A stretch of 64,000 nucleotides of DNA from Macrostomum lignano (Eukaryota), in assembly GCA_002269645.1 (NCBI GenBank), contig NIVC01001350.1, positions 1 through 64,000 of the forward strand, in the 5' to 3' direction. Each line of letters begins with the position of its first letter. Position 1 is the first letter of the stretch. This document shows positions 1 through 64,000 of the stretch, in pieces. The position numbers and the translations under genes were made by a program. Below the pieces are notes generated by a model. The model had not been told where the DNA came from. It worked only from the letters and a program-made list of their open reading frames with translations, and ran no database searches.

Positions 1-1220
1 ATGTCACAAACCAGAAATATCACAAACCCGAAATATTACAAACCCGAAATTTATTACAAACCAGAAATATCACAAACCCGAAATATCACAAACCCGAAAT
101 ATCACAAACCCGAAATATCACAAACCAGAAATATCCATAAAACCCGAAATATCACAAACCAGAAATATCACAAAACCCGAAATATCACAAACAAAAAATA
201 TCACAAACCAGAAATATCACAGACCCGAAATAACATAACCCGAAATATCACAAACCCAAAATATACAGACCCGAAATATCACAAACAAGAAATATCACAA
301 ACCCAAAATATCACAGACCCGAAATATCACAAACCCGAGATATCACAAAACCTGAAATATCACGAACCCGAAATATCATAAACCCGAAGTATTACAAACC
401 CGAAATATCACAAACCAGAAATATCACAGACCCGAAATAACATAAACAAAAAATAACACAAACCAGAAATATCACAAACCCAAAATATAACAGACCGAAA
501 TATCACAAACCCGAAATATCACAAACCCGAAATATCACAAACCCGAGATATCACAAACCTGAAATATCACGAACCCGAAATAACATAAACAAAAAATATC
601 ACAAACCAGAAATATCACAAACCCAAAATATAACAGACCCGAAATATCACAAACAAGAAATATCACAAACCCAAAATATCACAGACCCGAAATATCACAA
701 ACCCGAAATATCACAAACCCGAAATATCACAAACCCGAAATATCACAAACCCGAAATATCACGAACCCGAAATATCATAAACCCGAAATATCACAAACCC
801 GAAAATATCATAAACCCGAAATATCACAAACCAGAAAATATCACAAAACCTGAAATATCACAAACAAAAAAATATCACAGACCCGAAATAAATGAACCCG
901 AAATATCACTAACCTAAAATATAACAGACCGAAATATCACAAACCCGAAATATCACAAACCCGAAATAACATGAACCCGAAATATCACAAACCTAAAATA
1001 TAACAGACCCGAAATATCACAAACCCGAAATATCACAAACCCGAAATATCATAAACCCGAAATATCACAAACCAGAAATATCACAAAACCCGAAATATCA
1101 CAAAACCGAAATATCACAAACCCGAAATATCATAAACCCGAAATATCACAAACCAGAAACATCACAAACCCGAAATATCACAATCCAGAAATATCACAAA
1201 ACCAGAAATATAACAAACCC
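1..1220. repeat. Minisatellite, ~16-bp unit GAAATATCACAAACCC; runs off the left edge
   Basis: Direct tandem repetition; the ORF at 1-381 is only its translation. Confidence 0.95.
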
Positions 1221-1345
1221 GATTCGATTCTCGGAACAATTTCTGTCCTTGAGCAAGAAGAAACTTAGCTCTGCATTGCTTCAGTTCACCCAGCTGTAAA
1301 ATGGGTTCTGGGATAATTGAAGGTGTTTGGCGGCCCCCCCCCTTC
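1221..1345 (+). mobile_element. 5'-truncated tRNA-derived SINE copy (same family as 40825-41075)
   Basis: GATTCGATTC (B-box remnant), then GTCCTTGAGCAAGAAGAAACTTAGCTCTGCATTGCTTCAGTTCACCCAGCTGTAAAATGGG..CTGGGATAATTGA..GGCGGCCCCCC; colinear with the reverse complement of ~40890-41020. Confidence 0.75.
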
Positions 1346-2174
1346 GAGCTTATGATGAAAAAATTGCCTTTCGGAGTTGTAGTTTATCCGCTAAACTTTG
1401 TCCAATCTTTTTCAAGTACAAAGTGTCCTTATTGTCGTATATAATTTTCTCAATATTGTACTTTGAATAGCGTCTGCTTGTAATAATAAGTTCAAATTAA
1501 CTGAGAATTTTCTTCAGTCTATTACCAGACTGCAAACTAGTTATAAGAAAACTGGTTGGTCTGGGGCTTGATACATTTGTAATAACAGAACCAAAAAGTT
1601 ATCAGTGGATTTCGCCAATTGGACAGCTCCATAGCTACTTGCGTGGCTGCGAGGTCAGAGTTGTTTGCGGCAGAATTAATGAACCGGCTGAAATCGAACC
1701 AACCGGTTTCAACTGGTTTTGTTTTTTGTTTGCTCGCCGTGTTTAACTAGCAGTTTAGAACGCTGTGTGCGCCTTTCTATTGGGTCCTAGATAAGTTGGG
1801 CAAGCGAAACCGGCTGGCCGGGTCACGTGATCTCGGCTAGCTGCCCTGCCTGTTACCGCACGCACTGGAGTGGCCACACCCCCTTCTTAGCGAGAGATAT
1901 TGTAAATAAGATAGAGAGCCAGTAATCTAGCTCGTAGTTTGGTGCTGGAATTCTTATACGAATTTTAGAATCTTAGTCATTATTTTATTCTTAAAAGTCT
2001 TAAAGTCTTATTAAATATAGGTCTAACTACGAGCGTAATTTATTGCTTATTGAGATTTTTGGTTTCTGGAGAAGCATTTTGTAACGTGTCTCGGTAATAA
2101 CTCCCTAATCCTTAGTGTTTAAGTCCTAACTCCCAACTCCTAAATCCTTATCGCAAAATTTCAAACCCCAGACC

Positions 2175-2810
2175 CACCAAAACTAGAATCCCAACTCCCA
2201 AAACTAGAAATCCCAAACTCCCAGAACTAGAAATCCCAAACTCCAGAACTAGAAATCCCAAACTCCCAGAACTAGAAATCCTAAACTCCCAGAACTAGAA
2301 ATCCCAACACACATAACTAGAAATCCCAACTCCTAGAACTACAAATCCCAACTCCCAGAACTAGAAATCCCAAACTCCCATAACTAGAAATCCCCAACTC
2401 CCAGAACTAGAAATCCCAACTCCCAGAACTAGAAATCCCAACTCCCTGAACTAGAAGTCCCAACTCCCAGAACTAGAAATCCCAACTCCCAGAACTAGAA
2501 ATCCCAGCCTCCTAGAACTAGAAGTCCCAACTCCCAGAACTAGAAATCCCAACTCCCAGAACTAGAAATCCCAACTCCCAGAACTAGAAATCCCAACTCC
2601 CATAACTAGAAATCCCAAACTCCTAGAACTAGAAATCCCAACTCCCAGAACTAGAAATCCCAACTCCCAGAACTAGAAATCCCAAACTCCCAGAACTAGA
2701 AATCCCAACTCCCAGAACTAGAAATCCCAACTCCCAGAACTAGAAATCCCAACTCCCAGAACTAGTAATCCCAACTCCCAGAACTAGAAATCCCAACTTC
2801 AGGACTAAAA
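2175..2810. repeat. Minisatellite, 22-bp unit CTAGAAATCCCAACTCCCAGAA
   Basis: Direct tandem repetition upstream of the first visible ALDH1L exon. Confidence 0.95.
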
Positions 2811-2923
2811 ATCATGGCAACACATGGCTAGAAATCCCATTGATAAAAATGCCACCACTTCCTGTCGAGTATAAGTGAAATCCCACATCTCCAGTAGCGC
2901 CTGCTCCCCATCAAATTCGGCAG

Positions 2924-5900
2924 GGCGAGGCCGTGGACCAGATCGCGGCCGGCTCGGCCCCCAAGCTCGTGCAGCCAGCCGAGGGCGCCACCTACGACCC
3001 CAAGATGACAGCGGAGCTGGCGAAAATCGACTGGGCCACCACCGGAGCCACCGCCGTCCAGCTGCACAACTTCATCCGCGGCTGCGACCGAGTGCCCGGA
3101 GCCTGGGCCCTGGTGAATGGCGAGCGGGTCAGCCTGTTCGGCAGCCGCCTGGTCCCCGCCGGCCAGCTGCCCACCGCCGCTGCGCCCAACCCCGGCCAGG
3201 ATCTGCTGATTGAAGGCTACGCCGACGGTGGCCGCAAGCCGCCGCTGACGCACGCGGACGGCCTGCTGCTGTTCGGCCTCGATGGCAACTGCGTCAGCGT
3301 GGCGACAGCCCGACTGGAAGCGTCCGGCAAGACTGTACCGGCCAAGCAGCTGGGGCTGTCGCCCGACCAGGTGGGCGGTGGATGTCGATTTCAGTACACA
3401 CTACAATCCAATATCTCGTACTTATTAGTCAATCTAAATTTAAATCCGCTGTCTCGTCCCCGGCCAATGTACATTTGAACTTGAAATCTCGTCCCCGACC
3501 AATGTACATTTGAACTTGAAATCTCGTCCCTAGCCAATGTACATTTGAACTTGAAATCTCGTTCCCAGCCAATGTACATTTGAACTTGAAATCTCGTCCC
3601 CGACCAATGTACATTTGAACTTGAAATCTCGTCCCTAGCCAATGTACATTTGAACTTGAAATCTCGTTCCCAGCCAATGTACAATTGAACTTGAAATCTC
3701 GTTCCCAGCCAATGTACATTTGAACTTGAAATCTCGTTCCCAGCCAATGTACATTTGAACTTGAAATCTCGTCCCCGACCAATGTACACGAGCCTGAAAT
3801 TGCCTTTAAACCCACAGGCCGCGGCCGGAGTGTCCAACTTGACTGACGCGGAGTCGGCGATGAAGCCGGAGCTGCAGCGCATCTGGCGAGGCATCCTGGC
3901 CAGGGAGGGCGACTTGCCCGACGATCTGGACTTTTTCAAAGCTGGCGCCGGCTCCATGGACGTCACTCGTCTGGTTGAAGAGATAAAAAATTCGATTCAA
4001 GTGTCGCTTAGCAACGAGGAGGTTTACATGGCAACCACGCTGGGTGAGCTGTTTGCGCTGATTGTTCAACGCAGCCGGGCCGGAGCCGACGGTGCCGGCA
4101 GCTTCCAGTACGACGCGGTGCGCCTGCAGGCCAACGGCATGGAGGTGGCCTTCCCGCGCCAGGCCTTCATCAACAACCGATTCGTGGATGCGGCCAGCAG
4201 CAAGACCAGCCCCACTGTTAACCCGTTCACCGAGGAGGTGAGCGCTGCAGCCTCCCAGATCCTCAGGCTGTACCCAGGACAACCTTCCAGACCCTCAGGC
4301 TGTACCCACCAACCTCCCAGACCCTCAGGCTGTACCCACCAGCCTCCCAGACCCTCAGGCTGTACCCACCAGCCTCACAGACCTTCGAGTGAACACCTTG
4401 AAGCAGCAAAGCCATATAGCATCATCCCACTCTGCCAACAGGTGATCTGCGAAGTCGCCTTCTGCGGCAAGGCCGACGTTGACGCCGCCGTGGCCGCCGC
4501 CTCTGCGGCCTTCCACTCCGGCGAGTGGGCCGCATGAACGCGCGCGACCGCGGCCGTCTGATGTTCCGCCTGGCCGACCTGATGGAAGCCCACAAGGAGG
4601 AGCTGGCCACCATCGAGAGCCTGGACTCCGGCGCGGTGTACACCCTGGCTTTGAAGACTCACATCGGCATGTCGATCGATTCGTTCCGCTACTTCGCCGG
4701 CTGGTGCGATAAAATACACGGCCAGACAATCCCGATTAACCACGCCAGGCCAAACCGCAATCTGACCCTCACCATCCGGGAGCCCATCGGGGTGTGCGGC
4801 ATCGTCACGCCCTGGAATTACCCGCTGATGATGCTGGCCTGGAAAATGTCCGCCTGTCTGGCTGCCGGCAACACTGTGGTAAGATTTTTTATCATAGCTC
4901 GTATCTAGTTTATTTTTTGACTGGTCGACACTACTTAAAGTAGGCAAGTCGAGAATATGTGTGTTGTTTTTTGTGTCACCGCGTCAAAAATTCACTGTTT
5001 TTGTTTGCAGATTCTCAAACCGGCTCAGGTGACCCCGCTGACCTCTTTGAAGTTCTGCGAGCTGGTCGCCCGGGCCGGTTTCCCACCCGGCGTGGTGAAC
5101 GTCCTGCCCGGCCCCGGCGCCGCGGTTGGCCAGTCGATTGCCGAGCACCCGGAGGTGCGCAAGCTGGGCTTCACGGGTTCAACTCCGGTCGGCCGCACCA
5201 TTATGGCTGCCTGCAGCGCCAACGTGAAAAAGTGCAGCCTGGAGCTGGGCGGCAAGAGTCCCCTGATTGTCTTTGCGGACTGCGAGTTTGCCAAAGCAGT
5301 CAAAATGGCCTGCAACGGGGTGTTCTTTAATAAGGGCGAGAATTGCATTGCGGCCGGCCGCCTGTTTGTGGAGGCGTCAATTCACGACCGCTTTGTGGAG
5401 GCCGTCAAGGTTGAGGTGGGTTTGGACTGACCAGAACTGCCTGCTTTGCTGGGCCGGAATAGAAGCTGGTGGGCAGGCTTGGGTGGGGGTACAAGAGACA
5501 AAGAGAAGAGGAAAGCTACAGGGTGAGAAGAGGGTGACTACAGATGGTGAGGAGGGTAGCTATAGAGGGAGAAAAGAGTAGCTATAGAGGGAGAAGAGGG
5601 TCACTACAGAGGGGGAAGAGGGTCACTACAGAGATACAAGAGGGTTAGCTACAGAGGGGAAAGAGGGTAGCTACAGAGGGGGAAGAGGGTCACTACAGAG
5701 GGGGAAGAGGGTTACTACAGAGGGGAAAGAGGGTCACTACAGAGGGGGGAGAGGGTTACTACAGAGGGGGAAGAGGGTCACTACAGAGGGGAAGAGGGGG
5801 AAGAGGGTCACTACAGAGGGGGAAGAGGGTAGCTACAGAGGGGGAAGAGGGTCACTACAGAGGGGGAAGAGGGTTACTACAGAAGGCTTGCACGAAGAAG

Positions 5901-6880
5901 TAGATTAGGATTGAAATTGTTCCAGTTAAAGGAAATATGAGAGTCACGTGACGATGGCGAACCCCGGCCTGATTGCTCCCGTCAGATCGCGAAGATGCGC
6001 ATCGGCGATCCTTTGGACCGGGCCACCGACCACGGGCCGCAAAACCACCGGGCGCACCTGGACAAGCTGCTGGAGTACTGCCAGCGCGGCGTCTCCGAAG
6101 GCGCCAAGCTGGTCTGCGGCGGCCGCCGGGTGGCCGGCCTGCGCGGCTTCTTCATGGAGCCGACGCTGTTCACCGGGGTGCAGGACCACATGCACATCGC
6201 CCAGGAGGAGAGCTTCGGGCCCGTGATGATCATCTCCGACTTTCCCGACGGCGATATAGACGGAGTGCTGAGCCGCGCCAACGCCACGGAGTACGGCTTG
6301 GCCTCCGGCGTGTTCACCCGCGACATCTACAAGGCGCTGCGCGTCTCCGAGCGGATCCACGCCGGCACCGTGTTCGTGAACACCTACAATAAAACTGACG
6401 TGGCCGCGCCCTTCGGCGGATTCAAGCAGTCCGGCTTCGGCAAGGATCTCGGTTAGTCTTGACAGTTCACTATAGTACATATCGGTGGGGTCATTTGAGG
6501 TCACGGCTCTTGTCATTCATGTCGGCGGAGTGACTTCAGGTCACGGCTCTCTGGTACAGTCATTTAAGGATTGCTGTTATGGTCACCTACTTTGAGTGCG
6601 TTTTGACAGTTCACTATAGACGTATTGATGGGGTCATTTGAGGTCACGGTTCTCTAAGTTCATTTAAGGATACGTCGATACGATGCAGCGTATCGGATGT
6701 TTTCACAGCTACGTTTGTGGAGTCACGTCAGGACACGGCTCTCTGGAGGGTCATTTAAGGACACGTTTAGATTTCTTTAGGGACATTGTTAGGGACTACA
6801 ATGCACAATTAATCGATATTTCAGGCGAGGAGGCACTCAACGAGTACCTGAAGACAAAGACGGTCACTATGGAGTTTTGA
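2924..6880 (+). CDS. ALDH1L: 10-formyltetrahydrofolate dehydrogenase (ALDH1L1/L2 family), 3' part; 5' exons lie outside the window; 1-nt frameshift at ~4528
   Basis: Exons 2924-3370, 3818-4237, 4442-4878, 5011-5415, 5986-6451 and 6825-6880, all GT-AG and phase-compatible. Motifs: [25 protein letters not shown] (formyltransferase C-terminal part), [20 protein letters not shown] (carrier domain with phosphopantetheine Ser), [25 protein letters not shown] (catalytic Cys) and [29 protein letters not shown]. Confidence 0.95.
3466..3790. repeat. Intronic minisatellite, 35-bp unit AATGTACATTTGAACTTGAAATCTCGTCCCCGACC, ~9 copies
   Basis: Tandem copies inside ALDH1L intron 3371-3817. Confidence 0.95.
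4250..4383. repeat. Intronic 30-bp repeat ACCCTCAGGCTGTACCCACCAACCTCCCAG, ~4 copies
   Basis: Inside ALDH1L intron 4238-4441. Confidence 0.9.
5500..5885. repeat. Intronic purine-rich minisatellite, ~22-23-bp unit GAAGAGGGTCACTACAGAGGGG
   Basis: Inside ALDH1L intron 5416-5985. Confidence 0.9.
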
Positions 6881-8199
6881 GCTATCCGCTGTCAGAACTG
6901 GTTCCACCAACTCAAACTCTCAAATGTTTTTGTCTTAATCTTGGTTTTGCTCTGCTAAACATTTTCTTCCCTTGTTGGTTTGCATGATGTGTATCATTTT
7001 TCGCCAATTTCATAAATACGGTTTGCCCCCGAGTTTAAGTCCTCGTGTCCATAGGTTTCGAAGTTGGTTTTTTACGCTTGAGTTATTTTTTCCTTTTTAT
7101 TGTTTAAGTAGTCGGTTTCGGCAGTTAGCCATCGTGTGTCCCAATCATACCACTGTTAGTAGCTTGATCGGCAAAGTTCTTGAATATCGCCTTTATATTG
7201 TTTTACTGCAATATTAACAATAGCTACACCATTGCAAGTCATGCATCACGAACCCAAAACGCATCTTCAATAATGCCGCATTATGACGCTCTCGTCCATT
7301 GGTTGCTAGGCTGAATTACATCACTAAAACTGGCTGAATCATGCTCGAATGAATAAAAATTTCAATACGGACTTGATAAATAATCGAAAATTCAGGATGA
7401 ATCATTTTTGCTAATCACATAAATTTTTGTTTCTAAGAATTTATATTCATTTGCACATAGTCCTACTAGCGTGGATCTTTTAGTAGCATAGTTTGTATGT
7501 GAACCGAATAAATATAGTTTAGCAAAATTTAGCTAGAGAGCTAATAGTTTAACCGCAGTGTAACTTTTCTTAGAATTTCCGGCTTTTCAGCCTTGTTTCT
7601 AAGAAACGCTCTTAGATCGCCCCGGATTACTCCATTAGCGGCTGCAGTCCGCATTCGTTAGTAAACAGGGCTAAGCAAGCTGGCTGAGTGGAAAATTTCA
7701 CTTTTCACTTTAAACAGGAAGTTTACAAACTAAGGCGCTTTGAACGCTTCGTCTGATAAACTGCTGGTTCGGCTGCCTATTAATGGCCATTCTTAAGCCT
7801 CTGCAGTTTTAACTGGCAATTTATCAGAGTCGCGGGGGCGGTGGCTGGCCTGTCAAAGGTCAATAATTGCTGTAGCAGTGACCACAGTATGCATTGCATA
7901 AATATCTTTTTTCTAGCTCGTGTGGGCGTAAGGGCTGAACTTTCGCGAGTTTGACACCTGCTTCTTTGCATTTGCTTTTGCAATTTGCTTGCATCTCGAT
8001 TGCTGCATTTATTAACTATTCAGCCGTTTACATTCCAACTTCCCCATCTAAATAGCGCTTCAATATATCACTGCCTAATGAGGAACCTGGGGCAGACATT
8101 TCGAGGTTTGAATCCCTTTACACTGGGTAGCTTATTCTAAATTTTGTGCTTGGATAGTTTTGCTTGTAAAGTTCTTTCGCTTCTGCATTAAAGTTCTAG

Positions 8200-8727
8200 G
8201 TGTCAGGGATGTTTACATTTTCGGGATGGTTAGGTTGTCGGGATGTTTAGGTTGTCGGGATGTTTACTGTGTCGGGATGTTTACTGTGTCGGGATGTTTA
8301 CTGGGTCGGGATGTTTAGGGTGTCGGGATGTTTAGGTGTCGGGATGTTTACTGGGTCGGGATGTTTACTGGGTCGGGATGTTTAGGTGTCGGGATGTTTA
8401 GGGTGTCGGGATGTTTAGGTGTCGGGATGTTTACTGTGTCGGGATGTTTAGAGTGTCGGGATGTTTAGAGTGTCGGGATATACAGTTTGATGTTTAGGTG
8501 TCGGGATGTTTACTGTGTCGGGATGTTTAGGTGTCGGGATGTTTACTGTGTCGGGATGTTTAGGTGTCGGGATGTTTACTGTGTCGGGATGTTTAGGTGT
8601 CGGGATGTTTACTGTGTCGGGATGTTTAGGTGTCGGGATGTTTACTGTGTCGGGATGTTTACTGTGTCGGGATGTTTAGAGTGTCGGGATGTTTAGAGTG
8701 TCGGGATATACAGTTTGATGTTTAGGT
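8200..8727. repeat. Minisatellite with 16/17-bp units TGTCGGGATGTTTAGG / TGTCGGGATGTTTACTG
   Basis: Direct tandem repetition. Confidence 0.95.
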
Positions 8728-9404
8728 GTTGTGACGGGCAGTTCTAAGGTTTAGGTGTCTTGTGAAGTTGGTCCTGTTACGCACCGTTAAATCAGACGTG
8801 CAGCTCCGAACAGAATGGCAATTATGTCCCCATCTGCTGCGGGATACTGGCTGGAGCATGAGTCGCCCTCTCCCCTGCCTACGTGTTTCAGGCACCCCAC
8901 CCACGCATTGATGCAGATTCTGACGGGAGACTGCAGCGCTCACCCGCCGCCGCCACTCTAAACACAGATTTCTCGCTTTTCCGTGCGAAAGAGCACGGCA
9001 GCGCCTGAGCCAGTCCAGCATGCTGCGCTGGGGGTTGGGGGCTTCTCCAGTCTATGATGGCGAGCCCGTGAGAGGCGTTTCTCAAGTCTGGAATTCGAAC
9101 TCTAGCTGCACATAAGAGCAGCGGGTGGGGTGGGAGGGAGTCAAATGTGTGCCGCTACTTGTACTCCAGTTTCGTGGTTTTCTGTGGGTTCTGTAGCGGG
9201 TTCTGTAGGTCTGTCGGTTTCCCTAAACAGCTGCTCGTGGAGCGGATGTGCTCAGAAGCGTGATTCGGCAGTAGTTCGAAATTTGCTGGTTTTATAAGCT
9301 GATTCCATGAAATATTACGCCAAAAAATATGAAGCGAGCTATCCGTCTACATTTATGTTGTCTAACTGAAACCACTCAACACCTTTGAGTCAAACTCAAA
9401 AACT

Positions 9405-9552
9405 CAATGTCACTGCAGGCAAATATCACTGCAGGCAAATGTCACTGCAGACAGATGTCACTGCAGGCCAATGTCACTGCAGGCCAATGTCACTGCAGGC
9501 AAATGTCACAGTGGAGTGGGTGAACTGCAGGCCAATGTCACTGCAGGCAATT
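9405..9552. repeat. Short array, 16-bp unit AATGTCACTGCAGGCA
   Basis: About 8 tandem copies. Confidence 0.9.
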
Positions 9553-10692
9553 GTGAGCAGGTACTCGTAATTGTCGTTGAACCTGATTCGACTGTCTACT
9601 TTTTTCCGAAGCTGGTTAACAATAGAACATACCAAAGCGGGGATACTATTACCCACCTGACAACTGTCACGAACACGAGGCTAACTTTTTTTGCGCACCT
9701 TCTCAAACAGGAATCAAGTCCCCAGCCCTCCGGACCGTCGAGATATTCAACGATTCTGCCAGAAGGTTGGATTTTCCTATAAGCGCTATAGTGTATTCAG
9801 TACACTCCTGTGCGCCAATCAGCACAGCGCCTCAGTGCCGCCTTGCAAAGCCTTCTAATTTCATCAGCACGTCGACCGGATGTGTCTGCATCAGCTCTGA
9901 CTTCGTTGGTCACTGGCCTGCATCCAGGCGGAGCTTCTGAACCTTCAACAGGTGGCATCAGGTGACTATATGGACACCCTGACACCTCAACCCTAACCCT
10001 AATCTAAATCGTGGGCAGTCAAATGTACATGTAGGGCTTCCAGCTGGTGGACACCGAATCATACTGCCGACAGGCGATGCAGGAGATGCTGCATGCTGCT
10101 GACACTGGCGTGTGCCCAATACCGCCCTGCGAGGACAGGCCTGCTGTGACGCCACCCAAGACCTGTGACGATCCGACAGGCTTTCCGCATTGTAGCGAAA
10201 TTCAAGCTGAAATTTGGCCCATGCAGCAGCGTCTTTCTGTTCGTGCGCCTGCATGCAGTCCTGCTGCTTGCTTTTACAGAGTTCACCCACTGCAACCAGC
10301 CATCATTTCTCATGCAGTTTCGGCCTGAAACCAGACAACCCTGCAGAGCTATAGATCTGATCCTGCTTTTGAGCGAAAGCAGACCAACAATGCCAGTTTG
10401 GAGTGTGCAAGTTTAAAAATGCTCTGCAGGCTGGCTTCAAATCTGGTTTGCTGTGATGAGGCGCAAACTGCGCCAAAAAAGGTACTCGGATAAAGCAAGG
10501 AGAGTCTTGTGTAGCGAAGCTCTGGTGCACGGATTTAGAAAGCTGATATCCGTAATTTGTGCAAATGAAAATGCACCAGCGCAGAAGCAGCAGTAGCCGG
10601 TAGCAAAAATCCCTTTTTCAATTTCTTAGAACTAAATAACAAATAAACCCCGTTTTGTGGGACACTGCTTGCACAGCCCCGTGCACGTGGGT

Positions 10693-10974
10693 AGGGGGGG
10701 GGGGGACGTGTCCCCATCCCCTCAGTAAAAGCTATGGTGGGACATCATGGCTCATGCCAATGCTTTGCCCCCCCACCCACCCAACCTTGTGATGGAAATC
10801 AATCATTTTGCTTCAGGGCGACAAAATATAGCGCCTGTGGTGCCAAAATGAGTGCCCGCGACGCCAAATGAGCGCAGACAACAATGATAATGAAATAATA
10901 AAAATAATGTACAACTGTACATGTAGAATTCTTGGCTTGTCCTCCCCCACCAAAACATCCATGGAGAGGCCCCT
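10693..10974. mobile_element. Possible ~280-bp non-autonomous DNA element
   Basis: Identical 8-mers ACGTGGGT at 10685-10692 and 10975-10982 flank ends AGGGG...CCCCT; the inverted repeat is only 5 bp, so support is weak. Confidence 0.35.
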
Positions 10975-13651
10975 ACGTGGGTATGGGTAAGATTAAAACT
11001 TATTTTCTCTTTGTCACTTTCACACTCCCTAAGTCCCTAACAAAATGAACTGACCGCGCGCTAACAGAACGGGCAGGGGAGTGCAGTGGCGCATTCTTTC
11101 CTAACAAAAATATCTTGAAAGTCAAAAAATCATTTTCACCCCTAGCCTGGACTTCGACGAGACTAAGAATAAGAAGTACTTTCCTAGTGAAAGGAGAAAT
11201 CCTATATACTAAAAATGAAATGTCTGTAACTAACTAGCTATGCGATAGATTTCAGAAAAAATGGCTCAACCGATTTTCTTCAAACTTGCACCATTTGATC
11301 AGAAATTTTCCTGGCACGGTACATGCATCTTGGCTAAGAAATTGCTCAATGTTAAAGGGATTAAATATTCGAAAAACATGCTTTTTTGCAAAGGTCAAGC
11401 AAAATTTTCGACTTGAAATGCATTGTAAGAATGCTAGAGAAAAAACTGACTGGCTGAATTCCGATTGTGATAAAGATTGCATCACAACAAGTTGAAAACA
11501 GTGTCAAAGAAATGCACACACGACTTGAATGAAATTGCGTAACCATATTGCCAACTTAAATTGAGACTGATTCTGGCTGACTGAGAAATTGATTATGTCA
11601 TAACTTTTTACTCTAACTAACTTGCTGTAAGAATTGAATTATAAGGGCCACAATTCATAGCCAAGATGCGAACAGACTGGAATGCTAATGTAGCGACCTG
11701 GGCTCGAATCTTAGTAGTGTAAAAAGATTTTTTTATCAAAACACCTTAAAAATACAAAACTGCTAAACATAATTGTTGTGTATGGACTTTTGGTTTAGCA
11801 AATGCACTAATGCTTCCCTTCTTTTGTATTCGGCATTGACTATTAATTTTTTACCTTTATGTTAAGACAAAAATAATTAAATGTCCAACTGCGGCACTCT
11901 ACTACAATATTGTTCCCTGTATTATTATATGCTACTATACGAGCGTACATGTAGTTGCGTCTCAAAATCATAAATTTTTGGTTGCTTTTGGACAAATATC
12001 TTCTTTTGCTTGAACTTTAACTTTAACTTTCCCTTTAACTTTATAGTTCGAAATTAATTCAACAATAAACTGCATCTTTCTTCTGTGCCATTGTTAGTAC
12101 ATGAAAGTTGCTCTAGTGGTCGCTACAGAGTGCTACAGACTGAGTGAGTGCGCTATTTATTCCATGGTCAGCTCAGCTGACCATGTTCGGCAGGAAAGGA
12201 GCTGCAATTCTGCGCCTCACTGGCCATAGACTACCAATTTTTTTTCTTGTCACCTTCTATTCTATGGCTATGGTCAGCTCTGCTAGCCACCCGGCATCTA
12301 AGGGTTAAGAGCCGAAGGCTAACAGTATTACAAAGGGCAAACAAGACGTGCGCCGGCTAGAGGCAAATAAAGCTTGTGAACAGCTCGTATTTTAAATAAT
12401 GCTTCTTTGACTTGACTTTGATGTCAGATGGTAGCCTGGAGGCAATAGTCGGTATAGAAGCAGAAGAAGAGGACATAACAATAATAGAAGCGCAATGTCA
12501 AACATAGAAGAGCCACCATGTCGAACATTAAAGAGCCAACATTTCGAATATAAAAGAGTTACCATGTCAAACATAAAAGAGCCACCATGCCAAACATAAA
12601 ATAAGCACTATGTCTGACATATACGTGACTCCATGTCAAAGATTAAAAAGCCACCATGTCAAACATAGAAGAGCCACCATATCAAACCTAAACGAGCCAC
12701 CACGTCTAATATTTAAGAGCCACCACGTCTAATATTTAAGAGCAACCATGTCAAACATCAAAAAGCCACTGGATAAAACATAAAAGAGTTACCATGTAGA
12801 ACAAAAAACAGTCACGATGTCGAACATAAAAGAGCCACCATGTAGAATATTAAAGAGCCACCATGAAGAACATTTAAGAGCCACCATGTCAAACATTTAA
12901 GAGCCACCATGTCGAACATTAAAGAGCCACCATGTCAAACGTTAAAGAGCCACCATTTCGAACATTAAGGAGCCACCATGTCAAACATATATGTGACTTT
13001 ATGTCAAACATTAAAGAGCCACCATTTCGAACATTAAAGAGCCACCGTGTCAGACATTAAAAAGCCACCATATCAAACATAAAAGAGCTACCATGTAGAA
13101 CAAAAAACAGCCACGATGTCGAACATAGAAGAGCCACCATGTCAAACATTAAAGAGCCACCGTGTCAAACATAAAACAGCCACCATTTCGAAAATTAAAG
13201 AGCCACCATGTCAAACATTAAAGAGCCACCATGTCGAAAATTAAAGAGCCACCATGTCAAACATTAAAGAGCCACCATGTCAAACACAAAAGAGCCACCA
13301 TGTCAAACATAGAAGAGACACCATGTAAAACATACACGTGACTCCATGTAAAAAATTAAAAAGCCACCATGTCAAACATCAAAGAGCCACCATGTCAAAA
13401 ATTAAAGAGTCACCATGTCAAACATTAAAGAGCCACCATGTCGAACATTAAAGAGCCACCATGTCAAAAATTAAAGAGCCACCATGTCTCGATCGAACAT
13501 TAAAGAGCCACCATGTCAAACATAAAAGAGCCACCATGTCAAACATAAAAGAGCCACCATGTCAAACATAAAAGAGCCACCATGTAAAGTATAAAAGAGC
13601 CACCTTGTCAAACATTAAAGAGCCATCATGTGAAACATATACGTGACTCAA

Positions 13652-13945
13652 CATACATGCGCAACCTCCAAAATTCGGTCGGCCATGCGACTTAGTTTTA
13701 ACAAAAATGCGACATAGTTTTTGGCCAAAAATGCGACTTACATGTAAAAAAACCTAAAGCAAAATTAACGCAACTTTGGGTAAACGGCAGGAGTAACTAT
13801 GACTGTCTTATAAGGCCAAAATGCCTCGTCAGCTACTTAGTACTACTACTTGGGTTTTTTGGGTGGGCATTTTTGCGACTTCCTTGGTTCACCACCAAAT
13901 CGGTCGGCCGGATCGGCCGACTCGGCCGACTGTTGCGCATGTATG
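13652..13945. mobile_element. hAT-type MITE, 294 bp
   Basis: Perfect 14-bp terminal inverted repeats CATACATGCGCAAC (13652-13665) and GTTGCGCATGTATG (13932-13945); 8-bp target-site duplication TGACTCAA (13644-13651, 13946-13953); the related empty-site unit ..ACGTGACTCCATGTC occurs at ~12620. Confidence 0.9.
13778..13841 (+). pseudogene. 64-nt fragment of 28S/LSU rDNA (helices 69-71) inside the MITE; not a functional rRNA gene
   Basis: GGGTAAACGGCAGGAGTAACTATGACTGTCTTATAAGGCCAAAATGCCTCGTCAGCTACTTAGT versus the recalled conserved LSU sequence GGGTAAACGGCGGGAGTAACTATGACTCTCTTAAGGTAGCCAAATGCCTCGTCATCTAATTAGT. Confidence 0.85.
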
Positions 13946-14249
13946 TGACTCAATGTCAAACATTAAAGAGCCACCATGTCAAACATTAAAGAGCTATCAT
14001 GTCAAACACAAAAGAGCTACCATGTCAAACATAGAAGAGCCACCATGTCAAACATTAAAGAGCTATCATGTCAAACACAAAAGAGCTACCATGTCAAACA
14101 TAGAAGAGCTACCATGTCAAACATTAAAGAGCCACCTTTTTAAACAAAAAAGAGATCCCATTTCAAACATAAAAGAAGTGTCATGCCAAACAGAATGGAA
14201 CCATTATAAAGCTAAGGAAATTGTTGCACTAGCTACTTGTTCTCTGGTG

Positions 14250-14965
14250 GATGCTTGCTATTTAAGGATTGATACTTGCTTACAGGGGGATGCTTGCTCT
14301 TGTGGGTGGAGGGTACTTGCTATCTGAGAGGGGGTTGCTAGATATCTATAAAGTATCTTTGTATCCAGGTTATGCTTGCTATCAGGGGTTGCTTGCTGTC
14401 TGGGGGATGCTTGCGATCTGGGGGATGCTTGCTATCTGTGGGATGCTTGCTATCTGGGGTCTGGGGGAATGCTTGCTATCTGGGGATGCTTGCTATCTGG
14501 GGTTGCGTGCTATCTGCGGGATGCTTGCTGTCTGGGGGATGCTTGCTATCTGGGGGATGCTTACTATCTGGGGTCTGGGGGAATGCTTGCTATCTAGGGA
14601 TGCTTGCTATCTGGGGTTGCTTGCTATCGGGGGGATGCTTGCTATCTGGGGATGCTTGCTATCTGGGGTCTGTGGGAATGCTTGCTATCTGGGGTCTGGG
14701 GGAATGCTTGCTATCTGGGGATGCTTGCTATCTGGGGTTGCTTGCTATCGGGGGGATGCTTGCTATCTGGGGGATGCTTGCTATCTGCGGGATGCTTGCT
14801 GTCTGGGGATGCTTATTATCTGGGGTCTGGGGAATGCTTGCTATCTGGAGATGCTTGCTATCTGGGGTTGCTTGCTATCGGGGGATGCCTGCTACCTGGG
14901 GGATGCTTGCAGTCTGGGGGATGCTTGCTATTTGGGGATCGATGCTTGAATGCTGTCTGAGGATG
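14250..14965. repeat. Minisatellite, ~18-19-bp unit GGGATGCTTGCTATCTGG(G)
   Basis: Tandem repetition; gives repeat ORFs in all three + frames. Confidence 0.95.
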
Positions 14966-17900
14966 CTTGCTGTCTTGGGATGTTTTGTTTTTAGAGGGAA
15001 TGTCTGTTGTTGTTTTTTGAAGGCTTTATTTCGCTGTCTATTTGTTATTTGTAAAGAACAAGGATTCTATCCAGATGTCCCCCATCGGGGGGCAAAGATT
15101 GCTAGTGCAGTTCTAAAAGCTTCCAATCGAAAACCGCGCCATGCTTCTTGAACGTTTCCAACCATTGCTCTCTGCCCCATTCCAATTGCAATTGCTGCCG
15201 CCTCTCAGCATTGGAGCCTGAAAGAATGAAACGACCGGACCTAAAGGCTAGGGCGGCGGGGGTTGGCGGCGGCGGAAATTGGAGGCGCTGGGGTGGCGGG
15301 TGTTTTGGGGTCGCGCGGCACATAATCTAAAAATAGAAATCTACCAACCACACGCTAAACCAAAATTCCACACTCTCTCCTCTCCTTTCCGCATCGCCAA
15401 CGTTATATGTTGGCTAGCGCCGTCTCACTGACTGTCTGTCCTTTTCAGCCCTGCGGGGGGTAGGGTTTGGCGGGGGTTAATTTGGAGAATTCACGCAGTG
15501 GGGTTGATGGCAATAGCCAGCCTGAGGTCAAGTCAAACCACACCACCCCATTTCATGTACATCACTGGGCCGGGGCGGCAAGCACAGTCACGCTAGACCC
15601 CACCCCGTATATTTGACCCATTAATTAAGCTATCCAGGCAGACCAGGCTTGAGTCGCTTGACCACAAGTTTGGAGTAGGACGTAAGCCCCAGAAAACTCG
15701 CACACAACCTGACCCTAAAAAACACGAGGCGACGTTTGCAAAGCCAATACGAAATTTAGTGCAATCGTTGGTTTAGAAGAACCCGACAAAGGAGTAATTA
15801 ATTCAGTCTTATTTAGTGGAGTGGATTGGCATAAGTAATTTACTACTTATACAGGGTCGATAGTTTGGGCCCTAGCAGATAACAGTCACAGTCCTTTATA
15901 TAAATTTGTGGACTTGCGCCGGTGTGGGAACAAAACGCAATAAATTAAATTAATTAACTGATCGAAAGAATAGATCGATAAAAAGGAATTTCGATTTGGT
16001 GTCTTTGAATTTTTGTATGCTTGTAGTTGAAGTTTTCAATTTCGAGCCATTGGCTATATAATATTAGGGACTACTAGTAGACACGGCACACGGGTACAGT
16101 ACAGGTTAGGGTTAGGCTTGTACTTTGCCAAGGCAAGGTGTCTGCTGCTGCTTGACAGGGACAGGGTCAACTGAGGTTGCGGAGAGCACAAAAAAGCAGC
16201 AGCCAACGCACAAGGGCCTTGTCTTTCGTCGGGGTATTCTGGGGTCAAGCTGTTACAAACTAAGTCCTACTAAAAAGGCTTGAAACTGTAAAAACAGGCC
16301 GGGTGCCTGGGTCAGCCCCACAGGTGTGCTGGGGCGGGGGGCGGGGCTGCCACCCTCATCAGGCAAGGCGAGACCGGGAGAAGCAGAATGAGACTGAAAT
16401 GTTGCTGCTGTCTGTCACTTTGAATTCTGGATTCTGTTTGCTTTTTTAACAAAGCTGCTTCCTGGCTGCTCCCAAGACGACCTACTCTAATTCTCCAAAT
16501 CTCAAAGGGCGGCTGTGTACCAGTCATTCGATTTTTGATTCAACCTTTATTATTATTATTGGCTTGTTAATATCTTCCACTCTGATTAGCTCTGTTGCTT
16601 CTTTGCTTTGTTTGGGATTAGCTTTGCTTTGCTCCGCCAATCCGACCGCAGTTATTATTATTGCAAATCGACAGGCTATTAGCAGGAAGCCCTAATCCTG
16701 TTTGAGTAACAATTTACATTAGCCAGTGCATAACACAGAACAGAACAAGGACAGAAATCATGATTAATTCCGTCTAACCTGATCCAGACCTTTCAATTAA
16801 GCCTTTCTGCCACTCTGTTAACCCCGGCCTGGCCCGGCCCCCACCTCAACCTGAGCCTCCCAGCGGACAATTTCCAATCCAATCCTTTTGAGGAGGTCTC
16901 TTAGCCCCAGTCCCGTTAGTTTAGCCGGGCCAGGCCAGGCCAAACCCCCAAACCAGACAGGGGGCTCAACTGGACTGATGGGGTGGTGGGTTATGCTTTG
17001 ACCGTTGGCGCCCCCTGTGTGTTGTGCTGGCGGGCATTGGGGGTGGTTGGCTTTGGTTTCGCGTGTCGCGCAAAGTGAAGAAGGGGTGGCGGGGCTGGAC
17101 CAACCCCCCCAGATCTCCGCACCGACCCCACCGGCCTCCTCCAATCTCACAGCGCTCACCACAAACAACCTAGCCCTCCCCCCCACTCCAATTCAGCCCA
17201 ACCCCGCGACCTCCCTGCGTGCCCTTTTAAAGAATGCAGGGAAAGGCAAGAAAGGGAGACCCGGGGCGGCGGTCTGGGGAAAACGCCATACAGCGCAGCG
17301 CAAGACAAGCACCGTTGCATTTTTCTCCCTCGTCTGAATCGCCACTTCCCCACCGCCGCGACCTCCCCCGTTTTCCAAACCCCGCCCTTTTACCCAATTT
17401 CTCTCCTCTTTACTCTTCCCCAGTCGTCTCCCGAGCCTTCGCCGGCCTCCCTTTTTCCTCCTGCCCGCCACTTAGATTCGGACAGGATCCATTTTTGGCC
17501 TCCGGGACCTCAACAATCGACCCTCCCCGATAACACCCCCTGAAAAATTCTCTTTCAATTCAAAACCGTCTGCAGTCCGGGGGCGGCACTACTCCGGCAA
17601 CTAAGCAACCGCCTCAGCTTTGCACCACAGAGAGGCTTGGCCGACCTAGTGGTGACCGCCGACCGGACTCGAATCTACAAGCTTGAAGCGGATCGTCAAA
17701 GCTGGTAAGGATCGCGAGCTTTTTATCATATTCCTGTTTATTATTCATTGCATCAAGGGTCAACATCCAGTCTAGGACTCTAGAGACGGGTCCAGGTCAA
17801 CTGCCCCCGGGCCCCCTTGACCCTCCAAACTAGATTCCTAAATTGGAAGGAATAAACACTAAGATTTGCTTTCCAATCCAGTGCTTAAACATAAAACGCT

Positions 17901-18493
17901 CAATGCAGAACAGGGAAATCCTACAAAACGTTGGTGGTGTTCGTGTTCGGTAAATTAGATCCAAATTCAAATTCGCGCCAAAAAAGTACATTGTTAAACA
18001 GCCTTAAAACATCATTTAAACACCAAAAACCGATAAGCAAAGATAAATGAAAGCTGAAATTCTGTTAAAAAATTTTTTAAGTTTGAACTTTGAAGGTGTC
18101 TTTAACGGTGTTTACGCCCAGCCCCCCTCAGAATTTGCCAGTGTCTTTGTTTTCGTGTTTGTTTGCCGCCACGTCCCTCTTGACCCGAGTGACCCAAATA
18201 AAGACTTTCCGGCTGTGTCCAGCCCAGTCAGGCCCCATCCTTCCTTGCGAACTGAAAAGTCTTAAAAATAAAACTGCGCTTGGAGTGGCAGCAGGACCCC
18301 CCAGCAGCCATTTGACCAGCCCTGGAGCCCGGAACAAAGCTATTTGATTTATATTTCTTCCGGAATCGGGCTGTCTGGCTGCATGGCTGTCTTAGGCCTT
18401 GTCTGTGCTGTTATGGGGCATCCGGCCCTACCAACTTCTTAAATAAAATCATTTCAACTGAGTGCAGCTGCACTGAAACCGCACCTTCTCCCT

Positions 18494-19280
18494 GTTCTAT
18501 CTCACCGTTCTATCTCACCGTTCTATCTCCCCGTTCTATCTCACTGTTCTATCTCACCGTTCTATCTCACCGTTCTATCTCACCGTTCTATCTCACTGTT
18601 CTATCTCACTGCTCTATCTCACTGTTCTATCTCACCGTTCTATCTCACTGTTCTATCTCACTGTTCTATCTCACTGCTCTATCTCACTGTTCTATCTCAC
18701 CGTTCTATCTCACTGTTCTATCTCACCGTCCTATCTCACCGTTCTATCTCACCGCTCTATCTCACTATTCATCTCACTGCTCTATCTCACCGTTCTATCT
18801 CACTGTTCTATTTCACCGATCTATCTCACCGTTCTATCTCACTGTTCTATCTCACTGCTCTACATGTATCTCACTGTTCTATCTCACTGTTCTATCTCAC
18901 TGCTCTATCTCACCGTTCTATCTCACTGTTCTATTTCACCAATCTATCTCACTGTTCTATCTCACTGTTCTATCTCACTGTTCTATCTCACCGTTCTATC
19001 TCACTGTTCTATTTCACCGATCTATCTCACTGTTCTATCTCACTGTTCTATCTCACTGTTCTATCTCACTGTTCTATCTATCTCACTGTTCTATCTCACC
19101 GTTCTATCTCACCGCTCTATCTCACTATTCATCTCACTGTTCTATCTCACCGTTCTATCTCACTGTTCTATTTCACCGATCTATCTCACTATTCTATCTC
19201 ACCGCTGTATCTCACTATTCATCTCACTGCTCTATCTCACCGCTCTATCTCACCGCTCTATCTCACTGTTCTATCTCACC
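18494..19280. repeat. Minisatellite, 13-bp unit TTCTATCTCACTG
   Basis: Tandem repetition ending ~40 nt before the acceptor at 19322. Confidence 0.95.
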
Positions 19281-19345
19281 TCCCCGGCAACGAAATGACC
19301 TACTGACACTCTGCCGCCGCAGGCCGTTGCCGCCGCCGACCACAA

Positions 19346-19580
19346 ATGAGCAACGGGCCGACAGGCTCCGGACTCGTCGACATCAAGACGGCGGCGTCGT
19401 CCTCCGGCTCCTCAGCCGCGGTGGCTGGCGCCGCTGGCAGCATTAGCAGCGCATCAGCTGCGGGCTTCCTGCTGCCCACTACAGCCGCTGCGGCTCTGGC
19501 TGCCCGCACTCAGGGCTGCCTGTCGCTGGCGCCCCAGCAGCAGCAGCATCTGTTAGTGCTTGGCGCGACTGCTTTGACTG

Positions 19581-19613
<33 letters not shown>

Positions 19614-22600
19614 TCAGTCATCAGCAGATGTCTGCCATGGCTGCGGCGGCGGCGGCGGCCGCTGCTTCGGCAAATCGGCAAGACATTTCTGCCAGCTTCC
19701 CGTCAGTGACCGCGGTGAGTTGCGCTGAGGCATGCTGCTTTGTCTGGGCTACGCCCAGTTATCCGCCCCCTTCACTCAGTTATCCGCCCCCTTCACTCAG
19801 TTATCCGCCCCCTTCACTCAGTTATCCGCCCCCTTCACTCAGTTATCCGCCCCCTTCACTCAGTTATCCGCCCCCTTCACTCAGTTATCCGCCCCCTTCA
19901 CTCAGTTATCCGCCCCCTTCACTCAGTTATCCGCCCCCTTCACTCAGTTATCCGCCCCCTTCACTCAGTTATCCGCCCCCTTCACTCAGTTATCCTCCCC
20001 TCACTCAGTTATCCACCCCCTTTACTCAGTTATCCGCCCCCTTCACTCAGTTATCCGCCCCCTTCACTCAGTTATCCGCCCCTTTCACTCAGTTATCCCC
20101 CCTCACTCAGTTATCCGCCCCCGTCACTCAGTTATCCGCCCCCTTCACTCAGATATCCGCCCCATTCACTCAGACTCCCCCTTCACTCAGATATCCGCCC
20201 CCTTCACTCAGATATCCGCCCCATTCACTCAGACTCCCCCTTCACTCAGATATCCGCCCCCTTCACTCAGATATCCGCCCCCTTCACTCAGATTCGGCGA
20301 TACCCGCCCCCTTGCTCAAATATCTGCCGCTTAAGTGTCTGTTTATGTCAGGGATATACCTGCCCATTTACTAAAGATGTTTACTTCTCAACGAATTCGA
20401 ACCCAGGCAGCTACTGATCAATCGTCAGTATTAGCAAGTCTGCGTCAATTCTCCTAAGTTCTCAAATTTTCCAAATCCCAAAAAGCTACATAAAAAACTG
20501 AACTCTGCACTGCAGTCTGTGTTCGACTTCTGTACTTGCCCTGCAAATTTCTGCTTTTGCAGCGGAGCAGTGGCCTAGGGTTTATCCACGCACTCGCTCA
20601 CCCGCATCGACATGCGCTGACTGAAATAGTGAAATATCTTTACTTTCAGTTATACATGCGTCTCTTCAACACCAGTAGTATGTCACTGTGTCAGACTCAA
20701 AACTGGAACCCCTTCCCGTCATAATAGCCAATCGTTGTTTTTGCAGAATAACTTTACATATAGGTATAGAAATACACTACAAGGGCAAGTCATTTTGCTA
20801 GGCTCGAATAATGCGCGCAGTAAATGGGATTAAGGCTTTAGATTGGACGGGAAACGGAGGGGCAGAGCCGGTGCGCTGTGTTCTCTATGCGAGCTTGAGT
20901 AATCGTACTTTTAGTGGCAGCTTCTAGAAGGTAGTGGCTTTGATCCCCTCCCAGTTATAGGAAGGGGCTTTGATTCTCTCCCAATAGTTAGCTTTGATCC
21001 CCTCTCCTATCGGGAGAGTTTGATCCCCTCTCCTGTCAGTGGGGAGTTTTATCCCCTCTCCTATCAGTGAGGAGTTTGATCCCCTCTCCTGTCAGGGGAA
21101 ATTTGATCCCCTCTCCTGTCAGTGGGGAGTTTTATCCCCTCTCCTATCAGTGAGGAGTTTGATCCCCTCTCCTGTCAGGGGAAATTTGATCCCCTCTCCT
21201 GTCAGTGGGGAGTTTTATCCCCTCTCCTATCAGGGGAAATTTGATTCCCTCTCCTGTCGGGGGGGGGTTGATCCCCTTTCCTGTTAGAGAGGGAGTTTAA
21301 AAGTGTGACCCCCTATTCTGTCAGGGGGCCTGAGCTTTGATCCCCTTCCCTGGTGTCAGTGGGAATGAACCACATGGGCTTAAAGGTGTGCGATCCGGTT
21401 TAATCACCATAGCAACATAGCCAGTTTGTGTCTGCGTTTTAAAGTCCATATTCAACATGGTCGCTGGGTTCTGTCGGGATGACTTGGAAGAGCGGCGGAC
21501 CCACTAACTCTACAGACTGCCAGCGGTGCTCACTGCACTGTAAACACTGGCTCAGGCCGCCACAACGTGAGCGGCCGCTTCAAGTGCAACCTGGAAGACT
21601 CAGTCTGACCTCATCACATCCCAGCCTCCCTCACTGCCGCCGATTCCAAATCGCTTCCTCTCCATAGGTCATTCGACCTTCTCGTCAACCCCCGCCTTCG
21701 CCTTCTCTCAGTCCTAAAGTCCTCAACCTCGCCATGCCCGTCCTCTCGCCCTTTTCCAGGAAACCCCTGCCCCCTGCTGCCTCCCCCTCTCTCGGGCTGA
21801 GCTCAAGCCCTGCCGGCTCTAACTCAGACCCACCACCCCACCCGACCTTAGATTTCAAACCTAAGGCCACTGATATACGCCTCAGAACAGAACTACTGCA
21901 GCGTAGGTAAGGGGTTCAACTCTGGGTCTGAGCTGGCCGAGTCCTCCCCTGTCTCAGCCAGTTCCCAACCCCTCCCTCCCTCACTCCTCGCGTCGCTCAG
22001 TAGGGAACTATGAGCATTATACATGAGTAGAGAGGCCTAACCAAGCTCTTCCCCTCATCTCCTCCCCTGCTACCCCCGCATGCCCCCTAAAAGTGCAAAC
22101 GCACCGAGGCCGCTCCCTCCCGTCTCCTGGCGTGCCCTTCCTGCTCCTTCCCCGGCCCTCCCAGTGCCGCTGTGTGTCACCCCCACCCGCCCTATCCCTC
22201 CCTCTTAATCCCTCCCGGGGCCTGTGGGCTTCATCACCCGCCCCCGTGCCCGCCCCCCCCCGGCCGGCAGTCAGGATTCCAGCTTGGGTCAGCTTACACA
22301 CACAGTGCAAATTTCTGCCTGTATCCCTTCCCCCAATCCAAATGGACTGACCGTCTTCATCGGGATGGATTGGGATCGGTCTATTTTTCCCCAACCCGAC
22401 CTATCAAGTATTAGTTCGGCGTATATGCATGGACGGGAGGGCACTGATCCCTAGCACCGCATTCCATTCCATCTCGCCAGGCGGGCTGACCCTATGGGCA
22501 GTCTTCTTAATCCGATAGAATTGATGAAGAACCTCAGCTTCTTTGTAGGCCTCCTAGTGACCTTTGAACTGCTGAGTTCGGGTCGAAATGCCTCTTGATT

Positions 22601-25600
22601 GTTGAGGTAATTTCAAACTGAAGTGTGATGTTATGAGGCTAAGCGGGTTTGGTCCTGAGCAAGGCGTTCCTAAGAGGGATTAGGAACAGTGTTTACCTGA
22701 GGAATTAGGGCTCAGAATAGTATTTACCTGAGGAATTGGGGCTCAGAACAGTATTTACCTGAGGAATTGGGGCTCAGAACAGTGCCTACCTGATGAATTG
22801 GGGCTCAGAACAGTGCCTACCTGAGGAATTGGGGCTCAGAACAGTATTTACCTGAGGAATTGGGGCTCAGAACAGTGTTTACCTGAGGAATTGGGGCTCA
22901 GAACAGTATTTACCTGAGGAATTGGGGCTCAGAACAGTGCCTACCTGATGAATTGGGGCTCAGAACAGTGCCTACCTAAGGAATTGGGGCTCAGAACAGT
23001 GCCTACCTGAGGAATTGGGGCTCAGAACAGTGCCTACCTGAGGAATTGGGGCTCAGAACAGTGCCTACCTGAGTAATTGGGGCTCAGAACAGTGTTTACC
23101 TGAGAAATTGGGGCTTAAAATGTTTTCCAAAAACAAAATTAGACTGAGGGTCACTACTTGAAATGACATTGTAAGGGCAATTTAGCTCATTGCTAATGGA
23201 AAATACTGCCCTGTTAAATTTGTTTCGCAACATATCGGCAACTCTAGGCAATTAAATTTTCGCTTGTTTTAAAATCGCGTGGAAAATGAATACGTCAGTG
23301 TAGTAACTTCATATATCTTTTTCCCCACCGGATTTTCCCAAACTCGCGTGTCCCAGACTCAGATTCAGCAATTTTGTATCGCAAAAAAGATTTATCAATT
23401 GTAATAAAGCTAAATTACAATTCAGATCGCGATTCGTACAGCGCTTTATGCATTATTTATCGCAGGCGTCATGGATATATTGATATTAGGCTTCTAAGGT
23501 TTCTAAAAAAAACTCGGGGAGCCTCAGCTTACTTCATATCATAGGGCCGATTCATTCAATGCCAATGGTAACTACGGGGTTATTAAAGGCATAGCATAGC
23601 TAAGGTCAGCTTCGAGCGAGAAGGCTTAAGTCCAAAAAAACGCGCAGCCCACCCGGAAGAGAGATAAGAATTCCACAGGCCTCCCGTTGCAACCCGTCTA
23701 TAAGTGGCCACCGTAGTTCGTAGACCCGTAAATCGTGACTTTTGCGAGTTTTATGGACAGTCCGTCTGTCTGTCTTGTTTGACCTTTCAGCGTAACTAAT
23801 GCCTGATTGTGGAATTGTGAATTGTATGATGTATGATTTGTAGACAATTAGTATTATTTAAGTATAGGTGAATAATCTGGAGATTTTTCTTGACAAACTG
23901 AAAACTAAAAAATCTATATGAATATGAAAATTCTAATGATTCTATTGATTTATAAGCAATTAAATTTAATAAAAAATTTAGCGGTGGAGAAGTCGGGGTT
24001 CGAACCCGAGACCTTTCACATGCGAAGCGAACGCTCTACCTCTGAGCTACATCCCCGACAAGCATTGTAGAGTATTTAAACCCTTAATAAACCAGACACA
24101 TAAACCCGTGTTGTCTACTGACAGTAGCGTTTTATTTTTATGCATGCAATTTTTCGAAATTTTCCCAAAAATAATTAAATATGCACAATGTTTTGCAGAC
24201 GGCAAACAGCCACCCAGTCAGCGGTGCCGCCTCATTCGCCGCCTTCAATCAAAGCACCAGTGCCAGCCTCGGTTTGAACGGCCTATTAGAGGCTGCAAAA
24301 ACCAAGCTGCGCGAGTCTGCCGCCGAAATTCGTCCGTCTACCGCTGCTGACAGACAATTCCAGCAGGGCGGCGGCGATGCGGCAGACTCAGCTACCGGCA
24401 AAAGCGAGGGAGGCGGCTTCTCGAACGGGCTGAATAAAAAGCCGCCTGGAATGATGCTCAACTTGGCGCTGACTGAGAAGGTGAGCCGGCTTATGCTTAA
24501 TTTTTTTCGGAAAACTGTTGACCTTATTACTAGTTAGTTAGTTAGTGTAGGTAGACAGGTAAAGTAGGAAAGTAGAGGTAGGTGGCGTAGGTAGTCAGAT
24601 AGATAGGCAGGTAGACAGGTGGGTCGGCAGGTAGTCAGGTAGACAGGTAGGTAGGCAGGTAGGTAGGCAGGTAGGTAGGCAGGCTGGTAGGTAACTGAGC
24701 AGATCGACCCACAGCCAGCGAGGAATTTGTCCATTCCGCTGACCCCCAAGGACTCACACGGGGTGTACAGAGGTCCTGACTCTCTCTTCGTCAAGCAGTT
24801 TTTGTACACTTTGGAGATTGGCCCTCGCGGCAGTACAGAATCAAAATCAGGACCGGGGGCAGCGGCGCAGAAGACGTTCTCAGCCCCTCATAAAATGATC
24901 TACGGGAAATCGGACATTCGCAGCTCACCTCGATAGAGCAGCCGACGGCATCAGTTGAGCCGCCACAGCAGCAGCAGCAGGCCGACCCTCATTCGAAGCC
25001 GTCTCCGGGCAGCAACGCCAGCAGTTCGGCCGCGTTCGAAGTCTGCCGAGTGTGCGGCGACCGCGCCTCCGGCCGGCACTACGGCGTGGTGAGCTGCGAA
25101 GGCTGCAAAGGCTTCTTCAAGCGGTCGATTCGGCGCAAAGTGAATTACGCCTGCCGCAGCGGCAAGCAGTGCCTGGTGAACAAGGCGTACAGGAACCGCT
25201 GCCAGTTCTGCCGCCTGCAGAAGTGCATCTCAACCGGGATGCGCTCCGAGGCGGTGCAAAACGAGCGCAAGCCGAACCAGCAGCAGCAGCAGCAGCAGCA
25301 GCAGGCACAGGCTGCTGCCAGGAGGGCCTCGCTGATGCCGCCGACCTCCGCCGCCGCCTCCCTCTCTGGTCTCGGCGGCGGTGGCGGAGTCGTTGAATTT
25401 GGCGTCTTTAATAGCAACGGTTGCCATAGCAACAACAACAACAACAATAACAGCAGCAGCAACGGCGAACAGTCGAACGGAGCGGCCGACAGCGACGACC
25501 TGGACGGCGGCTTCGATGCGGCCGTCAAGACCGAGCCGCTGCCATCGGATGCCGACGCCGTCTGCGCCGTTGACCATTCCGACGATGCCAACGCTGAATC

Positions 25601-28600
25601 CGAGGCGCCGCCGTCCATGAACCACGAGGAGGCCAACGGGATTGAAGACTGCGAGCCTGGACTTGACGAGCAACAGGTGAGTCAAGGACTTCTTATTGTC
25701 GGGCAAAGGACTTATTTTTGTCAAGCCAGTCATGACAGGTCATTGGGAATTTAAATTCAACATCAGCTTAAGAAGCACGGGAATCAGCCAGGCCAAGGTC
25801 ATGGGGAATCGCGGGAATCAGCCAGGCCAAGGTCATGGGGAATCACGGGAATCAGCCAGGCCAAGGTCATGGGGAATCACGGGAATCAGCCAGGCCAAGG
25901 TCATGGGGAATCATAGGAACCAGTCATTCAGGTCATGAGGAATCATTGGAACCAGACAGTCAGGTCATGAGGAATCATAGGAACCAGCCAGTCAGGTCAT
26001 GGGGAATCATTGGAACCAGCCAGTCAGGTCACGGGGAATCATAGGAACCAGACAGTCAGGTCATGGTGTTGATCAGCTTAAGACTCCCCGCCAATCCATG
26101 ACGCCGGCAGGATCTCGGCAGCTTCAGCCACCTGCTGGATGCCGAGTCCCTCGACTTCGATTTGCCGCCGTTCGCCGCGCCGCAGTCGGTCAGCATCCAG
26201 TACGTGCGCGACGTCGCCTCCTCAGTGCTGTTCCGCATGATCCGCTGGGTGCACGACAGGCGCCGGCTGCGAGAGGCCGCCCCGGTCAGCGAGCAGCTCG
26301 GCCACTGCTGGTGCGACGTGTTCGTGCTGTCGCTGTGCCAGTGCTCGCCCCGGATCCCCATGCACGAGCTGCACTCCGCGCTGTCCCGGCACCTGCACGG
26401 CCTCAATGGCGTTGGTGGGTTTTGTAGTGCGACTCTGCGTGTCCGGGATGTGGTGGCTCATTGTCTGATTTGCGACTCTGCGGGTCCGGGATGTGGCTCT
26501 TTGTCTGGTGCACGACTCTGCGGGTCCGGGATGTGGCTCTTTGTCTGGTGCGCGACTCTGCGTGTCTGGGATGTGGCTCTTTGTCTGGTGCGCGACTCTG
26601 CGGGTCCGGGATGTGATGGCTCATTGTCTGATTTGCGACTCTGCGTGTCCGGGATGTGGTGGCTCATTGTCTGATTTGCGACTCTGCGTGTCCGGGATGT
26701 GGTGGCTCATTATCTGATTTGCGACTCTGCGTGTCCGGGATGTGGCTCATTGTCTGATTTGCGACTCTGCGTGTCCGGGATGTGGCTCTTTGTCTGATGT
26801 GCGACTCTGCGTGTCCGGGATGTGGCTCATTGTCTGATGTGCGACTCTGCGTGTCCGGGATTTGGCTCATTGTCTGATGTGCGACTCTGCCCTCTGTTCG
26901 GGGTGCCTGAGTGTGTAGTGTCTGACGTCATGGTGTCTAACGTGTGACTCATAATGTCTGGCTGTGTGACTCATAGTGTCTGGCTGTGTGACTCAATGTC
27001 TGGCTGTGTGACTCATAGTGTCTGGCTGTGTGACTCATAGTGTCTAGCTGTGTGACTCATAGTGTCTGGCTGTGTGACTCATAGTGTCTGAGGCATCAAT
27101 TCAGCGTCAAGCCTTCGCTGACTCTCCAGACGGAGTTCAAGGCAGCGAGTTGGACAGGACCCTAGCCGAGATTGACAAGCTGAAGCACATCATCGGGATG
27201 TTCATCGACGCCAGGGTCACCGGTCTGGAGTACGCCTATCTCAAACTCATCGCTCTGTTTGAGCCGGGTGAGCTCAGCTTAACTTCGTTAGGAGTTTCTG
27301 ACTGCCTGGATTAGTCCGACACAATGGGAGTTGGGATGGGATGACTGGGGGATTCGGGTGGGATGACAGGGAATTCAGATTTGAGGACAGGGGAATTCAG
27401 ATGGGATGACGGGGAATTCAGATTTGAGGACAGGGCAATTCAGATGGGATGACGGGGAATTCAGATTTGAGGACAGGGGAATTCAGATGGGATGACTTGG
27501 AATTCAGATTTGAGGACAGGGGAATTCAGATGGGATGACGGGGAATTCAGATTTGAGGACAGGGGAATTCAGATGGGATGACAGAGGAATTCAGATTTGA
27601 GGACAGGGGAATTCAGATGGGATGACAGAGGAATTCAGGTGGGATGACAGGGGAATTCAGACGGGATGACAGGGGAATTCAGGGGGGATGACAGGAGAAC
27701 TCGGATTTGAAAACGGGGGAATTCGGATGGGAAAGCTACGGCTCTTGCTTGTCCAATTAGCGGTCTGATTTCCAGCGAGTCCTGACCGGAAGCCGCCCCC
27801 CCCCCGCCTTACTGCAGTGTTCTGCGCGCCCACGGAAGACGCCACGCACTCGCTGCTGACGGCCATGCAGGAGCGCGCGGTCAGCGAGCTGCTCAGCCAC
27901 CTGCACGTCTCGCTCGGCGGAGCTCTGCCCGGCCACCAACGGCTGGCCCAGCTGCTGCTCCGCATCAGCTCGATTAGGACTCTGGACAAGGCGCGGATTA
28001 AGGAGATCTTCTTCTCGGGTTGGTCTGCGGGTTTTTCTGCTTGCTTGCCTGAGTTTTGTTACTAGGATGAGTAACCTGGGGACGGGAAGATGAGCTGGAG
28101 TTGTGATTTAGACTCTGATTCCTCATTAGATCAGAACAGCCAGCCCAGGTCATTAAGATAAGATTCACCAGACCATAAAGATAAGATTCACCAAGCCATA
28201 AAGATAAGATTCTTCAGGTCATAAAGATAAGATTCTTCAGGCCATAAAGATAAGATTCTCCAAGGTCATAAAGATAAGATTCTTCAGGTCATAAATATCA
28301 GATTGTCCAGCTCATAAAGATCAGATTCACCAGGTCATAAAGATAATATTCACCAGGTCATAAAGATAAGATTCCCCAGGTCATAAAGATCAGATTGTCC
28401 CGGTCATTAAGATAAGATTCTTCAGGTCATAAAGATAAGATTCTCCAGGTCATAGGGACCAGGTAGCTCAGGTCATTATGATAAGATTATCCAGGTCATA
28501 AATATCAGATTCACCAGGTCATAAAGATAAGATTCCCCAGGTCATAAAGATAAGATTTTCCAGGTCATTATGATAAGATTCTCCAAGGTCATAAAGATAA

Positions 28601-29748
28601 GATTCTCCAGGTCATAAAGATCAGATTGTCCCGGTCATTAAGATAAGATTCTCCAGGTCATAAAGATAAGATTCTCCAGGTCATAGGGACCAGGTATCTC
28701 AGGTCATTATGATAAGATTATCCAGGTCATAAAGATCAGATTCACCAGGTCATAAAGATAAGATTCCCCAGGTCATAAAGATAAGATTTTCCAGGTCATT
28801 ATGATAAGATTCTCCAAGGTCATAAAGATAAGATTCTTCAGGTCATTAAGATAAAATTATCCAGGTCATAAAGATCAGATTCTCCAGGTCATAAAGATCA
28901 TATTCTCCAGGTCATAGGGACCAGGTAGCTCAGGTCATTAAGGTAAGATTATCCAAGGTCATAAAGATCAGATTCACCTGGTCATAAAGATCAGATTCAC
29001 CTGGTCATAAAGATCAGATTCTCCAGGTCATAAAGATCAGATTCACCTGGTCATAAAGATCAGATTCTCCAGGTCATAAAGATCAGATTCACCTGGTCAT
29101 AAAGATCAGATTCTCCAGGTCATAAAGATCAGATTCACCTGGTCATAAAGATCAGATTCACCTGGTCATAAAGATCAGATTCTCCAGGTCATAAAGATCA
29201 GATTCACCTGGTCATAAAGATCAGATTCTCCAGGTCATAAAGATCAGATTCTCCAGGTCATAAAGATCAGATTCACCTGGTCATAAAGATCAGATTCACC
29301 TGGTCATAAAGATCAGATTCACCTGGTCATAAAGATCAGATTCACCTGGTCATAAAGATCAGATTCACCTGGTCATAAAGATCAGGCCAGCCCATCCAAA
29401 TCTCAAAAGATTTTTCGCCCGCCACAACTTTCAGAGCAAATCGGCCCGATCCCCATGGAGACGCTGATGCCCTTCATCCTCAACAGCGGAAGCTTGCCGA
29501 CGAACCTTCAGGAGGAGCCGCAGACTGCGCAGCCACCACCGCCTCCTCCGCCGCCGCCGCCAATGCTTGGCCAGTCTCAGCAAGAGCTGCTGCAAAGTCA
29601 GCTGCTGTACCATCGGCACCAGATGCTGCAGTACCAGCATCAGCAGCAGCTTCATCAGTCTGAGTCCGAGCACCAGCTGCCGCAGTTGAAACGCGAGCTC
29701 AGAGTCAGTCCCTGCGACAGTCCCGATAAAGTGCAGCGCTTCAACTGA
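19346..29748 (+). CDS. NR2C: Orphan nuclear receptor, NR2C (TR2/TR4, Drosophila Hr78) type, ~786 aa
   Basis: Exons 19346-19714, 24199-24480, 24924-25676, 26111-26414, 27130-27267, 27818-28018 and 29435-29748 (2361 nt, phases consistent; alternative pair 26410/27105 also in frame). DNA-binding domain [31 protein letters not shown]...[24 protein letters not shown]; ligand-binding domain motifs [20 protein letters not shown] and [21 protein letters not shown] match the TR2/4 pattern. Confidence 0.9.
19757..20292. repeat. Intronic minisatellite, 21-bp unit CAGTTATCCGCCCCCTTCACT
   Basis: Starts ~40 nt after donor 19715; the SYPPPSL translations are artefacts. Confidence 0.95.
20935..21352. repeat. 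Intronic degenerate ~26-bp repeat TTTGATCCCCTCTCCTGTCAGTGGGGA
   Basis: Tandem repetition in NR2C intron 1. Confidence 0.85.
22685..23115. repeat. Intronic minisatellite, 31-bp unit CTGAGGAATTGGGGCTCAGAACAGTGCCTAC
   Basis: About 13 tandem copies. Confidence 0.95.
23985..24056 (-). tRNA. trnA-CGC: tRNA-Ala, anticodon CGC
   Basis: Reverse complement GGGGATGTAGCTCAGAGGTAGAGCGTTCGCTTCGCATGTGAAAGGTCTCGGGTTCGAACCCCGACTTCTCCA: 72 nt, full cloverleaf, A and B boxes, G3:U70 pair, discriminator A, followed by a TTTTTT Pol III terminator. Confidence 0.95.
24535..24692. repeat. (GTAG/GCAG)n degenerate microsatellite
   Basis: NR2C intron 2. Confidence 0.85.
25778..26065. repeat. Intronic minisatellite, ~34-bp unit GGGAATCAGCCAGGCCAAGGTCATGGGGAATCAC
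   Basis: NR2C intron 3; carries AGGTCA in most units. Confidence 0.9.
26428..26890. repeat. Intronic minisatellite, ~40-bp unit GCGACTCTGCGTGTCCGGGATGTGGCTCATTGTCTGATTT
   Basis: NR2C intron 4, 5' part. Confidence 0.9.
26940..27090. repeat. Intronic 22-bp repeat GTGTCTGGCTGTGTGACTCATA
   Basis: NR2C intron 4, 3' part. Confidence 0.9.
27335..27735. repeat. Intronic minisatellite of two alternating 22-bp units (GGGAATTCAGATGGGATGACAG / GGGAATTCAGATTTGAGGACAG)
   Basis: NR2C intron 5; ~44-bp higher-order period. Confidence 0.9.
28150..29385. repeat. Intronic minisatellite, 23-24-bp unit AGGTCATAAAGATCAGATTCTCC
   Basis: NR2C intron 6, roughly 50 units. Confidence 0.95.
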
Positions 29749-29961
29749 TTGCCCCGCTGACATTCCGCGCGCCACGCTGACTCTGAGCGAGCAGCGCCTG
29801 ATGACTCTGTGAACTCCGCGCCTCTGACGCAGCGCCTGATGACTTTGTGAACTCTGCGCCTCTGACGTAGCGCCATTTTTACATTTGCAGCTCTCGGACA
29901 GATCAGCGCCTTCTTCATCCGGGATCCGGGATTCTTCATCATGTTAAAACTAAAAAGGTAT

Positions 29962-30655
29962 CCCCTGACCTTCAGCTGGCGCCACCCCCTGACCTTCAGG
30001 TGGCGCCACCCCCTGATCTTCAGCTGGCGCCACCCCTTGACCTTCAGCTGGCGCCACCCCTCACCTTCATCTGGCGCCACCCCCTGACCTTCAGGTGGCG
30101 CCACTGCCCCCAACCTATAGCTGGCGCCACTCCCCTGACCTTCAGCTGGCGCCACCCTCCCTCACCTTCAGCTGGCGCCACCCACTGACCTTCAGGTGGC
30201 GCCACTGTCCCCAACCCATAGCTGGCGCCACTTTCCTGACCTTCAAGTGGCGCCACTGTCCCCAACCCATAGCTGGCGCCACTTTCCTGACCTTCAAGTG
30301 GCGCCACTGCCCCCAACCTATAGCTGGCGCCACCCCCTGACCTTCAACTGGCGCCACTCCCCTGACCTTCAGCTGGCGCCACCCCCTGAACTTCAGCTGG
30401 CGCCACTCCCCTGACCTTCAGCTGGCGCCACCCCCCCGACCTTCAGCTGGCGCCACCCCCTGACCTTCAGGTGGCGCCACTCCCCTGACCTTCAGCTGGC
30501 GCCACCCCCTGAACTTCAGCTGGTGCCACTCCCCTGACCTTCAGCTGGCGCCACCCCCCCGACCTTCAGCTGGCGCCACCCCCTGACCTTCAGCTGGCGC
30601 CACCCCCCCCCCGACCTTCAGCTGGCGCCGCTCCCCTGACCTTCAGGTGGCGTCA
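29962..30655. repeat. Minisatellite, 24-25-bp unit CCCCCTGACCTTCAGCTGGCGCCA, just downstream of the NR2C stop
   Basis: Tandem repetition with TGACCT, CAGCTG and TGGCGCCA in most units. Confidence 0.95.
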
Positions 30656-31299
30656 CTAAACAAAACAATGTCTAATTTGGTGTCAGTTGAGGTTTTCTAT
30701 TTCGCTTGCCTGTTTGTCATTCAATTGTACCTTTTGTCTCCTATCCGTAACACGTTAAACAATAATTAACAATTTTCCCAGCATATTTTACTGCGTCAAC
30801 GCTTACAATACTACTGCTTCTACTCATCCTAGTAGAGAGCAGGGCATATTCTTGCTGTGCGAAATTTTTGCAAAGATTTCCCCGACCCGTCATATTTTCA
30901 ATAGAATTTCTGTACACCTGTCGCAGCGTTCGATAGACTTTGTACCTGATATCAATAATTGCCACCAGCTAATCTCAGTTATACAGATAGTCTTATCAAA
31001 TTATAATTATCTCGCAGCGTGTCCATAAGCAGCCATTTTGCCCCAACCCCCATATTTAATTGAACCGTCACGTGATTCTTAAAGTCATCCGCTGCACGAA
31101 CTGAAATTCAACTGCCATCCACGCCCACGTGTATACACTGATATATCTGTCTATTTTCTTAAACACTGTTTTTTCGGGTCCATACCGCCTCGCATTTCCC
31201 TGCATAGTGAGCATTGATTAATTCAAGTTGCATCTTGTTATGTTAGAGCTGCTGACGGCTGTCAACACTGTCTCTGCGTCTGATCTCACCCTCTGTCTG

Positions 31300-32056
31300 T
31301 CTCTAATCTCTATAATCTCACTCTCTACTCAGCCTCTAATCTCTCTAATCTCACTCTATCTCAGTCTCTAAATTCTATAATCTCACACTCTATCTCAGTC
31401 TCTAATCTCTCTAATCTCACTCTATCTCAGTCTCTAATCTCTATAATCTCACACTCTATCTCAGTCTCTAATCTCTCTAATCTCACCTCTATCTCAGTCT
31501 CTAATCTCTATAATCTCACACTCTATCTCAGTCTCTAATCTCTCTAATCTCACTCTCTACTCAGCCTCTAATCTCTCTAATCTCACTCTATCTCAGTCTC
31601 TAATCTCTCTAATCTCACCTCTATCTCAATCTAGTCTCTAATCTCTATAATCTCACTCTCTATCTCAGTCTCTAATCTCTCTAATCTCACCTCTATCTCA
31701 GTCTCTAATCTCTCTAATCTCACTCTCTACTCAGCCTCTAATCTCTCTAATCTCACTCTATCTCAGTCTCTAATCTCTCTAATCTCACCTCTATCTCAAT
31801 CTAGTCTCTAATCTCTATAATCTCACTCTCTATCTCAGTCTCTAATCTCTCTAATCTCACCTCTATCTCAATCTAGTCTCTAATCTCTATAATCTCACTC
31901 TCTATCTCAGTCTCTAATCTCTCTAATCTCACCTCTATCTCAGTCTCTAATCTCTATAATCTGACTCTCTACTCAGCCTCTAATCTCTCTAATCTCACTC
32001 TATCTCAGTCTCTAATCTCTCTAATCTCACCTCTATCTCACTCTAGTCTCTAATCT
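31300..32056. repeat. CT-rich degenerate minisatellite (CTCTAATCTCACTCTATCTCAGTCTCTAATCT-like)
   Basis: Tandem repetition. Confidence 0.9.
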
Positions 32057-32504
32057 TACCTTTCGTTTAAGTCTCTACTCTTTAACCTCGCTCCATATCA
32101 TCTCATCCTCTCTCGCATCAACTTCCCAGCTCCCTCCCTCCCAGCGCCAATCACGCGGCCTCCTCGTATTCGAGGTGGCTTGAGTACTTTGCCGTTTGTT
32201 TTATTTGCGCCTAGACGCTGCAGCTCCTTCAGTGTTTTATTGCACCTTTGCCTCTGTGTTCCCAATTATTGCCTGCCTATCACAGCACTTAGCCATATTC
32301 GAATCGAACTGGGAGTTACGGTCAGTGCGTTTCAAAAGGCGAGCTACACACGGGTTAATGTAACCGTTGTATGTCTGTTTTAGTCTTTGTTCATCTATTT
32401 GTTCGTATTTGCAGTCTTCGCTGACAATTAAATCACCGGGAAGTCCTTCGGGTACGAGGCTTGAGCACATGGCGCCTCCTACAGTCATCTCCATACTTCT
32501 CAAA

Positions 32505-34250
32505 ACTAATCTCTCTTCTCAACCCTTATTTGTCTTCTCACTCTTTATCTCTCTTCTCAACCCTTATTTGTCTTCTCACCCCTTATCTCTCTTCTCAACC
32601 CTTATTTGTCTTCTCACCCCTTATCTCTCTTCTCAACCCTTATTTGTCTTCTCACTCTTTATCTCTCTTCTCAACCCTTATTTGTCTTCTCACTCTTTAT
32701 CTCTCTTCTCAACCCTTATTTGTCTTCTCACCCCTTATCTCTCTTCTCAACCCTTATTTGTCTTCTCACTCTTTATCTCTCTTCTCAACCCTTATTTGTC
32801 TTCTCACTCTTTATCTCTCTTCTCAACCCTTATTTGTCTTCTCACCCTTATCTCTCTTCTCAACCATTATTTGTCTTCTCACTCTTTATCTCTCTTCTCA
32901 ACCCTTATTTGTCTTCTCACTCTTTATCTCTCTTCTCAACCCTTATTTGTCTTCTCACCCCTTATCTCTCTTCTCAACCCTTATTTGTCTTCTCACTCTT
33001 TATCTCTCTTCTCAACCCTTATTTGTCTTCTCACTCTTTATCTCTCTTCTCAACCCTTATTTGTCTTCTCACCCCTTATCTCTCTTCTCAACCCTTATTT
33101 GTCTTCTCACTCTTTATCTCTCTTCTCAACCCTTATTTGTCTTCTCACTCTTTATCTCTCTTCTCAACCCTTATTTGTCTTCTCACTCTTTATCTCTCTT
33201 CTCAACCCTTATTTGTCTTCTCACTCTTTATCTCTCTTCTCAACCCTTATTTGTCTTCTCACTCTTTATCTCTCTTCTCAACCCTTATTTGTCTTCTCAC
33301 CCCTTATCTCTCTTCTCAACCCTTATTTGTCTTCTCACTCTTTATCTCTCTTCTCAACCCTTATTTGTCTTCTCACTCTTTATCTCTCTTCTCAACCCTT
33401 ATTTGTCTTCTCACTCTTTATCTCTCTTCTCAACCCTTATTTGTCTTCTCACCCTTTATCTCTCTTCTCAACCCTTATTTGTCTTCTCACTCTTTATCTC
33501 TCTTCTCAACCCTTATTTGTCTTCTCACCCCTTATCTCTCTTCTCAACCCTTATTTGTCTTCTCACTCTTTATCTCTATTCTCAACCCTTATTTGTCTTC
33601 TCACTCTTTATCTCTCTTCTCAACCCTTATTTGTCTTCTCACCCTTTATCTCTCTTCTCAACCCTTATTTGTCTTCTCACTCTTTATCTCTCTTCTCAAC
33701 CCTTATTTGTCTTCTCACCCTTTATCTCTCTTCTCAACCCTTATTTGTCTTCTCACCCCTTATCTCTCATCCCACCCTTATCTGTCTTCTCACCTCTTAT
33801 CTGTCTCCTCACCCCTTATCTCTGTTCTCACCCCTTATCTGTCTTCTCACCCCTTATCTCTCATCCCACCCTTATCTGTCTTCTCACCCCTTATCTCTCA
33901 TCCCACCCTTATCTGTCTTCTCACCTCTTATCTCTCTCCTCACCCCTTATCTCTCTTCTCACCCCTTATCTCTCTCCTCACCCCTTATCTCTCTTCTCAC
34001 CCCTTATCTCTCTCCTCACCCCTTATCTCTCTTCTCACCCCTTATCTCTGTTCTCACCCCTTATCTCTCTTCTCACCCCTTATCTCTCATCCCACCCTTA
34101 TCTGTCTTCTCACCCCTTATCTCTCTCCTCACCCCTTATCTCTCTTCTCACCCCTTATCTCTCTTCTCACCCCTTATCTCTCTCCTCACCCCTTATCTCT
34201 CTTTTCACCCCTTATCTGTCCTCTCACCCCTTATCTATCCTATTCTCACC
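32505..34250. repeat. Minisatellite, 38-bp unit TTCTCAACCCTTATTTGTCTTCTCACTCTTTATCTCTC (two 19-bp halves), decaying to a 19-bp unit at the 3' end
   Basis: Explains the three 560-640 aa Leu/Ser ORFs. Confidence 0.95.
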
Positions 34251-34654
34251 CTTTCTCTCCTTCCTTTCATTCCAGCATGAGTTGCCGCCGTCACTAAAAA
34301 CATTTGAGAATTTTTTCTTACGTCTGAATGACCCACTGTTTTGCTCTGCCTAAAGCGCCATAAACATAACGGTACGAGCGCAAGCCCCCCCCCCCCGCCC
34401 CATCACTCTGGTTCGCTGTGCTTTCTCCGTTTAATAAATTTAGCAAATTAATTTTTAGTATATAGGATGAAACCAAAAAGCTCCATGAATTACATTTGCC
34501 TTCTGCCGAAATGAGAAATTCTTAAACAGTGCAACATAAAACTTCTATTTTGCGAATCAAAGCTCATCAAGCTCATGCCAAGTTTTGCCGGAACTTTGTG
34601 AGTTGGTTATTTTCGTTAAAAATTTTATTTTATTGTTTTATGCCTTGAACTCTA

Positions 34655-36100
34655 TTTTAGACACTCCCAGATCCCCATTTTAGACACTCCCAGATCCCCA
34701 TTTTAGACACTCCCAGATCCTCATTTTAGACACTCCCAGATCCCCATTTTAGACACTCCCAGATCCCCATTTTAGACACTCCCAGATCCCCATTTTAGAC
34801 ACTCCCAGATCCTCATTTTAGACACTCCCAGATCCCCATTTTAGACACTCCCAGATCCCCATTTTAGACACTCCCAGATCCTCATTTTAGACACTCCCAG
34901 ATCCCCATTTTAGACACTCCCAGATCCCCATTTTAGACACTCCCAGATCCCCATTTTAGACACTCCCAGATCCCCATTTTAGACCCCCCAGATCCCCATT
35001 TTAGACACTCCCAGATCCCCATTTTAGACACTCCCAGATCCCCATTTTAGACTCCCAGATCCCCATTTTAGACACTCCCAGATCCCCATTTTAGACACTC
35101 CCAGATCCCCATTTTAGACACTCCCAGATCCCCATTTTAGAAACTCCCAGATCCCCATTTTAGACTCCCAGATCCCCATTTTAGACACTCCCAGATCCCC
35201 ATTTTAGACACTCCCAGATCCCCATTTTAGACACTCCCAGATCCCCATTTTAGACACTCCCAGATCCCCATTTTAGACACTCCCAGATCCCCATTTTAAA
35301 CACTCCCAGATCCCCATTATAGACACTCCCAGATCCCCATTATAGACACTCCCAGATCCCCATTTTAGACACTCCCAGATCCCCATTTTAGACTCCCAGA
35401 TCCCCATTTTAGACACTCCCAGATCCCCATTATAGACACTCCCAGATCCCCATTATAGACACTCCCAGATCCCCATTATAGACACTCCCAGATCCCCATT
35501 TTAGACACTCCCAGATCCCCATTTTAGACACTCCCAGATCCTCATTTTAGACACTCCCAGATCCCCATTTTAGACACTCCCAGATCCCCATTTTAGACAC
35601 TCCCAGATCCCCATTTTAGACACTCCCAGATCCCCATTTTAGACTCCCAGATCCCCATTTTAGACACTCCCAGATCCCCATTTTAGACTCCCAGATCCCC
35701 ATTTTAGACACTCCCAGATCCCCATTATAGACACTCCCAGATCCCCATTATAGACACTCCCAGATCCCCATTATAGACACTCCCAGATCCCCATTTTAGA
35801 CACTCCCAGATCCCCATTTTAGACACTCCCAGATCCCCATTTTAGACACTCCCAGATCCCCATTTTAGACACTCCCAGATCCCCATTTTAGACACTCCCA
35901 GATCCCCATTTTAGACTCCCAGATCCCCATTTTAGACACTCCCAGATCCCCATTTTAGACTCCCAGATCCCCATTTTAGACACTCCCAGATCCCCATTTT
36001 AAACACTCCCAGATCCCCATTATAGACACTCCCAGATCCCCATTATAGACACTCCCAGATCCCCATTTTAGACACTCCCAGATCCCCATTGCCAGCCACA
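34655..36100. repeat. Minisatellite, 23-bp unit TTTTAGACACTCCCAGATCCCCA
   Basis: About 60 near-identical copies ending next to the stop codon of the minus-strand gene. Confidence 0.95.
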
Positions 36101-36114
36101 GATCCCAGATCCGC

Positions 36115-39100
36115 TCAAGATGTGAACATGCATGCAGTGGCGGCCATAGCTGGAGCAAGTACCCAGCAACAGTAATTTATTGTCAGAAAATTCTTCCCAG
36201 AATATCCCATCAGCGATCCGCCATTAGCCGCAACTCGCTGTTGAGTCCAGATGCCGATAGCCTGATCGTAGCGCTTGTCAGAGTAGCCTCCATCGCAGCC
36301 GATCTCAAACCGCCTCAAGGTGTTTCGCAGCCTCACCAGCACTGAGAACAGGCTGCCGGCAGACAGTCCGCACTGCTCAGTCATGGCGTTCTCCAAGCAG
36401 TGACTGGCCCGCCTCCACGCCCCGGCAAGGTGTGCCTCGGTCCAGCTGGCATGGCTGGTGCAGCGGATCTGCCACAGGCTGAAATGGATTCTGCCGGCCC
36501 GGCGTTCTGCAGCTGCGCACTTTGACAGCGCGGCTGAGCGCATGCAGCCGAGGCTGCGTCTGAACGCTGAGGTGGTGGCGGGATTTGCGGCCTGAAGCTG
36601 GGCCTCCCTGTCCTGAATATTTGCCCCCCCCTGTCCTGAAGTTGTATTCTCCCTGTCCTGAATATTTGCTCCCCCTGCCCTGAAGTTGTATTCTCCCTGC
36701 CCTGAGGTTTGGCTCTCCCTGCCCTGAAGCTGTACATGTATTCTCCCTGTCCCTGAGGTTTGGCTCTCCCTGCCCTGAAGTTGTATTCTCCCTGTCCTGA
36801 ATATTTGCCCCCCCCGTCCTGAAGTTTTATTCTCCCTGTCCCTGAGGTTTGGCTCTCCCTGCACTGAAGTTGTATTCTCCCTGTCCTGAGGTTTGGCTCT
36901 CCCTGTCCTGAAGTTTTGCTCACGCTGTCCTGATGGGTTTTGATTTTCCTGTCCTGAGGTTTGTCTCTCCCTGTCCTGAGGTTCGGCCCTCCCTCTCCTG
37001 AGGTTTTTCCCTCCCTGTCCTGAGGTTTGGCTCCCTCTGTCCGGAGGTTCGGCTCTCCCTGTCCTGGGGTTCGGCTCTCCCTGTCCTGAGGTTTGTCTCT
37101 CCCTGTCCTGAGGTTCGGCCCTCCCTCTCCTGAGGTTTGTCCCTCCCTGTCCTGAGGTTTGGCTCTCCCTGTCCTGAGGTTCGGCTCTCCCTGTCCTGAG
37201 GTTCGGCTCTCCCTGTCCTGAGGTTTGTCTCTCCCTGTCCTGAGGTTCGGCCCTCCCTCTCCTGAGGTTTGTCCCTCCCTGTCCTGAGGTTCGGCTCTCC
37301 CTGTCCTGAGGTTCGGCTCTCCCTGTCCTGAGGTTCGGCTCTCCCTGTCCTGAGGTTCGGCTCTCCCTGTCCTGAGGTTTGCACATCTGTATTTGAACAT
37401 TGAACTGCTCTACAAGCATTAAGAATCACACCTGGCACGCGCGAGCAGACAAACTTGAGTTGATGAACTGTCACCTTCCAGTCAAAAGTGGCTCGAATCA
37501 GATCGAACCCGGCGGGGCAGGAATCTCGGACTCGGCGAGCTCCAGCTTCGTAGCTTTGCAGAGCTCTGCGAGGGTAGGTTGGAGGGATTTCCCACCTGCC
37601 AGATGGACTATTCCACTTAAATTTCCCATCCGTCAGCCTGGGAAAACCAGGGATTCTCTCCCGAGGATTTCCCACATTCCAGGTAGGGAATCCCAACAAT
37701 TCTCTCCAGTGGATTTCCCACATTCCAGACTGGGAAACCCAAGGATTCTCTCCAGTGGATTTCTCACATTCCAGGTAGGGAATCCCAAGGATTCTCTCCC
37801 GTCGATTTCCCACACTCCAGGCAGGGAAGCCCAGGGATTCTCTCCCGTGGATTTCCCACATCCCAGGTAGGGAATCCCAAGGATTCTCTCCCGTGGATTT
37901 CCCACATCCCAGTAGGGAATCCCAAGGATTCTCTCCCGTGGATTTCCCACATTCCAGACTGGGAATTCCAAGGATTCTCTCCCGTGGATTTCCCACATTC
38001 GAGGCAGGGAATCCCAGGGATTCCTTATCAGAGATTTCCCACTCGTCCAGTCGCTCACCCACAGATCCCGTCTTTGCCAGTCAGTTTGGTCTCGGCGGCG
38101 GCTGTGAGCACGGGATGCACCGCCTGAATTCCCGAGTCCCGGATAGCGCTCTCAAATTCCATGCGAATTTGCCTGAGCCGCCCCTGAAAGCCGGGCTGGC
38201 AGGCAACCGAGTAGTTGAAGGCTGAGCAGCGAGGGAAAAGAGGGGATTACGTACGCGATATGGGGTGTGCAATATTTGGGAGAAATTTGAGAACTAGCTC
38301 ATCATTTTTACCCAGGACACCTGGCCTTTTGTGCTTAGTCGAAAAGAAACTATTTTTAAAAATGATTTCGAGAAGGACAGACGTAAATTCTTGTGGAGTA
38401 GTTCTCCAGGGAGCCGCTGCTACCCCTTATCCTCTTCTGAGCCGCTGCAATACCCTCTGGTCCTCTTCTTGGCTGCTGCAATACCCTCTGGTCCTCTTCT
38501 TGGCCGCTGCAATACCCTCTGATCCTCTTCTTTGCCGCTGCAATACCCTCTGGTCCTCTTCTTGGCCACTGCAATACCATCTGGTCCTCTTCTTGGCCAC
38601 TGCAATACCCTCTGGTCCTTTTCTTGGCTGCTGCAATACCCTCTGGTCCTCTTCTTGGCCGCTGCAATACACTCTGGTCCTCTTCTTGGCCACTGCAATA
38701 CCCTCTCGTCCTCTTCTATGGCCACTGCAATACCCTCTGGTCCTCTTCTTGGCTGCTGCAATACCCTCTGGTCCTCTTCTTGGCCGCTGCAATACCCTCT
38801 GATCCTCTTCTTTGCCGCTGCAATACCCTCTGGTCCTCTTCTTGGCCACTGCAATACCCTCTGGTCCTCTTCTTGGCCACTGCAATACCCTCTGGTCCTT
38901 TTCTTGGCCGCTGCAATACCCTCTGGTCCTCTTCTTGGCCGCTGCAATTCACTCTGGTCCTCTTCTTGGCCACTGCAATACCCTCTGGTCCTCTTCTATG
39001 GCCACTGCAATACCCTCTGGTCCTCTTCTTGGCAGCTGCAATACCCTCTGGTCGTCTTCTTGGCAGCTGCAATACCCTCTGGTCCTCTTCTTGGCCGCTG

Positions 39101-41265
39101 CAATACACTCTGGTCGTCTTCTTGGCCACTGCAATACCCTCTGGTCCTCTTCTGGGCCGCTGGTCCTGCTCTAGTTGGCTACTCACCATACCGCGGTCTC
39201 TCAAAGCTGTAAGCCTCACGGCATTTGGCCAGCCCCAGCATCCCGACAGCGACAGGTCGGAAACGGTCCTCAGCTCGAGCCCCGTTCGAGCAGCCAGTTC
39301 TCACTAGGGCGGCCAGGCAGCCCAGGTACTCGTTGCTAAGGACGCACTGTCCGGCCCGACGCAGCCGGTTGCGCAGAGAGTACACCTGGCCGCACCGCTG
39401 GGCCAAGTAGCCGCTCAGCTGAGCTGCTATGCAGTGTGCTGAGCCGGCGTAATCTGAATGCCAGGTGAACAAGAGCTGCGACTTTTTAATAATTTCAAAC
39501 TCACAACTATGCATAGCAACTAACCGCGCAAGCCTCTTCTACTTGTATGAGTTACTAAGAGTACTGTTCGAATTTCTAATTTCCCTCATCTCATTGAGCC
39601 GCCTCACCCGGCTGGCAGACGTGTCTGTCATACGCTTCTAATCTGAAGAAGTACTCGCTGCTCTTCTGCTGCCACCAGGTGCACCGGGACCAGCGGCTGC
39701 CTTCACGTTGCAGCACCGAGTCTTGACAAGGGATGTAGGCCTTCAGACTGCTGCGTTATGAGCATTTGGGTGGGAGAAGCTTTCCGTTTGTTTGTGCTTC
39801 AGGGCTTGTGTTTCAGGGTTTGTGTATCCGGGTTTGTGTTTCAGGGTTTGTGTATCCGGGTTTGTGTTTCAGGGTTCGTATTTTGGGGCGGCTGTTTAGA
39901 GGTTTGCTCAACACCTGACACAGCAGCTCAGCTCACACCTGACACAGCAGCTCAGCTCACACCTGACACAGCAGCTCAGCTCACACCTGACACAGCAGCT
40001 CAGCTCACACCTGACACAGCAGCTCAGCTCACACCTGACACAGCAGCTCAGCTCACACCTGACACAGCAGCTCAGCTCACACCTGACACAGCAGCTCAGC
40101 TCACACCTGACACAGCAGCTCAGCTCACACCTGACACAGCAGCTCAGCTCACACCTGACGCAGCAGCTCAGCTCACACCTGACACAGCAGCTCAGCTCAC
40201 ACCTGACACAGCAGCTCAGCTCACACCTGACACAGCAGCTCAGCTCACACCTGACACAGCAGCTCACCTCACACCTGACACAGCAGCTCAGCTCACACCT
40301 GACACAGCAGCTCAGCTCACACTTGACACAGCAGCTCAGCTCACACCTGACACAGCAGCTCAGCTCACACCTGACACAGCAGCTCAGCTCACACCTGACA
40401 CAGCAGCTCAGCTCACACTTGACACAGCAGCTCAGCTCACACCTGACACAGCAGCTCAGCTCACACTTGACACAGCAGCTCAGCTCACACCTGACACAGC
40501 AGCTCAGCTCACACCTGACACAGCAGCAGCTCAGCTCACACCTGACACAGCAGCCCCACCAACCTGCAGAGTTGCGGCTGCAGCTCCGCTGAATGCAAGC
40601 TCAGCTGCATCACTGTTGCCAGGCCGGCAGTCTTGGACTCCTGAGAATACCGGATGAGCTGACTGCGCGGCCCCGGCCCGAGACTGCTCAGGCAGGGGTC
40701 CATCGCCAGGTCGAACCGAAGCTCCGAGCACCAGCGGGTGCCGTTCTCAACTTCATGAGCGGCAGCTGCACATTGCGTAGAAAAATCGGTTTTTTAATTT
40801 CAACAACTAGAGGCAAGATGCTTCTACAACTTTATTTTAGCCAGTATTCACTCTGCTATCTGCGGCAACCCACAGTTCAAAAGCCTGGGGGGGGTCGCCA
40901 CACAGCCTCAATTATCCCAGCTAATGCTGGCATCCATTTTACAGCTGGATGAACTGAAGCATCGCAGAGTTAAGTGTCTTGCTCAAGGACACAAGTTGTT
41001 CCAGTGGGATCGGGAATCGAACCCCCGACCTTCAAGTCGTGAGTCCGACGCTCCATCCACTAGGCTACAACCCCCTCATGAGCACATGTACAAGCGCGCC
41101 AATTTCAAAATTTGATTAGAATATAATTTTAGATTAAAAAAAGACTCAGTTTAACATTTATAGTTCATCCCGTGACCTTAGATGTTACTCACCGATCAGC
41201 ACTGCCGTCGCTACGACTAGAAGCTCCTGAAAGATTCTCTGTCCATCGGACGCTAAGTGCTTCAT
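36115..41265 (-). CDS. Uncharacterised secreted, probably GPI-anchored, Cys-rich protein with two internally duplicated domains, 477 aa
   Basis: Exons 41265-41193, 40765-40564, 39750-39608, 39453-39187, 38221-38059, 37565-37432 and 36566-36115 (1434 nt). All introns are GT-AG, phases 1,2,1,1,2,1 join without a stop. Starts MKHLASDGQRIFQELLVVATAVLIA (signal-like) and ends YCCWVLAPAMAATACMFTS* (hydrophobic tail). Confidence 0.85.
36605..37382. repeat. Intronic minisatellite, 22-bp unit CCCTGTCCTGAGGTTCGGCTCT
   Basis: Last intron of the minus-strand Cys-rich gene. Confidence 0.95.
37640..38040. repeat. Intronic minisatellite, ~46-bp unit GGGAATCCCAAGGATTCTCTCCCGTGGATTTCCCACATTCCAGGTA
   Basis: Intron 5 of the Cys-rich gene. 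Confidence 0.9.
38415..39165. repeat. Intronic minisatellite, 31-bp unit GCCGCTGCAATACCCTCTGGTCCTCTTCTTG
   Basis: Intron 4 of the Cys-rich gene. Confidence 0.95.
39805..39888. repeat. Short 14-bp-unit array GGGTTTGTGTTTCA (same family as 41675-43295)
   Basis: Intron 2 of the Cys-rich gene. Confidence 0.8.
39908..40553. repeat. Intronic minisatellite, 24-bp unit ACACCTGACACAGCAGCTCAGCTC
   Basis: Intron 2 of the Cys-rich gene; the TPDTAAQL ORF is an artefact. Confidence 0.95.
40825..41075 (-). mobile_element. tRNA-derived SINE, near full length, in intron 1 of the Cys-rich gene
   Basis: Reverse complement GGGGGTTGTAGCCTAGTGGATGGAGCG (A box)...GGTTCGATTCC (B box, 41013-41023), then GTGTCCTTGAGCAAGACACTTAAC..CAGTTCATCCAGCTGTAAATGG, a core resembling conserved metazoan SINE central domains; second copy at 1221-1345. 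Confidence 0.8.
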
Positions 41266-41674
41266 TGTTATATGGCGCTGTGGTTTCGAGCTGGTTTGCT
41301 TCTTTTGCTTCTTTAAAAGTTGCTTCAAGATCTGCAAATTCGTCCCGATTGGACCAATCCGGCAGAATTCAATTATCGATGAGGCCTCCATTCAGCTTCC
41401 TCACTCTGCCCTGATAATTACTGCAGACTGGCTGATGAAGCTGCCTGAGCAGCTGATTGAGTACAGAAATTGAGCCCCCCCGATGTTCATCGAATTTTGC
41501 AACCCCCATCATGCTTGCCAGAGTTCTGTGGACCCAATAAAACCGATGTCATATGAAGGACTCTCTTCACAGATAGCGAAAAACGCTATTTGCACTACTC
41601 GTTAAACTACTTATACTGTACTAAACTGGCAACTTGACTGAAACTTGTTGATAGGGGCGTTTTAAGGTGTGAGT

Positions 41675-43295
41675 TTAAGGGTTTGTGTTTAGGGGTTTGT
41701 GTTTTGGGGTTTGTGTTTCAGGGTTTGTGTTTTGGGGTTTGTGTTTAGGGGTTTGTGTTTTGGGGTTTGTGTTTCAGGGTTTGTGTTTTGGGGTTTGTGT
41801 TTTGGGGTTTGTGTTTCAGGGTTTGTGTTTTGGGGTTTGTGTTTTGGGCTTTGTGTTTCAGGGTTTGTGTTTCAGGGTTTGTGTTTCAGGGTTTGTGTTT
41901 TGGGGTTTGTGTTTTGGGATTTGTGTTTTGGGGTTTGTGTTTTGGGGTTTGTGTTTTGGGCTTTGTGTTTTGGGGTTTGTGTTTTGGGCTTTGTGTTTTG
42001 GGGTTTGTGTTTTGAAGTTTGTGTTTTGGGGCTTGTGTTTTGGGGTTTGTGTTTTGGGGTTTGTGTTTTGGGGTTCGTGTTTCAGGGTTTGTGTTTTGGG
42101 GTTTGTGTTTTGGGCTTTGTGTTTTGGGGTTCGTGTTTCAGGGTTTGTGTTTCAGGGTTTGTGTTTTGGGCTTTGTGTTTTGGGGTTTGTGTTTTGAAGT
42201 TTGTGTTTTGGGCTTTGTGTTTTGGGGTTTGTGTTTCAGGGTTTGTGTTTTGGGGTTTGTGTTTTGGGGTTTGTGTTTCAGGGTTTGTGTTTTGGGGTTT
42301 GTGTTTTGGGGTTTGTGTTTTGGGGTTTGTGTTTTGGGGTTTGTGTTCTGGGGTTTGTGTTCTGGGCTTTGTGTTCTGGGCTTTGTGTTTTGGGGCTTGT
42401 GTTTTGGGTTTGTGTTTTGGGGCTTGTGTTTTGGGGTTTGTGTTTTGGGGTTTGTGTTTTGGGGTTTGTGTTTTGGGCTTTGTGTTTTGGGATTTGTGTT
42501 TTGGGGTTTGTGTTTTGGGCTTTGTGTTTTGGGCTTTGTGTTTTGGGGTTTGTGTTTTGAAGTTTGTGTTTTGGGCTTTGTGTTTTGGGGTTTGTGTTTT
42601 GGGGTTTGTGTTTTGGGGCTTGTGTTTTGGGGTTTGTGTTTTGGGGTTTGTGTTTTGGGCTTTGTGTTTTGGGGTTTGTGTTTTGGGGTTTGTGTTTTGG
42701 GGCTTGTGTTTTGGGGTTTTTGTTTTGGGGTTTGTGTTTTGGGGTTTGTGTTTCAGGGTTTGTGTTTTGGGGTTTGTGTTTTGGGGTTTGTGTTTTGGGG
42801 TTTGTGTTTTGGGCTTTGTGTTTTGGGCTTTGTGTTTTGGGGTTTGTGTTTTGGGCTTTGTGTTTTGGGCTTTGTGTTTTGGGGTTTGTGTTTTGAAGTT
42901 TGTGTTTTGGGGCTTGTGTTTTGGGGTTTGTGTTTTGGGGTTTGTGTTTTGGGGTTTGTGTTTCAGGGTTTGTGTTTTGGGGTTTGTGTTTTGGGCTTTG
43001 TGTTTTGGGGTTTGTGTTTTGAAGTTTGTGTTTTGGGGTTTGTGTTTTGGGGTTTGTGTTTTGGGGTTTGTGTTTTGGGCTTTGTGTTTTGGGGTTTGTG
43101 TTTTGGGCTTTGTGTTTTGGGCTTTGCGTTTTGGGGTTTGTGTTTTGAAGTTTGTGTTTTGGGGCTTGTGTTTTGGGGTTTGTGTTTTGGGGTTTGTGTT
43201 TTGGGGTTTGTGTTTTAGGGTTTGTGTTTCAGGGTTTGTGTTTTGGGCTTTGTGTTTTGGGGTTTGTGTTTTGAAGTTTGTGTTTTGGGTTTTGC
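41675..43295. repeat. Minisatellite, 14-bp unit GGGGTTTGTGTTTT, over 100 copies
   Basis: Explains the GFVFWGLCFGVCVL / KPQNTNPKTQTPKH ORFs. Confidence 0.95.
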
Positions 43296-43345
43296 GTTTC
43301 ATTGTAATTAAAGGTTAGCAGTAAAGTGTTTAATTTAAGTGAGTT

Positions 43346-44795
43346 AGGGTGTCAGTTGTCAGCGTGTCAGTTGTCAGGGTGTCAGTTGTCAGGGTGTTAG
43401 TTGTCAGGGTGTCAGTTGTCAGGGTGTCAGTTGTCAGGGTGCCAGTTGTCAGGATGTCAGGGTGTCAGTTGTCAGGATGTCAGGGTGTCAGTTGTTAGGG
43501 TGTCAGTTGTCAGGATGTCAGGGTGTCAGTTGTCAGGGTGTCAGTTGTCAGGGTGTCAGTTGTCAGGGTGTCAGTTGTCAGGGTGCCAGTTGTCAGGATG
43601 TCAGTTATCAGGGTGTCAGTTGTCAGGGTGTCAGTTGTCAGGGTGTCAGGGTGCCAGTTGTCAGGGTGTCAGTTGTCAGGGTGTCAGTTGTCAGGGTGTC
43701 AGTTTTCAGGGTGTCAGTTGTCAGGATGTCAGTTGTCAGGGCGTCAGTTGTCAGGGTGTCAGTTGTCAGGGTGTCAGTTGTCAGGGTGTCAGTTGTCAGG
43801 GTGTCAGTTGTCAGGGTGCCAGTTGTCAGGATGTCAGGGTGTCAGTTGTCAGGATGTCAGGGTGTCAGTTGTTAGGGTGTCAGTTGTCAGGATGTCAGGG
43901 TGTCAGTTGTCAGGGTGTCAGTTGTCAGGGTGTCAGTTGTCAGGGTGCCAGTTGTCAGGATGTCAGTTATCAGGGTGTCAGTTGTCAGGGTGTCAGTTGT
44001 CAGGGTGTCAGGGTGCCAGTTGTCAGGGTGTCAGTTGTCAGGGTGTCAGTTGTCAGGGTGTCAGTTGTCATGGTGCCAGTTGTCAGGGTGTCAGTTGTCA
44101 GGGTGTCAGGGTGTCAGTTGTCAAGGTGTCAGTTGTCAGGATGTCAGGGCGTCAGTTGTCAGGGTGTCAGGGTGTCAGTTGTCAGGATGTCAGTTGTCAG
44201 GGTGCCAGTTGTCAGGATGTCAGTTGTCAGGGCGTCAGTTGTCAGGGTGTCAGTTGTCAGGGTGTCAGTTGTCAGGGTGTCAGGGTGTCAGTTGTCAGGG
44301 TGCCAGTTGTCAGGGTGTCAGTTGTCAGGGTGCCAGTTTTCAGGGTGTCATTTGTCAGGGTGTCAGGGTGTCAGTTGTCAGGGTGCCAGCTGTCAGGGTG
44401 TCAGTTGTCAGGGTGTCAGGGTGTCAGTTGTCATGGTGTCAGTTGTCAGGGTGTCAGTTGTCAGGGTGTCAGGGTGTCAGTTGTCAGGGTGCCAGTTGTC
44501 AGGGTGTCAGTTGTCAGGGTGTCAGGGTGTCAGTTGTCAAGGTGTCAGTTGTCAGGATGTCAGGGCGTCAGTTGTCAGGGTGTCAGGGTGTCAGTTGTCA
44601 GGGTGTTAGTTGTCAGGGTCTCAGTTGTCAGGGTGTCAGGGTGTCAGTTGTCAGGGTGTCAGTTGTCAGGGTGCCAGTTGTCAGGGTGTCAGTTGTCAGG
44701 GTGTCAGGGTGTCAGTTGTCAAGGTGTCAGTTGTCAGGATGTCAGGGCGTCAGTTGTCAGGGTGTCAGTTGTCAGGAGTTGTCAGGGATGTCAGT
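43346..44795. repeat. Minisatellite, 15-bp unit TCAGTTGTCAGGGTG with 7-bp sub-unit slippage
   Basis: Explains the SGCQL / VSVVR ORFs. Confidence 0.95.
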
Positions 44796-45060
44796 TGGCT
44801 TGGAAACCAAACTGTGCGCATTGCCAGCGCCCTCGCAAACCTCTGATGGGGAGGAGTTTTATTAAAAAGCAACTTTGTTCTCATCAGATTCTTCTTCCCA
44901 ATGCAAAAAACGCGGCCAGCTCTTACTGCCCAATTAGTCATGCGAGTCGGAGCTCCAGTTTTGCGGCAGAGGGGAAAAAAAGCACAAAACAGCGCAGCCG
45001 AGGTTGCGCCAAAGGAAGTCGCAGATTTTCTTTCAGCCACCAGAGCGGCACGGAGAGCTC

Positions 45061-45062
<2 letters not shown>

Positions 45063-45142
<80 letters not shown>
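45063..45142. repeat. (CT)n microsatellite
   Basis: About 40 dinucleotide units. Confidence 0.95.
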
Positions 45143-45597
45143 ATCGAACAGACTTTTGCCCTGGCTGTTTGCCTGCCTGTCCTGCACAGGCCGAAATAAT
45201 CCGCCCAAGCAACTCCCATCCCCACATCCGGCTGGGACTGACATCCCCCCCCCCCGGGTAATCAATTCGCCCCCCCCCCTCCCGGCTGCGGATGCTCCGA
45301 GAGCTGCTCAGGGTGACGGAGACCAGACGGAGGGCGAGACTTCTGCCACATTGTGGCGACAGCTACGGGGCTGCCCTTGGAACTTTGACCAGCGGCTTTT
45401 AGTGGTCCTAACAGAAAATCGACTCTGTCAAATTGCAAAACGGATTAAACTAAAGAATGAGAACAGACTTAATTTGAGCTGGGCATTTTCTAGCTCAAAT
45501 ATTTGATTTTATAAAATTAATTATTTTTTTGATGAACCATTTACACAGCTTTACAAATAAAGTTAGTTGGCTCAAACCTTCAAAAGAGAAAAACTAG

Positions 45598-46990
45598 ATA
45601 GTCACACCTGACAACCAAATAGTCACACCTGACAACCAATTAGTCACACCTGACAACCAATTAGTCACACCTGACAACCAAATAGTCACGCCTGACAACC
45701 AAATAGTCACACCTGACAACCAAATAGTCACACCTGACAACCAAATAGTCACACCTGACAACCAAATAGTCACACCTGACAACCAAATAGTCACGCCTGA
45801 CAACCAAATAGTCACACCTGACAACCAAATAGTCACGCCTGACAACCAAATAGTCACACCTGACAACCAAATAGTCACACCTGACAACCAAATAGTCACA
45901 CCTGACAACCAAATAGTCACACCTGACAACCAATTTGTCACACCTGATAATCAAATAGTCACACCTGATAATCAAATAGTCACACCTAACAACCAAATAG
46001 TCACACCTGACAACCAATTAGTCACACCTGATAATCAAATGGTCACACCTGACAGCCAAAGTGGCTCACACCTGACAACCAAATAGTCACACCTGACAAC
46101 CAATTAGTCACACCTGATAATCAAATGGTCACACCTGACAGCCAAAGTGGCTCACACCTGACAACCAAATAGTCACACCTGACAGCCAAAGTGGCTCACA
46201 CCTGACAACCAAATAGTCACACCTGACAACCAATTTGTCACACCTGACAACCAAATAGTCACACCTGACAACCAAATAGTCACACCTGACAACCAAATAG
46301 TCACACCTGACAACCAAATAGTCACACCTGACAACCAAATAGTCACGCCTGACAACCAAATAGTCACACCTGACAACCAAATAGTCACACCTGACAACCA
46401 AATAGTCACACCTGACAACCAATTTGTCACACCTGATAATCAAATGGTCACACCTGACAGCCAAAGTGGCTCACACCTGACAACCAAATAGTCACACCTG
46501 ACAACCAATTTGTCACACCTGACAACCAAATAGTCACACCTGACAACCAATTTGTCACACCTGATAATCAAATAGTCACACCTGATAATCAAATGGTCAC
46601 ACCTGACAGCCAAATTGGCTCACACCTGACAACCAAATAGTCACACCTGATAATCAAACAGTCACACCTGACAACCAATTAGTCACACCTGATAATCAAA
46701 TGGTCACACCTGACAACCAAAGAGTCACACCTGATAATCAAATAGTCACACCTGACAGCCAAATTGGCTCACACCTGACAACCAAATAGTCACACCTGAT
46801 AATCAAACAGTCACACCTGACAACCAATTAGTCACACCTGATAATCAAATGGTCACACCTGACAACCAAAGAGTCACACCTGATAATCAAATAGTCACAC
46901 CTGACAGCCAAATTGGCTCACACCTGACAACCAAATAGTCACACCTGATAATCAAACAGTCACACCTGACAACCAAAGTGGCTCACACCT
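45598..46990. repeat. Minisatellite, 21-bp unit CACACCTGACAACCAAATAGT
   Basis: Over 60 copies with variant blocks. Confidence 0.95.
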
Positions 46991-47539
46991 TGTGACGCCC
47001 AAAGATTGAACCACCTCTACACTAAATCCCGTTATCAGTGTCTGCATCAAAAGCCATAATTTCCGTCCTGTCAGCAGCCTTTTAGACGTCTTTGATGACT
47101 GCCAATCCGGAGACAGACAAAGGTCCTGGGCCAGGCACTCAGGAGGGGCGTGGCCGGGCCGAGCCGATCGAGGGACCCCTTCGTGGGGGCCGTGCGCTGA
47201 GTATTCAGTTAATTAAAAATGCCAGCCAAAGAAAATCTGTCTGTTCGGCCACGGAGGCCTTCTGGACCAATTCAGCAGGGTGATAAAAGTAATTGCTGTG
47301 AGATTTGTGAGGCGAGGCCACAGCCCTGCGAAGCCAATGACGGCGGCTGCGGAAATACAGAGGGTGTGGCTGCACGGGCGATTCAATTCACAAGGCAACA
47401 AACGATCGAACAAAAGAAGTGAGGATAAAGAGCTTTCCATTATTTAACGCAAAAGTCAATAACCTGTTCGTGTCTGCTTTGCAACCCGAGTGGCTGGTGT
47501 CAATATTGAATTTCACTGCTAGGCTGCTGCCTTTCTTGC

Positions 47540-48272
<733 letters not shown>

Positions 48273-48997
48273 GGTTTCCCAATCTCAATCACCCTATCGA
48301 TTCGTGCCAGACGTATTCAAAATCAAATAAACTAATATTGGCTATACGTGTTTCTCGCCCCACTCTCTAATTGACGCTCACTGCTGCATCTTATTTGCGA
48401 GCTGGGCATCCTGAGCCGGCCGGCCGATGGCGGAGCCTGAGCCCCTCATCCGGATCCCAGCCTCCCAGCCGTCAGCAAGTGCAAGTGCAACCTGGCCAAT
48501 CAGGCCCCTTCCAGGCAAATCGGCAGCAGTCAGTTTTAACAGGGGCAGAGAAGACAAGACGCTGCTGCGGAGACGCAATACTTCTTAATTCTGAGAGGCA
48601 AAACTCCAGCGGGAGCTCTGAAGTGCCTCCGCTGCCGTTCCCGATCTGAACTCCACAGCTGTCGGGTCTCAGCCGAGTTCCCCAAGACAGCAGAGCAAAA
48701 GCTTTCTGCTGTGTGTTGCATCCTTCCAGGCAGGCTGACGTGCAGTAAAATCCTCGCTACTGCTGCCTCTAGCAGAAGGAAGGAAAAAGCAAGCAAGCTC
48801 TTGTTTTCAGCGTTCACCAAATCAGCGGGTAAGTGAAGCTATCGATGCTGTCTGATTTTTGCTGCTCCTTTGATCAAATCTTGATCAAAGCTGACCTACT
48901 TGCACCTGGCGCATGGACTGACCGAATTACTGTAGGCAGGGCAATTAGAGCTTGTGCAAACGGATGAGTGAACTTATTTCTTCCTTGTCCTAGTCAC

Positions 48998-49582
48998 GTG
49001 TCCTCACGGGTCCTCTCGGGTCCTCACGGGTCCTCAGGAGTCCTCACGGATCCTCACGGGTCCTCACAGATCCTCACGGGCCCTCACGGGTCCTCACAGA
49101 TCCTCACGGGCCCTCACGGGTCCTCACGGGTCCTCACGGGTCCTCACGGGTCCTCACGGTTGCTCACAGGTCCTCACGGGTCCTGACGGGTTCTCACGGG
49201 TCCTCACGGGTCCTCACGGTTGCTCACAGGTCCTCACGGGTCCTCATGGGTCCTGACGGGTCCTCACGGGTCCTCACGGGTCCTCACGGGTCCTCACGGG
49301 TCCTCACGGGTCCTCACAGGTCCTCACGGGTCGTCACGGGTCCTCACGGGTCCTCAGGGGTTCTCAGGGTCCTCACGGGTCCTCACAGGTCCTCACGGCT
49401 CGTCACGGGTCCTCAGGGGTTCTCAGGGTCCTCACGGGTCCTCACGTGTCTTTACAGGTCCTCACGGGTCCTCACGGGTCCTCAGGGGTTCTCAGGGTCC
49501 TCACGGGTCCTCAGGGGTTCTCAGGGTCCTCACGGGTCCTCACGTGTCTTTCAGGTCCTCACGGGTCCTCACGGGTCCTCAG
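48998..49582. repeat. Minisatellite, 10-bp unit GGTCCTCACG
   Basis: Lies between a candidate 5'UTR donor (GCGG|GTAAGT, ~48829) and an acceptor (TTTACTACAG, 49660) upstream of the GPCR. Confidence 0.95.
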
Positions 49583-49721
49583 TGATTCTAGAAGGTCTTC
49601 TTGAATCCTAAAAAGTTCTAGTTCTAGCCTCCGGGATCGAGCATAGAACCTTTACTACAGAACGATTTGAACAGCTTGATAAAACTGTCTAACCAAACTA
49701 TGCAGACCGAGCCATCAGCCA

Positions 49722-51392
49722 ATGGAACATCCGGAGCTGGCGCACCAGCCGCATCAGCCCGACGAAGCTTGGCTGCAGAACGTCCTGCTGGCCTCGCAGC
49801 GGAGCGGCGACCTGCCCCGCCCGCTGGCGGTGGGCCTCAGCCTCTGCCTGGGCGCTCTCGCTCTCCTTGGCATCGCCGGCAACCTAATGGTCATCGTGTT
49901 CTTCCACCGCAGCCTCCGCGACCTGCCCCAGAATGTCTACGTCATCGCCCTGGCCGTCCTGGACCTCATCGTCTGCGCCGTGGTTGTTCCGTCCACCGTC
50001 TACCAGGACGTGTGGCGCGGGGCCAGCTCCGACTTCTCCTGCAAGGCGTTCCACGTCCTGCGCTGCTCCCTGATCGTCACATCCGCCTTCCTGCTCTGTC
50101 TGATCGCGGTGGACCGATTCGTGATCATCTGCTTCGTGCCGGGCATCCAGACTGGCCGCAGGAAGTCCGCGCTGCTCATCTGCCTGGCTGTGGGCGCCGG
50201 CCTTTGCATCGGCTCGCCGCTCGGCCTGACCACCGGCACCCGCCACCAGGTGCGCATCAACGTCAGGAAGGTGCAATCCTACAGCGGCATGCCGCTGAAC
50301 GTGCAGCACTGCATCTCCGACTACAGCATTGTCTCCATGGCAACCCTGAAGGCGTACAAGACGGGTCTGACGGTGCTTTTCCTTCTGCTGCTTCTGCTGA
50401 TTGTCTTCTTCTACACCAGCATCTTTCTGTTCGTGCGCCGCCGCCAGATTCGCTGGGCCAAGTCGCGCAACCTCGTCCGTCGGGCGCGCTCGAACCAGCG
50501 CGACGCAGGCGGCACGAGCGGCTCTGCCGAACTGACCGCAACTGCGGCTGCCGCGAACTCCGTCTCAATGGTGTCGCGTCTGGACGATGGAGGGACGGAG
50601 GTCACCTCAACTTGCGGCACTCGTCGAGTAGGCGGCACCGGCATTCAAGAGACAAACATCGACGCGGTGCTGAACTTGAGCGACGACGTGAACGATATCG
50701 AAGACGACGATGGAGCTGAGGAGAAGCCGGTGGCTGGTCAGCTGGAGGACGATGAGCGGCAGCAGCACGTAGAGGTCATGCTGTCCCGCAGGCCAGAGCA
50801 TCAAAAGCACCGGCCGAGGCATGGCCCTCAGCCGCACATCCGAGAGGACTCTGTGGTCAGCGGCCGCCTGGCCGTGGCGCACCGTCACTTGTCCGAGCGG
50901 TCAAGAAAGAAGCCGCACATAAAAACTGCTAAAGTGCTGAGCATCATCACCTTCTTCTACCTGCTGTCCTACTTGCCATTCTTTCTGGTGTTCAACCTGC
51001 ACGAGGCCAGCGGCGCTGGCGGCCGAGGACCGGGACACATCGTGCTGGACGGTGCTCCGTTTCCGTCGGCGGACGTCTCACCGGGGTCGAACTTCAGCGC
51101 GCCAAATGGCAGCTTGGCTGACGGACCAGCGGGCGGGTTCGGCCAGATTGTGAAGCTCGACCAGCTGGGCGACGCGGGCCCCGATTCTCGAGGCAACGAA
51201 GGAAGCTCGTCGATGTCGCCGGAATGGTTGAGCAGAGTTCTCACCCAGACTCTGTTCTATTTCTACTTCATCAACCATGGCGTCAACCCCATTATCTACG
51301 GCTGCATGAACACCTACTTCAAGCAGCAGGTGTGCGGCTTCTGCAATTCCGTGCGCACCACCTGCACCAGGGGGCCGCTGGGTCACGAATGA
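49722..51392 (+). CDS. Class A (rhodopsin-like) GPCR, peptide-receptor-like orphan, 556 aa, intronless CDS
   Basis: Seven hydrophobic segments; GN in TM1, LAVLD in TM2, Cys at the top of TM3 plus an ECL2 Cys, DRF, TM5 Y, KTAKVL..SYLP in TM6, NPIIY in TM7; GCCAATGG start context. Confidence 0.92.
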   Translation: MEHPELAHQPHQPDEAWLQNVLLASQRSGDLPRPLAVGLSLCLGALALLGIAGNLMVIVFFHRSLRDLPQNVYVIALAVLDLIVCAVVVPSTVYQDVWRGASSDFSCKAFHVLRCSLIVTSAFLLCLIAVDRFVIICFVPGIQTGRRKSALLICLAVGAGLCIGSPLGLTTGTRHQVRINVRKVQSYSGMPLNVQHCISDYSIVSMATLKAYKTGLTVLFLLLLLLIVFFYTSIFLFVRRRQIRWAKSRNLVRRARSNQRDAGGTSGSAELTATAAAANSVSMVSRLDDGGTEVTSTCGTRRVGGTGIQETNIDAVLNLSDDVNDIEDDDGAEEKPVAGQLEDDERQQHVEVMLSRRPEHQKHRPRHGPQPHIREDSVVSGRLAVAHRHLSERSRKKPHIKTAKVLSIITFFYLLSYLPFFLVFNLHEASGAGGRGPGHIVLDGAPFPSADVSPGSNFSAPNGSLADGPAGGFGQIVKLDQLGDAGPDSRGNEGSSSMSPEWLSRVLTQTLFYFYFINHGVNPIIYGCMNTYFKQQVCGFCNSVRTTCTRGPLGHE

Positions 51393-53393
51393 CTCACCTG
51401 GAAGCAGAGCGTCCCATTACTGAAAGTATTCAAGTCGTCACCGCAAATAAGTTGTTTTGAACAAACTCAAACTTGAATTGTCCGTCGTTTACAACTATGT
51501 CTCTAAAACAAAGGAGGAAAAAATTAAATTCCATTGGCAAAATGAGCACCGTGTGCACCGGGCCCTCAGGGTGCCGGCACAATTGAGTCACCAAGGCTAA
51601 TGAGTTAGGGACAGCTGATTAGCACGCCACTTAACGTGCAAGAAACTGTTGAATTGAGGACGCACCGCTAGCACTCACCGACACTTTGAGCAAGCTCGCA
51701 GCGTGGTTCGAGTAGCTCAAACTGGCTTAGAATTCTTACACTGATCAGTTTAACGCGCTTTTGAATATTCGATTCAATACGACTCAATAGGTTAAATCTG
51801 TGAGATATGTTGCCACACATTACTGTAATAATTACTGTGAAACCCAGTGTACGCAAGGCAAACATATCGCAATGCCTTTTCAATTAATGGTTAAGATTAT
51901 TTGCAAACATTTATAAATTGATGTCACCTTTCATATAATATTTCACATTTTCCTCAATCTGTACGTCACCTGTTTATTATTAAGCATCGTGGTTTTCATG
52001 CAACTGCCTCATCCAATCTAATCCCAGTGGGGACGATTTTCTGGCTGAGAAACCTTATTGAGCTACTAAAAAATCAGCATTCTCAGCATCGATGGGTCGT
52101 GTTTTTGTTATCTCCGTGTCTGAAAAATGGATAAATTTGCAGAGAGCTCGCGCTTGCTGCCTCATCCCCGCCAAAACTGCCCCCCCCCCTGCCCGAAGTC
52201 AACAACAGCCACGGAGCGCGCATCGGTTGTGGAAAATTTCAGCCAGCTAAAAAATAATAAATCTTCGTGTTATTTTCGTCTCATTAGTACATCTGACGGT
52301 GTTTTCTTGTTTTTCTGCAGTTTTTCATTCAAGATAATTTTCAAATTGCCGAAAAAATAATTGGCAACCTTAACCATGGTGTACGACTACTTTCCAATGG
52401 TACTCGTACATCCAATTTATTGGATGTACGATTATTATAGTTTACATCAATTTATTGGATGTACTCAGTTGTTATCCATATCGGGAATAGCAGAATGGAT
52501 TTTAGTATAGTGGACTAGCGGTTCGCCCCCCCCCCCCCCCCGCCTGGAGGGTGGAGTCGATGGCTAAGTGTCGAGTGCTTTTCCTTAATTACCTGCATAA
52601 ATTTATTTTATAACTGGCAAAATTCTTCAACGTTCAATTAAAGAAGCGCCAAAATTTCCATTTCAATTTACTTGTAGTGGCGAATTTCGCCAAAAAATAG
52701 TACCTTCATGCTACTCGAATCACGTGAACTAGAAATTAGTAGGAATACAGGAATTGAGATGTAGACCTGGAAAACTGCGTCATTGCAATTAACGAAATCT
52801 TATAATTAATGTGTAACAAAGCCAGTTTTAATATCATCATTTGCAGACTCCCAGTTAGAATTTAATTTGCCTTTGATCTGGCCCTGGCCCGGTCCTGCCC
52901 CCCCCCCCTATTCTGAAGCCCCTCCGCAGCAGATGCATCTCTCTTGAGAGAAAGAAAAAAGCAGAAATGAAATGAAAATCAGAGTGTCTGTCTGGATTTC
53001 TGGCTTGGAAACCTCCGGTGAAATTAGCGCACCTGCCGGGCAGAGCCAGCCTGCGGCAGCGGCGTATCCGTCCGCATGTAGGTCCAGTTTTCTTCGCGAT
53101 TTAGGAAACTTTTCTTCCAAAGAAATGTGAATGAAATCCGAGTTTTTGTCTTGGAACATTTTAAAGGAATAGTATTCATACTTGTTTTACAGCGCTGAGG
53201 GCAAGGAAGGAGATCAGCTAGTCCAGATACAAGTGTGTGCAACGGGGCTCGTGCGATGCATACCGACGATTCTGGCAGCAATTGCATCAGGGCCGTGTAT
53301 TTCAATTTGATGCTGGAGATATCCCAACTATATAACCAGGATTTAAGGACGCTACTGGAACAATCAAAGGGTTCATTTAGTTATTTATCTACA

Positions 53394-53800
<407 letters not shown>

Positions 53801-55744
53801 AAAATCATGTATCATCTCACTTAAATTTGTTTCTTTTCTGAGATTAAACCAAATAAACCCCGGAAATTGCTGTTTAGTCTATGGGACCGCACAGAGGGGT
53901 TTTGGGGCTGAACTGAAATGGATTTAATAAAATTATACAACCGTTGTGATCGTAATAATTGCAGAGCATTGCAACAACATATTCTAGATGACCGATTAGT
54001 AGTGACAGGCAAGCAGAAAGCGGTGTAAAGCAGTCGTCAGCATGTGCACCAAACACATTTCCGTACATTGAAGAATAGATTTTCGACTGCTTGTCTGTTA
54101 TGATTATTGAACCGACTGTTAGAAGTTCCATCCAAAATTGCAAAGCAGCCGATTCCTTGCTGCGTCCCACATCTTGACAAGTCACGCACTCAAAATTCAT
54201 CGCTGTATCAAGCCAACCCTCTCCTTCCGCGATACCCCTATAATTGATCATGCACCACTTTCTCAGGGACATTCCTTAAAATATTCCAAATTTACCTTCC
54301 TTGTTGGCCGCTGGCTTCATATTTCTAAGAAAATCTTTTCAAAGCATTTGCAGCAAAAGCCGACTACTACGTGAAAATTGACCCATTGACAATCGACAAC
54401 CTTCTCAATCTTCCATGCAGCCTGTGTGCGCAAGCATGCCATTTACTCACACATCTGTCTCTATTGAAATGCATTTTTCATTCGAGAAATTCAACACACT
54501 AATCAAGCGTACATGTATATACAATACATAAATGCGAGCTAAACGTCAGATGTCATTCTGCATTACTAAGTGTGAGCACTTTCCATTAAAACAGACACGC
54601 CTTCTCCACAAGAATCGATGCATTAAGTAGATCCAAGGGAAGCAGAGGCTCAGGCGCGATTAGTCCGCTATTAGGGACAGGATTTGCCATCGCTTTCTGC
54701 AGTTTGAGCTTGAGGAACCGGCCAAACAGGAATTCAAGTAGCAACAGATGCGGATGGGAGCACAGGACTGCAAAGCATTCGTGTCCATTATCGGCCGGGC
54801 AGCCTGCATGTCCTTTACTGCTAGACAGGAGCTAATATGCAGCCAGTGTGGAATCAACTGGCTCCGAAGATCTACAGATTTATAAAATTTAATTAATGTT
54901 ACGCAAATCCTTGAACACTGCTCACTAAATAAGCAGACTCGGCAGCGTTCAAATCGTGTAATTTTCTTAGAAGTACCCGCAGCCCGCCTGGTTTGCCCAG
55001 CAACTGTGGATATCCCAAGAAACCTTTATACAGGTGAGAGAAACTGAAATTCTATAGTCCCAGCTAGTTTGGCAGGAAATTGAGAATCCGTGAATGAGCA
55101 CTGCTCAGCAATGATTATGCGGCGGCTGCAGACTCGCTAGAGGTTCGGACGGTAGACTAATTACTATTTCTCAGAACCTCTTCTCGGATTCCCGCGGATG
55201 CTGGCCTGGGCCGCTCTGCTTCCTGGGGGTGTGCGGATGGAGCGAACGGAAGAAATGGAGATGGGAGCGGCGGAGCAGCCGGCATTTCTGGTTCTCCGAA
55301 TATAGAAAAGAAGAAAAGAAGATGAAATATGGAATTTTCCAGTTAAGAGTTCCCGTAACTGTATATTTCTGTACCTGAGTGGCCATCCATAGTTCCGATG
55401 AGAAGTTTCGGTTAGTTGAACCAAGCATGAAATTCCAATTATTACACTGACGCTGAAACTTTTCTGTAAAGTTTTCTGCAAAGTTGTACTCACAGGTTTA
55501 GATCAAGCCGTTTCTTCATGGAATGCTACCAGAGACCGGCAATAAAGCAAAGTTTCTTAAGTTTTAGCAGGCTGCTAGGTAGCGAGGTGAGAGTTTTTCA
55601 ATATATTTTAATATTGGTAAATTGTAACCACTTCGAATTTACATATAGATTCCACGGCACAAAACACAGGATTCAATCATTACCGTGTCGTTGACAGATT
55701 AAGCGTCACTAACACAAACTAAACATCTCTGACGGCATAGTTAG

Positions 55745-55998
55745 GCATCACTGACGCAAACACACACAGTGTGCGTCACCGAGACTGATCAAGCATCACT
55801 GACGCAAACACACATAGTGTGCGTCACCGAGACTGATCAAGCATCACTGACGCAAACACACACAGTGTGCGTCACCGAGACTGATCAAGCATCACTGACG
55901 CAAACACACATAGTGTGCGTCACCGAGACTGATCAAGCATCACTGACGCAAACACACATAGTGTGCCTCACCGAGACTGATCAAGCATCACTGACGCA
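55745..55998. repeat. 48-bp tandem repeat with an internal inverted repeat (TGACGCA...TGCGTCA), ~5 copies
   Basis: Unit GCATCACTGACGCAAACACACATAGTGTGCGTCACCGAGACTGATCAA, head to tail without spacers. Confidence 0.9.
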
Positions 55999-57240
55999 AG
56001 TCGTGCTTTTTTAACAAGCAGCGCTTAGTGTCGGCTGTTTAATTAATTAGAAATGCGCGTGCTGCGTTTCTAGTCTACTTTGAGTTTCAATTTTCATAAA
56101 GCAGTCTGTCCCCCCCCCGTAATCATATTAGTTTTACGCCCAGAGCTGTACGCCTGCAGGCACAAAGGACTGATTAATTGCAGCAGTCTTAACCCAGCCA
56201 GTTAATTAATACTATGGACTGATGGTGATAACGCTCTCACCTAAGCACTTGCTGCAGGTACAAGTAGACTGCAAAGCCGGTGCACGGGTGCACACGAGCA
56301 TGCTAGCAGATTTTCTCATTCTCAGTCCGTATTCATACAGTTCACATACAGTCATCCAAGCATACTTTTACAATGAGTCAAAAAGTGAAGCTGGTTTCTG
56401 AATAGCAACAGCTTGAGCTTCTCTGTTAAGCTTATTGAGCTTATTCAGTTTGAAAAACCGCTTGCAAAATGAGTCAAACACAACGTACTGCGATAGTATT
56501 TTGGACATGGCCACCCACAATGGGGTCTCGGCAATGTATTTATGTGAGAGCTAGGACAGGCCGGTTGGACAGCGCAAGCTTCCAGTCTCAGCTTCGGATT
56601 CCTGTTTTGACTTGAGGAGTTAAAACTGGCATTCAATAAAACATAGGGCACTCTAGATAACCCCTAGATAACCCCAGCTTTGCTTTCTGCAGACGTCTAC
56701 TGTTAGTAGTGCAAATTGCATAGCCGATTTAGCTTTAATAAAAATTTCATTAATACGAGGCATCTAAACCTTGTGTACAGAGAAGACTGTTCTAAAAAAC
56801 AGCGAATAGACGCCGAAATGAGCCGGAGGTGGGCAAAGAACAGCGTGTATTTTTAGTGTCGCTGGAGCATTTAGTGGGCTCTATAGCCATAAGCAAATTT
56901 CGGTCGAGGCAAACGGATCTCTCTCTCTCTCTCTCTCATACGACAAACATGCGTTCCTTAACGGTCTCCAGCTCGTTTCTAAGAAAACCTACTTTAGCTG
57001 TCCATGGAACAGCCATGTCCATGGAACAGTACGCGGAAGCATTAGCCATAATTCTCAATTACGAGTATTCCAGAGAGCCATCAGGCCATCAGGGTGACTG
57101 TCGCTGGGGCTGGACTGGACGACTGGTAGCTCAGTCTGGCTGAAAGGGTGTACATTTCTTCGGTAGAAGGATTTCCACTAGCTCAATAATGTTAAAATTG
57201 CGTGCTTTCAAAACTTCTGTCAGGACTGTCAGATCCTCGA

Positions 57241-60200
57241 TTATAATAAACAGGCCATTAATGAATCATTATTCAGCAAGCGCGCACCTTCCGATATCGT
57301 TGACGTCTTCGATGCCACCGCGGCAGCTCCAGCGGCCGGTTCTCGTCTTCCAAGCAGTTGACGCCTACAGGGCAAGCGCAGCAGAACCAAAGCCACCGTG
57401 GCCGCTAGCAGCGAGGTCGCGCATGCGATGAGTCCGACGGCAGCCCAGCCGAGCGTCCGGCCGGTCAGCGCCGCAGCCGAAGCTGTCGCCGCGGACGCAG
57501 AAGGCCGATTTCTTCTAGAGCGACCGACTGACTGAATTTCAACATCGACGGACGCAGTCAGCGGTGGCCGGCCGCAGTCGGTGGCAACCAGGCGGAGTCG
57601 CCAGCGCTGTCCGAGTCTCGTCGGACGTCGGCGCAGACGCAGCAGGCCGCTGCGACGCTCGAAGCGGAAGTTAAGCCCGACGCCGCGACTGCTGGCGGCT
57701 TCGTCGAGCCAAAACTCTACGCGGCCGTTCTCAGCTTCATCGGCGTCGCTTTTTTGTGTCAAAAGCGAATTTGAGCAAGGTTGAAGCGAAAGTTTGTGCA
57801 GGGAAAATATGGATATGATTCAGCCTCTTTCTTCTTTACATAACTATGTGTTTCTTGGCTCCTTGATTTGTTCAAGGTCCAATATTATTTTCATTACCAA
57901 AACTCAAGGCTTCAGTCAGAGCTGCAGCAAGCGAAAAATGTTAAGAACAGAATTAATTGCAAAAGTGCAGAAGAAGGAAAGTCTGTTTTAGTGGATATTC
58001 CTTCAAGACTACAGTGACAGTCCTTCAAGAATACAGTGACAGTCATTCAAGAATACAGTGACAGTCCTTCAAGAACACAGTGACAGTCCTTCAAGAATAC
58101 AGTGACAGTCATTCAAGAATACAGTGACAGTCCTTCAAGAACACAGTGACAGTCCTTCAAGAATACAGTGACAGTCATTCAAGAATACAGTGACAGTCCT
58201 TCAAGAACACAGTGACAGTCCTTCAAGAATACAGTGACAGTCATTCAAGAATACAGTGACAGTCATTCAAGAACACAGTGACAGTCCTTCAAGAATACAG
58301 TGACAGTCATTCAAGTGATCAGACCTCGAGGGTGCAGGTGAAAAACTCCAATAGTTAGCTTGTATTACCAGCTCTGAATTCAAGCAATGCTAACGGATCG
58401 CACCTGGCAGCCGCCTGCAAAATGATGTGGCCCGGCGCATCGCCAACAGCAACCGCGTGACTTCCATGGCCGGCACTGGGTCTGGGAAATTGAAACACCG
58501 GCGAGCAGTCGTTGACATCTAGCACTCTAACAAAGACTGCAGCACTGGAACTAAGACGGGTCGGCAGACCTTTGTCGGTTGCAACAAGCCAGAAAGCGTA
58601 ATCGGCTCGGGCCTCGCGGTCCAAGCTGCGGCTGGTTCGCACCACGCCTTCCATAGAAACTTGGAAACTCTGAGCAGCACCATCTCCGACGTTCGAGCTC
58701 GGCTCGTCGGCAAGAGCAAATTGAACCTCGCCGCCGGGTCCCTCGTCCGGGTCTGTCCATGGCACTTGGCCGACTGCCAGTCCCGGAGCGGAGTTTTCGG
58801 CGACAACGAACTCCAGCGTTCTTGGCATCTGCGGCGCCACGTCGTTGATGTCCACAATCTGTGTGGAAATAAACAGATGGAGTTCAATAGTTGGTGCGAT
58901 TCGAAATGATTTGCCACTCACTCGTCTCATTTCTCGTGTCTTTGACGGTAATTAGCATTAAAAACTTGTTTCTGATTGTAGCGACTCCTGCCTTCCTTCA
59001 CTGCTTCAGTTCACCTTGCACTCTTCGTTTTCTACTCTCTCGTGCAATTCAGTCTAGCCTTCTCTTTCTCACCCTCTCTTCACTCTGATTGGTCCTCACC
59101 TCGTCCATCTTTAGCCTCTCGTTCTCACTCCACTCCTCCATTCCTTTTGCGTTGCTAACCCATCCCCCTCTTTTCGTGCTTAACCTCCCCCACAGCGCCC
59201 CTGGCCTTCCTCACTGACTCTACGCTGACCCCCTTTGTTGCTAAAGTACGCTCGTATCTCTTAGCCTATAGGCTAGATTTATTCATTATTTTCTCGACAC
59301 TGATGCTTCTCACTGGTGATTCGGTGCTCTCATACTCCGGTCGAGCAAAGTAACGCATTTCTCCGCCTATCCTTACTTCATTTCTCGATCAATTGCTGCA
59401 TTCTCATTGATATTTAATAAACAGCTCCCTGCCACAAAAACCCAAATGCGCTAATAAAGCCATGTTTACGCTCCGGATGTGGTTCTCGACTTCCCCCTTT
59501 TACCTAGTAAGCCTACTATTCCAAGGCCCGAAGATCGAAGGATATTTTGAGTACACGCAAAATTTAAAAGAACCTGCACCTCCAGCTCCACAGTGGCGGT
59601 CGTCGACAGTCGTCCTGGCCGACCTTGATCGCTCGCAACCACTCGAAGTCGCGCTCTCGATCGGCGCTCTCGGTCCAGCGGCTTCGTCGCCCTGAGCAGA
59701 CCAGTGACAGTATCGATGGTGAAGTCGCCGTCCTCGGCTCCGTCCAACAGGCGATAGTCCACTCTGTCGTTGTCACCCATGTCGGCGTCCGTGGCGCTGA
59801 GGTTTGCCAACACCGCTGCGTCCATGGCTGATAAGTTGGTTGAAGGCGTCTCAGTCTGACGTAGCAAAATTGTTCCGTTTGGAGACGACAAGCCGATTGC
59901 GTTGAACACTGGGGCATTGTCATTTTCATCCAGCACTTGGACAGCGAAGCTTGCCTCGCTTTTCAATCCGCCACCATCCACGCAGCGAATGGTTGCGGGA
60001 TGCGAGTCCGATAATTCCCGATCGAGTGCAGCCACTGTCAGAAGCTGCAGCAGCCGGGTTGAAAAACTCTGTAGTCTGAACATCCGCGACGAAGAGGACG
60101 CCAGCAGGTGGCAAGTGACTGTGCCATTCGCCCCAGCATCTTCGTCCCGGACGCTCAAAACGGCGGCCACAGCCCCAGGAAACCGATTCTCACTGACGCT

Positions 60201-61535
60201 TGGCGAAGCCAGATGCGATGCCATGCCGAGAAGTTCCAATCGTGGCGCGTTGTCGTTCATGTCTAGAACTCGAAGGTGCACTTGAGCAGTGGCGGATCTA
60301 TTAATTTTGTGTGATGTTGGATAATGATATTTATATCAAAAAGATTATTTAACTTTAACTTCGGTGGTTCTACACTGCAATACCTGACAGGGTCTCCACC
60401 GTCCAATGCTCTGACACTGAAGCCCAACTCCGGGACTGACTCCCGATCGAGGTGCCCAACCAGACGAAGCCAGCCGCTGTCCGCTTCAACAGCCACGAGG
60501 CTTCGCACCATTGGCTGGGTGCCTGGCGCCAGCTGGTAGCGCACTCGACCTGCGGCGCCCGCATCGCAGTCCAGAGCTGACAGGCGCAGCGGCAGCAACG
60601 AGCCAGTTGGTGAGTTCTCGACAATGGATAGCGAATAGGCCGCTCGATCGAATGCCTTTGTGGATGTTTATTTGTATTGTGACTTACATTTTGCGTGTAG
60701 CTGAAGCAGTACATGCTATATATAAAGATACCGATTCACTTACGGGGGCGCAGTCATTCTCATCGATGACACGCACGACGAGATGCAGTCTCGCTTCCAG
60801 CCCACCGCCATCAACTGCCAGCAACGTCAGGCCATCGTAGAAACTTTGCAGCTCCCTGTCCAGCTTACGAGTCAGCGTTAGGAACAGCGACTCCGACTCT
60901 TTCTGTAGCTTGAATGGCGCTCCATTCTCAGCTGCATTCGATATCGGGAGGAGCAGCAGCGAGTGTGAGACTCGACCGAACTCTCCGCAGTCCGGGTCGC
61001 TGGCCTGTGGCAGCGGGCGTCGACTGCCGGGCGGATCGGACTCAATAAACTGCAGCTCGAGGCGGCCCGGCACCGCTGGAAAACTCGGCCGGTTGTCATT
61101 CGCGTCGATGAGTCGCACTCGGACAGTCAGCAGATGAAGTGGCTCCCTAGTGATACAAGAGCTCGCCACCAAGTTCAGGTGCAGAATGCAATGGCTGCAT
61201 TGCTCGCTGGATAGTGAGCAGACTGCCTCGCGGTCGAGACTCTTCTTGAGAATCAGCCTCTGAGAGTTAATTGAATTATCTACTTCAAATGCGTCATCAA
61301 TACCGCCAGCTCCAAAGCTGGGCAGCAGTTCGTACTCTGAGCTTGGCGGCAGCTGCGGCAATTCGCCCAGCACCAGAGGTGCGTCAGACCCTTCAGATAC
61401 CGTGAATAAGTTTGCAGCAGCACCTGGGCCGCTTCCGGGGCTCGTGGACAGGACATCCACAACAGTTGCGGCCCCGCTCTCTTTGCTCAACTGCAGCAGC
61501 AGAGGTGCCCAGAGCAATATCAACCAGAGAGGCAT
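57241..61535 (-). CDS. Protocadherin-like protein with 7 extracellular cadherin repeats, one transmembrane segment and a short visible tail
   Basis: Exons 61535-60744, 60655-60384, 60297-59580, 58858-58404 and 57748-57241 (or donor at 57288 joined to a last exon 57139-57081). Signal peptide MPLWLILLWAPLLLQL; DRE, DxNDxxP and AxDxD motifs; Cys insert DREAVCSLSSEQCSHC in EC1; TM WAAVGLIACATSLLAATVALVLL. Confidence 0.88.
58010..58314. repeat. Intronic minisatellite, 22-bp unit CAGTGACAGTCCTTCAAGAATA
   Basis: Protocadherin intron 57749-58403. Confidence 0.95.
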
Positions 61536-62361
61536 GATTTCGGTTGAAAATGTTGAGTTACGTGTCTCGGAATGGTATTTCTGCATATCTGAGATTTAAC
61601 CAACTGAGTATTAATATAACCAAGAAGTGATGTTGGGGTGGGGGGGCACGAACTCCGATGGCCTTCTATTTACACTGTGTCGTAAATTATGTTCTGCGTT
61701 GTAATCGGATAAATTTGGCTGATTTTAGGTGAAGTTATGGCCAATAACTAGTTAGCTCGCATGTTTTCGGTCCTATCTACATGTATTTTATGGGCTGGTC
61801 TGTCATGATACTGGGCGAGTTTTGGAATAAATCTTTCATAGCATCTTCTAGTGGCACCGACTCATTGCACATATTGACAAGAAGTTCGTACATTTTCTGG
61901 CATTAATAATTTCTGAGCATTTCTTGTTTGTCTCGAAACAGCACATCTGAGCACATCTGATCTGTCTGGGCTCGTCAGTAGTACACTACGGAATTCACGC
62001 ATCTGTTGCGCTTGAATCACGTCAGATCGCGCTTGAGTCACGTGCGATCGATGTTACCGAATCTACGAGTAAAAAAATCTATTAAAAAAATTATTGGCCT
62101 TCGAACTTTGAACACAGCGTGAAGAAGTAGCTGGAGTTTTAACTTAAAATTAGTTTGTTTTCAACCGCATATATTTCAGCACAACTACTTTTTATGAGCC
62201 AAAGGGTAAAAACAAGTTGTTAGCTACGCGCATAAATATTAAATAGCATAGTAATTTAACTGTTTGCATAGGTGCACTTGATAAATAGGTTTTTATGTGA
62301 ACTTATTCCATCGCAAGTCCGACACAGTTCAAGTAACAATTCAAAGTAGATCAAATTTACG

Positions 62362-64000
62362 TCATGTGGTTAGCTGCTTGACCAGGAAGCAAAGTGTGGT
62401 GAACAGTTTGTCGGGCTCTGTGTCGGTAAGATTCTCTCCCATTAGTGAGCACAGCTGATGGTACAGGCTGTAGGACAGCTGCTGTCGAGACACCAGAGCA
62501 GGGATTTCCTTGGAGGCCTGCTCGAGACTGGAGGACAGACGCGCTGACGGTTCTTCGGTGTGCGCGCACTCCTCTTTCAGCTGAATCAGGCCCTTCTGCA
62601 GCTGCTCAAGCTCCAGGCTAACTGACGGCAGCGAGACCTTCGGCACTTCATAGTCAAACTGTTGTCGAAGACGCGCCAGTTCCTCAGGCGTCAGTTTGCT
62701 GCGTGCAGTTCTGCGAACGTAGTCCAGCACGGTCTCGCGGCCGGAACTGTCCGGAATGCGAGCGATGGTCTCGATAGAGGTCAGTCGGAAGCCCGGCGCA
62801 TAGCGCTTCCTTCCGGAATTCATAAAGTTGCCCAGCACCAGAAAGTAGGTGAGCAGCTTCTGCAGGATAGGCCGGCACGTCAGGCTGCGGCTGCAGGCGC
62901 GACTGAGGCACTCAATCTTCTGGTTACAATCGCTGCAGCGGTCGCGATACGAGTCCAAGAACGCTATGACCTGCAGCTTGGTAGGCACACGCTCGATGCA
63001 GGCAAGACGAACATAAAATTGGTCGGCCTCGCCAAGCTGATGCAACCGATTATAATTTTTGGCCACTAGTTTGATGTCGGAGCGAGATGCAGGTAGGAAC
63101 TTGTGGAGAATCTCAGCCATTTCGCCGCTGATCACATTGGTGTCGATTGCTTCGATTGCGCGACAAATCTCCGCATCCTCCACGCGGAAACGACGCTTCG
63201 TGATCACCAGATTCTGTGCCGTGCGTTCATCTAGAAGTACGGTCTTCTGGTCCTGGTCTTGCTTTTGCTGCGGAAGATGCGGTTGGTGCAGCTGACGGCC
63301 ACCCGCGAGTCCCTTAGGACCTGGCGCCGTTTCTTTTGACGCAGGTCCAGGCCTGTACAAACGCCCAGGAGTTGCCGGTGTCATGTGGCTGAACTTGCGT
63401 TGGAAGTCGCCTAAATCGAGGTCTTTCAGTAAGTTTTCCTGTTCTTGTTGAGCAGCCTCGAAGACAGTTCCTTTGACAGTGTACAACGGATCCCAGTGAC
63501 AGGCAGGCAGATGAGTCCGGCTATTGATCAGCCCTGAGTAGTCCTCTTTGAGTCTGTCGTAGACTGATTCGTAGTAGTCAATTTCCGGATTCTCGGGTGC
63601 GGGTCGCCCACCTCCGTCTACAGTTGACGGTGGTGGTGGCGGAGGAGGTGCTGGCGGTGGCGGCGGCGGAGGTGTCGGTAAAGGTGCTGGCACTTTCTGA
63701 TTCTGCGAGCTAGTGGTGGTGACCAGCCTGGATGCAGAAGCCACCGGAGGCTGCGCCGACTTCTTGGTTTTTAAGTCTTCGATTTCTTCCATAGCGTCAC
63801 TTAGCTTCTGACCACTTTGCGATAGTTGCTTCTCCAGGTGATTAATCTCATCTCGTAGAACTTCGTTGCGAGCCTCCGCTATGGAGGCTCGATCAGCAAT
63901 CAGTTGAACATCAATGTGCAACACCTTGATCTTTCCAATGAGTTCGTCCAGACTGTTTAAGGTGTATTTCTCCTCGAGGTCGGTGGTATCCTGCACACTC
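62362..64000 (-). CDS. Formin, FMNL/FRL-like (coiled coil, polyproline FH1, FH2); 5' end outside the window
   Basis: Uninterrupted frame of more than 544 codons: coiled coil, PPPPPPPAPPPPPPP, then LPACHWDPLYTVKGTVF (lasso), LLDERTAQNLVIT, GNFMNSGRKRYAPGFRLTS and TVLDYV. A possible acceptor TGTGCAG lies at ~63991. Confidence 0.88.
   Translation of the reverse strand, partial: SVQDTTDLEEKYTLNSLDELIGKIKVLHIDVQLIADRASIAEARNEVLRDEINHLEKQLSQSGQKLSDAMEEIEDLKTKKSAQPPVASASRLVTTTSSQNQKVPAPLPTPPPPPPPAPPPPPPPSTVDGGGRPAPENPEIDYYESVYDRLKEDYSGLINSRTHLPACHWDPLYTVKGTVFEAAQQEQENLLKDLDLGDFQRKFSHMTPATPGRLYRPGPASKETAPGPKGLAGGRQLHQPHLPQQKQDQDQKTVLLDERTAQNLVITKRRFRVEDAEICRAIEAIDTNVISGEMAEILHKFLPASRSDIKLVAKNYNRLHQLGEADQFYVRLACIERVPTKLQVIAFLDSYRDRCSDCNQKIECLSRACSRSLTCRPILQKLLTYFLVLGNFMNSGRKRYAPGFRLTSIETIARIPDSSGRETVLDYVRRTARSKLTPEELARLRQQFDYEVPKVSLPSVSLELEQLQKGLIQLKEECAHTEEPSARLSSSLEQASKEIPALVSRQQLSYSLYHQLCSLMGENLTDTEPDKLFTTLCFLVKQLTT

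Follow-up and report, generated by a model that had tools for sequence, protein, structure and literature searches.

The 64-kb stretch of Macrostomum lignano DNA analysed here (the window) carries exons of an ALDH1L gene, which are 73–77% identical to vertebrate sequences in a match list of partial proteins only, a GPCR gene, whose best matches in an exhaustive search reach 37–38% identity, and an open reading frame (ORF) for which the best match in a formin search shows 27% identity. The few named relatives of the GPCR are lophotrochozoan (Lingula, Pinctada, Ostrea and a trematode). Exact look-ups with three of the window's ORFs gave no match. An Rfam scan of the window returned tRNAs only, and the window ORFs of at least 85 aa outside tandem arrays (about 6,600 aa, concatenated) gave no Pfam match to a transposase domain. 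Minisatellite arrays account for 38% of the window.

The first-pass annotation had drawn attention to eight copies of the 8-mer TACATGTA, a perfect palindrome, and all eight coordinates were confirmed (Table 1). It had assumed that one or two copies would be expected by chance; the excess stands, but the expectation itself is lower, with 0.2–0.5 copies predicted for the window. Dinucleotide shuffling gave 0.50 copies on average and never more than three (100 shuffles), Markov models of orders 1–4 gave 0.16–0.50, and models fitted to local blocks of 1–4 kb gave 0.25–0.54, corresponding to Poisson probabilities of ~1e-7 to 1e-11 for eight copies; an over-fitted order-5 model predicted 1.43 copies (p = 1e-4). 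When all 8-mers of the window were counted by distinct context, TACATGTA was the most over-represented non-simple word, and only poly-C and GCAGCAGC ranked above it. The excess is specific to TA, as no other word of the form XY-CATG-XY occurred more than four times, while TACATG was followed by TA at eight of its 15 occurrences. Since the flanks of all eight copies are unrelated to one another, a dispersed repeat is ruled out.

Table 1. Copies of TACATGTA, control arrays and candidate donor elements in the window
Feature	Position	Strand	Context or evidence
TACATGTA, putative scar	10026..10033	.	unique non-coding DNA
TACATGTA, putative scar	10918..10925	.	unique non-coding DNA
TACATGTA, putative scar	11946..11953	.	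unique non-coding DNA
TACATGTA, putative scar	13739..13746	.	within candidate resident element 13654-13943
TACATGTA, putative scar	18861..18868	.	one unit of 13-bp array; net +6 bp
TACATGTA, putative scar	36733..36740	.	one unit of 22-bp array; net +6 bp
TACATGTA, putative scar	54510..54517	.	unique non-coding DNA
TACATGTA, putative scar	61778..61785	.	non-coding, ~180 bp past protocadherin-like ORF
13-bp minisatellite, TCTCACTGTTCTA, ~60 copies	18487..19279	.	empty-site control
22-bp minisatellite, ~35 copies	36604..37381	.	empty-site control
Candidate unexcised donor, 290-bp MITE-like insert, TA|CATGCGCAAC...GTTGCGCATG|TA	13654..13943	.	array register, TIR, fold
Weak candidate, 2775-bp TA-flanked segment, perfect 12-bp TIR CTAGGATGAGTA/TACTCATCCTAG	28060..30834	.	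TIR scan
34-bp TA-flanked palindrome, TA|CTCGTACATCCAAT..ATTGGATGTACGAT|TA	52401..52434	.	hairpin z = -7.2

The density of the word amounts to about one copy per 8 kb, or 0.27% of the TA sites in the window. Two of the eight copies lie in arrays, which contain 1191 of the 2950 TA dinucleotides (40%), a placement as predicted by random targeting of TA. None of the eight falls within a recognised coding ORF. Four copies are found inside 3.7 kb, a marginal clustering when compared with random TA sites (p = 0.05).

The two array copies provide an internal control. Excision scars are seldom counted for want of the ancestral site, which is usually lost and is here preserved in the minisatellite units. 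Insertions in the arrays were detected by k-mer novelty combined with anchor spacing. Among 54 anchor-to-anchor units of the 13-bp array, most measured 13 bp, or 26 bp where an anchor was mutated, and a single one, ATCTCACTGCTCTACATGT(A), measured 19 bp. Its five neighbours, ATCTCACTGCTCT(A), differ from it by the six added bases alone, so that TA has become TA-CATG-TA. Likewise, the 22-bp array contains a single 28-bp unit, CTCCCTGCCCTGAAGCTGTACATGTATT, whose sister units (...CTGAAGTTGTATT; CTGAAGTTG-TA-TTCTCC) have one TA. These results bear out the proposal that one unit in each array had gained CATG and a second TA, with neighbouring units keeping the ancestral single TA. At both sites CATG lies between the TA copies and is absent from the ancestral units; only TA is duplicated, the total gain is 6 bp, and there is no long target duplication (~8 bp or more) of the hAT, P or Mutator type. 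The ancestral single-TA allele is thus visible at two of the eight sites. In the ~24 kb of arrays, three clean singleton +6 insertions were detected, and two of them were of the TA to TA-CATG-TA kind. Other singleton insertions in the arrays were a +6 change of TC to TC-TCGA-TC at 13489-13494 and a +11 event at ~8480.

Doubling of TA around four foreign bases, at eight independent sites of which two retain an internal ancestral allele, supports the earlier reading of TACATGTA as the scar of a TA-targeting transposon. Tc1/mariner elements duplicate TA upon insertion, and end joining after their excision leaves overhang sequence between the duplications (PMC3878927, PMC2874221). The retained scar typically comprises 2–4 bp (PMC7913693), a range that includes the four bases of CATG. 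We therefore suggest, with a probability of roughly 0.78, that one or more cut-and-paste DNA transposons of the IS630/Tc1/mariner type, with TA as their target, were excised at the TACATGTA sites and left these words behind as end-joined scars. A search of the literature found no report of TACATGTA as a transposon scar.

According to this proposal, the element would insert at TA and double it, giving TA-element-TA; on excision, its transposase would cut precisely at the 3' ends of the element, and the cut in the other strand would fall a few bases further in. After such a staggered cut, each flank would be left with its own TA and with terminal bases of the element as a short 3' overhang, and host end joining would unite the flanks as TA-CATG-TA, with a net gain of 6 bp. 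We infer both the identity of the element and the source of the four bases CATG, which might arise by fill-in of 2-nt CA overhangs followed by blunt joining or, alternatively, by annealing and direct ligation of a self-complementary 4-nt CATG overhang; the latter route would account for the identity of the scars. Contrary to the 4-nt-overhang model, the related words that it predicts show no more than weak enrichment (TACGAGTA/TACTCGTA, 4 vs 0.65 expected; TACAAGTA/TACTTGTA, 4 vs 1.18). The wider class TA-C-NN-G-TA occurs 17 times against 2.8 expected under a Markov-2 null; as its non-CATG members are only weakly enriched under dinucleotide shuffles, these members are taken as suggestive. The scars are probably young, since in each array only one unit carries one and one-mismatch variants of TACATGTA are barely enriched.

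The first-pass annotation had also called for an element with CA/TG ends. One insert of the form TA|CATG...CATG|TA, 290 bp in length, answers to this description, but its target duplication is ambiguous: it can be read equally well as TA with a 10-bp TIR or as GACTCA (6 bp) with a 15-bp TIR, and the GACTCA reading would leave the insert unrelated to the scars. The insert divides a 23-bp array (12495-13638 / 13953-14176) precisely at a unit boundary, as judged against an uninterrupted paralogous unit at 12609-12654, and folds end to end (z = -4.4). The window contains no second copy. Two scans of metagenome contigs yielded no match to the insert, only 26 seed-only chance matches in GC-rich contigs. 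The 2775-bp segment encloses two minisatellite arrays and gave no Pfam match; by our own estimate, ~0.05 12-bp TIR pairs like the one at its ends are expected by chance. The 34-bp palindrome is possibly the remnant of an internally deleted element. Overall, a scan of the window for TA-flanked TIRs of 9–12 nt found four distinct pairs, against ~3 expected at 9 nt. The pair at 59552-60699 (CACGCAAAAT) spans cadherin-coding ORFs and was rejected as a chance match. Resident elements with CA...TG ends, sought in the window with 16-nt arms and up to four mismatches, appeared as pairs at chance level only, and a generic inverted-repeat scan of the window produced nothing useful.

A large excess of scars over donors might also arise if elements were removed systematically. 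A family with TA/CATG ends could be lost through a highly efficient, excision-biased transposase or a host-domesticated excisase, possibly between germline and soma, re-ligation of a self-complementary 4-nt overhang giving the uniform scar; we regard this as very improbable. About as improbable, in our estimation, is programmed or host-driven removal of TA-bounded elements, by a domesticated excisase or by germline-to-soma elimination, in which scars would outnumber donors because removal is the rule. Locally, eight scars do face at most one possible donor, every scar is identical in sequence and no transposase gene was found in the window; but a 64-kb window is too small to gauge a donor-to-scar ratio, and an ordinary burst of a MITE family followed by loss accounts for the same data. 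In addition, we know of no programmed system for removal of TA-bounded sequences in animals, and such sequences in ciliates are excised precisely and leave a single TA (PMC3408717). That the added CATGTA instead records a mutational signature at TA, produced by repair of nuclease breaks or by templated or hairpin-derived insertion, appears just as hard to credit. The odd singleton insertions in the arrays indicate that insertion-type repair does happen here, but neither array site has CATG in its flanks, and local templating therefore cannot make it. Hairpin (P-nucleotide) addition would yield copies of flank bases rather than CA/TG, and eight unrelated sites share an identical set of six bases.

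A function of TACATGTA as a cis-element, for example a transcription-factor binding site under selection, would fit its perfect palindromy, and the same 8-mer is an oomycete promoter motif (PMC11134190, PMC3520976). This motif comes from a different kingdom, however, and selection on a binding site sits poorly with a 6-bp insertion into single units of two unrelated minisatellites, with the lack of a common flanking context and with the lack of a consistent position relative to genes; we deem such a function more doubtful still. Nothing specific speaks for an assembly or sequencing artefact or for chance, which we rank as the least probable origin: chance is opposed by p ~1e-7 or lower, and the sites occur in unique DNA and in arrays alike. 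To our knowledge, no adaptor or ligation junction yields TA-CATG-TA with duplication of a target TA.

Excision by a TA-targeting transposon is the preferred reading, and scars of this kind are already known; what is new is an example with unusually high density and an internal empty-site control. The transposon may have been highly active, as the first-pass annotation had put it, and the excess may extend genome-wide. If the density in the window held across the genome, it would imply very heavy traffic of a TA-targeting DNA transposon, and the scars would contribute significantly to 6-bp indels. They could also serve as a measure of past transposition flux, as a means of dating bursts and as a guide to the donor family, which might prove to be a new, active element of Tc1/mariner type whose scar is unusually uniform. 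Were systematic removal to apply, the scars would constitute a genome-wide ledger of former insertions in an animal.

Among known systems, the earlier assignment to Tc1/mariner excision is supported, with the refinement that the scar is of the +6 type reported for Minos; the canonical words of Tc1 (+4) and Sleeping Beauty (+5) are not enriched. Minos, a Tc1-family element of Drosophila hydei, resembles the present case in its TA target duplication and in the characteristic 6-bp footprint that it leaves after excision (PMC3386967). It differs in that the window holds no Minos-like transposase or TIR, and TACGAGTA/TACTCGTA are weakly enriched here. We take its footprint to consist of four terminal element bases and one extra TA, the same +6 architecture as in TA-CATG-TA. 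The terminal bases of Minos are CGAG/CTCG, unlike the CATG found here. Tc1 and Tc3 of Caenorhabditis elegans target TA, have CA...TG termini and leave scars composed of TA copies and terminal CA/TG; BZ also leaves CA/TG (PMC12455594). Tc1, the best-studied CA...TG element, usually leaves +4 scars, TACATA or TATGTA (PMC12632400), in contrast to the +6 scars here, and in the window neither word is enriched (TACATA, 7 vs 5.3–7.1 expected; TATGTA, 0 vs 3.0–5.9). The vertebrate Tc1-like elements Sleeping Beauty, Frog Prince and ZB likewise duplicate TA and leave a canonical scar from end-joined 3' overhangs (PMC3878927, PMC7913693), but this scar is TAC(A/T)GTA, a gain of 5 bp, and its two forms occur at chance level in the window (TACAGTA, 1 vs 1.3; TACTGTA, 3 vs 1.35). 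In common with Stowaway-like and other Tc1/mariner-derived MITEs, the 290-bp candidate is short and non-coding, bears a TIR together with subterminal inverted motifs, is bordered by TA at either end and folds strongly end to end; it departs from them in being single-copy in the window, in a TIR of just 10–15 bp and in its ambiguous TA duplication. Finally, the TA-bounded internal eliminated sequences of ciliates resemble the proposed elements in being bounded by TA, in their Tc1/mariner-like origin and in being excised en masse, but their excision is precise, leaves one TA and takes place in organisms with two kinds of nucleus, whereas here, in an animal, two TAs and CATG remain.

The 8-mer TACATGTA (TA-CATG-TA; each copy is a scar in what follows) occurs eight times in the window, exactly where the first-pass annotation had placed it, and this is a real signal, far above chance. 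Dinucleotide-preserving shuffles gave a mean of 0.50 and a maximum of 3 copies, Markov models of order 1–4 an expectation of 0.16–0.50, and nulls computed per 1–4 kb block, which allow for local composition, 0.25–0.54; at order 5, where the model already takes in the 6-mers of TACATGTA itself, the expectation was 1.43. The Poisson probability of eight copies is ~1e-7 to 1e-11. When all 8-mers were ranked by distinct contexts, TACATGTA was outranked by poly-C and a CAG-type triplet repeat only. The flanks of the eight copies have nothing in common, and they are therefore not copies of a dispersed repeat. TACATG is followed by TA in 8 of 15 cases in the window, direct dinucleotide pairs around CATG other than TA number at most four each, and one-mismatch variants of TACATGTA are barely enriched (12 vs. 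7.8 expected).

Two minisatellites bear out the earlier claim that TA became TA-CATG-TA within single repeat units. Anchor-to-anchor spacing in the 13-bp array is mostly 13, or 26 at mutated anchors; a single 19-bp unit, ATCTCACTGCTC-TA-CATG-TA-TCTCA, is matched by five further units except for their single TA. Likewise, the 22-bp array contains a single 28-bp unit, CTGAAGCTG-TA-CATG-TA-TTCTCC, among sister units of the form CTGAAGTTG-TA-TTCTCC. Ancestral units of both arrays lack CATG. Comparison of the longer units with their single-TA sisters therefore shows a net gain of 6 bp in both arrays, made up of CATG and a further TA. Across ~24 kb of arrays, two of the three clean singleton +6 insertions are TA to TA-CATG-TA; the third is TC to TC-TCGA-TC. 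The latter, in a 23-bp array (ATGTC-GAACAT to ATGTC-TCGATC-GAACAT), can be read as TC + TCGA + TC, a dinucleotide/4-nt palindrome/dinucleotide shape like that of TA-CATG-TA, but not at a TA.

The best-supported reading, to which we assign a probability of roughly 0.78, is that a TA-targeting transposon whose ends are CA...TG left the TACATGTA sites behind as scars on excision. The excision reading of the first-pass annotation is thus retained, with the scar type refined to a Minos-size +6 scar in place of the classic Tc1 scar. Artefact or chance is excluded at the level the window allows. A functional palindromic motif does not explain the data, as it leaves the single-unit insertions in two unrelated minisatellites unaccounted for and the copies follow no positional pattern. 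Local templated or hairpin-derived insertion cannot have supplied CATG, which is missing from the flanks and thus has no source there. Programmed or host-driven removal of elements, a much less probable reading, would explain why eight identical scars face at most one donor; the scar-to-donor ratio is not measurable from 64 kb, and such removal is to our knowledge without precedent in animals. Excision scarring itself is known biology; the density, the uniformity and the empty-site control in minisatellites are unusual.

Two of the eight scars lie within arrays, as expected from random TA targeting (arrays hold 1191 of the 2950 TA dinucleotides in the window), and none inside a recognised coding ORF. 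Four fall within 3.7 kb (10026–13746), a marginal clustering (p = 0.05 vs. random TA sites). The confinement of the scar to one unit per array, together with the few one-mismatch variants, suggests that, measured against point mutation and array turnover, the scars are young. A pair of exact, mutually inverted (TTAGGG)-type 11-mers 6.1 kb apart encloses four TACATGTA copies as well as the window's sole TACTAGTA; no longer inverted repeat was found around them.

No Pfam transposase domain was detected in window ORFs of at least 85 aa outside arrays. When the window was scanned for terminal inverted repeats (TIRs) flanked by TA, one insert had scar-fitting ends, the 290-bp MITE-like candidate donor TA(13654-55)-CATGCGCAAC ... 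GTTGCGCATG-TA(13942-43); by our own estimate, chance would give ~0.003 TA-flanked pairs whose TIR is perfect over 10 nt and begins CATG. The insert breaks a 23-bp array exactly between units, the left part being in register to 13650 and the right part from 13953, and a paralogous variant unit is uninterrupted. Its motifs include GGTCGGCC/GGCCGAC, inverted and subterminal, and ATGCGAC, which is repeated. The end-to-end fold of the insert is much stronger than that of shuffled sequences (z = -4.4), and one of the eight scars, at 13739, lies inside it. The inverted repeat runs through the TA (ACATA-CATG...) and GACTCA is directly repeated outside, so that, judged from sequence, the insert could equally well have duplicated TA or be an element with a 15-bp TIR and a target duplication of 6 bp. 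The 6-bp reading restores perfect array periodicity, and under it the element would be unrelated to the scars. The window holds no further copy of the insert, and two metagenome scans yielded nothing beyond chance seeds. The larger of two weaker TA-flanked candidates encloses two large arrays (23-bp x54, 24-bp x28), which hints that some arrays may move inside non-autonomous DNA transposons.

Positions of features in the window
Feature	Position	Strand	Remark
ALDH1L (10-formyltetrahydrofolate dehydrogenase) exons	about 2880-6450
+11 insertion in 17-bp array	~8480-8490		singleton
(TTAGGG)-type 11-mer	9992-10002	-
(TTAGGG)-type 11-mer	16106-16116	+
Variant unit of 23-bp array	12609-12654
TC-TCGA-TC insertion	13489-13494		singleton
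Candidate donor insert	13654-13943
13-bp array	18487-19279
tRNA-Ala	23983-24056
Nuclear-receptor DNA-binding exon	25050-25300
Weaker TA-flanked segment	28060-30834		2775 bp; perfect 12-bp TIR beginning CTAG
22-bp array with scar	36604-37381
SINE-like sequence	about 40930-41080
tRNA-like part of SINE-like sequence	41005-41074	-
Rhodopsin-type GPCR	49722-51392		intronless
Weaker TA-flanked palindrome	52401-52434		34 bp; begins CTCG
Protocadherin-like ORFs	57244-61595	-	57244-57819, 58358-58951, 59469-60335, 60687-61595
22-bp array between protocadherin-like ORFs	57999-58315
Formin FH2 ORF	62362-63996
TTAATTAA	15621, 15950, 47209, 53473, 53538, 54889, 56039, 56202

Minisatellites occupy about 24 kb, or ~38% of the sequence, in ~39 different arrays (units of 10–48 bp, up to 116 copies), several of them within ALDH1L introns, and the window is unusually array-rich for animal sequence. 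One unit of a 17-bp array (GGTGTCGGGATGTTTAC) carries an 11-bp insertion (ATACAGTTTGA). GC3 is 0.8–0.9 for several genes. Full-length ALDH1L has ~900 aa; in a word-indexed protein search, ALDH1L showed 73–77% identity to vertebrate proteins, with all matches partial (350–690 aa) and none to proteins of roughly 900 aa, so that the lack of a near-identical match in this search rules out no host species. The best identity of the GPCR in an exhaustive search was 37–38%, and the few named relatives were lophotrochozoan. Looking up three ORFs of the window by exact sequence gave no match. The protocadherin-like coding sequence is spread over four ORFs in differing frames, with an array between two of them; these ORFs may represent exons or a decaying gene. 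The tRNA-like part of the SINE-like sequence scores 28.4 bits with the Rfam tRNA model, just below threshold, and the adjoining stretch resembles a CORE/MIR SINE core by eye (...TTTTACAG...GTTAAGTGTCTTGCTCAAGGACACA...).

Tc1/mariner elements duplicate TA, and end joining after their excision leaves overhang sequence between two TAs (PMC3878927, PMC2874221). TA-CATG-TA could arise if 2-nt CA overhangs on both flanks were filled in and joined bluntly, or if a 4-nt CATG overhang annealed and was ligated, which would require no processing because CATG is self-complementary. The 4-nt overhang would account for scar uniformity and would also predict non-palindromic scars from other families. Under a Markov-2 null, TACGAGTA/TACTCGTA and TACAAGTA/TACTTGTA (four copies each) appeared enriched; dinucleotide shuffles gave 0.65 and 1.18 copies, and reached four in 1/100 and 3/100, respectively, so that these words are no more than suggestive of such scars. 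TTAATTAA, two abutting TTAA, has eight copies in seven independent contexts (about 0.8–1.4 expected), two copies in a (TTAG)n array counting as one duplicated event; this excess may come from a TTAA-targeting element, as a second "double target site" signal, or from an AT-patch effect.

Among known systems, the Minos footprint comprises four terminal bases plus TA. Scar sizes quoted for Tc1/mariner elements are 2–4 bp (PMC7913693). Tc1 canonically leaves a +4 scar, TACATA or TATGTA (PMC12632400), unlike the +6 TA-CATG-TA, and neither word is enriched in the window (TACATA, 7 vs. 5–7 expected; TATGTA, 0 vs. 3–6). The Sleeping Beauty/Frog Prince scar, TAC(A/T)GTA (PMC3878927), is at chance level in the window, and a CA/TG scar is described for BZ (PMC12455594). 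The characteristic 6-bp footprint reported for Minos (PMC3386967) has the same size as the +6 scars found here.

Follow-up and report, generated by a model that had tools for sequence, protein, structure and literature searches.

A seven-exon animal gene for a probable GPI-type protein with two anciently duplicated cysteine-rich domains

Gene model and locus

On the minus strand of the DNA stretch analysed here (64,000 nt, hereafter the window), seven exons with GT-AG boundaries throughout, between positions 41265 and 36115, splice into a single frame of 1434 nt, which comprises 477 codons and a TGA stop; the intron phases are 1,2,1,1,2,1 (Table 1). All seven exons are open, each of the 12 splice-site dinucleotides is canonical, and the exons have a GC content of 52-64% and a GC3 of 0.69. 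This agrees with the original prediction of a seven-exon gene with one 477-aa frame, whose three pairs of junction peptides were all exact, with the phases as stated. By tblastn, exons 2 and 4 have counterparts in the M. lignano gene Mlig027548 at 44% and 50% identity, respectively. Exon 5 carries the most conserved motif across the family described below (AF.Y...C.P.F), and exon 6 is matched in length (134 nt) by its counterparts in both M. lignano and Lineus longissimus. At exon 3, the CAGCAG acceptor is of the NAGNAG type, which makes an in-frame alternative 3 nt downstream possible. The start codon was picked by homology, because a further ATG in the same frame is found 42 codons upstream, at ~41391.

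Table 1. Features of the window gene and its repeats, in window coordinates.
Feature	Position	Strand	Description
Exon 1	41193-41265	-	73 nt; start codon and signal-peptide-like N-terminal sequence MKHLASDGQRIFQELLVVATAVLI; donor GTGAGT; following intron in phase 1
Intron 1	40766-41192	-	427 nt; tRNA-derived SINE at ~40850-41080
Exon 2	40564-40765	-	202 nt, phase 1 to 2; opens domain 1; ends ...QPQLC, next codon split
Intron 2	39751-40563	-	813 nt; 24-bp minisatellite 39906-40554 (27 copies); 14/28-bp minisatellite 39790-39876
Exon 3	39608-39750	-	143 nt, phase 2 to 1; SSLKAYIPC...HVCQP
Exon 4	39187-39453	-	267 nt, phase 1 to 1; DYAGSAHC...CLAALVRTGC...ERPRY; closes domain 1
Intron 4	38222-39186	-	965 nt; 31-bp minisatellite 38430-39162 (24 copies); separates the two duplicated modules
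Exon 5	38059-38221	-	163 nt, phase 1 to 2; AFNYSVAC...KDGIC; opens domain 2
Intron 5	37566-38058	-	493 nt; 46-bp minisatellite 37640-38023
Exon 6	37432-37565	-	134 nt, phase 2 to 1; GALQSYEAG...FVCSRVP
Intron 6	36567-37431	-	865 nt; 22-bp minisatellite 36604-37381 (35 copies)
Exon 7	36115-36566	-	452 nt including TGA; remainder of domain 2 (to ~36268), short stalk and GPI-signal-like tail
23-bp minisatellite	34654-36090		63 copies; begins 25 nt past the stop codon

An exhaustive HMMER (phmmer) search retrieved the M. lignano protein PAA58018.1 (493 aa) at E 1.2e-86, with 40% identity over residues 39-428 and no frameshift; the window gene's own product was not found in the searched protein collection. 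Together with the identical seven-exon and phase structure of the two genes, this match places the frame far beyond chance, and on the grounds of sequence comparison we regard the window gene as confirmed, i.e. as a genuine protein-coding gene for a putatively secreted product with two Cys-rich domains. The animal that carries it is most likely a flatworm of macrostomid-like type.

The five minisatellites and the SINE that had been described between the coding islands were recovered in introns 2, 4, 5 and 6 and in intron 1, respectively. The tRNA-like head of the SINE (41005-41074, minus strand) matches the Rfam tRNA model with 28.4 bits (E 5.8e-4), and a second, partial copy that is 78% identical lies at 1233-1341 of the window. 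The 23-bp minisatellite downstream of the stop codon is the probable 3' UTR or 3' flank of the gene. No canonical poly(A) signal is present within 1.4 kb of the stop, and the first gene-strand AATAAA follows after ~1.5 kb, just beyond this array. The distant poly(A) signal and the minisatellites that overrun the introns and the 3' flank could be taken to point to a pseudogene, a copy in decay or without expression whose frame is intact by chance. Given the open exons, the canonical splice sites, the retention of the invariant cysteines and the frameshift-free similarity to M. lignano, we consider this highly improbable. Besides, the introns of the functional-looking Mlig027548 are equally filled with minisatellites, which marks such repeats as a habit of the genome rather than a sign of decay.

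Relatives in flatworm, ribbon worm and leech

The closest known relative of the window gene is BOX15_Mlig027548 of M. lignano (g1-g3; PAA58018.1, PAA61619.1 and PAA48494.1, listed in UniProt as 'Secreted protein'), which is itself uncharacterised. Both genes comprise seven exons with phases 1,2,1,1,2,1 and share the arrangement of cysteines, a putative signal peptide, minisatellite-packed introns and a C-terminal tail that is hydrophobic, whereas Mlig027548 differs in a longer Gln/Ser/Arg-rich stalk ahead of the tail and in a first intron of 17 kb. Microsynteny between the two loci was not detected within +-10 kb. More distant phmmer matches came from the nemertean Lineus longissimus (XP_064635286.1, E 1.3e-15), the leech Helobdella robusta (XP_009029340.1, E 7e-6) and a Logan contig (P0007, E 1e-4). 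The latter is an uninterrupted CDS on a transcript-like contig of 1872 bp, which bears on the transcription of the family. These three homologues have the two-domain architecture, the invariant Cys columns and three intron positions per half in common with the window protein, yet at only 18-23% identity. The annotated Helobdella protein is truncated to domain 2; half-1 exons are, however, present at the leech locus upstream of the annotated model.

Sequence similarity over the full length, two tandem Cys domains of ~200 aa and matching intron positions and phases join the window protein to Mlig027548 and its relatives. They form a genuine, if unnamed and uncharacterised, family with flatworm, nemertean and annelid members. 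The family is not fully hidden, since orthologues have been deposited as hypothetical or uncharacterised proteins. The proposal of a protein with no named relative held true, but the suggested restriction to one lineage did not, as the duplicated form is common to nemertean and annelid.

Internal duplication and intron history

According to the original prediction, the two halves of the protein align in sequence and in intron position, and both parts of this claim were borne out. A profile of half 1 aligned to a profile of half 2 with hhalign scores of 38.7 in global mode (P 3e-7, 172 columns) and 42.3 in local mode, compared with 3.5+-2.3 (maximum 9.4) and 12.8+-2.1 (maximum 19.2), respectively, for 100 column shuffles, and with 6.6 and 14.8 for a reversed control. 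A MAFFT alignment of nine half-domains (A2) contains eight invariant Cys columns, and the window gene keeps every family-invariant cysteine. Domain 1 has 12 cysteines and domain 2 has 10, each within ~200 aa. The two cysteines of columns 22 and 77 were lost together, and only in flatworm half 2, while domain 2 of the Lineus/Helobdella/Logan group kept them. From the sequence features, we infer disulfide bonding; the ancestral domain would have had six such pairs, of which flatworm domain 2 lost one as a unit.

The intron positions, mapped onto A2 by exact spliced alignment of three genes (window, M. lignano and Lineus, i.e. six halves), coincide in column and phase. One intron lies at column 69 in phase 2, right after the Cys of column 68, and another at column 125 (124 in one half) in phase 1, both in six of six halves. 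Both modules begin in phase 1, and M. lignano and Lineus likewise have a phase 1 intron behind the signal segment. These data show, at the level of sequence and gene structure, that the two domains derive from the duplication of an exon block.

What probably does not hold is that the duplicated module had three exons. The nine-exon Lineus gene (phases 1,2,1,2,1,2,1,2) has a further phase 2 intron at column 185 in both halves, and the HSPs at the leech locus apparently break at matching places, the extra introns included. An extra intron at the equivalent site of each half probably means that the module consisted of four exons, that the duplication is older than the split between flatworms, nemerteans and annelids, and that flatworms underwent two intron losses. 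Since nemertean and annelid share the duplication, it is ancient and not an event of the window lineage. The most plausible course would begin with a symmetric block, running from phase 1 to phase 1 and probably made up of four exons with phases 1-2-1-2, which was duplicated in tandem before these phyla diverged and gave rise to the two domains; the flatworm lineage would then have lost the last intron of each half, leaving the 3+3 exons seen in the window gene.

Predicted secretion and membrane anchoring

The signal-like N-terminus and the hydrophobic C-terminal tail noted beside the Cys-rich halves were likewise found, and both terminal hydrophobic segments are kept in homologues. The most hydrophobic 10-mer at the N-terminus is LLVVATAVLI (KD 3.14); the hydrophobic core LLVVATAVLIAAA is followed by AAA-HE, although the start codon is ambiguous given the upstream in-frame ATG. 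A corresponding segment is present in the window, M. lignano, Lineus and Logan proteins and absent from the truncated Helobdella model. These features suggest a signal peptide and entry into the ER. The C-terminal tail (36118-36213, ...GGSLMGYSGKNFLTINYCCWVLAPAMAATACMFTS) fits the layout of a GPI signal, in which small omega-site residues and a spacer precede the terminal hydrophobic stretch, and is only moderately hydrophobic (KD 1.75 over 12 aa). Such a terminal tail occurs in all five family proteins, some of which have Ser/Thr/Gln-rich stalks, and in all homologues no more than 1-5 residues follow the hydrophobic stretch. The protein is thus probably GPI-anchored at the outer cell surface, and the 477-aa precursor would consist of a signal peptide, two all-alpha domains, a short stalk and a hydrophobic tail without cytoplasmic extension.

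Use of the upstream ATG would render the N-terminal hydrophobic segment internal and convert it to a signal anchor. An integral membrane protein, held either by such a type II anchor or by a C-terminal transmembrane helix, would also fit with the position of the Logan P0007 segment (residues 42-51) and with the helical termini in the AlphaFold2 (AF2) model. However, the M. lignano and Lineus segments start at residues 5-9 and have small residues behind them, no clustered basic stop-transfer residues or cytoplasmic domain follow the C-terminal stretch in any homologue, and AF2 assigned the helices drawn at the termini a pLDDT below 50, all of which renders membrane integration unlikely.

Taken together, the locus is best explained, with a probability of roughly 80%, by a real gene for a GPI-type precursor of two anciently duplicated all-alpha Cys domains.

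Fold and comparison with known families

AF2 predicted an all-helical structure for both the full-length protein (pLDDT 69.5, pTM 0.64) and domain 2 (pLDDT 77.6, pTM 0.74), each from a shallow input alignment (6 and 9 sequences); these models support all-alpha domains. Foldseek returned no PDB match with E<0.2 (the top 50 listed were all at E>0.2), no solved relative was found by sequence-profile search, and no Pfam family reached its cutoff with the whole protein, the five homologues or the nine half-domains. The structural comparison thus ended in a helical prediction with no PDB relative, and no well-characterised family was matched.

The resemblance to DUF19/T20D4.11-like domains suggested in the original prediction could not be substantiated, as PF01579 gave no hit with the whole protein or the nine half-domains at E<=10, nor with the five homologues at E<=1. 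True membership in this nematode family is therefore very unlikely, even though the window domains are helical and Cys-rich and weak matches arose to CPG4, DUF725 and DUF1397, which are likewise families of secreted helical domains rich in cysteine.

Among these, CPG4 (PF15481) gave the best sub-threshold Pfam match, namely to half 1 of Lineus with 21 bits (E 5e-4) against a cutoff of 32.7 bits. The match spans model positions 9-90 of 94 and, on the Lineus side, the N-terminal half of the domain. A second half-domain of the nine matched at E 0.06, and the window protein's own halves gave no CPG4 match. CPG4 and the DUF19/T20D4.11-like nematode domains have in common with the window domains that they are secreted and Cys-rich. 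With the same gene and architecture, the product might then be a secreted matrix or structural component, for instance the core protein of a proteoglycan or a protein like those of eggshell or cuticle (cf. C. elegans CPG-4), and the Ser/Thr/Gln-rich stretches that Helobdella and M. lignano have ahead of the C-terminus would be in line with this. Yet CPG4 stays below its cutoff and in two of nine half-domains, and the full-length homologues all end in a GPI-typical hydrophobic tail, which would be superfluous in a matrix protein that is simply secreted, so that we judge a matrix role to be rather unlikely.

Weaker matches were obtained to RGM_N (PF06535; 7.6-17 bits, below the 24.2 cutoff) and, in two homologues only, to neuritin (NRN1, PF15056; 14-17 bits, below the 27-bit cutoff). 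A profile comparison with RGM (PDB 4UHY chain C) gave E 0.35, with four cysteines aligned to RGMA, and the pattern C-x2-L-x2-Y-x2-C-x7-C fell in the same register against the RGM N-domain and neuritin in several independent half-domains. Both are small, disulfide-stapled helical domains of GPI-anchored proteins, but of ~70-90 aa compared with ~200 aa for a window domain. RGM was not retrieved by Foldseek, the window protein had no hit to RGM_C or the partial vWD domain, and its sequence lacks the GDPH autocleavage site. GFR-alpha and GAS1 combine a GPI anchor with helical, disulfide-rich domains in tandem. For these, PF02351 (GDNF domain) matched neither the whole protein nor the homologues or half-domains, and no GFR-alpha, GFRAL or GAS1 chain was among the top 50 Foldseek matches listed; their likeness to the window protein is one of general design.

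Putative function and a possible deeper repeat

By analogy to the GPI-anchored, disulfide-stapled helical ectodomains of RGM (N-domain), neuritin, GFR-alpha and GAS1, we tentatively propose that the window protein might bind an extracellular ligand at the cell surface or act there as its co-receptor.

A more speculative and, on balance, doubtful idea is that each 200-aa domain is itself a tandem of two six-Cys units, so that the protein would be a four-unit array that goes back to a two-exon unit (phase 1-2) duplicated twice in succession. This unit might be distantly related to the RGM-N, neuritin and CPG4 domains. The proposed unit has as its core a C-x8-C-x7/8-C helix-turn-helix staple; the cysteines of each half divide into 6+6, with the same motif in both sub-domains. 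A direct hhalign comparison of N- and C-terminal sub-domains was not significant, its score of 12.5 lying within the range of the shuffles (8.7+-1.5, maximum 13.0). On the other hand, the sub-threshold RGM_N, NRN1 and CPG4 matches share a consistent register, and the phases of the Lineus gene are perfectly periodic. Besides, the extra phase 2 intron of Lineus, and apparently of the leech, interrupts the codon that directly follows the motif's first Cys, just as the column-69 intron does. If the unit were related to those domains, the family would represent a spiralian arm of an ancient bilaterian superfamily whose members are GPI-anchored co-receptors for morphogens or growth factors.

Gene structure and relatives

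Reading the region 35500-42000 and translating its GC-rich islands on the minus strand reproduced, in both coordinates and length, the predicted seven-exon gene for a 477-aa protein (see table). Each island contains a single open frame with canonical splice sites (AG acceptor, GT donor) at its borders, and the joined exons yield a CDS of 1434 nt (477 codons plus TGA) with intron phases of 1,2,1,1,2,1, an exon GC content of 52-64% and GC fractions of 0.59/0.53/0.69 by codon position. All junction peptides quoted in the original prediction, with the phases stated for them, are present in the spliced frame. A chance concatenation of open frames is ruled out by an orthologue with the same exon structure (E 1e-86), and a pseudogene is unlikely, judging from the intact frame, splice sites and family-invariant Cys residues. 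Of note, the exon 3 acceptor (39745-39752) is a CAGCAG (NAGNAG) tandem, and use of its downstream AG would lead to the in-frame loss of one Ser.

Features in and around the gene (forward coordinates)
Feature	Position	Strand	Remark
Exon 1	41265-41193	minus	
Exon 2	40765-40564	minus	
Exon 3	39750-39608	minus	
Exon 4	39453-39187	minus	
Exon 5	38221-38059	minus	
Exon 6	37565-37432	minus	
Exon 7	36566-36115	minus	
14/28 bp minisatellite	intron 2		TRF
24 bp minisatellite	intron 2		TRF
31 bp minisatellite	intron 4		TRF
46 bp minisatellite	intron 5		TRF
22 bp minisatellite	intron 6		TRF
23-bp minisatellite, 63 copies	34654-36090		begins 25 nt 3′ of stop codon
SINE in intron 1	40850-41080		
tRNA-like head of this SINE	41005-41074	minus	28.4 bits, E 6e-4
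Partial second SINE copy	1233-1341		opposite orientation, 78% identical over 119 bp
ALDH1L-type (10-formyltetrahydrofolate dehydrogenase-type) exons	2933-6456	plus	Pfam: Formyl_trans_C, PP-binding, Aldedh
tRNA-Ala(CGC) gene	23985-24056	minus	1 kb upstream of zf-C4 exon
Nuclear-receptor DNA-binding-domain exon	25050-25754	plus	Pfam: zf-C4, E 7.5e-28
Intronless rhodopsin-family GPCR ORF, 556 aa	49722-51392	plus	Pfam; long third intracellular loop
Cadherin-repeat exons	57241-61586	minus	Pfam (58.3-61.6 kb)
Large FH2 formin exon	62365-63996	minus	Pfam; continues past window end

Only an exhaustive phmmer search, run against 1.84 billion representatives, recovered the family, matching seven proteins; a word-indexed protein search gave 0 matches with the window protein and returned Helobdella alone with a family alignment (A1). 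The best phmmer match, with E 1.2e-86 and 40% identity over residues 39-428, was a Macrostomum lignano protein of 493 aa, filed as hypothetical or ‘Secreted’ and encoded by three gene copies (Mlig027548 g1-g3). In exact genomic mappings, the seven exons of this orthologue agree with those of the window gene in phase (1,2,1,1,2,1) and in protein position, and the gene of a weaker match from the nemertean Lineus longissimus (XP_064635286.1) is split into nine exons (phases 1,2,1,2,1,2,1,2). Also weaker were a 481-aa protein, coded without interruption on an 1872-bp Logan contig that is most probably a spliced transcript, and XP_009029340.1 from the leech Helobdella robusta. The latter lacks domain 1, yet domain-1-like exons lie upstream of the called gene (positions 1147-8012 of the locus taken from KB097639.1), and the public model is therefore truncated. 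The remaining matches were fragmentary or fused M. lignano models. Several UniProt models of the gene from this species carry frameshifts or are joined to unrelated genes (with kinase, PIPK and AAA_lid names; 799-1896 aa), and probably reflect errors in assembling or annotating a polyploid genome. The family is hence also of value for annotation, since truncation or fusion affects the Helobdella model as well as several from M. lignano. Within the 64-kb window, tblastn detected no paralogues of the gene, and no microsynteny with the orthologue locus was seen within ±10 kb.

Tandem duplication of an exon block

Plain BLASTP related the two Cys-rich halves of the protein (~200 aa each) only weakly (E 0.03), so profiles, which were required to reveal the duplication, were built from four species for half 1 and five species for half 2. 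Aligned with hhalign, these profiles scored 38.7 globally (P 3e-7, 172 columns) and 42.3 locally, as compared to 3.5±2.3 (max 9.4) and 12.8±2.1 (max 19.2), respectively, in 100 column shuffles of half 2, and 6.6 and 14.8 with a reversed profile. An unsupervised MAFFT alignment of nine half-domains (A2) displays eight invariant Cys columns and a ninth that is occupied in 7/9 rows. The Cys at columns 22 and 77 are jointly absent in flatworm half 2 only, which suggests that they are disulfide-bonded to each other, and one Cys differs in place between the halves, at column 184 of half 1 and column 148 of half 2. The resulting Cys table points to 12 Cys in the ancestral domain.

The introns coincide, too. 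Both modules start with a phase 1 intron, and all six mapped halves share a phase 2 intron at A2 column 69 and a phase 1 intron at column 125 (124 in one half); a further phase 2 intron, at column 185, is found in both Lineus halves only. At the Helobdella locus, tblastn matches to a leech-like transcript are interrupted at these sites too, the additional one of either half among them, and likewise cover the half-1 exons upstream of the annotated model. Profile scores, shared Cys columns and coincident introns together demonstrate that the halves are homologous and arose by exon-block duplication, and we consider the original prediction right in its observation and main interpretation.

Most economically, the tandem duplication involved a four-exon block of symmetric phase and preceded the Platyhelminthes/Nemertea/Annelida split, a date that follows from the common intron positions, which likewise reveal parallel intron loss in flatworms, where the last intron of each block subsequently disappeared. 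The alternative would be a parallel gain of the extra intron in the nemertean and annelid lineages. Under the more economical loss scenario, the proposed three-exon module describes the blocks of the window gene, whereas the ancestral block, as judged from the column-185 introns of Lineus, had four exons. The duplication is not confined to one lineage, being common to flatworm, nemertean and annelid relatives. The locus is an exceptionally clear textbook example of how a domain doubles when an exon block of symmetric phase is duplicated in tandem. A four-fold repeat, in which each domain would itself be a tandem of two six-Cys units, is without statistical support.

Predicted fold and family assignment

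AF2 models were all-alpha both for the full-length protein (six-sequence alignment; pLDDT 69.5, pTM 0.64) and for domain 2 (nine-row alignment; eight helices, pLDDT 77.6, pTM 0.74), in line with the predicted helical Cys-rich domains. Foldseek searches of the PDB with either model gave no match below E 0.2 (TM <0.3); what was returned was noise, namely generic helical bundles and membrane proteins, and GFR-alpha, GAS1 and RGM chains were not among the 50 best matches listed. PDB sequence profiles gave no match with A1 and RGMA alone with A2 (4UHY_C, E 0.35), in a weak alignment that pairs four Cys in C-x2-L-x2-Y-x2-C-x7-C.

Pfam had no match for the window protein, and its gathering score was never reached by any homologue or half-domain, so that membership of any named family fails. 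Below this score, the best hits were to CPG4 (21 bits, E 5e-4, model positions 9-90 of 94), RGM_N (≤17 bits, in one register across three independent sequences) and NRN1 (≤16.7 bits), with one weak match each to DUF1397 and DUF725. The suggested DUF19/T20D4.11-like resemblance was not borne out, with DUF19 giving no match in any homologue or half-domain. In view of these sub-gathering scores and the weak RGMA alignment, remote kinship with small disulfide-stapled helical domains is possible, though unproven. We found no relevant paper linking DUF19, CPG4 and neuritin to one another, or RGM to neuritin, and no literature on Mlig027548 or SRR21676472; Mlig027548 is also absent from the M. lignano paper supplements examined.

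The gene defines a conserved, uncharacterised family that is spiralian-wide, spanning at least flatworms, nemerteans and annelids, with neither a Pfam model nor a similar solved structure. The claim of novelty stands insofar as no named family was reached, but relatives had already been deposited as hypothetical proteins. New here are the statistical proof and antiquity of the duplication and the four-exon ancestral module with flatworm intron loss, as well as the correlated loss of a Cys pair and the failure of the DUF19 assignment.

Topology and putative role

From the chosen start, the N-terminus reads MKHLASDGQRIFQE, then LLVVATAVLIAAA, then HE, a layout typical of an n-region, h-region and A-x-A motif. 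An in-frame ATG lies 42 codons further 5′ (41266-41391, minus), immediately preceded by an in-frame stop; if used, it would render the hydrophobic segment internal, in a signal-anchor role. The C-terminus, GGSLMGYSGKNFLTINY-CCWVLAPAMAATACMFTS, consists of small residues, a spacer and a closing hydrophobic tail, whose hydrophobicity is modest in the window protein. Such tails also occur in the M. lignano, Lineus, Logan and Helobdella proteins, full-length homologues open with a hydrophobic segment, and some carry Ser/Thr/Gln-rich stalks. Signal segment, stalk and terminal hydrophobic tail are arranged as is classical for GPI-anchored precursors, and by this layout the window protein is a putative one. 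It would be translocated into the ER, be oxidised to form six disulfides in the first domain and five in the second, be transferred to a GPI anchor and be displayed at the cell surface.

Solely by analogy with other GPI-anchored helical ectodomains, a role as ligand-binding protein or co-receptor may be put forward, if only tentatively; the main functional rival is a role as a secreted matrix protein, like that of CPG-4. Should the weak RGM-N/neuritin link be true, the family could be informative on how GPI-anchored co-receptors evolved; failing that, it would be one more lineage-restricted secreted Cys-rich protein, which would not be surprising. Transgenesis and RNAi are established in M. 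lignano, and Mlig027548 therefore offers a direct route to function.

Repeats and neighbouring genes

As predicted, five minisatellites and a SINE separate the islands: TRF detected five intronic arrays, and the SINE in intron 1 is tRNA-derived, its body including the motif TGTCCTTGAGCAAGACACTTAAC. The first gene-strand AATAAA downstream lies ~1480 nt 3′ of the stop, just beyond the 23-bp array, so that minisatellite may make up nearly the whole 3′ UTR; another AATAAA is located within the CDS, ~60 nt 5′ of the stop. The gene sits in ~12 kb of near-continuous mini- and microsatellite arrays (30000-36090, 41679-48000) with flanking units of 4, 14, 15, 21, 23, 25, 33 and 38 bp. Similarly, introns at the Mlig027548 locus are filled with 17-45-bp minisatellites and TAGA-type microsatellites. 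Taken with the best match at 40% identity and the shared set of introns, this points to a macrostomid-like flatworm as the probable source of the window, which is of animal origin.

As for the neighbours, the GPCR ORF has no record in the gene-position collection, and a search with the FH2 exon returned remote vertebrate and plant formins only. The ALDH1L-type exons are broken up by short-period repeats, poly-Gln and poly-Asn tracts follow the zf-C4 exon, and the cadherin gene has a protocadherin-like N-terminus with a signal peptide at ~61586.
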